Shown: in pieces, positions 1 through 40,253 of the stretch
Layout: every line of letters starts with the position of its first letter
Numbering within the stretch: the first letter of the stretch is position 1
Assembly (NCBI GenBank): GCA_032718475.1
Contig: JAUCBJ010001960.1
Location: forward strand, 1 to 40,253
Direction of reading: 5' to 3'
Origin: Nemertoderma westbladi
Taxonomy: Eukaryota; Animalia; Xenacoelomorpha
Length of the DNA stretch: 40,253 nt
The notes under the pieces: model-generated
The model's input: the letters and a program-made list of their open reading frames with translations, nothing else
Databases searched by the model: none
Told to the model about the DNA's origin: nothing
Made by a program: the position numbers and the translations under genes

Positions 1-421
1 AGGCTATCCAACATTTATTCAATTTTTGCACATGCTATCCAACAGTCATTCAATTTTAGCAGAGGGTATCCAACAGTTATTCAATTTTTGCACAGGCTAT
101 CCAACAGTTATTCATTTTTTGAACAGGTAATCCAACATTTATTCAATTTTTGCACAGGCTATCCAACATTAATTCAATTTTTGCACAGGCTATCCAACAG
201 TTATTCAATTTTTGCACAGGCTATCCAACAGTTATTCAATTTTTGCACAGGCTATCAAACAGTTATTCAATTTTTGAACAGGTTATCCAACATTTATTCA
301 ATTTTTGCACAGGCTATCCAACATTAATTCAATTTTTGCACAGGCTATCCAACAGTTATTCAATTTTTGCACAGGCTATCAAACAGTTATTCAATTTTTG
401 CACAGGCTATCTAACAGTTAT
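1..421. repeat. 31-bp tandem repeat (unit ~TTTTTGCACAGGCTATCCAACAGTTATTCAA), ~13 copies, open at the window start
   Basis: Periodicity is visible directly (TGCAC at 151 and 182). It also explains the periodic ORFs at 88-584. Confidence 0.95.
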
Positions 422-1223
422 CGGAAATGTACAGTATTTATTAAAAAGGCCAAAGATTGTTTCCCGGATGTCTGGGATACATTTTACATTATTATGGCAG
501 GAAGTCTCAAATAAATTTACAGTTATACCGGTACCACGTAGGGGCCTACTGATATCAGGATATGCAGCCTTTGTTATACTGTAGAAAGGTTTTTCTGCGC
601 TTTCAGCTACCGTAAATTTAAATTTATTATTACGTACCATGTGATATTTCATTATACATACGACACTTCAAAACGTATTCCAGTAAATATCCAACTTCTT
701 AATATAATTTTACTGTATAATCTTAATTAAGATAAGCACATTCAATAAGCACATACAGTAGGCCATATATTCAATACGATATTGTATTGTATTACACGGA
801 CACGGTGATACAGTATAATAAGTACCGTATTAGTACTACTTGTTCTTGCAAAATGACCAATTTCGCAACTACAGTATGCCTACTGTAAAATATAATTATA
901 ATACAATATTAACAAGCCAATTATTTGCGTTTTTAACACTCAGGGAAGTGTGATTATGTTATGATTCGCCTACAGCATTCTGCAATAATGTGGTTTATAT
1001 ATAAAAATAACTCAAACATACGAGAGAGAGAAATTTATACCTTTTAATATTTATTCGTAATGTTATCACACACATTACATTATAATCTATTTGACAAGGG
1101 CAGTTTGTGATTTAACATTAAATTAAAATTAAATATACAGTAGGAGCATTCAGCGTTCACGATGTTGTAAATAATGTCAAAAAATATCGACATCTTCCGA
1201 AGCATTGGTTCATTAAGGGCGAC

Positions 1224-1625
1224 TTATTTTACATACATCGGTGCTGGTCGAGCTTTATAAACGGGTATAGTTATTGTACCTTCATTAGAAACGAAAAACG
1301 ATATGTGTGAATCTTCCGAATATATGCAGGACGCATCTGAAGGCAAAGGTGAAACAGCTGGTGTATTGTAACCTCGAAACTTGTTTGGCGGCTCAATGGA
1401 TGAAGGAACTCGAAATGTGACAATCGGTGATTTGGGCACTTTGAAGCCTTTGCGTTTCATTAGGAACAACACAAATAATGAAACCACAACGACGACGAGA
1501 CTTCCATAAAAGACACTGCTCACTATGATCAAGGCTATCCTAGATGCTGATGACCAACCAGATGCCATTAATAATGAAATGTTGTCCAAACACGGCCGAG
1601 CACCTATCCAAAAACAGCCGAGCAC
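1224..1625 (-). CDS. Possible small membrane protein ORF, function unknown
   Basis: 133-codon ORF with a long hydrophobic stretch (IALIIVSSVFYGSLVVVVVSLFVLFL) followed by a basic KRK. A minus-strand AATAAA lies near 1050. The track start is not ATG, and no family was recognised. Confidence 0.3.
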   Translation of the reverse strand: MLGCFWIGARPCLDNISLLMASGWSSASRIALIIVSSVFYGSLVVVVVSLFVLFLMKRKGFKVPKSPIVTFRVPSSIEPPNKFRGYNTPAVSPLPSDASCIYSEDSHISFFVSNEGTITIPVYKARPAPMYVK

Positions 1626-4089
1626 GTAAATATTTTCTGAATTTGCAGCTGAGTTTGCATAGGGTACAGTTCCTCTTGTATTTAATTGTAATTATAACAA
1701 AGTTTTAAGAACTTGGACACTACAGTATTATCGAAACACCATGTGTATTATCCTCTGTATAATTATTATTTGCGGATCTTTGTAATATATTTATCTTATT
1801 ACATGTCAGACAATGTCAGTTTATTTGAGTCGGTTTTCCTATTGGTACATTACTGAATGCTCTCCAATGCTCTCCAGTTATGCGTAAAAGTAAGAAAAAT
1901 GCCACACCTAAACTAATACAATGGCATCACTTATTATGTAGTCAGTATTCACCGCACAAAGAGGTTTCTTTGTCGAATATAAGTGTAATGTAGCATGCAG
2001 GTAATGCCTTGGGTGTGTTTTTCAACTCATTTCTTGTAGGCCTATGTTCTCTATGTGAGGAAAGTCACTTTGAGATCTTCTACGGTAGGGGCTATCCTAC
2101 GGCCTACAAATCTACTAATATGAAGCTATAGAATATCTCTAACCGTAAAGTCCAGTAGTATACCGCTTACCAGATCCTAGTAACGATATATCTTACCGTA
2201 AGATCTAGTAATGAAACGGGCTCGTACAGTATCTGACAACAAATCCCAGTCCAGGGTATCTAAACAAACAGATACAATACACAAACGACTACTGGCGAGG
2301 AGCAGAGCCTAGTGTCTATTCTATGTACGTGAGCGGGTCTAATGCCTACGAACTAGACAAAAGGAAACCTGTCCTCTAACCGGTATGGCAGATGTACAGT
2401 TACAGTAACAGACCAAACTCACGGGAAAACAATCCCCGCGCAGCGAATCCTAACTAGCGCTGACAGTCCTAAATACCGTAACTTGCCGCGGTGTGATTTA
2501 TATGGTTTATATACGAGCTAGTGGGTTAACAGACCTAGCGTAACAATACTGATCCCCGTGCTAAATCAGTCTAAAAAGGGTCGTGCCTAATGTAACTATA
2601 CCGCTGCTCTGACAAACAACAGTTTAATAACGAAATAAATACTCCTTCTTGCCGTAACTAAATATCAGATCCTAAATTTACAAATACCAACAGTAAGATA
2701 TATATATATCTGCCTAAAGTAATCTAAAGTGCGCTATCTAGTAGAACTCTAAGGGTAAATATGTTTTAGGGCGTGTGGTGTGTGGGTGTGTTACAATAAA
2801 ACAATTTTGGTGTATATCATTTTACTAGGTTTTAGTGATTCTCTGACCAAAACAATACCGTGCGCTAGCTACTAAAATAAACTAGTCGCGTTTTGTAGAA
2901 CTTTATACTTACAAATGACGTCAAAGCTCTCTCCTTCCTATCCACAACTCAACCCGGGCAACCACGGTGTTAGTAACTACACCCGTGATCGGCACAAATA
3001 CCAGATTCTGGTTGTAAGATAAGAAATAGGGGTTAATTGCTACCGTACGTTAGCTGATCTGGTATACAAATTTGATTCTAGAACTTTGTTGCCGCGGTAG
3101 TTAGCAGCAATACCTATCAGTACGTGGCAAGGCGCGGTAGGATATTAATAAAACCTCCCTAGGCCAAGCGGTGTGCCGGTAGCAGAAATACTCCTTGCCT
3201 GATCAAATAACTAAGTTCAGACAAAGGGGGGGGGGGGGGGGTACTAATGTATATTCTACAAAGCGAACCGGTACCAAACGGTCAGTGGTGCGAATCACTA
3301 AATTATGGAACATATGCTGTCTGTACCTAATATGTACTCGCGTACTGACGGACGGCAATAGTTCGCACCTGTGAGGTATACAGGTTAACCCAGGGATTTG
3401 CAATACTGACTGGGGGGGGGGGGGGGGGGGGGGGGCTCTGTCAGAATATAGTTATTTGATCCTAAATTTTGCGGCGTCCCAGAACGGCGTCACGCTTACC
3501 CTGATCTATAGGTCTTACGTCGGGCAAGGGCGTCAAACAAAGTCTTACCTTCCTCGGAAATCGGGCGCTGCATGGCAAGGTGGAGTATTTCGTAGGGCGA
3601 AGGGGGTGCGCGGTCTAATCTAATGTGGGCGCTAGCGTGTTGTGGACATCATTTCCCTGCGTTGCTGACGGCCTAACGGTCTAGGCGGCCATCTTCCTAA
3701 TGCTTGGCTGTCCCAAAGGTGGACGTTCAGAAATATACATGTTCAGAAGTTTACAGTATATTTACAGTTTTCAAAGATTTATCAAACAGATTACTAAATT
3801 TATAACAAAAGAAACAAATACTAAGTTAACAAGAGTTAACAAAGTAAGAGTGACAACTAGAATGATAAATATAGTCAAGGTGATAACCGAAGGCAAACCA
3901 GCCCTTTATATACTAAATATGGGACATAGAATCCGCTAGAACCTTCCAGAGCATTCCATGGCCTCACATTGGAGCAATAAGATGTTCTATGCCCTATGAT
4001 TGGCCCAACTCATCGCTCCATGTGTTGTACGCACCTCATTGGTTTATCTAATTATACCAAATGAAAATAAATTGCCCAAAAATGCAAAT

Positions 4090-4161
4090 TTCCCGACTGA
4101 GATTCGAACTCGTAACCTATCTGTAATGTAACCAACGCCTTAACCATCTGACCACTACGCC
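4090..4161 (-). pseudogene. tRNA-derived sequence (pseudo-tRNA or SINE head)
   Basis: Minus strand reads GGCGTAGTGGTCAGATGGTTAAGGCG...ACGAGTTCGAATCTCAG, with Pol III A-box-like TGGTCAGATGG and B-box GTTCGAATC at tRNA spacing. The acceptor stem does not pair. Confidence 0.65.
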
Positions 4162-4840
4162 ATGAGATTAACTACGGGTTTTATGTGTACCAATATGAAT
4201 AGACATATTACATTACTGTAATTTAATCAAAATGCGTCGGATTTTAGAAAGTTTTTACGTTAAACTACAAATGCTATCTTATAGTGAAATAATCCATCAC
4301 CGCTCCATGAAAACAGTAAGTAAGGCTGTTTTCACCAATCGAAATATAAACTATTTACAAAATATTTTTAAGTCTACTTGTGGGGGGGCCTAAAATATAA
4401 AATAATCACTACCTAATTATTGCATACTTAATATTGCAGGTACGGCGTAAATACAATCTATCATACATACAAATACAAATTTACCAATTAACTTTAGTGC
4501 ATAAAATACAAAAAAAAGCTTTCGGTTATCAAGATAAGCAAATTAAACAAAATCAGAACAAAACAAATCAGAACAAATTAAATCAGAACAAATTAAACAA
4601 ATAATTCCAAAGTTTTCAATAATCTTTCATATATTGTAAATATACATAATAAATTTACCAAATTAAATCAGTCCAAATATAATTAACATAAAGCGCTAAT
4701 AAATTCCAAATAAGTCTTAAAGTGTCCTCCTGACGAATTAAAGTTCGTCCTACTGTTCCGGACATCCTCTCCCGAGCACTAATTGCCAACGGCAGGCCCA
4801 CAAGCCTTCCTTCTCTATCTCGCTCCTTCAAAACCAACGT

Positions 4841-4937
4841 CCAATATAAATATCCAAATATAATATCCAAATATAAATATCCAATATAAATATCCAATAT
4901 AAACATCCAAATAAAATATCCAATATAAATATCCAAT
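4841..4937. repeat. ~13-bp tandem repeat (ATCCAATATAAAT)
   Basis: About 7 imperfect copies visible. Confidence 0.85.
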
Positions 4938-7240
4938 CGGTAGGCTCGCAAGCCTTCCTTTCTTCATCTCGCGCTCCTATTCCTTGGCTGAACGGGCTTG
5001 TCCACGCCCTCTAATACGATTGGGTGGTGGTCGGGATCGAACTGGACTCGGACTTCGGTGTCGAGCTGTCGGTGGTTCTAAAACGCTAGGAAAGGGGACG
5101 ACGGGAGTTTCGCACATCCGTCGTGCACTCAGTCCTCTAAATCCTCGTCCAATTCCAATTGTTGGCTTAACATCGGATCGAGTCTCCACAACGCTGGGAG
5201 GAAGTCGAAAGGGTGGGACTGTTCCGTCCGCTGACACCTCGCTCTCTGACGTCGTCTGAATTCTAATGGGTTCCGGCAAAGCGTATCCTGTCCCTCCGCG
5301 TGGTTCTCTAGCGAGGGAAACCGTGCCCCGAGTCATCCGGATTTGCGACTTCGATGTCGTCCTCTCGGCGACATTTACTACCTTCTTAATCTCTTATCCG
5401 CCCTTCTGGGCTCTAAGTATACGAAGTTGCGAAATGAAATGAATGTTACAACTACAATGCACCCCAATGAAAACCCTCCATATTATTGCAAGGTGCACCC
5501 TGACCACCAATATCCAGGTGCACCCCAATATTAAGATAATACTTTCCTTGTTTTTTTCTAATAATAATATATTCTACATTTATGAAAACACCTGATAATA
5601 TATTTAATTAAACAGCAGACGATTATGTGATGAATATTATATTTGCTATTTATATACCATAACATGAAATATAAATGGGTACTTTTATATTCGGCTATAG
5701 CAATTGTAGTTTCACTAAAATCTGAAATTACATTATCATTTTAAAGTTTTTGCTTGAAACGGGTATCTGAATTAATGTGATAAAAATATAAATTATAAAT
5801 AATTATTAATATAAAGAGCTGCACTACAATAGAGCAAATAAAGATATCTTTATTTTCTACAGTTGGTCAATATAGGAAATAAATATAATATGTATCTAAT
5901 AACAAGATTTTCATTCATATTTAGTATCATAGGGCTATAATTAAGTTAAGGGCTATATTAATAAGAATGATTAGTTTTACTACAGTGTACTGATTTAGTT
6001 AAGATATCTTTGAAATATATTTTAATTATATATCACTGATTATTAATATAATACATGCAGCATGAGTATAATTTTAATTAATTTTAATGTTTATTACAAA
6101 AACATCAAAAATATTACCAGTACCACAGACCTGGTTATGTGAAAGCATACAGTGACATCCTGGTCACAATAATATTACTGCACTATATGAAAGTAGAATG
6201 CTCAGCAAAATTAGAAAATAAAAGGAAAGTTATAGTAATAAAAAACAATACTTTAATTACTATGCAATCTACATTACTTATTCTTTATTTTAATTATGAT
6301 GATATAGGATTTATACAGAACAATTTATTATAATAGTAATGTAATAAGTAAAATATATTTTCTATAATACGTATGTGATTTTTGACCTAACGCTAATTTT
6401 TGAACCAAATGTTGATTTTTTTGCCGTCAGTCCAATTGACTGACGACTCATTCAAGGTGAAAAAGTTGTCAGTCAAAATGACTGATGACTCGTTTAGGAT
6501 TGCAGAGTTCTTGTGAGGAATTGTACATACTGTGTACTATTGTAAACAACATTCAAGATGTTCATTGGAATTCTAAATATCTGTCGGCAGCAAGCTTTAT
6601 TAAAATGAGAGAAAGCTCTTCATATTTAAATATACCACTACGATGAATTTAACGTATATTTTTTTAATGCAAAATATTGTTTCATTGTTTGATTTTGTTT
6701 GTTTGTAAAGTAAAGTTATGCAGAGGAAATTTATAATTTTGGGTTTTCCAACTCTATGTTTTCCAAATCTTCTCTGGTCAGACCATGATAGCCGAAACAT
6801 CGGATTGGAAACATATTAACTTTCAGCCAATTTGGTCCAAGCCAATGCCTTCTAGTCACCCACTCTAATTACTTTTCAAATTGATCATCATTGGTAAAAA
6901 TGTGATTTGTTGCAAGTGTCTTGGTTCATGAGCAAGAAGATGGTTTTCGATTTCAAAAATATAGCTTCGACTTTCACTTGTTTCTCCGAAAAAAATGGGA
7001 CAAAAAGGACATTTTGCCCAAAATCAACGCACATTTAGGCTACTTTTATATTTGGACAGTTTTATTGGATTATCTAAAAATTCCAGAATATACTTCATTC
7101 ATTCATATGTTAAAGGTACATTGAGCACCACTTGCTACTACAGTTTGTTATACTTTCAATATTTTAAGTTCATTATAAACACCGTCTGCAATTCACTGAG
7201 AATTTGCTTGTCTACTCTGTTTGAGTATGATGATGATAAT

Positions 7241-7776
7241 ATGATCTCTCTAGATGAAATAATGTCACAAGAATATCCGTTTTATCTATTCACTGGACTG
7301 CCTACGTTTTCAAACTACCGAATTAAAAGACTGATTGGTATAGAAATGCGAAACATATTTAATAATGACGAGAACAACTATGATGTAAAACAGGTTGATT
7401 CAAGAACTGGCCATCCATACTTCTTGGTGAGGGAAGTTTACAAACTTCAAGAATCCCACCTTATTTATGCTGCCATTGCTGAAAACGTGGATGTCAGTGA
7501 TCTGGCCCTGTATGTATCCGGCTGTAAAGTCGCGTTCCTCCGATTACCAACAGGAATGGACATATTCGAATACTATCATACATGGCTTCTGCTGAGACGA
7601 AATAATGGCGGAGTACATATCATGGAAATGGCCAAGGAACCATGGGATGACATAGAAGGGAATGTTCTCGTCACCATAAACAATACTGAAGAAGTGCATA
7701 ACCGTAGACCTGGAACAATTGCTATGGATACAAGTTATATGAAACATACACAAGGCATCAACATGGCCAAAACTAT
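7241..7776 (+). pseudogene. 5' part of an H-box/NC (LRAT/PLAAT-like) protein gene interrupted by BEL element 1
   Basis: Part of ORF 6995-7834. It contains the H-box-like GCKVAFLR...YYHTWLLL...VHIME, and the frame continues exactly across the TSD at 19099. The start Met at 7241 is a guess. Confidence 0.6.
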
Positions 7777-8359
7777 TGTGAGCGGATTCAATTCCGCCCA
7801 CCACCCCATAAAGTTGGGAAGTGGCACCTTTTAGCAATATTGGGGATACGAGGTTAATCCCCAATTAACCTCGTATCACACACCCAGTAAATGGGGACAA
7901 CAAACCCCGAAGGGCCACACACAAAAGGAGGTCAGAGGTTAAACCTCTGGGAGGGGAAAGTAACAGCAGTGAGGGGGAAACACTCCCACAGAGTTGAGGG
8001 CGAGAATTAGGTTATTGGCCAATGAGAGCCAAGAAACGCATCCGCTAGGTACAATGGCCATAAGTAATGTAGCTAATCAATATATATATTACCGGTCAGT
8101 GCCCAACATTCAGTTATCTCAGTTGTTCAGGGCAGTAAGGTGACACTTTATACCGTCACCGCCATCACCAATTATTATTCTGTATTACTGATTTACCGAC
8201 ACTGTGCTATCTGTATTACATTATCATTGTATACTATATATTACCATCAAAGTTTATCAACAATATCGGAACAACAAACTCTTCCTTTTCCAATCACACG
8301 GTGCGGCCCTGACGCGTAAATAAACCAAAACTCGGTCGGGATCCTCTGATCCCGTCACA
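7777..8359 (+). repeat. 5' LTR of element 1 (583 bp)
   Basis: TG...CA ends, CCAAT ~8019, TATA-like run ~8080-8090, TCAGT Inr-like motifs ~8096-8124, AATAAA 8319-8324. Matches 18511-19098. Confidence 0.95.
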
Positions 8360-8423
8360 GTATAAAGTTACCCACTGACCCTAAAGAAACTGTGACTGCC
8401 AGCCACTATTCAGAAAGTCAAAG

Positions 8424-10099
8424 ATGAGCGAACACCGAGACTTAGAGGGAGAGACGACACCGCCGCGGACCCCAGACGATACGAACGAAACGATCCGCGA
8501 GGCCGCGACGCGACGGTATCGACCCGCAACACTGGACTCACCGGAGAGGAATGATCCGGTAGCCCAGGCGGAGGGCGGCCGTCTACCACAACGAGGGACG
8601 AGTGAGTGGAGAGAAGGGAGAGACGAGTCGACGCACGATGGCGCATGTCGCCGGCCAGCCACAGGCCGAGGGTGACGGACGGCCCACCGGAACGGCGATG
8701 GTGGGGCCGCTGGTACGATGCCGAACGCGGAGAGAAAGATGAGATGTCGGCGACGAGGACGCCGGGGTCAGCGACCGGCTCCGGCGGGCTTACAACGCCA
8801 CAAAGAAACAGCTGAGGGAAGCCAAGGAAGGAGCAAAGGTGGACCAGGTGAAACTAGAGAAGCGACTAGGTGAGTCGAACAAACATTTTAAATACCTAGT
8901 TCACTTCGGGCAGGGAGAACTAGCCAGTGAGAGAGCGAGGTGGGTCGCCACCGAACTATTTGAACTGTGGCGATCCGGGATTATGGAGCCCCAAATTGTG
9001 TACATAGGGCTGTATTTAGTGGATGCCAGGGGTATTAAGTTAGTGGGTTGGGCAGACCCACACGAGGGCGAATCCGAGATGAACCCTGAGGATTCGGTCT
9101 CGTCGGTTAGCGAAAATCCCAGAAAGCGGGGGAAAGTTAGCAGGACGGAGAGGCGACGGGAGTCCGTCGCGACCGTCAAGTTCGCTACATCCTCCACAAA
9201 GTAAGAAGGGTGTTAGAAATAGATCTGGCGTGCCAGTTGGATATGGTGGCGCTAGACCAAAAGGAGTTAGAGAGACAGTTGGAAGAGGGGAGTGCATTGT
9301 TGGAAAGAGAGAGGGATCTGGCGAGAGAGAATAGAGAGAGGGCCGAGAGGGTCGCGAGAAACTTCAGAGTGTATGAGGAGATATAAATGAGGGAAGGAAA
9401 GGAGTGGGAAGAGCGAGAGGCAAAAGAGATGAGTGAACGTAAAGATCGAGAGGCGAAAGAGGCGAGTGAACGTAAAGAGTGTGAGGCGAGAGGGGCGACC
9501 GAGCGAAAAGAGCGTGAGGCGAGACGACTTGAGAGGATTGCGAGAGAGGCGGAATTGGCCGAGCAGAGTCTGCGAGAAGATAGGGAGAGAGAGAGAACGG
9601 GAAAGCGTGTGCGAGATGATATGCATGCCCGGCTGAGGGGATGCAATATCAGGCCAAACAAAAGCGCCGACTGGAACTGGCGCAGTTGGGGCTGTCAGAA
9701 AGTGAGGCTGGCTCGGGTAGTATTTATGGGGAGCCAGAAGTTATGGAAACGTTTGTTAATACCCCACTTACAGGAACCGGACGACAGACCCAAGACTGGT
9801 GTAACCATATGGGCGGGGGGGGGGGGGGGGTGGTAATAATAATACGTTAGAGAACGTTAATATTAATAGTACCGTAGTGGATAACCCTAATCAAACTTTT
9901 ATTGCAGGAAATAATATTTTGCCCGATAATAGTCATTTAAATCCGAACGACCCTAATCTAAATGTAGAAAATAATTCAAATAACCCAGATTCGAATTTAC
10001 AAAATAATTCAAATAATTTAAATATGCAAAATAATCTAAATAATAATCTTAATTCAAACGAACACTCCAACCAAAATATATATTGGAAAACAATATTAA
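8424..10099 (+). pseudogene. gag: Gag N-terminal region of element 1 (frameshifted; E/R-rich coiled-coil, poly-Gly and Asn-rich parts)
   Basis: ORFs 8424, 8839, 9387, 9641 and 9877 are colinear with element 2 ORFs at 22263-23900. The region resumes after the piggyBac insertion at 12068-12355. Confidence 0.75.
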
Positions 10100-12063
10100 C
10101 CCTTTCCGGCCGACTGTATATTTTTGTATACACTGAATTTATTTCACTACGAATTGCATAATTTTAACTAATTATAGTTGGTTTCATCCAATTGAGGCAC
10201 TATCACACTTCCTTTACTTATAAATTACCGATTCTGATTGGATAATTGTAGTAGAAGGCTTCAATGAACGATTTTAGATGCCGTGTTTTCAGGTATTGAC
10301 ATGATGACTACCTGGCATAGGAAAGATGGTTATTTAAATGCTTTGGCAAAGCGATATTGAGAATTTTGATTGGGTATTCCAAAGATGGATTGTCCAATGA
10401 GATAATAATACTTCCAGGATAAACTTTACAGTACAGGTAGGCTGGTAGTGTTATTGATAAACCACTGTATACATTTGTCTACGTTAGGTTTATAAAGTTG
10501 GGGAGTAGAAGTGGTGCAGCCACAGTTGTGGAGTAGATGTGGTGCAGCACCGTTGGGGAGTAGATGTGATTCAGCCACCGTTTGTGTGATGTGGTGCTTC
10601 CACCATTGGGGTGTGTGTAGGCCTAGATGTGGTGCAGCCACCATGGGGAGTAGATGTTGACCATAGGATAGTAGAGGTGATGCAGCCACCATTGTGGATA
10701 GATGTGGTGCAGTCGCCATTGGAGAGTAGATGTGGAACAGCCTCCATTGGGGAGTAGATGTGGCGTAGCCACCATAGGGGTGTAGATGTTGACCATTGGG
10801 CCTTGGGAGTAGATGTGATGCAGCCACTATTGGGGAGTAGATGTGGTACATCCACCACCGTAGGGGTGTAGATATGGTGCAGCCACCATTGGAGAGTAAA
10901 TCTGGCGCACCCACCATTGGGGAGTAGATGTGGTGCAGCCACCATTGGGGAGTAAATCTGGCGCACCCATCATTTGGGAGTAGATGTGGTGCAGCCACCA
11001 TTGATGAGTAGATGTGGTGCAGCCACCATTGGGGAGTAGATGTGGTGCAGCCACCATTGATGAGTAGATGTGGTGCAGCCACCATTAGGGAGTAGATGCT
11101 GACCATTGATGAGTAGATGTGGTGCAGCCACCATAGTGGAGTAGATGTTAACCATTGGGCCTTGGTAGTAGATGTGATTCAGCCACCATTGGGGAGTAGA
11201 TGTGGTGCAGCCACCATTGATGAGTAGATGTGGTGCAGCCACCATTGGGGAGTAGATGCTGACCATTGATGAGTAGATGTGGTGCAGCCACCATAGTGGA
11301 GTAGATGCTGAGCATTGATGAGTCGATGTGGTGTAGCCACCATATGGAGTAAATGTTGACCATTGGGGAGTAGATGTGGTGTAGCCACCATATGGAGTAG
11401 ATGTTAACCATTGGGCCATGGGAGTAGATATGATTCAGCCACCATTGGGGATTAGATGTGGTGCAGCCACCGTTGGGGAGTAGATGTAGTACACCCACAG
11501 TAAACAGGCAGGGCAGATAGACATACAAACAGTTGAAAAAAGTTAGTCGAAACTGTTTTTTTCAAACTTGAACAAAACTGACAGAAAAAAACATTCACTG
11601 TATAATTCTTCATTTTAAGTTTTTTGTCGCACTGTGTTGCTTTTAAACAACGTGTGTTGTGAAAACACACAAAATTATAAAATTTTGGCATTTTGGCAAA
11701 TTTCAAAGTATTGACAGCTTTTCATTCCGAAAAAACATAATTTAAATTTTTTTCATTAAAATTGCCTGCTCGTTGCATGTTTTGTTTATTCTCTATATTA
11801 TATATATATATATAGAATATACTTACTATACGATGTATGTATGTAAGTAAGTACGTACAATCTAGAGTTCGTATACAAAAGTATACATTGGGAACATGTT
11901 TCATATACCTAACGTATACTTTTGTATACAATAAAAAAAACAACATTGGAAATAATTTTTTGAAAATTTTTTCATCGAAAATTATTATTTGGTGTATAAT
12001 TAACCCATTAACAAGACCAACCAATTTTTTTTCCTAAATTAAATTAATTCAGGCCGGAAAGGG
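10100..12063. mobile_element. Non-autonomous piggyBac-type DNA transposon nested in element 1 gag
   Basis: TTAA (10096-10099), then CCCTTTCCGGCC ... GGCCGGAAAGGG, then TTAA (12064-12067): a perfect 12-bp TIR with TTAA TSD. No transposase ORF, and the insertion is absent from element 2. Confidence 0.92.
10495..11495. repeat. 28-29 bp minisatellite (GAGTAGATGTGGTGCAGCCACCATTGGG/GAT) inside the piggyBac element
   Basis: Periodicity is visible directly and generates the repetitive minus-strand ORFs at 10426-11528. Confidence 0.93.
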
Positions 12064-12372
12064 TTAATGGTGCTATTAATGTAAACGCGGCTAATGTAGG
12101 TGGTCCGACCAGCGGGGGCCTGGTAGGCCACAGAGCTAGTGTGCAGGGAGTAGCGGGGGTGAGAGACCCCGAGCGGGGCCTGGTAGGCCACGTAGTTAGT
12201 ACGCAGGGAGTAGGGGGGTTGAGTCAACCCGACGCGAGCCTGCCAGGCAACGCAGTGATAGAGGGAGAGGCGGGGGTGAATAGACCCAGCCGTAGTGGAG
12301 TTAGTGCGTCGACTAGAGAGGGGTGTAGAAGTGAAGTAAGAGATAGTGAAGTGATCGAATTTAAATGGTTCT

Positions 12373-14164
12373 ACGGGTGGACGCTGAGCGGCCCAATCAG
12401 GAGTAAGATACCATTTAGGATGTCGGAGAGATCAGGATGCATGTTCGCGGGAACTATGCGAGAAATGGGAGATGAGGGAGCGGAGGAGCGGATGAAATGC
12501 GACGAGGGGCGGTATACCATAGGAATGGTATGGAAGCTACCGAAGCTACCGTTACCCGACAATAAAGGGATGGTACTCATGAGGCTTCGTAAGTTGAAGC
12601 AGATGCTAAAACGGAGCCCCGAGAAGAATGAGTACATTCACAAAACAATCAGAAAGTATGTCGAGAAAGGGGTTACCGGTCGACGAACTGAACACGGACA
12701 GGACCTAATACCTACCACTTCACGTGGCTCTAGATCCGAAGAAAGGTAAACTGCCGATGGTAGTTGACGCATCGGCTAAGACCAACGGCAAATGCCTAAA
12801 CGATTATCTGCTAGAGGGTCCCAATATCTACAACTCAGGGATCGAGGTCCTACTGAGATTCAGAAATGGGAGGCACGCCTTCACCTGTGACATTGAAGGC
12901 ATGTTCAATCAAGTCCGTGTGACGGAGGAGGATAGTGACAGCCAGCGCTTTCTATGGTACAACGGCGACGAGGAACCGTCGACAATACCGATGTACAAGA
13001 TGGTGGTGCAGAATATGGGGGCCAAGTCGTCCTCATTTACGACGACTGTGGCTGTGAGGGACACAGTAGAGGGGAAAGAAGAGAGATACAGTGCCAAAGC
13101 CGTCGATATGATTCGACGCGGCTTCTGTGTAGATGACGGGATGGAGTCTTGAAACACGGTTAATGAACTACTGGATACAGGGCGCGAGGTTCACGACATC
13201 CTGAAAGGATCCGGGTTTAACCTGACCAAGTTCCAGTCCAGCTCGGAAGAGTTTATGAGAGCCATAGAGGACAGGAGGCCAGAGTCGACCATGGATAATC
13301 CCACGACAGCCAAGGGACAGGACATGGCGAACAAGGACAGGACATGGCACAGGACATGGTTCCAGCAGAAGGCGTTAGGGATTGTGTGGAACCGAGAGAC
13401 AGACGAGTTCGAGTACCAGCTGAGCCAGGAGGGCGCGGACATCCACACAAAGAGGGGCTATGTATTGTACATAGCAAGGGGCGGAGAACGAGTTGGCAGA
13501 GGCCTTGGACATCCTGGAAGGGGAGGAAGTCAGGGCAGCCATGAGGAAATGACAGGTGAAGTGGGAGAGAAGGACGCCGTATGCTCCGCATTCTCTAGGA
13601 TGCGTCGAGAGACTCGTGGGTAGTTCCAAGCATCTGATGACGAAGTTGATGAACATCCACATGGTGACAGAAGATGTACTAAGGACGGTACTAGCTAAGT
13701 GTGAGGGTATCATTGATAGCAGACCGCTATACCCAGAAAATGATGACCCAGAATCATTAGATGTGCTGACACCCAGTCACTTTCTAATGGAGAGGCCAGC
13801 GACCATCGACATGCGGGGTGTAGACCCAGACGATATACACTCCCGACAAAGTTGGAAAGTCGCTAAGGCAATAAGCGCGGAATACTGGAGGAGGTGGGTC
13901 GAGGAATATCTACCCACACTTCATAGGAGGAGCAAGTGGAGAAATACCACTAGGAAGTTGAAGAAGGGTGATCTGGTGATCATCACGGACGATACCATCA
14001 TCAACAACCAATGGAGATTGGCAAGAGTAGTGGACACTTACTCCGACGAGGACAGAAGAGTCTGATCGGTAGAAGTGCAGATAGGTGGTAAGATAGGAGC
14101 GAAAGATAGGAAAACCTATAGGAGGGCTGTAGGAAAGTGCTGCCTACTAAAGGACGCACCGTAG
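12373..14164 (+). pseudogene. pol: BEL/Pao pol remnant of element 1 (RT, fragment after RT, integrase C-terminal half)
   Basis: Motifs seen: VVDASAK..CLNDYLLEGP, FTCDIEGMFNQV, FCVDD (degenerate YVDD), ALGIVWN, GCVERLV, IIDSRPL, LTPSHFL, YWRRWVEEYLPTLHRRSKW, WRLARVV. Several deletions, frameshifts and stops. Confidence 0.93.
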
Positions 14165-14339
14165 AGTTTAGTCGTCCAAGTGTTGGACTGAGGGGGGTGG
14201 GATTGAGGGCGAGACGCCCTTCCCACACACAAATATAAAAATATAAAAAAAAAAAATAATTAAAATAATAGAGAAAGAGAGGAAGAGAAAGGAAAGTAAT
14301 AGTACATAGTAGGTATGTAGTAAGTAAGTAGGCAGATAG

Positions 14340-14890
14340 AAGTTAGTAAGAGTTAGTATTAGCAGTAAGAGGGTATGTAGTACCGTTAGTTAGTTAGTTA
14401 GTTAGTAGTAAGAGGGTACGTAGTACCGTTAGTTAGTTAGTTAGTTAGTAGTAAGAGGGTACGTAGTACCGTTAGTTGGAGAGTTAGTTAGTAGTAAGAG
14501 GGTACGTAGTACCGTTAGTAGGAGAGTTAGTGGAGTTAGTTAGTTAGTAAGAGGGTACATAATACCGGTAGTAAGAGTTAGAGGAGTTAGTAAGAGGGTA
14601 CGTAGTACCGGTAGTAAGAGTTAGAGGAGTTAGTAAGAGGGTACGTAGTACCGGTAGTAAGAGTTAGTGGAGTTAGTAAGAGGGTACGTAGTACCGTTAG
14701 TAGTAAGAGTTAGTAGAGAAGTTAGTAAGAGGGTACGTAGTACCGTTAGTAGTAAGAGTTAGTAGAGAAGTTAGTAAGAGGGTACGTATAGTACCGTTAG
14801 TAGTAAGAGTTAGCGGTAGAAGGGTATATAGTATACAGTAAGAGTTAGTAAGAGTTGGTAGAAATTAGTCAGTAGAGTTAGTAGTGAGTA
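14340..14890 (+). repeat. Imperfect ~43-49 bp tandem array with core AGTAAGAGGGTACGTAGTACC between pol and ORF3
   Basis: About 11 copies of the core, separated by GTTA/TTAG repeats. Confidence 0.9.
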
Positions 14891-15279
14891 GCGAGAGGGG
14901 GGCATGTGGGTACAGCTGGACAGATCGTGTAGGCCACACGAGATATACTGCTGTACTGCACAAGCCCATAGAGTAGGCCAGAATATGGATTAGAATAGAA
15001 ATAATCAATTAGTAAACTCATAGCACAGTCATAGAATTAAAATAAATATTAGAAATTAGAAATTAGACAAATTATGGTAACAGTAAGAAAAATATTCCAG
15101 AACATAATTAAAGGTAAATAAACGGACAGAATTACGAATAGGAAAATTAGGCAATAAACTAACATTCAGCAAGAGATAGGGCATTATCGGACTGCATAAA
15201 CCATCCTAACTTCATCACTCATCTGTATTGCACCTTAGCAAGGCACCACCTTATAGGTGAGCGATTGGGAGAGTTCGAA

Positions 15280-17884
15280 ATGGCGGAGAAACTTGTTCGA
15301 AAGAGAAAGGCGGAGTTGGGAGGAAAGGAGATACTGGTGGATTTCACCGAGAGGCATCCGGAAGAGAAGACGAGGGGATACTACGAGCGGTTAGAGAGGG
15401 GTCATAAAGCGCGAGCGCTGCAGGACCATTTCAGGGAGGTGCACGAACAGCGGCTGGTCGGGACCTACGGGACACCGTTGCTAGACAACGCAATCTTCGA
15501 GCATTTCCACTATGTGGTGAAGGGAGACGAGGCGAAGTTCGGGATACCGAAGTATCCAAAGGAACAACTGAGAAAGGACTGGAAGAGGTTCGTAGAGTCC
15601 GTCAGCAGGGGAGGATACATGGTCCTAGACGATGAGGGGACCATGGAGGACGAGGAAGGTTCGAGGAGAGGCTTGGCGGGGTCGGCCAGAACCATACTCC
15701 TGCATTTGGCCGCGCCAAATGGGGACATTTTCCTATTCGACCTGGGAACGTATGGGAAGGAGAACGGGCCGAAGTTGAACCGGTTGCCAAAGGCGGTACA
15801 AACCCTAGTAAGAGAGAAGTCAACGATAAAGGTGGGATTGGCGATCCGCGACGATGCGGAGAGAATCATCGGTCCGGACACCCCCAACCTCCTGGACATG
15901 CAGACGGTCTACATGGCTATGACAGCGCCAGACGGGTTGGGACTAGTAGAGAACGCAGGCCATTCTGGAACGGTGGTGATGGGCCAGCTAATGGGGCTCG
16001 TATGTCACAAACCAATGGACTGGAGTAGATTCAGAGAGGAGTATGGAGCGGAATTGGCAAACTCGCTGAAGTGGGGAGCGAGACCGGGGAAACAAGAGGT
16101 GTATCAATTCCGGAGATGAGCGATAAAGGTATATCAGAAGCGATATATCCTGCAGGAGGACTTGATAATGATAGGTTTGCTAAACCTATTCATGACCGTG
16201 GTTATCGAGAGAGAACCAACGGCATTCCTGTTATCGGGATCACCCCTGAACTACAGAAGAGCCTTCAAAACGGCTTTCGAGGGTCTGGTAGACCACCCGG
16301 GGCTGAAGGGCGAGTCGGTATATTATAACTGCCGATATCTAGTAGACGGGGAGGTGGATACGCCATATCAGAGGTGGGAGCAGCTAGAGGCGGATAGACG
16401 AGAGGCGAAGCGATTGGAAGAAATCGCTAGGCGAGACAGGAGGGAGGCAGAAGAAAGGGAGGAGGAAGCAAGAAGAGAGAGCTATGGATTTGAGGAACAG
16501 GCGGCCTTAGACGAGCTACACTGGACATCAGGGAGTTCGGGCGAGTCTCTAGGGCGAGAATTGGGGTGGACGGTGGGATCACCGAAACAGTCGACATCGG
16601 GAATGCAGGCGACGCCCATACCAGCGGGCGCCGAGGGCGATTTCACGCGGAGGTGGCCAGGGGAATTGGAAGGATGGAGAGTCACTGGCGAGAGCCAAGG
16701 TAGGAAGGGTCACAGTGGATCCACCGGGATACCGGGATTGGAGCCACTCACAGAGGAGGACGAGGATGACGACGAGTTCGGAGAGATGCCACCCATTGGG
16801 AGAATCGGCCACTCGGACATGGACTGGGTTGGCGGGAGGGTGGTGATGGCCAGCGGGGCGAGGGCCTTCTGGGATTGACCCGGCAAGCGGGCCTGGGTGC
16901 ATGAGGAGCCGGCGATGGATTTCGCGGGGAGCACCATCAGGTTGGGCAAGCAACCGGGGACGGCACCACGGGTAGTATTCGGAGAGACGATGCCTGGGCG
17001 GGGCGAGGAGATATACGTGGACAGGGACGCTAACGTCCAGAAGTTCGCTTACCAGCGACTCCACAGACCGAGGAGATCGCTTGGGACGAAAGACAACATG
17101 GGGCGGGAGGCATTGGTACTCGGCTGCGATTACTGCGGGAGGCAAACTCACCAGGAAAGGAGCTGCTTGTACCGATTCCAGAAAGGGACTAGTTGTCTCT
17201 ACTGCCGCGAGTTGAGCCACAGGATGGGGGCGTGTCCACGGTTGCACAACCGGTGTTCTAAGTGCAACTTCCGGGGGCACTACGGACGCCAGTGCGACTG
17301 GATGGACGACGAGGAGAAGTTTAGGATTTTCGAGGAGTGGGCCAATGTCGGCGCCATGACCCGACAGCGGATGAAGGCCCAGGAATTCCGGTGGGGCTTC
17401 TTTAATATCAACCAGGAGGCCCACCTGGAGATCATTAAACGGAGACTTCCGTTTACCTATCAGGAGGTGTCATCCGCGGCGTCGTATGCCGGAGTGATAA
17501 ATACGAAGAGGTATTTGGACAGGTGGACACCACAGAACCGAGGAGAGTTCAGAGATTTTCTTGGCGGAGCATGTGCCGCGGGCAATGAAAGTGATCCTAT
17601 GGGACGCCACTAGGGGGAAACAACAGGGCCATTCGGAGGGGCCACCCGCGAAGCGATACCGGGAGCTGATAACACCAGCGCCCAAGGAGTCGACGACGGG
17701 AATCAGTAGAGAGGTGACGGCAAGGGTCAGGAGTCTGAAAGGAGATAAGACCAAGGGAGCGGCAGCGGCCAGGAAACGACCGAGGGAGGAGGACGACAGA
17801 GGGAAGGAGTTGAGATGGTTCCCAAAGTCGGGTGGAACGAACTATAACTTGGGTGTGGAGATGCCTGGAAGGCGCCACATGTGA
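15280..17884 (+). pseudogene. ORF3 of element 1: DEDDy-type 3'-5' exonuclease, acidic/charged linker and three CCHC zinc knuckles (~870 codons reconstructed)
   Basis: ORFs 15265, 16162 and 16897 share one frame, broken only by TGA at 16117 and 16876. A +1 T at ~17557 relative to element 2 joins ORF 17561. Exonuclease motifs: VLDDEG, LLHLA..IFLFDL, LP..VQTLV..STIKVGLAIRDDAERI, LLDMQ, QKRYILQED. Knuckles: CDYCGRQTHQERSC, CLYCRELSHRMGAC, CSKCNFRGHYGRQC. Confidence 0.8.
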
Positions 17885-18472
17885 AGTAATACGAACTCCT
17901 AAGTGCAAATTTAATTAAAAGTGCAATTAGTATGTACGTATGTAGTAATCATTAGTTTAGTCAAATAGAAAATACAATCAAAGTAAGTACTATAGTCATA
18001 TAACCTTTTCCAATTAGCTACTGGAACTGGGGACCAATTGACTATGACAGGACGGGGCATTGGACGACTTCACACTTCTTGAGTGCGACGGCACAGGAGG
18101 GGAGGGTGAGGCTCGTCAGGAGTGAGTGGGTTAGTTAGAGGTTGAGTATAGAACGTGTGGAGGGAAGGCGAGTGCAATTCAAGTGTGGGGGGGGGAGGAG
18201 TAAGAGAGTTAGAGTGGAGGAAAGTTAGAGTCAGTTAGAGCGGAGTTAGAGTGGAGAGAGTAGTGAGGAAGCAAAATTGTGTGAGAAATCCACAATCGTC
18301 CCGACACGGGACGCCAGATGTCTTGGTGCAAGGTAGACGAAGTTGCACCAAGAGAGGGTAGCAATATCATACCCATAGGGAGCGGCCTGGAAAGCCAGCT
18401 TCGAGAAAAGAACTCCACCTCACACCCGATAGTACATCGGGATCCAGCGGAATTGAAGCGCACTTGTTGGTG

Positions 18473-18510
18473 ATGCTATCTTCTCACCGGGAAGATAGCA
18501 TGGGGGGGAG
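18473..18510 (+). promoter_or_regulatory. 11-bp-stem hairpin followed by the polypurine tract of element 1
   Basis: ATGCTATCTTC-TCACCGG-GAAGATAGCAT, then GGGGGGGAG abutting the 3' LTR. The same arrangement occurs at 29352-29389. Confidence 0.88.
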
Positions 18511-19098
18511 TGTGAGCGGATTCAATTCCGCCCACCACCCCATAAAGTTGGGAAGTGGCACCTTTTAGCAATATTGGGGATACGAGGTTAATCCCCAATT
18601 AACCTTGTATCACACACCCAGTAAACGGGGACAACAAACCCCGAAGGGCCACACACAAAGGGAGGTCAGAGGTTAAACCTCTGGGAGGGGAAAGTAACAG
18701 CAGTGGGGGGGGGGGGGGACACTCCCACAGAGTTGAGGGCGAGAATTAGGTTATTGGCCAATGAGAGCCAAGAAACGCATCCGCTAGGTACAATGGCCAT
18801 AAGTAATGTAGCTAATCAATATATATATTACCGGTCAGTGCCCAACATTCAGTTATCTCAGTTGATCAGGGCAGTAAGGTGACACTTTATACCGTCACTG
18901 CCGTCACCAATTATTATTCTGTATTACTGATTTACCGACACTGTGCTATCTGTATTACATTATCATTGTATACTATATATTACCATCAAAGTTTATCAAC
19001 AATATCGGAACAACAAACCCTTCCTTTTCCAATCACACGGTGTGGCCCTGACGCGTAAATAAACCAAAACTCGGTCGGGATCCTCTGATCCCGTCACA
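18511..19098 (+). repeat. 3' LTR of element 1 (588 bp)
   Basis: Differs from the 5' LTR by about 8 substitutions (counted by eye) and an expanded G run. Confidence 0.95.
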
Positions 19099-19218
19099 AC
19101 TATTTATCGATATTCTAGAATTATGGGAGTCAGCATTGAGTATCATCCCGTCCAACTCAATTGCGACCACCTAGCAACATATCTAGCAACAGAAACGCCG
19201 AATAATAACGCCAAGTGA
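19099..19218 (+). pseudogene. 3' part of the H-box/NC (LRAT-like) gene
   Basis: The in-frame continuation is TIYRYSRIMGVSIEYHPVQLNCDHLATYLATETPNNNAK*. It resembles the LRAT-family Y.L...NCEHFA motif. Confidence 0.65.
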
Positions 19219-20080
19219 TGGTACATTCAAAATCGTTGCCACCAGCTATCTCTCAGAACGTCCTTCAAGAATTGGTGTCAAGACTAACCTTGCTGGTTCG
19301 TGTGCAGAGTGGGAACTGGCTGGTGCGCTGGCGGTGATTGAAGCACATGGTCGGCTCACTATCGAGCATTTCAGTGCATTCTCTGTAACATCACAGAATT
19401 TCGAGGATAGTTCGGATGCCACATCAGATAAGAACAGGATGGTACGTATTTTGTCTACCGCATTCGCCACAATGATTAATGATAAGGATTTCCAGAACTG
19501 GCTGGAATGTCTGTAAAAGAATACAAGTCTCCAAATGCCATCCCCTCAGAAACATTACTTTGAGATAACTAGAGTATATGCTGTAGTTCTGGTTGTTATG
19601 TTAGCATGGCAACCAAGGCCAAACTCAGTTATATAGTAAATAGGCTGAATATCTCAACCTTGAGACAAGGGGAGCTGGAGCAAGATACCTGGATTATTAT
19701 TCAATACAATTGATTTCATTCATTCATGTGTGTTTAATCAGTTTAACCAATTAGATTGAGATGCCGGACTACCTGTCAATCCCATATGTCACAAATCTCT
19801 CAATGCACAACGTGCATGTAGCAGGACCCCCAGTTGGCCCTACCGAACGTTGTTGGTACCTTTATCGGCCGTCATAAAATTATATCGAATTAAAATACCA
19901 AAAGTATGCCATACCCATGCACCGAAAACCTGAACAAAGTCGGAAGTGAGGCATTAGAAAGTGCTAAAGGAGTCAATGGTATGCAGCAGATGTGTGAAAA
20001 TTGTAATGGTATCACCAAGCCATGCAAGACACACAACACAAAGACGCCTTTAAAGTAATAATAAAAATAAAGCACACCCG

Positions 20081-20260
20081 AGGAAACAAGTGAGGCAGAT
20101 CTACGATGAGAGGAATAGTTGCGATCAATGTAATAAATACGAAGATCGGTTTAGCGAAAAGCTATTTGAGTACCTTTGGAGGAGGCAGGTGAAGAGGAGC
20201 AATGGAAATGGATTCATGAAAATAGTAGTAGCGATAAAAGAATGTTTCCCAATCGAATAA
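20081..20260 (+). pseudogene. Probable C-terminal fragment of a Merlin/IS1595-like transposase
   Basis: Translation ...FSEKLFEYLWRRQVKRSNGNGFMKIVVAIKECFPIE* resembles the Merlin C-terminal E(F/Y).WRR...F..l...I...(Y/F)P pattern. The catalytic core was not recognised. Confidence 0.45.
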
Positions 20261-20394
20261 AATACAAACTATTTATTAACTTTACTTTAACAGTTCGTTA
20301 CAACGTAACATATCTTTAATGTGTGTATTAATGTGTATGTAAATATGTATAGCATTAAACTTGGCTATTGTCGGACTCTGCCTTTATTAAACAT

Positions 20395-21128
20395 GTAGCC
20401 ACTGGCGGAAAAATTACAACAAAATGTAGCCACGGGTGGAACTATAAGAACAAAAGTAGCCACGGGTGGAACTATAAGAACAAAATCTATCCACAGGCGG
20501 AACTATAAGAACAAAATGTAGCCACGGGCGGAACTATAAGAACAAAATGTAGCCACGGGCGGAACTATAAGAACAAAATGTAGCCATGGGCGGAACTATA
20601 AGAACAAAATCTATCCATGGGCGGAACTATAAGAACAAAACGTAGCCACGGGCGGACATATAAGAACAAAATGAACCCACGGGCGGAACTATAAGAACAA
20701 AATCTATCCACGGGCGTAACTATAAGAACAAAATGTAGCCATGGGCGGAACTATAAGAACAAAATGTAGCCACGGGCGGAACTATAAGAACAAAATGTAG
20801 CCATGGGCGGAACTATAAGAACAAAATCTAGCCACGGGTGGAACTATAAGAACAAAATGTAGCAACGGGTGGAACTATAAGAACAAAATCTAGCCACGGG
20901 CGGAACTATAAGAACAAAATCTACCCACGGGCGGAACTATAAGAACAAAATCTAGCCACGGGCGGAGCTATAAGAACAAAATGTAGCCACGGGCTGAACT
21001 ATAAGAACAAAATGTAGCCATGGGCGGAACTATAAGAACAAAATCTAGCCACGGGCGGAACTATAAGAACAAAATCTAGCCACGGGCGGAACTATAAGAA
21101 CAAAATGTAGCCACGGGCGAAACTTTCC
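20395..21128. repeat. 31-bp tandem array (GTAGCCACGGGCGGAACTATAAGAACAAAAT), ~23 copies, probably a transposon terminal array
   Basis: Periodicity is visible directly (20518, 20549). It ends sharply at ...GAAACTTTCC, downstream of the transposase-like fragment. Confidence 0.92.
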
Positions 21129-21558
21129 TATTGCTATTACGGCTAAGGCTATTACTTTGCGGAATTTTGCAATTAGTAATTTTTAAATTATGTATGGGAG
21201 GATGATATCAATAGATGAATTTGGATATGGACTGGATATGGTTATTCCTCTAAAGGTTAAGGGGGGGGGGGGGGGGGGGGTAGTCGGATTTGGCAACCTT
21301 TTGGTAATGTTTAAAATACACCATAGTATATCATTGGATACTAGGACATATATATATATTCTGAAAGGTAATTGGACGGGCTTTCCATTTCTGTGGTCAC
21401 ACATCTAAAATACTCGCTTCTGATTGGCTAATAGCCAATTAAACGAAATTTTGATTGGTCCGTTCTTAAAATGTATCTCCTCCTACAATTTTGAGTATTT
21501 TGGTCTGAAAATTGGTGAGTATGTGCACTGACTATCCCTTTACAGAATCCTTAGAGGA

Positions 21559-22126
21559 CTTTAGTGTATTCAATTCCGCTAACCAGGCCCACACAAAGTT
21601 GGTTTTAAGCAATATTGGGAGCACGAGGTTGATTACCAATCGACCTCGTGTCACCCCAATAAGCGGGGACAACAGGCCCCAAGGGAACACACACAGCGGG
21701 GGTCAGAGGTTACACCTCCGGGAGGGAGAGAGAGACGGCAGCGGGGGGGAAGCACTCCCAGGGAGATGGGAGGGTGAGAAGTGAGTTATTAGCCAATGGG
21801 GGGAAGGCATCGGCTGATTAGTGTAATGCGGCCAACCGGTGCAATATATTACCAGTATCCGTGTTATTCATTCACTCATTAGCTAGTCAGTTCAGTTAGG
21901 GTAGGACGGCAACTTTATTACCGTTCAGCCGTTTATTCATTCACGTTGTCAGTATACTGCAATTACCAACTGCATTCACTATAACTGTGCTTATACTTTA
22001 TACCATTTATATTATATACATATCGAACGATTAACAACAGGAACTCTAATAAACTCTTTTCACACGGCGGGACGCGTAAATAAATCTAACCGGATAAACC
22101 GGGATCCTCTGTCTGATCCCATCACA
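21559..22126 (+). repeat. 5' LTR of element 2 (starts CT instead of TG)
   Basis: Aligns without gaps to 29390-29957, with about 12 differences by eye. Confidence 0.93.
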
Positions 22127-22262
22127 GTAATAAAGTCCAGCTGCCCGAAACTGAACCACAGTAATAAACTCTAGCTGCCCCAACAGTAATAAAGACACCG
22201 AACGTAAAGCGCTGAGTCGAACAGGAGAGACGACACCGCCGCGGACCCCGGATGGCGACCTA

Positions 22263-25200
22263 ATGATCTGCGAGGCCGCGACGCGACGGTACAGACCCAC
22301 GATGCCGGACCCATCGATAACGGGCGATCCGGCAACCAAAGATGAGGGGGGCCGTCTACAACCAGAAGACGAGTCGAGAGGAGGGAGAGATGAGTTGGGA
22401 GAGGAGAGAGATGAGTCGACACACAGCGGCGGTCGACGTGCTGATGTCGCCGGCCAGCCACAGGCCGAGGGCGACGGACGGCCCACTGGAACGGCGACGG
22501 TGGGGCCGCCGATACGACGCCGGACCCGGAGGGATAAAGGAGATGTCGGCGACGAGGACGTCGGGGTCAGCGACCAGCTCCGACGAGCCTACGCCGCGAC
22601 CCAGAAGCAGTTGAGAGAGGCCAAAGGAGGGGCGAAGATAGACGAGGTGAAGTTGAGGAAACGATTAGGCGAGTCGAACAGACACTTTGATTACTTAATG
22701 CGTTTTGGACAGGGAGAACTAGCTGACGAGAGAGCGAGAGGGGTTGCCAGCGAACTGTTCGAACTATGGGAGTATAGGGGTATGGAACCTAGCGTAGTGT
22801 ATGTAGGGCCATACTTAGTCGATGCATGGGGAGTAAAATTGGTGGTTTGGAGGAGACCGCAGGAGAGCGAATCCGAGGTTAACCCCGAGGATTCGGTCTT
22901 GTCGGTAGGGGAAAATCCAGGGAGGCGGGGTAAAGTTAGTGGGACGGGAAGGCGACGGGAGTCCGTCGCGACCGATAAGTCTGCTACATCCTCCGCAAAA
23001 GAAAGAGAAAAAGTGCGGGAAATAGATCTGGCATGCTAGCTCAATCTGGCGGCGCTAGACCAGAGAGAACTAGAGAGACAGTTAGAGGAAGGGAGTGCGT
23101 TATTAGAGAAGGAGAAAGAACTGGTTAGAGTGAACAGAGAGAGGGCCGAGAAGGCCGCGAGAAGCTTTAAGGAGTGCGAGGAAATAGGGAGGATAGAAAG
23201 GAAGGAGCAAGAAGAGCGCGAGGCGAGAGAGCAGAATAGGCGTGAAGAGCGTGAGGCGAGAGACCAGAGCGAGCGAAAAGAGCGTGAGGCGAGAGAACAG
23301 AGCGAGCGAAAAGAGCGCGAGGTGAGACGACTGGAGAGAGTTGCGAGAGGTGGAATTAGCCGACCAGAGTGCGCGGGAGGATCGGGAAAGAGAGGCAAAG
23401 GGGAAGCATGTGCGGGATGATTTGCATGCCCGCCTAAAGGGGCTTATTCAATATCAAGCCAAACAGAAACGCAGACTGGAATTAGCGCAGATGGGATTGT
23501 CAGAGAGCGAGACTGGCTCGAGTATTTACGAGGAGCCAAGGGCTGTGGAAACGTTTATTGGTACCCCACTTACAGGGACCACACGACAGACCCAAGACTG
23601 GTGTGACCGTACGGGCGGGGGGGGGGGGGGGGGGGGGTAATAATACAGTAGATAACGTTAATATTAATAGTACCGTATTGGATAATTCTAACCAAACTTT
23701 CATTGCAGGAAATATTTTACCTAGTAGTAGTAATTTAAATTTACGAGTAATTACGAGTACGAATACGAGTAATTCGAATAATAATGCCAATTTAAATAAT
23801 CCGAATAATCCTAATTCAAATAATTAAAATATGAATCTGCAAAATAATTCAAATAATCTTATTTCGGACGAACAAAATAATTCCGTTTCTAATTTAGGCG
23901 TGCAAAATAATTTAATTGATTTGGAGGATTTAATTGATTTAACGGGCGATACTAGTAATGGTGCTATTAATATAAACGCGGCGGGCACAGACAGCCCGAC
24001 AAACGAGGGCCTGGTAGGCCACATAGTTGGTAGGCAGGAAATGACGGGGTTGAGTCAACCCGATGAGGGCCTGGTAGGCCACGTAGTCAGTAGGCAGGAG
24101 GTGGCGCGGTTAAGTCAATCCAATGAGGGCCTGGTAGGCCACGTAGTTAGTAGGCAGGAAGTAGAGGGCCTGGTAGGCCACACAGTAGCAGAGAGAGGGG
24201 CGGGGGTGAATAGACCCAGCCGCAGTAGGGTTAGTGTGTCGACTAGAGAGGGGTGTAGTAGTGAAGTGAGAGATAGTGAAGTAATAGGTGGCGAGCGAGG
24301 GGGGGCTGTAGGAGCCCCACAACGAGAGATTAGCGGCGAGCGGGGGGGGGGGGGGGGGGCAAAGAGTGTCGCACAAGTGTCAGCGGATAATGCGCGGGGC
24401 GAATTAGGTGAACCGCAGCACCCGGCGACGGAGAGTAATAGGGGGATTACGAGTATCCCCAGCGGCGTGCGATCGAGCAGAGAGAAGCAGATTGACGTCG
24501 CGAGAGGGCGAGCGACGAGGCGTCGAGCCCAATCAGAAGAGGGAAGAAGAACAGTGGAGTTTAACCGGGAGGTCGACGAGAGATCTCACGACCGGGGATA
24601 CTGCACTACAGAGAGAAGAAAGGAAGAGGGTAGAAGAAGTGTCGCCGCGAACGACAGAAGGGCGAGGACGGATAGCGAGCCGTCGGTAGTAGAGATGGAG
24701 ACGGAGAGTCAGTGGGGTCGAACTTCGGGAGATTGCCGTCGCCCCGGAGGAACGCGACCTGACGAGGCGTATTGAGCGCAGAGAGAGGGGTACAGGATGT
24801 ACTGGCACGAGGACGAGAGCAGTAGAGGGGGTCGAAGAGAAACTTCCCGACGGGATATACCTACCGATCGAGAATACGGTAGCCGCGGGGAGGATTATTC
24901 GAGAAGGATAAACTTTGATCCCGAGCGACACATACAGACTGCAGGACATACTATAGGCCTTACTGCACATACCATAGGCCATGCTGGGAGAGATAATGTA
25001 GGCGATAGGATAGCGCGAACGACGGGATTAAACCCGGAAGTCGCGGAGTACATACCAGCAGGTAGGCCAGAAGTGGATAGGCCTATACAGGTACCAGCAC
25101 AGAATGCAAGGACATAACATATACCCAGGGGAGGGGAGACTTATTGCGGATAGGTGTATGGGCCCCAATATATTAACATCAACCCCAGTACCAAACATAC

Positions 25201-25785
25201 CGGTGGGGGGGGGGGGGGGACAGGGTGACATTCCCCCATCACAATATCAACAATATACCCCAATAGGAGTAACAACATCGAACCCCTTGGATGAGAATAG
25301 ATCGTGCGACACAGAAATATGGACCCCCTATATATATATATATAATACCCCCTATGATATATCCAAGTCAGAGGAAAGCGACAGACAGGACGAACGGACC
25401 ACACCCAACGGGAGAACCTATACAGCATCCATCGAACCCATTGGAAGCGCAAGCGATGGGGATGGCCACGTTAATCGATGCATTAAAGACAGGGATTGAG
25501 TTACCACCCGTGGAACCATTCAAATTCGATGGAAGTAGGCCGGAAGAATACCTACAGTTTCGGCGTATGTATAGTAATGAAATATTAACAAAGAATTTGA
25601 CGCAGGCGGAGTGCCTAAAGTATCTACAAGTGTATACAGGAGGCCCAGCATACGACATCGTGAGGCAATACCAGAGCATTGAGGGCGGCTTCACGACGGC
25701 ATGGTGGGCGTTAGACAGGGAATACGGGCACCCGGCCAAGATCATCCAGCAGACCCTGAGAGGTATAACATCGGGTGGCCTATAG
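22263..25785 (+). pseudogene. gag: Gag of element 2 (frameshifted), including the BEL gag core
   Basis: Colinear with element 1 gag. ORF 25291 has PFKFDG...YLQF...LKYLQVYTGGPAYDIV...AWWALDREYGHP, typical of BEL/Pao gag (DUF1759-like), and is in frame with ORF 25831 across one TAG. Confidence 0.85.
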
Positions 25786-25830
25786 GATAACCCCGTTAGC
25801 ATAAAGACATTCGCTAACAAAGTCGAGAAG

Positions 25831-27770
25831 GTGCTAATCGTACTAAAGACGCTGGACGCGCCATACGAACTCAACGCGTCTAACAACATCGCTACGATAG
25901 CGCAGGCACTACCGATTTGGCTGCGCAATAAGTGGAGAAAAATCGCTTTCACCACTCGAGATAGGAAGGGTGAGGAACCGGGTTTAGAAGAGATGTCGAG
26001 CTTCTTAAACTATGAAGCTGAACTTATAACGGACCCAGTCTATAGCGAGGATAGCCTGGGAAAGGGACCAAAGACCGATTACCACAGGCCGAAACCAGAG
26101 CACAACGCGTCAAACGCATTGCCAAAGCTCAGACAGTCACTGCCGTATGCAGCAACGCAGGGGACTACCAGTCCACAAGTAGCCGCGGGTAAGACCACAT
26201 CATGGAGCGGACAGGGGAAAAATAACAACACAAATAAACATAACCCCAGCACGCCCAGTAGGCCAAACCCAAACAATAAGAATAGTAGGGACTTTGGTAC
26301 AAATATAAGTGCGGTATGCAACGTACTTTATAAGGATGGCTACACCCCAAAGAGCAAATGCCAACTACATACAAATGCACTTCATCAGACCATGAACTGC
26401 AGGTATTGGCAAGCGCTACCCAGGGAAGATCAGGTAGAATACGCGAGAAGAAATGAAATCTGCTCGCGATGTGTGATGAGTGGACATAGAGCTAACCAAT
26501 GCAAAGAAACGCCAATTAAGTTCAGTCAGAGTAAAGGACAGACAATGACAACGAGCACCGTAGTGGCAAGGAAGAGAGGAACGGTACTATTAGGAGTAGT
26601 ACCAGTAAGGATAATCGGGGAAGGCAATCGATCAGTAACCACACTGATGCTGGTCGACAGTGGTGCAGCCTTCACCTTAGTTGAGGATTGGGTGGCCGAA
26701 GAGATAGGATTGAGAACGAGGCCAAGTAGAATGGCGGTAACAACCATCTCCAGCAAAGATGAGGTTCTGGAGATGAGGACCGGACGGTGCGCGATAGCAG
26801 CGATAGCACCGGGATGCGACTATGGGGCGACCATCGACCCCATCCAGGTGATAGAGTCGATAAATATCAACGCCAGGCGGCCAACCAACATCGAAGTCGA
26901 ACAATACAGATTCCTGGACAGTATCGATTTCTCAATCCCAGAGGTGGATGTTAGGAAGGTATCCATCATAGTAGGAATGGACTGCCCGACGGCCCACGAG
27001 AGAATGCAAACAGTCTTCGGCGAAGACAGGCAGTGTGACCCGGTGGTGATATTAACACCATTCGGATGGACGCTGAGCGGCCCAATCAGGAGTAAGATAC
27101 CATTTAGGATGTCGGAGAGATCAGGATGCATGTTCGCGGGAACTATGCGAGAAATGGGAGATGAGGGAGCGGAGGAGCAGCTCAGGAGACTGCTCAGGCA
27201 GGATTTTGAGGGATTAAAGGAGACCGGGGTCGGAACCTCGGTGGAAGTTAAACAGGCTCTACAGAGTGTAAGGGAGTCGATGAAATGCGACGAGGGGTGG
27301 TATACCATAGGAATGGTATGGAAGCTACCGAAGCTACCGTTACCCGACAATAAAGGGATGGTACTCATGAGGCTTCGTAAGTTGAAGCAGACGCTAAAAC
27401 GGAGCCCCGAGAAGAATGAGTACATTCACAAAACAATCAGAAAGTATGTCGAGAAAGGATGGGCCGTGGAGTTACCGGTCAATGAACCAAGCACGGACAG
27501 GACCTATTACCTGCCACTCCACGTGGCTCTAGACCCGAAGAAAGGTAAACTCCGGATGGTAGTTGACGCATCGGCCAAGACCAACGGAAAATGCCTAAAC
27601 GATTATCTGCTGGAGGGTCCCAACATCTACAACTCAGGGATCGACGTCCTACTCAGATTCAGGAATGGTAAACACGCTTTCACCTGCGACATCGAAGGCA
27701 TGTTCAACCAAGTCCGTGTAACAAAATGGATAGTGACAGCCAGCGCTTCCTATGGTATGACGGCGATGAG
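25831..27770 (+). pseudogene. pol: Gag C-terminus, aspartic protease and N-terminal RT of element 2
   Basis: Knuckles CQLH...H....C and CSRCVMSGHRANQC; protease LVDSGA; TPFGWTLSG; YYLPLH, KLRMVVDASAK, LNDYLLEGP, CDIEGMFNQV. Homology to element 1 stops at ~27770. Confidence 0.93.
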
Positions 27771-28308
27771 GATCAGGATTAGGATTAGGCGATTAGGATT
27801 GCATCGTAAATTTAATGCGCAAAATGTGAGGAAGAAAAATATTATACTAGGTTAAATAATTAAATTATTACGCGCCAGATATGAGCAGTATAAACGATGG
27901 ACCAATATTGCAAAGGTACTGTATTAGTATTAGTATTTGTAAGCATATGAACGTGATTTATATCCAAGTATCTAGTGTGTAATTAGATAAATAAAAGTTG
28001 TAGCACATGTAGTGCGGAAATTTTAACTTAGTACGCAATATGACGTATGTAACAAAGCAAAAACAAAATATAAAGAGAAAAATGTCAATACAGTAGTAAA
28101 AGTTGTTACTGTATGTAATAACACCGTAATGTTAAACCTGTCCGAACCATTGTTTAGAGGGTCGGGTGGTAAACGTTAAGAGGGGGGTTATGTTTGTGGA
28201 TTAGTAATGCTTCCGCAGCTAAAACGCCAAACATTTATACTGCTGTGGAATATCCAATTTCCGTGTCTGCATTTACCGCCAGTTCAATAAAACCATACAA
28301 CTTTTAGC
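27771..28308. other. Foreign AT-rich segment replacing the centre of element 2
   Basis: No similarity to element 1 seen. It begins with AGGAT(C/T) repeats, has AATAAA near its end, and joins RT directly to the ORF3 tail. Confidence 0.7.
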
Positions 28309-28696
28309 CTACCAGGAAGTGGCGACGGCGGCATTGTATGCCGGAGTGATAAATACGCAGAGGTTTTTGGACAGGTGGACGCCACAGAACAGAGGAGAGT
28401 TCAGGGATTTCTTGGCGGAGCATGTGCCGCGGGTGATGAAAGTGATCCTATGGGACGCCACCAGGGGGAGACAACAGGGCCACTCGGAGGGGCCACCCGC
28501 GAAGCGATACTGGGAGCTAATAACACCAGCGCCCAAGGAGTCGACGACCGGGATTAGTAAAGAGGTGACAGCGAGGGTCAGGAGCCTGAAATCAGACAAG
28601 ACCAAAGGAGCGGCAGTGACCAGGAAACGACCCAGGGAGGAGGACGATAGAGGGAAAGAGTTGAGGTGGTTCCCAAAGGCAGGTGGAACGATCTAA
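28309..28696 (+). pseudogene. C-terminal remnant of ORF3 in element 2
   Basis: Clear homology to 17457-17840 (LDRWTPQNRGEFRDFLAEHVPR...ELRWFPK). Confidence 0.9.
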
Positions 28697-29389
28697 GACA
28701 TCCGTGTGATATGCCTGGAAGGCACCACGCGAGACGTGCGAACTCCTAAGTACGAATTCAAGTAATTTAAATAATGGAAAAGTGCAATTAGTATGTACGT
28801 ACGTAGTAATCATTATTAGTTTAGCAAGTAAATACAATCAAAGTAAGTACTATAGTCATACAACCTTTTTCTCAATTAGCTACTGGGACTGGGGACCAAT
28901 AGACTATAATACTATCACGGACGAGACACTGGACGACATGACACTTCTTGAGTGCGACGGCACAGGAGGGGGGTGAAACTCGTCGGGAGTGAGTGGGTGA
29001 GATAGGGATTGAGTTGTAGTGCGGAGAGAGTGCGAGTGCAATTCAAGTGTGGGGGGGAGGAATAAGAGGCTGAGTGAGGGATAGGGAAGTCCGAGAGTTA
29101 GAGCGGAAGTGAGGAGAAGTAGAGGAGAGTCAGGGTGAGAACAGAGTGGAGTTGGAGTGGCGAAAGTGTTGGGGAAACAAAAGTCGTGTGAGAGGAGCGC
29201 ACGATCGGCCCGACACGGGACGCCAGGTAAACAGGGTAGCGATATCATACCCATAGGGGGCGGTCTGGAAAGCCGGCTCCGAGGAAAACAGTTCCACCCC
29301 ACACTCGATGCTAGGTCGAGATCCAGCGGAATTGTAGCGCACTAGAGGTGGATGCTATCTTCTCACCAGGAAGATAGCATGGGGGGGAG

Positions 29390-29957
29390 TGTTAGCGTAT
29401 TCAATTCCGCTAACCAGGCCCACACAAAGTTGGTTTTAAGCAATATTGGGAGCACGAGGTTGATTACCAATCGACCTTGTGTCACCCCAATAAGCGGGGA
29501 CAACAGGCCCCAAGGGAACACACACAGCGGGGGTCAGAGGTTACACCTCCGGGAGGGAGAGAGAGACGGCAGCGGGGGGGAAGCACTCCCAGGGAGATGG
29601 GAGGGTGAGAAGTGAGTTATTAGCCAATGGGGGGAAGGCATCGGCTGAGTAGTGTAATGCGGCCAACCGGTGCAATATAATACCAGTAACCGTGTTATTC
29701 ATTCACTCATTAGCTAGTCAGTTCAGTTAGGGTAGGACAGCAACTTTATTACCGTTCAGCCGTTTATTCATTCACATTGTCAGTATACTGCAATTACCAA
29801 CTGCATTCACTATAACTGTGCTTATACTTTATACCATTTATATTATATACATATCGAACGATTAACAACAGGAACTCTAATAAACTCTTTTCACACGGCG
29901 GGATGCGTAAATAAATCTAACCAGATAAACCGGGATCCTCTGTCTGATCCCGTCACA
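29390..29957 (+). repeat. 3' LTR of element 2
   Basis: TGTTAG...TCACA, preceded by the PPT and followed by the TSD. Confidence 0.95.
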
Positions 29958-30329
29958 GAGGAATTTTTGAATTTCGTTTTCAAAATGATTTTATTGCACT
30001 TTTTGTGACACGAAGTCATCAAATTTTCATTTTTATAGACTAAGCTTTAATCTAACTTTTCTCGAAAACTAGAGCGAAATTCAAAAATCCATCTAAGGGT
30101 TCTGTTCAGGAGAGACAGGGTTTTCAAACAAAAAAAAATTAGCCAAATCGGATAAAGATTGAAGGAGGAGATACATTTTTAGTGACTAAAAGTGTCCAAA
30201 AAATGAAATAGGAGTAAATGACAAAAACAAAATGTCCTTTTTTTAACCTTACCGCGAAAACTGTCTGTGAATTTCAAAGAATGTCAGTTTAATAATGTCC
30301 GTCAGTTAGAATGATAAACTAACAAGAAA

Positions 30330-30835
30330 TTTCGATATGGGGTTTTCGGGGTCGGAGATTTCATTTTTTATGTTAATTTTTATGTTTGGTAGAATCTAGA
30401 CTGTCTGTCTGTCGGTCTGTATGTCTGTCTGTTTGTCCATCAGTTGTCCGTCTAATTTTAATAAATCACACCAGCTAGCTAAAATTTCCATTATGGGGGT
30501 TTTCGGGGTCGGGCATTTCATTTCCAATATCAATTTTTATGTTTGATAGAGTCTAGGCTGTCTGTCTGTCGGTCTGTCTGTCTGTCTGCTAGTTGTCTGT
30601 CCAATTTGAATAAGATACCTAAAATTTCCATTGTGGGGGTTTTCTGGGTCGGGCATTCCATTTCCGATGTCAATTTTTATGTTTGGTAGAATCTAGGCTG
30701 TCTGTCTGTCGGTCTGTATGTCTGTCTGCTAGTTGTCCATCCAATTATAATAAATCACACTGCCTAGCTAAAATTTCCATTATTGTGCTCTACCAGGATG
30801 GAGAATTCATTTCGGATGTCACTTTTTTGTGTTTG
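30330..30835. repeat. ~140-160 bp tandem units containing (GTCT)n, probably part of a non-autonomous element
   Basis: Three full copies and one partial copy of TGGGGTTTTCGGGGTCGG...TTTTATGTTTGGTAGAATCTAG.CTGTCTGTCTGTC. Confidence 0.75.
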
Positions 30836-31866
30836 ACGTTTACAGAAGATGGTGGTTTATATGCAGGTGCTCATGGTGGATTGTGATGAAAATTTGTCAG
30901 AGGGAGCCAAAACTGGTTTATATGGCTTCCAGCAAACATGAAAAAGCCAACATTATGTAACCTGGTTTATATGGCTTCCAGTAAACATCAAAAAAGCCAA
31001 TCCCTCTGCCCTTCCTGCAACACGTTGACGTCGTGGCAGAGCTTAAAACTGAATTTGGATACTTCAGTTGAACTAAGGCTGCAGGAAATATCATTTGATG
31101 GAATCAGCTAAATCAAATATGTCATACATATAGAACGAAAAGTGCAATTAGTGTAAAAAAAACAGCCAAGACTTGGTCAGATTTTTTAATAAGTGCCACC
31201 ATCGAATTCAGCGACCTGACACGAGACGACCTGGTACGAAAAGTGCAAGCAGTGAAAAAAGCCAAATATCTCGAAAACGAAAAGTGATATTGCGAAACCG
31301 CGTCTAGATTTGAAATCTACATAAAATTTCGGTCTTAATGAAAAAATAAAAAAAAAATGATTTTTTTTCACCAAAACTGAAATAGAGGATTACTTTGATG
31401 TGAAGAGACAAATACAAAAGACAAAAATACAAGTAGGATAACATTTCAAAAGGCAAAAATCGAATTTGGATGGATAATACGATATTTTTGATTGTCATAT
31501 TCGTGATCAGCGTCCCAGAAAACCCATAATGGCATAAAATCAGGTTGATTCTGTAATGATTTTTGATTATCAAATTTGTGCTACTTGTATTTTTCGTGCC
31601 ACACATTGACATTGACACATATCCCAAAAAGCCGTAATCAACAAGGTAGGATATTTTTCATTCTCATATCGTGATCAGCATCTCAAAAAAACCATATTAT
31701 AAATAAAATAAATTTGATTTCGTGGTGATATTTCATTATATTTCCACTACTTGTTTTTTTCGTGCTCCAGGGGGCACAAATAACTGACTAATAACTAATA
31801 TAACAAGATTTCTATGTTGTTATATTACAAAACTCTTCGATATGGTTGATGTAGGTAGAGGAATAG

Positions 31867-32145
31867 ACCTTCCCAATGAAATCAGCACATTCTAAAACCT
31901 CAGTAGCCAAACTGTATGGTCAATTTACCATTTTTGAAAAAAGTGCTACTTGCACTTTTGGTGCTCTTTTAGTATCTATTGATAAAAAAATGAAAATTTT
32001 GCTTCTAATCTCTCTTTCGATTACTAATAATGAATTCATCAAAACAAAAAAGCATTGTATGGTTTCATGGTTATACCCAAGTCTTTGAAGGGTGATGTAT
32101 CAATTCCGAAAGGTGTTGATATGGGATGGGTGTCAGGAACTCATA
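31867..32145 (+). repeat. Dispersed repeat, copy 1
   Basis: Similar to 34721-35035 (shared CACATTCTAAAACCTCAGTAGCCAAACT and TACTTGCACTTTTGGTGCTCTTTTAGTA). Confidence 0.85.
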
Positions 32146-32350
32146 TCTCGAAAACTACTGGAGCTATTCAATCTTTATTTGCCTCGTCTGAAAGAGGACA
32201 TGATTCTAGTTAGGGCCAAGTACTTTCGACGCGACTGACATATTGTTTCAGGGGTTCTATCTAAGAGAAAAAACTGTCCCACTAAATTTAGGGGCTTTGC
32301 AGCAGCTTGGCGGGTCGTATCTATAGTAGGTCATGGTGACACTAATAAAC

Positions 32351-32500
32351 AATACCAATACCAATACCAATACCAATACCAATACCAATACCAATACCAA
32401 TACCAATACCAATACCAATACCAATACCAATACCAATACCAATACCAATACCAATACCAATACCAATACCAATACCAATACCAATACCAATACCAATACC
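32351..32500. repeat. (AATACC)25 perfect microsatellite
   Basis: Read directly from the sequence. Confidence 0.98.
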
Positions 32501-32529
32501 TACTCCCATTCAAAATTAATATTGTCACA

Positions 32530-32690
32530 GTGGGGATAAGTTACCAGGGGCGATAAAGCCCCAGGGGCGATAAAGACCCGGGGGGAATTTGTTCCCAAGG
32601 GGCGATAAAGGACCATTTGAGGGGCGATAAATTCCCAGGGGACGATAAGGGCCAGGGGCGATAAAGGTGCAAGGGGCGATAAGGCCCTAC
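32530..32690. repeat. Cluster of about 8 GGGGCGATAA motifs with short variable spacers
   Basis: Read directly. The pattern resembles subterminal repeats of DNA transposons. Confidence 0.8.
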
Positions 32691-34720
32691 TATAACAGTA
32701 TGATAATACTCTCCATAGCGAAAAATATCAACAGACTCTATTAAACCTAGGTTTCAAACTTCCGGTTATCATCTGCCGGGTGTGTGTGTCTATGACAACT
32801 TAGGTACCACGGTGGATGAAGAATTTTTTCGCTATGAAGTGGGCTCATATTTTGGCCTTTTTCCTAATCACTTTCTATTAAGCAGTAGTAATGAAAGCTT
32901 GAAAAGTAGATAATTATATTATATTTTATTGTAATATCTAACAATTTGAAAGTAATGAATATTGTTTCCTTCAATATAATATAATTAACTTGGTCTAAAT
33001 GATTTAATAATAATCTTTTCCATCACCATCACCATATCTTATAATACTTTGGCACTATACAAGGTTAACTCAGGACAAACATATGGCATTAACAGCTATA
33101 TTACTCCTATGTATTATATCCTATGATACAGGCTAATAAAGTTCACTTTCAACAATAATAATGATTACACAAGAGTTAATTAGAACGTTACATTACTCCC
33201 TCTAATCTTAGGCGGAGACCTATGATTTATTGACGTAAATGAGTTATGTTTTATATTATGTATAGTAATGTATGCTAGGAATTATTAAGAATGTAACTGT
33301 GATTTATTCTTTTATATGTAACTTTCTCTTAATTAGTTAAATTTTTTTATATTTATCCAATTACAATTGATGTTTTTCTTTTCCTTAAATTGTCTACATT
33401 CTTATAAAAAATATCCAAAATTGTCTTTTTTTTTAAATAAATTGGTGTGTACCAAACGCAATACTAAAGTGAGTCACTTTTTCGTTTGGTACACACCTAC
33501 AGTATATCTACGAAATTCATTCATTCATTCATTTTTTTTTATTAAAAATTTTTGCCAAAAAATTGAAATAGGTGGGTACCGAACACAATAATTCCCACAT
33601 TTTTGTTTAATAATAGCTAACTTGGAAAATCACTAGCTAGCCTTATAATTTGTATTTTTTAAAAAAAATGTTAAATTTTTATAGATAAATAAACTATTTA
33701 TTACACATAATTAGGCCCCTACTAATTTTTAAGAAATTTTTTTATTTGATTTTTTTTTAAATAATAGCTAATTTGGAAAATCACTAGCTAGCCTGATAAT
33801 ATGTATTTTTTAATGTTTATAGATAAATAAGCAATTTATTGCACATAATAATAAATTTTTTTTTTTTATATATATAAAAATGTTCTAGAACAAAAAATAT
33901 TTGTTCTAGAACATAATTTTTTTTACCTAACAATAGCTAACATGAAATAGAATAGTTCGAAAAAAAAGTAGCAACAACTAGTTGTAGTAAAAAAATATGG
34001 TCATGGGTACACATACTGTAGTAGTGCCCAATATTGGCTGGTCACAAGCCAGAAAGACTCGAGTGCCTAAATCGCTAAGCTGCAAGCCATCTTAGAGGAC
34101 AATTATAATTATAATTAATTATAGTATGGCTAGTTATATATTGGCTTCTGACACACAGACACATTGACACAAACACAAACACACAGACTTTTAGAAAACG
34201 GTATTGCATTGCCTACTGCAACAGCACATGAATGTCGCGCTATCATGAAGTGGCAGAACAAATCGCCTTCCTCAACACAGACATCAGTGAAGGAAGGCTT
34301 GGGATCGTCAGTGAAGTGGTTGTGTTTGTGGTGAGAGCTGCCATTTCGAGATCGTTCGTCAGCTACAGAGCGACAAAAAAAGATCCTGCAAGAAGCCCAG
34401 AATCTGACATTTTTCTTCAAGGGTTGGCGCACATGGATATAGGAACAATATAATCTAGTTTGTTTATTCACGAATATTATCTGGATTATTATAGAGACTG
34501 CATTACAATAATTAACGGCAGTTTGGAATGGATTATATTAAAATGTTGGGACGACTTTCCATTATTATTACAAGGACTATTAATTCATTCAAAGCAATGG
34601 TAAATTAATTAAAATAATCCCGTACATAGTAATATTCATTGGTATATGCAGCTAGACTTACTATAATGGTTATAATGATTTAACTTATTATTTCAGTATT
34701 AAACTCTTGTAGAGGAATAA

Positions 34721-35035
34721 ACCTTCCCAATAAAATCGGCACATTCTAAAACCTCAGTAGCCAAACTTTATGGCCAATTTACAACTTTTGAAAAAAGTGA
34801 TACTTACTTGCACTTTTGGTGCTCTTTTAGTACCGGTATCTATTTATAAAATAATGAAAATGAAAATGTTGCTTCTAATCTTGCTTTTGTTTACTAATAA
34901 TGAATTCAACAAACTAAAAAGGCACAGTATTGTTTAATGGTTGTACCGGTACCAAAGTCTTTAAAGGGTGATGTATTTTATGTAATTTTATAAATCCAAA
35001 AGGTGTTGTGTTGATATGGTATGGGTGCCAAGAAC
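34721..35035 (+). repeat. Dispersed repeat, copy 2
   Basis: Similar to 31867-32145. Confidence 0.85.
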
Positions 35036-36329
35036 TTTTTTTTTTTTCGGTATTTTTAAAAACACTAGCTACCTTAAAAAACTCTAGCTACCAAAAAAAA
35101 ATTACTAGCTACTACTAAATCGAATGTCAGCAAACCATATTCAAGAAAAAAAATTTCAAAAAAATGCCGTGCAAGTATCTAATTGATTAAACAAAATTGG
35201 TCAAAAATGGTCACCCAAGCTATACCAGTGCCGGAAAATCAACTACTAAGCGATTTAAAGAAACTGATTGATGTAAATTTATGTAGATAAAACAGACAGC
35301 CAACCGATGGATACCAAACCTTCTGTAAGAATCAGAAGAACAGCTGAATCGGTAATACTCGTGAATGCACGTGGTTAGTCGTAACTAATAGGCTACCAAT
35401 AACCTGAAATATAGAATTAATATTCAGGATTATAAACCAAAGAAACATATTTTTAGTTGCAATTATTTATATAATTCGTACCGTATATATAAAAGAAATT
35501 TACATAATTTACTGAATAGTAAAAACTGTATTTTGACGCCTAGAACAACAGATATTTTTGATTGATATGTTTTTAAGATATTTAGTAAAATTTAAAAATT
35601 GGGTCACCCATATCTAATAATAGCCGTTTTTATTTTACGGCATCGGTTTCGGTTTACCTTGTGCACACCCCTGTCTTTTTTTTACTACGGTAGCTATTTC
35701 AATGACGTTTTGACATTTATTAATGTTCTAGAACATCACGGGCCAAAATAATATATTGAGTTTTAATGGTACCGGTAGCTAGTAATATTGAATTAGCTAT
35801 AGTGCATTATTGTAAAACACCGGCATTTGGAAACAAATTTCAACAAATTGTGTGAAAATATTTTTTCACGATAGCTAGCACTAAATCAAAATTACTAGCT
35901 ACCATTTTATTGTCAGAAGGAAAAATATTTGTTCTACAGTAGAAAAAAACCTCATGATCTTTTATGAAAAAATTATGAAAAAATTATGAAAAACCTCATG
36001 ATCTTTTATGAAAAAATGGGTCAAAATGTGGGTACCCACTACCCAGGGCATAGTAATGCCGAAAAAACTTTAGTAATAAAGTAAATAACCTTTATTGTCG
36101 GCGTTCTATGTAGCAACTGAGCAACACAGCGGTAGTTTCTTTTGTCATCTGGCGTTCCGGTACATATTGGAGCTACATCCCGTGAGCTGCATCGGATAAG
36201 CAATAGATTAGATACAATAGCAAGCGATAGATAGATAGATAGTAAATATAAAGGAACTTCAATCCTGCTAAATGTGTATAAAATTATTTGTTATTCTATA
36301 AAAAAAAAGTACCAACCTTTTTGTAGATT

Positions 36330-37200
36330 CGAGGTTATATACCCACCAGCTACTCCGAATCACTTTAATTATTGGTACTCGAGCCACCATAATTGTATTA
36401 TTTCAACTAATTGTGGTATTTTTTTCAGAAACGGCCACATTGTAAAAAGAGCGTTACTGGTTTGTGGGAATCAACTATTCTAGAATACGGCGTTTCTTTG
36501 AAAACTAATAATACCGTAATATTAATTCCGAATATGGTTTGGCTACAAGACGTAGTAGTTTGGTAGTTTTGTAGCAGAGTTAGGATCAAGTTGAAGAATA
36601 AGGTAGTGAATTTCAGGAATAGTTGTATGTATTAGAGAGAGAGAGATTTAGAATGTGTACTGTGAATGTGACGGAGAACGTGCTGAGTTTGGTATAGAAC
36701 GTTCCAACTTTGGGCCTATTGCACGAAGTGTTCATTTAGGATTGATGAAATTTTTTTTTGATCATTGGTAATTTATATACCATCGACATACATCAGTTTT
36801 ATCTTGGATTGAGCATCTGATATTTGGTGACCATGTTTTACGCATATTCCCGTTATAGTTATTAACTGCCGTTCATAAAATGAATTTTCTGATGCTTTTT
36901 AAAATAGTATGTTTTTATATTTTTTTATATGTTAGTTCGTTTTTATGTTAGTACAAATTTAGCAAAAAGTTTATTTTTTCTATCAATACATCTTAATAAA
37001 GCTTGCATAATCCATTTCTACGGAAAATTATTTTTTGTGCTATTAATTTTTTTGGGAGATGTTTATTACACAACTCTTCAAATGAATTATAAAAATGATT
37101 AGATTTTGATTCGTTTAGGATATCGCAAGATCTGTACGGACACATTGGAATAGATTGAAAATCCGTTATAACCTGTAAATTAATCAATTTTGCTAGTAAT
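36330..37200 (-). pseudogene. Heavily decayed LINE (CR1/L2-like) ORF2 fragment
   Basis: Minus-strand remnants occur in the expected order: FYNSFEELCNKHLPKK, KWIMQAL, LQLDPNSA, VAKPYSELI, KPVTLFLQCG (linker into RT start). Many stops and frameshifts. Confidence 0.4.
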
Positions 37201-38212
37201 AAATTTTGCCCTATCGCAACTTTTTGCCGAAACGCGATCGTATGCGTCTATCATAATCTGAAAACCGCTATTTAATGGGTATTTTAGTTTTCAAGTTATA
37301 ACAATTTCCATTTAGGGAGAGCTATTGATATTACTATTACTATGTATAATGAAAGGTCGATTATCTCCAAACATTTTTTTTATGAAATTATCAACTTCAA
37401 AACCGTACTACTTCTAAAATTTATGAGCAATTAGTCTGAAAATTTCTGTGGGTGTCTACATAGCCACCCTGCATAAAAGGTTCAAACAAATTTTGACATT
37501 TTTAGTTAATAACATTGAATACTATTTATAACTCGAGGCAGGGGGGAAACTGGACGCAAAACCCGCTTTGGTGAATTAATGTCCCGCCTCAATGTTAAAT
37601 TCTCAATTTAGGGATAGGAGCAGGTTAAAGTGGCACGTTATTTTAACCAAGACAATAAACTAATCACAATAGAACAAGATACAGTTTTACTTTTGAGTAT
37701 TATTATTTTGACGTCCCTCCCACTTTTCAGTTAGGGGGGGACACCATATCATATGTCCCCGGCACTTTTTACACTTTGTATATACAATTTAAAATTCAAA
37801 TAATCGTAACAAACTCTGATCGGTTATTACAGTGTAACTATTAACTCCTACGTACATATCAATCCCTCCCAACCCTGTCGCATATTTCCAAACACCACGA
37901 ACTGTTTTTGCACTGACAATATAAGTCACTTGATACTGTAATATAAGGCGTATTTCCATATCCCCAAAATTTCGTCATATACTGTATTGTTTTGGTTTGA
38001 ATAACTAAAACAAATTTATTGATAATAAATTTTTTTTTGTAAATTACCCGTGTCGAGATATCAACCCGCCTTCGCTTTCAATCCTTACCTACAAGCGCTT
38101 TAAATAGGTATCTCCTAAGTCGACATTGTAATGACGTTGTTGCAGGGAAACTAAATAATGTAATAAATTCAGAATTTGTCAAAAGGATTATCTGAGATAT
38201 GGCAGTATAATG

Positions 38213-38580
38213 TGTGAGCGGATTCAATTCCGCCTCACCATCCCCATAAAGTTGGGAAGTGGCGTTTTCAGCAATATTGGGGAATACGAGGTTAATCACA
38301 ATTAACCTCGTATCACCCCCAATAACGGGGACAACATATAGCCCCAAAGAGCCACACAAAAGAGGTTAGAGGTCAAGCTACCTCGCGAAGGGAAGTGACA
38401 GCAGTGGGGGGGAAACACTCCCACAGATGTGGGAGCCGAGAATTAGGTTATTGGCCAATCAGGGACAAGGGAAAGCATCCGCTAGGTAGCAAGGCCACAA
38501 TAGCGTAGGAGTGAATATATATTATCAGCATACCTCATTTACCGGTCAGTTATCTCAGTCATTTCAGTTCAGCATTCAGG
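38213..38580 (+). mobile_element. Third LTR of the same BEL family, 3'-truncated
   Basis: Begins TGTGAGCGGATTCAATTCCGCC and aligns to the element 1 LTR through the TATA/TCAGT region. It is not preceded by a PPT. Confidence 0.9.
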
Positions 38581-39835
38581 TCAGGTCAGGTATTCTAGGT
38601 CATTGATCAAGAAAACTTGCCACCTCCATGCAGCGTAAAGGAGGTGCCACCTGTAGCTGCATAGACCCTCTTACTAGGGCAAATCTGGTCCTGTAACTAG
38701 GACCCCCTTCGTTCTGGGATAAGGACGCCCTTGGTCCTGGATTAAGGACCCATATACTTGGCTGCAGGGGTATATGGCCTGACCAGGCAGATGGTGATCT
38801 ACCAATGGCTGGTCAGAGTAGAGTGTTCTCATGTCCACTCTGAGAGCACTTCACTGCGACCTGCACCTGGCAGCAAGGGTACAGGGCATGACCCAGCAGA
38901 TGAGCTGCAACAGCCAATGGTGGGTCATGTGCGCCAGAGTAGATATGGGTGATGGGCCTCATATCTGACTCCATTGCGACACCCACCCTGTGGAATGGCA
39001 AACCAGGGTGTGGTATTTGCCCCGAGAGCTGACTCGGCAAAAAAGCACCCCCCAACCCCCACTATGGATTACATTAGCAATGCGGAGGTCCGGCCACTAG
39101 AGGCCAGTGGAATTACCGGACACAATCGGCCTCACAGGCGTCAGTTAACTCCTGACCGGCTGCCTGTCTCACCCCCTACTGGAGAGAGAGCAGCCAACAA
39201 TTCTTTGAGTCCCTTTCCTGATGACCTTTCTGGCCCAAACCCTGGGTCACCAGGAAGGCCAGATTGTGATGGGGAGAGGGATTCTGGAGTTGGAGGCTAC
39301 TCTCATGTTCCACCCCGACCAACAAAGCCATTGGTGAATCTGAGGCAAGTCACAAGACTAGCCTCAGTAAACACCCTAACACTCGGGTCCCCAATGCGAC
39401 AAGGTGAGCTGACTGCCTTGGCAGATAAGCTTTCTCTTAGCGCAGTGGGTGTTCAAGAGCACCGAATGCAGACTGGACAGACTGATGAGGTTCTGATTAA
39501 GGACATGGGGGGCGGTTGGCGACTCGCCCTCGCGTCAGCAGATGATAGTGGCAATGGTGGAATTGGTCTATTGATGAATCCAACTGCACATGCAGCATTG
39601 GACAAAATAGACCAAATCTCTAACCGCATCATCCGTTGCCACTTCTCATGTTCTGGAAGACTGGCTAAGAAGTTTCCTAAGGTGGTTCTGATTGTGTGCT
39701 ACTCTCCAACTAGTGTTGCCCCTGTAGAGGAGGTGGAAAATTTCTACCACAATCTACAAGCAGCTACTGATGGAGTGGATCAGCATGCATTCTTAACATT
39801 CCTGGGAGACTTTAATGCAAGTCTGCATCAATCAC
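38580..39835 (+). mobile_element. 5' part of an RTE-like non-LTR retrotransposon (5' UTR and APE endonuclease), 3'-truncated
   Basis: ORF 38974-39882 has LASVNTLTL, VGVQEHR, GGIGLLM, ISNRII, IVCYSPT, VENFY..L and LGDFNA. Homology ends at the (TATG)n run near 39838. The 5' boundary is approximate. Confidence 0.85.
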
Positions 39836-40253
39836 ATATGTATGTATGTATGTATGTATTATATAGACTATCATTTGGTTAAAATAAGCACTAAACATAA
39901 TATATCAAATGTAGCAGAATTTAAGTTGTCCTAAAAAATGGTTATAGATTTACGCTAATTTAACAGTCCTAAGAAAGATATCGTTCTACAATTAATGAGG
40001 ACCAAAACATAATAGTATTAATAATAAGTTAATTCAAATGTAATAATTAATTCAGGCGTTGTATATTTATAAATATAGACAGTAAAGTAAGCTAATTAAT
40101 TAAAGTAGTTGATAATTGTCATTAATAAATATCATGATAATAAAGTAATGTCGTACAGTATGTACAAATATAAGTATAATATATTGGTAATGATTAATAT
40201 ACATGGGCTCTTAATTAGTACAGTAGGTTGTGCAATGTCAATTGAATAAATAA

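Follow-up and report, generated by a model that had tools for sequence, protein, structure and literature searches.

Candidate self-priming sites in two BEL/Pao retrotransposons of Nemertoderma westbladi and splice-junction counterparts in distant relatives

Results

Two decayed BEL/Pao elements in the window

Self-comparison of the window, i.e., the whole analyzed stretch of 40,253 nucleotides from Nemertoderma westbladi (contig JAUCBJ010001960.1), reveals two related long terminal repeat (LTR) elements together with a truncated third LTR. Element 1 spans positions 7777–19098 of the plus strand, on which the parts of both elements lie, and is flanked by the target-site duplication ACTAT, with the 5′ copy at 7772–7776 and the second immediately after the 3′ LTR. 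Its 5′ LTR (7777–8359) has TG...CA ends, a polypurine tract is located at 18502–18510, and the 3′ LTR occupies 18511–19098; the two LTRs differ by 11 substitutions over 583 columns. Element 2 (21559–29957) has the target-site duplication GAGGA, and its 5′ LTR (21559–22126), where the terminal TG is lost, and 3′ LTR (29390–29957, followed by GAGGA) differ by 10 substitutions over 566 columns. Compared between the two elements, the LTRs are ~73% alike in U3 and agree in 191 of 323 columns in R-U5. The third LTR (38213–38586) belongs to the same family, but is cut before the R arm and hence uninformative on the pairing described below; it is followed by an ORF (38953–39882) with a weak endonuclease match (PF03372, E 0.03), likely a LINE.

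Both elements are decayed. A broken pol remnant in element 1 (12709–14162) encodes reverse transcriptase (RT) and the integrase C-terminus with DUF5641, while most of gag-protease is missing, with other DNA in its place; element 2 retains gag (DUF1759), protease and the start of RT (25273–27726), the remaining pol being absent. The order PR-RT-RH-IN is obtained by piecing together the two broken copies. The LTRs, polypurine tract and target duplications, the DUF1759, aspartic protease and DUF5641 domains detected in the window, and the RT homologues, 13 of 14 of which contain PF05380, all agree with the BEL/Pao assignment made in an earlier, sequence-only reading of this DNA, and by domains and RT homology both elements are BEL/Pao. 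The closest RTs found share 32–41% identity with the window RT, which forms a long branch; quick trees, built with no named clade references, give no supported placement among the junction-bearing families described below.

Downstream of pol, element 1 contains an extra ORF (15280–17613) with a DEDDy-like 3′-5′ exonuclease region, three CCHC knuckles and two in-frame stops, the last part of which recurs at ~28303–28560. The ORF has 74 relatives, many of them 600–900 aa long; PF01612 is matched by 4 of 28 aligned members of this family, and the DxE and Y..D motifs align. The window protein itself gave no Pfam match, and a single-sequence fold of its exonuclease-like region was unusable (pLDDT 38). 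The ORF could act on RNA ends; this analysis provides no link to priming. The bdelloid LTR retrotransposons Juno and Vesta likewise have an ORF3 after pol with DEDDy-like motifs, according to the available part of PMC5408684; the window ORF differs in residing in a BEL/Pao element and in being fused to three CCHC knuckles, and is set beside the rotifer ORFs by description only.

Element 1 is inserted in an intronless ORF without Pfam match (6965–7776 and 19099–19516), whose open frames resume past the 3′ LTR. Tandem arrays are present within element 1, with a 43-bp repeat between pol and the extra ORF (14316–14830) and a 28-bp repeat at 10473–11500, and outside the elements, where two different 31-bp arrays occupy 20390–21120 and 1–420. 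A minus-strand segment at 4090–4160 appears tRNA-like by eye and has adjoining promoter-like motifs, possibly representing the head of a SINE; ARAGORN and Rfam returned no match for this segment, and no tRNA gene was found within the window.

The post-LTR site is complementary to the predicted R region of the same element

As pointed out in the sequence-only reading, TGG is missing after both 5′ LTRs, none being present in the first 21 bases, and neither element has the host-tRNA-type primer-binding site that belongs to the description of the BEL/Pao family. The elements thus depart from that description in the primer site, yet their membership stands, because protein homology places them there.

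The same reading proposed that the site pairs with the R region of its own element, and its four exact pairings were all reproduced at their stated coordinates. The primer-binding-site position of element 1 (8360–8399) begins with an exact core of 9 nt (8360–8368) that is the reverse complement of 8145–8153, followed by a bulged extension to 8399. At the corresponding position of element 2 (22127–22194), a core of 10 nt (22127–22136) is the exact reverse complement of 21912–21921, with an extension to 22162. Distal pairing of 8120–8124 with 8388–8392, and of 21890–21897 with 22149–22156, is likewise exact, the core directly abuts the end of the LTR in both elements, and the same 1-nt indel is found in both arms when the elements are compared. 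The full duplexes are longer than first described, i.e., 8111–8153 with 8360–8399 in element 1 (−32.5 kcal/mol) and 21882–21921 with 22127–22162 in element 2 (−33.4 kcal/mol), giving a predicted length of ~40 nt, and a C·A mismatch directly follows the core in both. Element 2 has two extra partial copies of the site, at 22161 (8 nt exact) and 22186 (9 nt exact); the site start occurs three times in 22127–22194, each time preceded by ACA, which may stem from misaligned plus-strand transfer.

When the LTR was dinucleotide-shuffled 20,000 times, a flush exact 9-mer or 10-mer arose in 64 and 26 cases, respectively, and among 500 shuffles, 3 and 1 had an equally low duplex energy, giving rates of 0.1–0.6% overall; since the two elements share ancestry, these are not independent tests. 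Cross duplexes between element 1 and element 2 reach −25 and −27, compared with −32 and −33 for each element with itself, and are thus weaker, but still stable. The comparison within this genome comprises two copies with both arms, differing by one indel in the core, and this we count against the reading. When every GT/GC-AG pair was tried, no splice junction gave a match of at least 9 nt in element 1 or 2.

Predicted start site and leader fold

Element 1 has a TATA-like box at 8081–8091 and the initiator-like motif TCAGTT at 8110–8115; the predicted +1 is A8112, 29–31 nt past the TATA-like box, and the far end of the duplex (8111) adjoins this start site. In element 2, the TATA-like box lies at 21845–21851 and candidate start sites are found near 21870–21874, 8–12 nt ahead of the duplex. 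The upstream arm had been placed 30–40 nt after the TATA-like box, and this holds for the full duplex, which begins at 30 nt in element 1 and 37 nt in element 2, whereas the shorter element 2 arm given at the time begins at 45 nt. The predicted self-primer of element 1 is 8111–8153, with the exact core at 8145–8153 and the predicted 3′ end at C8153; the predicted arm of element 2 is 21882–21921, with the exact core at 21912–21921. An AATAAA at 8319–8324 (22079–22084 in element 2), to judge by its sequence a likely poly(A) signal, lies ~160 nt past the arm, which places the arm in the predicted R region.

When folded from the predicted start, the leaders of both elements show three parts in common, namely the primer helix, another helix beyond it and a hairpin at the U5 end. 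The predicted second helix begins right after the core and joins 8154–8158 with 8310–8314 in element 1 and 21922–21926 with 22070–22074 in element 2; between the elements, one of its pairs has changed at both positions and another at a single position. The hairpin GGGATC...GATCCC is located just ahead of the LTR end, at 8337–8354 in element 1 and 22101–22120 in element 2. The folds have z-scores of −3.2 and −2.5, and the core is paired in the minimum free energy (MFE) and centroid structures of both elements, with pair probabilities of 0.37–0.80 in one and 0.83–0.98 in the other. An Rfam search with the leader returned nothing meaningful.

Copies in host DNA runs

Contigs from host DNA runs contain many diverged copies with the U5-end hairpin in common, as the summed contig depth is 6,600–13,800 at 8334–8357 vs ~130–2,600 over 8094–8333 (runs X1–X3); R arms of other subfamilies may not align to element 1. 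Five joint rows comprise host contigs that retain the LTR end and GT or GTA, and then diverge. Core variants occur at 8363 (4–25% of depth) and 8367 (5–44% of depth), and no compensating row at 8150 or 8146 is present among the 40 rows listed, which on its face counts against self-priming; as the contigs lack phase and no single one covers the two arms, the variants do not constitute a test of covariation in either direction. A segment of the leader and gag start, 8454–8525, is also common to many diverged copies, with a summed contig depth of 11,000–28,000 (X1–X3).

Predicted primers across splice junctions in distant relatives

An RT alignment search of metagenome contigs yielded 478 relatives, of which 79 loci were retained, representing 43 families at 88% identity; the same search of viral contigs found no relative, and the LTR-end DNA pattern gave 0 matches in the metagenome contigs. 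The testable set comprises the 62 loci (33 families) with at least 2.3 kb upstream of RT, 17 loci being excluded. Sites were scanned for post-LTR bases starting 0–6 nt after CA, a GT start, an AC primer end and a match of at least 11 nt, a rule that was set after the first cases had been seen and under which shuffles were scored identically.

At 32 of the 62 loci, in 18 of the 33 families, a GT-starting post-LTR site matches 11–15 nt of the element's own LTR, and does so only with a GT-AG intron removed in silico. With shuffled targets, 0–1 of 62 loci matched in each of 20 rounds. In all 16 tabulated families, the own-family match is 11–15 nt when spliced vs 5–9 nt when unspliced, and among non-cognate pairs 12 of 306 reach 11 nt, all within four families having one common core (the L064 row of this cross matrix combines its two LTRs). 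A swap control was confounded by core-sharing families (163 of 3,676 pairs), and the cross matrix and shuffles were used instead. Across families there are ~14 different cores, each fitting its own LTR and starting 0–6 nt past the LTR end. The tabulated LTR introns are of GT-AG type and 66–404 nt long; LTR introns with an exon junction complementary to the post-LTR site are found in L001, L004, L009, L018, L023, L028, L034, L041, L043, L045, L047, L051, L057, L060, L067, L074, L078 and others, and junctions were found by hand in three further families, L013 (10 nt), L064 and L046/L068. In the relatives, the predicted primer ends with AC and C is usually the next base; the AC end is also found in both window elements.

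Contiguous arms as in the window elements are present in L033 (12 nt) and L032 (11 nt). The upstream flank in L033 is nearly identical to the end of exon 1 that precedes the donor in L068; both exon ends (L068 9570–9953) are found in one piece in L033 (485–512), as precise intron loss predicts. TGG/tRNA-type sites occur in two families, L015/L017 and L036, which show no self-match (best exact 6–7 nt). Furthermore, L039 has a site and no LTR, L027 carries an intron with a non-matching junction, and 7 of the 33 families were assigned to no class.

Discussion

The primer of the window elements is very probably derived from the elements themselves, by whatever route, and in cis self-priming, which we consider likely, minus-strand synthesis would be primed by a 5′ piece of the elements' own transcript and not by a host tRNA. 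Priming by the element's own RNA was the central proposal of the sequence-only reading; covariation in 18 of 33 families, the family-specific sites, the common AC end and GT start, and the position of the predicted element 1 start at the end of the duplex argue in its favor. The requirement for splicing to produce the match in most relatives is a point absent from that account.

In the proposed mechanism, transcription would start near 8112 in element 1 and near 21870–21874 in element 2, and the first 40–50 nt of the transcript would fold back onto the post-LTR site, with the second helix and the U5-end hairpin alongside. A cut after ...UAC at the C·A mismatch, i.e., between 8153 and 8154 or between 21921 and 21922, would free a 3′-OH; most likely, as in Tf1, the RNase H of the element would make this cut. 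The strong-stop DNA, reaching from there to the end of the LTR, would be ~205 nt long. Once it has been transferred to the 3′ R, the arm would be resupplied by the 3′ LTR, and plus-strand synthesis, in copying the attached primer, would rewrite the site after the R-arm sequence in every cycle. Such rewriting would explain the joint change of both arms, as well as an exact core with drifting distal pairing. In the relatives, splicing of the LTR intron would form an equivalent AC-ended primer. The Tf1 primer is ~11 nt long, and its 3′ end is freed by RNase H. The predicted window primer differs from that of Tf1 in measuring ~40–50 nt, the exact core forming its 3′-terminal part; this length is likewise absent from the sequence-only account.

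On a wider scale, we lean toward the view that a widespread BEL/Pao lineage swapped tRNA priming for an AC-ended self-primer, that LTR-intron splicing builds this primer in most families while others pair the first 40–50 nt whole, and that intron loss can turn one form into the other. The boldest addition to this scheme, that the DEDDy-like ORF trims the primer end, appears improbable.

It is unlikely that the primer is element RNA that acts in trans or acquires its 3′ end differently, e.g., a short transcript of another LTR or the other RNA in the particle, whose end might be produced by a host nuclease, by early termination or by the DEDDy-like ORF as a trimming enzyme. Complementarity alone cannot separate cis from trans, the fold is unlike the Tf1 pretzel, element 1 does contain an exonuclease-like ORF, and the persistence of introns in the LTRs of the relatives would be easier to understand if primer and template RNAs differ; however, folding predicts the cis structure as the minimum for both elements, and in rotifer elements ORFs of this kind are reported as extras of particular families in the available part of PMC5408684. 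There is little probability that the duplex is a leader structure for regulation or packaging and that a host RNA, i.e., a tRNA half or small RNA, serves as the true primer there or nearby. Although host tRNA is the primer that ICTV gives for Belpaoviridae (PMC8742986), and tRNA halves prime some copia lineages according to the accessible portion of PMC6317226, the ~14 different cores, each matching its own LTR, cannot all fit one host RNA, and the relatives with a TGG-type site show no self-match. Lastly, a chance match or the functionless product of a single DNA template switch is very unlikely in the window, where the exact core is short (9–10 nt) and the two elements have common ancestry, but shuffle rates are low and both arms are altered together, and this explanation is already largely refuted for the relatives, whose match exists only across a splice junction and is impossible to make at the DNA level.

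If self-priming is confirmed, a known mechanism would operate in a superfamily for which we found no report of it. The literature search, which had subscription journals, Repbase, GyDB, the full ICTV report and supplements outside its scope, found no paper on self-priming in BEL/Pao, and by term search priming is not discussed in the available parts of three BEL/Pao surveys (PMC3118150, PMC554778 and PMC6238403). Proof of self-priming is so far confined to the Tf1/sushi gypsy group, while for a few lineages of plants it is a prediction; within its accessible portion, PMC6317226 gives it for Tf1/sushi, Tcn1 and TAR copia only. Self-primed elements would then also exist in the third LTR superfamily, where the architecture of the RNA is different, and priming in many families would depend on host splicing. 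This would bear on which mode of priming, hairpin or tRNA, is the older one among LTR elements, a question raised in the available part of PMC3601003, might bear on escape from tRNA-fragment silencing, and would matter for annotation tools that demand a tRNA site. The reading offers single-base predictions, at 8153 and 21921.

With tRNA-primed BEL/Pao (Belpaoviridae, Semotivirus) the window elements share TG...CA LTRs, a 5-bp target duplication, a polypurine tract, a DUF1759 gag, the protease-RT-integrase order and DUF5641. They differ, as do most of the relatives fetched, in the missing tRNA site, which in Belpaoviridae is an 18-nt sequence complementary to the 3′ end of host tRNA-Arg or tRNA-Gly (ICTV, PMC8742986). 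The TAR/Houba/Osr-1 copia and Tcn1 gypsy elements of plants resemble them in having a complement of at least 10 nt located 0–5 nt after the LTR, a rule that element 2 passes and of which element 1, with 9 nt exact, falls short; these lineages belong to other superfamilies and hosts, and no splice-junction primer is mentioned for them in the part of PMC6317226 that was available.

The closest parallel in mechanism, as far as the available parts of PMC10085805 and PMC4600332 describe it, is found in Tf1/Tf2 of Schizosaccharomyces pombe, Tj1 and the Tf1/sushi chromoviruses, which have no tRNA site, carry directly after the 5′ LTR a complement of the 5′ part of their own mRNA, and fold a multi-helix leader. 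A U5 hairpin near the site is also reported for this group. The window elements show the same complementarity, given the predicted mRNA start. The Tf1 pretzel, described in the available part of PMC10085805 as three duplexes in which both sequences adjacent to the site pair with the LTR downstream of the primer, is a different arrangement: in the modeled window leaders, the 3′ flank of the site pairs with the 5′ part of the primer, and the bases following the primer pair with a U5 segment ~45 nt before the site. Self-priming in Tf1 is established experimentally, whereas here it is read from sequence alone, and most BEL relatives, unlike Tf1, require splicing for the match. Moreover, Tf1/sushi elements are Ty3/gypsy chromoviruses and the window elements BEL/Pao; no chromodomain match was found in the integrase C-terminal ORF of the window, and by their sequence affinities the window elements are not members of the Tf1/sushi group. 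The best reading of these comparisons is Tf1-like self-priming by an AC-ended 5′ RNA fragment, of which the window family would represent the intronless form.

Follow-up and report, generated by a model that had tools for sequence, protein, structure and literature searches.

Likely tRNA-independent self-priming in two decayed BEL/Pao elements of Nemertoderma westbladi that carry an exonuclease-like ORF3

Two BEL/Pao elements with a likely self-primer

The window, i.e. the whole 40,253-nt stretch of Nemertoderma westbladi DNA that was analysed (contig JAUCBJ010001960.1), contains two decayed BEL/Pao elements (Table 1) for which tRNA-independent self-priming is likely. In the favoured reading, to which we assign a probability of roughly 55%, an arm in the 5′ LTR acts as the primer after a predicted endonucleolytic cleavage, for which RNase H, the enzyme used by Tf1, is the most likely agent, and the ORF3 product is probably a separate accessory. 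An earlier note on this DNA had also proposed self-priming without a tRNA; this part is supported by duplexes of 9 and 10 bp lying flush with the LTR ends, a compensating indel and the lack of TGG.

The elements have paired LTRs with TG...CA ends, target site duplications (TSD) and a polypurine tract, with some decay at the 5′ tip of element 2, as well as the gag-PR-RT-IN order with an aspartyl protease and the domains DUF1759 and DUF5641, both marks of BEL/Pao. The LTR pair of element 1 aligned with 572 matches, 11 mismatches and 5 gap columns (7777–8359 versus 18511–19098; 5-bp TSD, ACTAT), that of element 2 with 557 matches, 10 mismatches and 3 gap columns (TSD AGAGG). Neither element shows the expected 18-nt primer-binding site (PBS) for tRNA-Arg or tRNA-Gly, judged by the absence of TGG from the first 8 nt after the LTR, and by their predicted proteins they class as an atypical variant of BEL/Pao. 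Upstream of the reverse transcriptase (RT) pieces of element 1, most of gag and protease is gone, as are ~1.6 kb 3′ of them, where RNase H and the N-terminal part of integrase are expected from the spacing in the distant locus L021; RNase H is deleted in element 2 alike. Scanned pieces of the broken 5′ coding region of element 1 gave no Pfam match, and the adjoining stretch that cannot be aligned to element 2 is likely a later insertion.

Table 1 Features of the two elements (positions in the window;., no strand)
Feature	Position	Strand	Remarks
Element 1			7777–19098, decayed BEL/Pao
5′ LTR	7777..8359	+	ends TGT...ACA; TSD copy 7772–7776 directly before
TATA-like box	8081..8090	+	motif scan, prediction
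PBS-complementary arm, 5′ copy (candidate self-primer)	8111..8153	+	perfect terminal 9-mer 8145–8153
Predicted R domain	8154..8314	+	closing stem 8154–8158 with 8310–8314; similar stem in element 2
AATAAA, 5′ LTR	8319..8324	+	35 nt before LTR end (8359)
Predicted U5 hairpin adjoining PBS	8337..8354	+	kept in element 2
Primer-binding region	8360..8398	+	no TGG; 8360–8368 perfectly complements arm, flush with LTR end
Broken 5′ coding region	8424..9942	+	77% identity with element 2
Stretch not alignable to element 2	9943..12064	.	contains 28-bp tandem array 10473–11498
BEL/Pao RT pieces	12709..13450	+	one in-frame stop
Integrase C-terminal piece	13553..14162	+	DUF5641, PF18701, E 4.7e-20
ORF3, single frame	15163..17613	+	in-frame stops 16117–16119, 16876–16878
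ORF3 exonuclease motifs (predicted)	15625..16161	+	Exo I D156/E158, Exo II D231, Exo III Y328
ORF3, three CX2CX4HX4C knuckles	17125..17295	+
G-rich polypurine tract	18497..18510	+	adjoins 3′ LTR
3′ LTR	18511..19098	+	TSD copy 19099–19103 directly after
Arm, 3′ copy	~18850..18892	+	terminal 9-mer 18884–18892
AATAAA, 3′ LTR	19058..19063	+	copy that would end RNA
Element 2			21558–29957, decayed BEL/Pao
5′ LTR	~21558..22126	+	5′ tip decayed; arm ~21882–21921
AATAAA, 5′ LTR	22079..22084	+	42 nt before LTR end (22126)
Primer-binding region	22127..22197	+	10 perfect pairs, then two further partial LTR-end/PBS junction copies
gag (DUF1759), protease, RT N-part	25273..27772	+
ORF3 remnant	28303..28462	+	3′ end, sole surviving piece
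3′ LTR	29390..29957	+	arm terminal 10-mer 29743–29752; AATAAA 29910

Pairing of the LTR arm with the primer-binding region

The first 9 nt past the 5′ LTR of element 1 and the first 10 nt past that of element 2 (22127–22136, complementary to 21912–21921) pair perfectly with an upstream arm ending 206 and 205 nt before the LTR end, respectively, and TGG is absent from the first 8 nt after either 5′ LTR. Between the elements the PBS differs by an indel, and the LTR arm differs to match: cognate arm/PBS combinations gave runs of 9 and 10 pairs, crossed combinations 3 and 3, broken at position 4. Beyond the perfect part the duplex is bulged, with looser pairing extending to the predicted start site. 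Profiles of PBS pairing along the LTR had a single clear minimum at the arm.

Exact terminal complements occurred in 73 (element 1) and 37 (element 2) of 20,000 shuffled LTRs, and the 40-nt windowed duplexes (−32.5 and −33.4 kcal/mol) were matched by 0 of 150 shuffles for each element. Looser controls were weaker than these strict ones, and by them the duplexes are not significant: a 25-nt duplex sought across the entire LTR was matched in 2/500 and 75/500 shuffles, an ungapped helix allowing G-U pairs and an offset of 0–5 nt in 779/3000 and 294/3000. A second arm copy, which the earlier note had placed near 18859–18892, was found there as part of a longer arm (Table 1). Pairing energies of the 3′ versus the 5′ copy with the PBS were −31.7 and −31.7 kcal/mol in element 1 and −30.4 versus −32.6 kcal/mol in element 2.

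ARAGORN found no tRNA gene in the window and, therefore, no element-encoded tRNA-like primer. As a separate candidate, a primer created by a splice junction (GT/GC..AG intron inside the LTR) was rejected, giving no longer match from the first post-LTR base in either element.

Predicted R region and leader fold

Motif scanning placed the predicted start of element 1 at an Inr-like A, either 31 nt after the TATA-like box (8112) or at 8121; element 2 has a TATA-like motif at 21845 and several Inr-like candidates. Based on these motifs R is predicted to be long in both elements, and since the arm lies inside the predicted R, it is expected at both RNA ends, as previously proposed. The distance of ~35 nt from AATAAA to the LTR end that had been given for both elements applies to element 1; in element 2 it is 42 nt.

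The leader is predicted to fold as a rod plus junction, with the R-closing stem beginning 0–1 nt past the arm. The pair probability of this stem was 0.65–0.69 in the 5′ copy of element 1 (only 0.2 in one truncated fold), 0.92–0.99 in that of element 2 and ~0.78 in both 3′ copies. For the terminal arm-PBS pairs in the folded 5′ leader, probabilities of 0.25–0.55 (element 1) and 0.83–0.98 (element 2) were obtained.

Exonuclease-like ORF3

ORF3 would encode a DEDDy-like 3′-5′ exonuclease domain, a charged linker and three CCHC knuckles, in this order (residue numbers refer to the stop-to-stop frame); the gene is broken. A possible splice acceptor was read by eye at 15169/15170. Against a profile of 13 DEDDy sequences ORF3 scored 13.5 bits (0 of 2000 shuffles), the top stretch in all six frames of the window, which agrees with the exonuclease-like character proposed before. 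The D-x-E of Exo I and the Asp of Exo II align with the profile; Exo III is irregular, as Y328 aligns, E332 occupies the Asp column, D333 comes next, and the motif lies outside the HMM-matched stretch.

No match to the exonuclease domain was obtained in Pfam, NCBIfam, PHROG or PDB at E 10, it went unrecognised in searches of plasmids and phages, and E. coli RNase D gave no better than E 0.004 in a pairwise BLAST. Homologue searches returned nothing for ORF3, and nothing for the PR-RT piece at E 1e-20; viral contigs (including genome contigs) yielded no relatives of ORF3 or RT, metagenome contigs none of ORF3. An Atlas score of 0.87 with WRN-like nearest clusters is taken as a lead only, and the single-sequence fold model (pLDDT 33.6) was too low for use.

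Distant BEL-like loci

The comparison set comprised 10 loci; L024, with a match spanning 12–21 residues only, was excluded, and L017, L018, L020, L022 and L023 are without the ends needed. The window RT pieces are 36–43% identical to seven BEL-like loci. ORF3 is missing in 3/3 loci with a visible post-integrase region, and a starting TGG in 3/3 loci with a visible leader. ORF3 is present or formerly present in both window elements; therefore, arm-PBS pairing and ORF3 co-occur 2/2 in this lineage, though not independently.

In L019, 14 of 15 arm-leader positions pair, one as G-U (22/3000 shuffles). The TATA-like motif lies 79 nt from the arm end (72 and 76 nt in the window elements) and the arm 232 nt from the LTR end (206 and 205 nt); relative to L016 the pairing shows one A-T to C-G double change. 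With just 128 nt between integrase and LTR, L019 has no room for ORF3. L019 thus shows pairing without ORF3, a combination that the earlier note had named as refuting its link, although L019 is a single decayed contig with 38% RT identity and an uncertain LTR end (4-nt spacer). The arm of the L019/L016 family can alternatively fold as a local hairpin, and the leader of L016, shortened by 20 nt where it meets the LTR, does so with a probability of 0.85. Controls for the 40-nt duplex were modest in this family (5, 10 and 106 of 200 shuffles). L021 is without ORF3 and has a leader beginning with GTA; its arm control gave 52/200 shuffles with only 55 + 54 nt of LTR.

Proposed priming mechanism and alternatives

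We propose that the first ~42–44 nt of the transcript would fold onto the PBS ~250 nt downstream during RNA synthesis. If the helix junction (8153|8154; 21921|21922) were then cut, a 3′-OH paired to the first post-LTR base would remain. From there RT would copy U5 and then the rest of R (~190 nt) before jumping to the intact 3′ R, for which a long R is well suited, and the 3′ LTR copy would restore the arm. The ORF3 nuclease with its zinc knuckles would most likely degrade or trim other RNA, e.g. by countering host silencing or clearing unpackaged RNA. In related published systems, the Tf2 self-primer is located in R (PMC5341516), Sushi LTRs carry AATAAA near their end (PMC3601003) and the Tf1 primer is released by RNase H cleavage (PMC7175516); on these accounts the geometry needs no exonuclease, which speaks against the earlier coupling of ORF3 to priming. 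Moreover, the 5′ arm copy would have no free 3′ end, and a 3′-5′ exonuclease could not release it.

It seems unlikely that a host RNA (a tRNA fragment or other small RNA) is the primer and that the arm-leader helix serves packaging or regulation. In favour of this, copia lineages are described as using half-tRNAs without a TGG site (PMC6317226), and the perfect part of the duplex is only 9–10 bp long and A+U-rich (−7.4 and −8.3 kcal/mol). Against it stands the PBS indel tracked by the LTR arm, which an invariant host primer would leave unexplained; in both elements, moreover, the helix stops precisely where the LTR does.

We consider it rather improbable that a BEL/Pao lineage swapped tRNA priming for a ~42-nt self-primer whose 3′ end is made by its own DEDDy-zinc-knuckle nuclease, trimming a short R-derived RNA to the LTR boundary. 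The step this would require, polishing by ORF3 of a short precursor back to the duplex edge, is itself improbable. Such a precursor could arise through imprecise cleavage 3′ of the arm, or be an R-only RNA ended at the AATAAA of the 5′ LTR or derived from other LTR copies. The predicted DEDDy-like domain with RNA-binding knuckles and the strong AATAAA inside the 5′ LTR fit this route, which would also spare the 3′ R of the genome, and 3′-end processing of element RNA by ORF3 has been proposed in general terms (PMC5408684).

Very unlikely, too, is self-priming as favoured with ORF3 acting later on DNA, trimming the mismatched 3′ tail that plus-strand read-through into the bulged primer part would produce. 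The duplex is indeed bulged past its perfect 9–10 nt, DEDDy enzymes are able to act on single-stranded DNA (PMC5408684), and the nearest Atlas clusters are WRN-like (a lead only); such trimming is purely inferred, and L019 pairs long and imperfectly without ORF3.

Hardly credible is the route of the earlier note in which the 3′ R copy of genomic RNA anneals to the PBS and ORF3 removes the poly(A) tail along with ~190 nt of R, although this copy exists and pairs equally well in element 1 and nearly so in element 2: the 5′ copy, ~250 nt from the PBS and made ~10 kb earlier, should therefore occupy the site first; the trimming, 183–191 nt through a predicted stem, would leave ~42 nt of R, all held as primer, destroying the acceptor for the first strand transfer on the same molecule; the first duplex met would be the R-closing stem, ~150 nt short of the arm (the trimmed stretch is overall no more stable than its own shuffles); and L019 is a counter-example.

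Comparison with known systems

Two distant BEL lineages with a self-complementary PBS point to self-priming having arisen, or being ancient, in a third superfamily of LTR elements; the BEL/Pao primer is predicted to be longer than that of Tf1. An exonuclease-knuckle ORF3 in BEL/Pao would extend the observation from rotifers to another superfamily. Coupling of exonuclease and primer, if true, would amount to a novel mode of priming, though our evidence leans the other way. A literature search found no self-primed BEL/Pao element with an exonuclease ORF3.

The ICTV profile of the Belpaoviridae lists an 18-nt PBS matching tRNA-Arg or tRNA-Gly and knows no third gene other than env (PMC8742986). 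The window elements share with this family LTRs of 0.2–1.2 kb, gag-PR-RT-IN, DUF1759/DUF5641 and the polypurine tract, and differ from it by the lack of a TGG PBS and by the exonuclease-like ORF3.

The Juno and Vesta LTR elements and the Athena/Terminons of bdelloid rotifers carry a predicted RNase D-like 3′-5′ exonuclease as third ORF after pol (PMC5408684), to which the window ORF3 would correspond. Such a DEDDy ORF3 was acquired at least two times and is shared with Athena elements; PBS, tRNA and priming are not mentioned there (PMC5408684). The rotifer carriers are retrovirus-like with a DEED motif (PMC5408684), whereas the window carrier is BEL/Pao. Unlike the rotifer ORF3, that of the window has an Exo II Asp and Y-x3-E-D in Exo III, and is followed by three CCHC knuckles. 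Exo I and Exo II also align with the WRN-exo/RNase D family (PF01612), towards which the nearest Atlas clusters point as a lead; ORF3 departs from it by its irregular Exo III and broken gene.

Tf1/Tf2 and the Tf1/sushi group are Ty3/gypsy chromoviruses, and self-priming is also predicted for the plant Tcn1 and TAR lineages. With the Tf1/sushi group the window elements share a PBS complementary to their own predicted 5′ RNA end, a candidate primer in the predicted R, a predicted U5 stem beside the PBS and, as in Sushi, an AATAAA not far from the LTR end. The Tf1 primer measures 11 nt and is held in a three-duplex "pretzel" fold (PMC10085805), in contrast to ~42–44 nt predicted here (~4-fold, depending on the predicted start site) and to the predicted rod plus junction, in which no pretzel is foreseen. 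Unlike the Tf1/sushi group, the window elements carry an exonuclease-like ORF3, and their domains are of BEL type rather than of chromovirus ancestry; they would thus be Tf1-like in their working without being members of that group.

Two decayed BEL/Pao elements and the exonuclease-like ORF3

The two elements are classified as BEL/Pao by protein type and between them carry DUF1759 gag, aspartyl protease and DUF5641 integrase-tail domains. Within each element the LTRs are ~98% alike; each element is flanked by a TSD of 5 bp, and a G-rich PPT directly adjoins the 3′ LTR in both. Stops, frameshifts and deletions disrupt both copies, and the RNase H region is missing from both. A test for a primer spanning a splice junction was negative in both. 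In element 2, an A+T-rich stretch (27773–28302) stands in place of the remaining pol and most of ORF3, the extra frame after the integrase, which is reduced to its 3′ end. A purine-rich tandem array of 43–53-bp units (14316–14813) lies between integrase and ORF3 of element 1, and two separate 31-bp tandem arrays (1–514 and 20328–21247) lie on either side of the elements. Element 1 lies within an open frame of ~270 codons (6965–7776) that seemingly resumes after the 3′ TSD (19104–19516); this frame had no Pfam match and may be a gene of the host or of another mobile element. An endonuclease-like frame at 38953–39882 (Exo_endo_phos, E 0.03) is probably the start of a LINE.

Features of the two elements (forward strand)
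Feature	Position	Remark
Element 1	7777-19098	decayed LTR retrotransposon; main carrier of the finding
Element 2	about 21558-29957	sister of element 1; supporting copy
AATAAA, 5′ LTR, element 1	8319-8324	35 nt before LTR end
AATAAA, 5′ LTR, element 2	22079-22084	42 nt before LTR end
Further AATAAA copies	19058 and 29910	
Predicted start, element 1	TATA-like 8081, Inr-like 8112	motif prediction
Predicted start, element 2	TATA-like 21845	motif prediction; start position uncertain
ORF3	15163-17613	single frame; stops at 16117-16119 and 16876-16878

The N-terminal domain of ORF3 was not recognized by the domain libraries searched. With filters switched off, a profile built from 13 RNase D and Pol I-type exonuclease domains matched residues 142–233 at 13.5 bits (reached by 0 of 2000 shuffles, top shuffle 6.3); no other stretch of the window's six frames scored as high. 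The Exo I residues D156 and E158 align, as does D231 of Exo II; at Exo III the sequence is Y-x3-E-D. Three CCHC knuckles lie downstream. Atlas independently returned WRN-like PF01612 clusters (score 0.87, a lead only). Profile match, aligned Exo I and II and the Atlas lead thus support, at the sequence level, the exonuclease-like character that the earlier note had ascribed to ORF3.

Pairing of the LTR arm with the primer-binding site

TGG is absent from the sequence after the 5′ LTR of both elements. This sequence exactly complements a stretch of the element's own LTR (the arm) at 8145–8153 in element 1 (9 nt, 206 nt upstream) and at 21912–21921 in element 2 (10 nt, 205 nt upstream). One inserted base distinguishes the two PBSs, and each arm tracks its own (pair runs: cognate 9 and 10, crossed 3 and 3). 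Weaker pairing beyond the perfect part reaches back to the predicted start site, about 42–44 nt. The 3′ arm copy lies at about 18850–18892, in agreement with the earlier note (~18859–18892); the AATAAA distance of ~35 nt held for element 1, but was 42 nt in element 2.

Exact terminal complements arose in 73/20000 (element 1) and 37/20000 (element 2) shuffled LTRs, and the windowed 40-nt duplex was matched by 0/150 shuffles for each. Looser controls gave 2/500 and 75/500 for elements 1 and 2, and another 779/3000 and 294/3000; by these the duplexes are not clearly apart from chance. The case for self-pairing is built on the combination of a flush position, equal placement and covariation. The tRNA-independent self-priming proposed earlier is likely for both elements.

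Past the flush duplex (8154–8159 vs 8354–8359; 21922–21924 vs 22124–22126), a C-A mismatch is followed by two possible pairs in both elements, so that the duplex edge is slightly ambiguous. In element 2 the LTR-end/PBS junction occurs in three tandem copies within 22124–22197 (22124, 22158, 22183), possibly a remnant of mis-priming or faulty strand transfer; the second is predicted by folding to contribute to pairing of the arm's 5′ part.

Self-pairing in loci without ORF3

The comparison set comprised 10 loci from a scan, 9 of them BEL-like; the RTs of three were 38–39% identical to that of element 1. No ORF3 match was found among the 10, and the integrase C-terminal motif lay only 127–164 nt from the LTR in 3/3 loci with this region visible (L015, L019, L021). 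A starting TGG was absent in 3/3 loci with a visible leader (L016, L019, L021). On its single contig, distant, decayed and with an LTR end uncertain by ~4 nt, L019 combines the short post-integrase gap without ORF3 and self-pairing: over 15 bases its leader forms 14 pairs with an arm in its own 3′ LTR (22/3000 shuffles), in nearly the geometry of the window elements. L016, one double change away in the pairing, has 11 perfectly paired bases (3/20000 shuffles); in its damaged leader a competing local hairpin is predicted to beat arm–leader pairing. The 40-nt controls for the comparison loci gave 5, 10 and 106 of 200.

L019 shows, as read from its sequence, that BEL self-pairing is possible without ORF3. 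The earlier coupling of ORF3 to self-priming is contradicted, in one distant, decayed contig, by the kind of relative named beforehand as refuting it; L019 does not show that priming in the window lineage is independent of its ORF3.

The arm of this family, which lacks ORF3, can form a local hairpin with sequence just upstream (L016 69–96; L019 7508–7528), a possible switch that would mask the arm's copy in the 3′ R. At 46–65 of L021, also without ORF3, an A-rich leader that begins with GTA and resembles the window PBS abuts the LTR end. L019 carries an insertion with inverted repeats within its integrase region (6693–7145).

Origin of the primer

With transcription start and poly(A) sites as inferred, the arm would lie within R. 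We favor, at a probability of roughly 0.55, self-priming from the 5′ arm after a cut at 8153|8154, with RNase H as the putative cutter and ORF3 in an unrelated role. The 5′ arm and the PBS are ~250 nt apart, and transcription would reach this arm some 10 kb ahead of the 3′ copy, which pairs no better in either element by energy (3′ vs 5′: −31.7 vs −31.7 in element 1; −30.4 vs −32.6 in element 2). The 5′ arm would offer no 3′ end before some cut is made. A long R would fit this route, its front being spent as primer and the remainder serving strand transfer, and the arm/AATAAA geometry, on our analysis, does not require an exonuclease.

Priming by a host RNA is doubtful, and polishing of a short precursor into the primer by ORF3 somewhat more so; that ORF3 trims DNA intermediates is improbable. 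Least plausible is annealing of the 3′ arm to the PBS with ORF3 trimming back, which would require removal of poly(A) plus 183–191 nt. An R-closing stem begins 0–1 nt after the arm in both 3′ copies (predicted probability about 0.78), so an enzyme halting at the first duplex would stop ~150 nt early, although the stretch between 3′ arm copy and RNA end, overall, folds no better than shuffles. Such trimming would leave as R only the ~42-nt primer itself, and L019 is a counter-example. An exonuclease-matured primer, as the earlier note envisaged, is unlikely.

Comparison with known systems

Searches of the openly available literature found no paper on a self-primed BEL/Pao element or on an exonuclease ORF3 in BEL/Pao; earlier descriptions of either may exist elsewhere. 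In three BEL papers (PMC3118150, PMC554778, PMC6238403) a term search for PBS or primers had no hits. The rotifer elements Juno and Vesta are known to carry DEDDy ORF3s (PMC5408684). According to the ICTV, BEL/Pao elements are primed by tRNA-Arg or tRNA-Gly (PMC8742986), whereas the window elements have no TGG at the PBS and a complementary arm in their own LTR instead. Tf1/sushi elements are described as self-primed, and the same is predicted for the plant elements Tcn1 and TAR (PMC6317226, PMC4600332, PMC10085805). The Tf1 primer is formed by the first 11 bases, which pair with the PBS; RNase H then cuts after base 11, before base 12 (PMC7175516). Sushi LTRs have AATAAA significantly nearer the LTR end than most (PMC3601003), and in the window elements it is likewise close to the end. 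In Tf2, the self-primer lies within R (PMC5341516) and is thus likewise present at both RNA ends, as predicted for the two elements described here.
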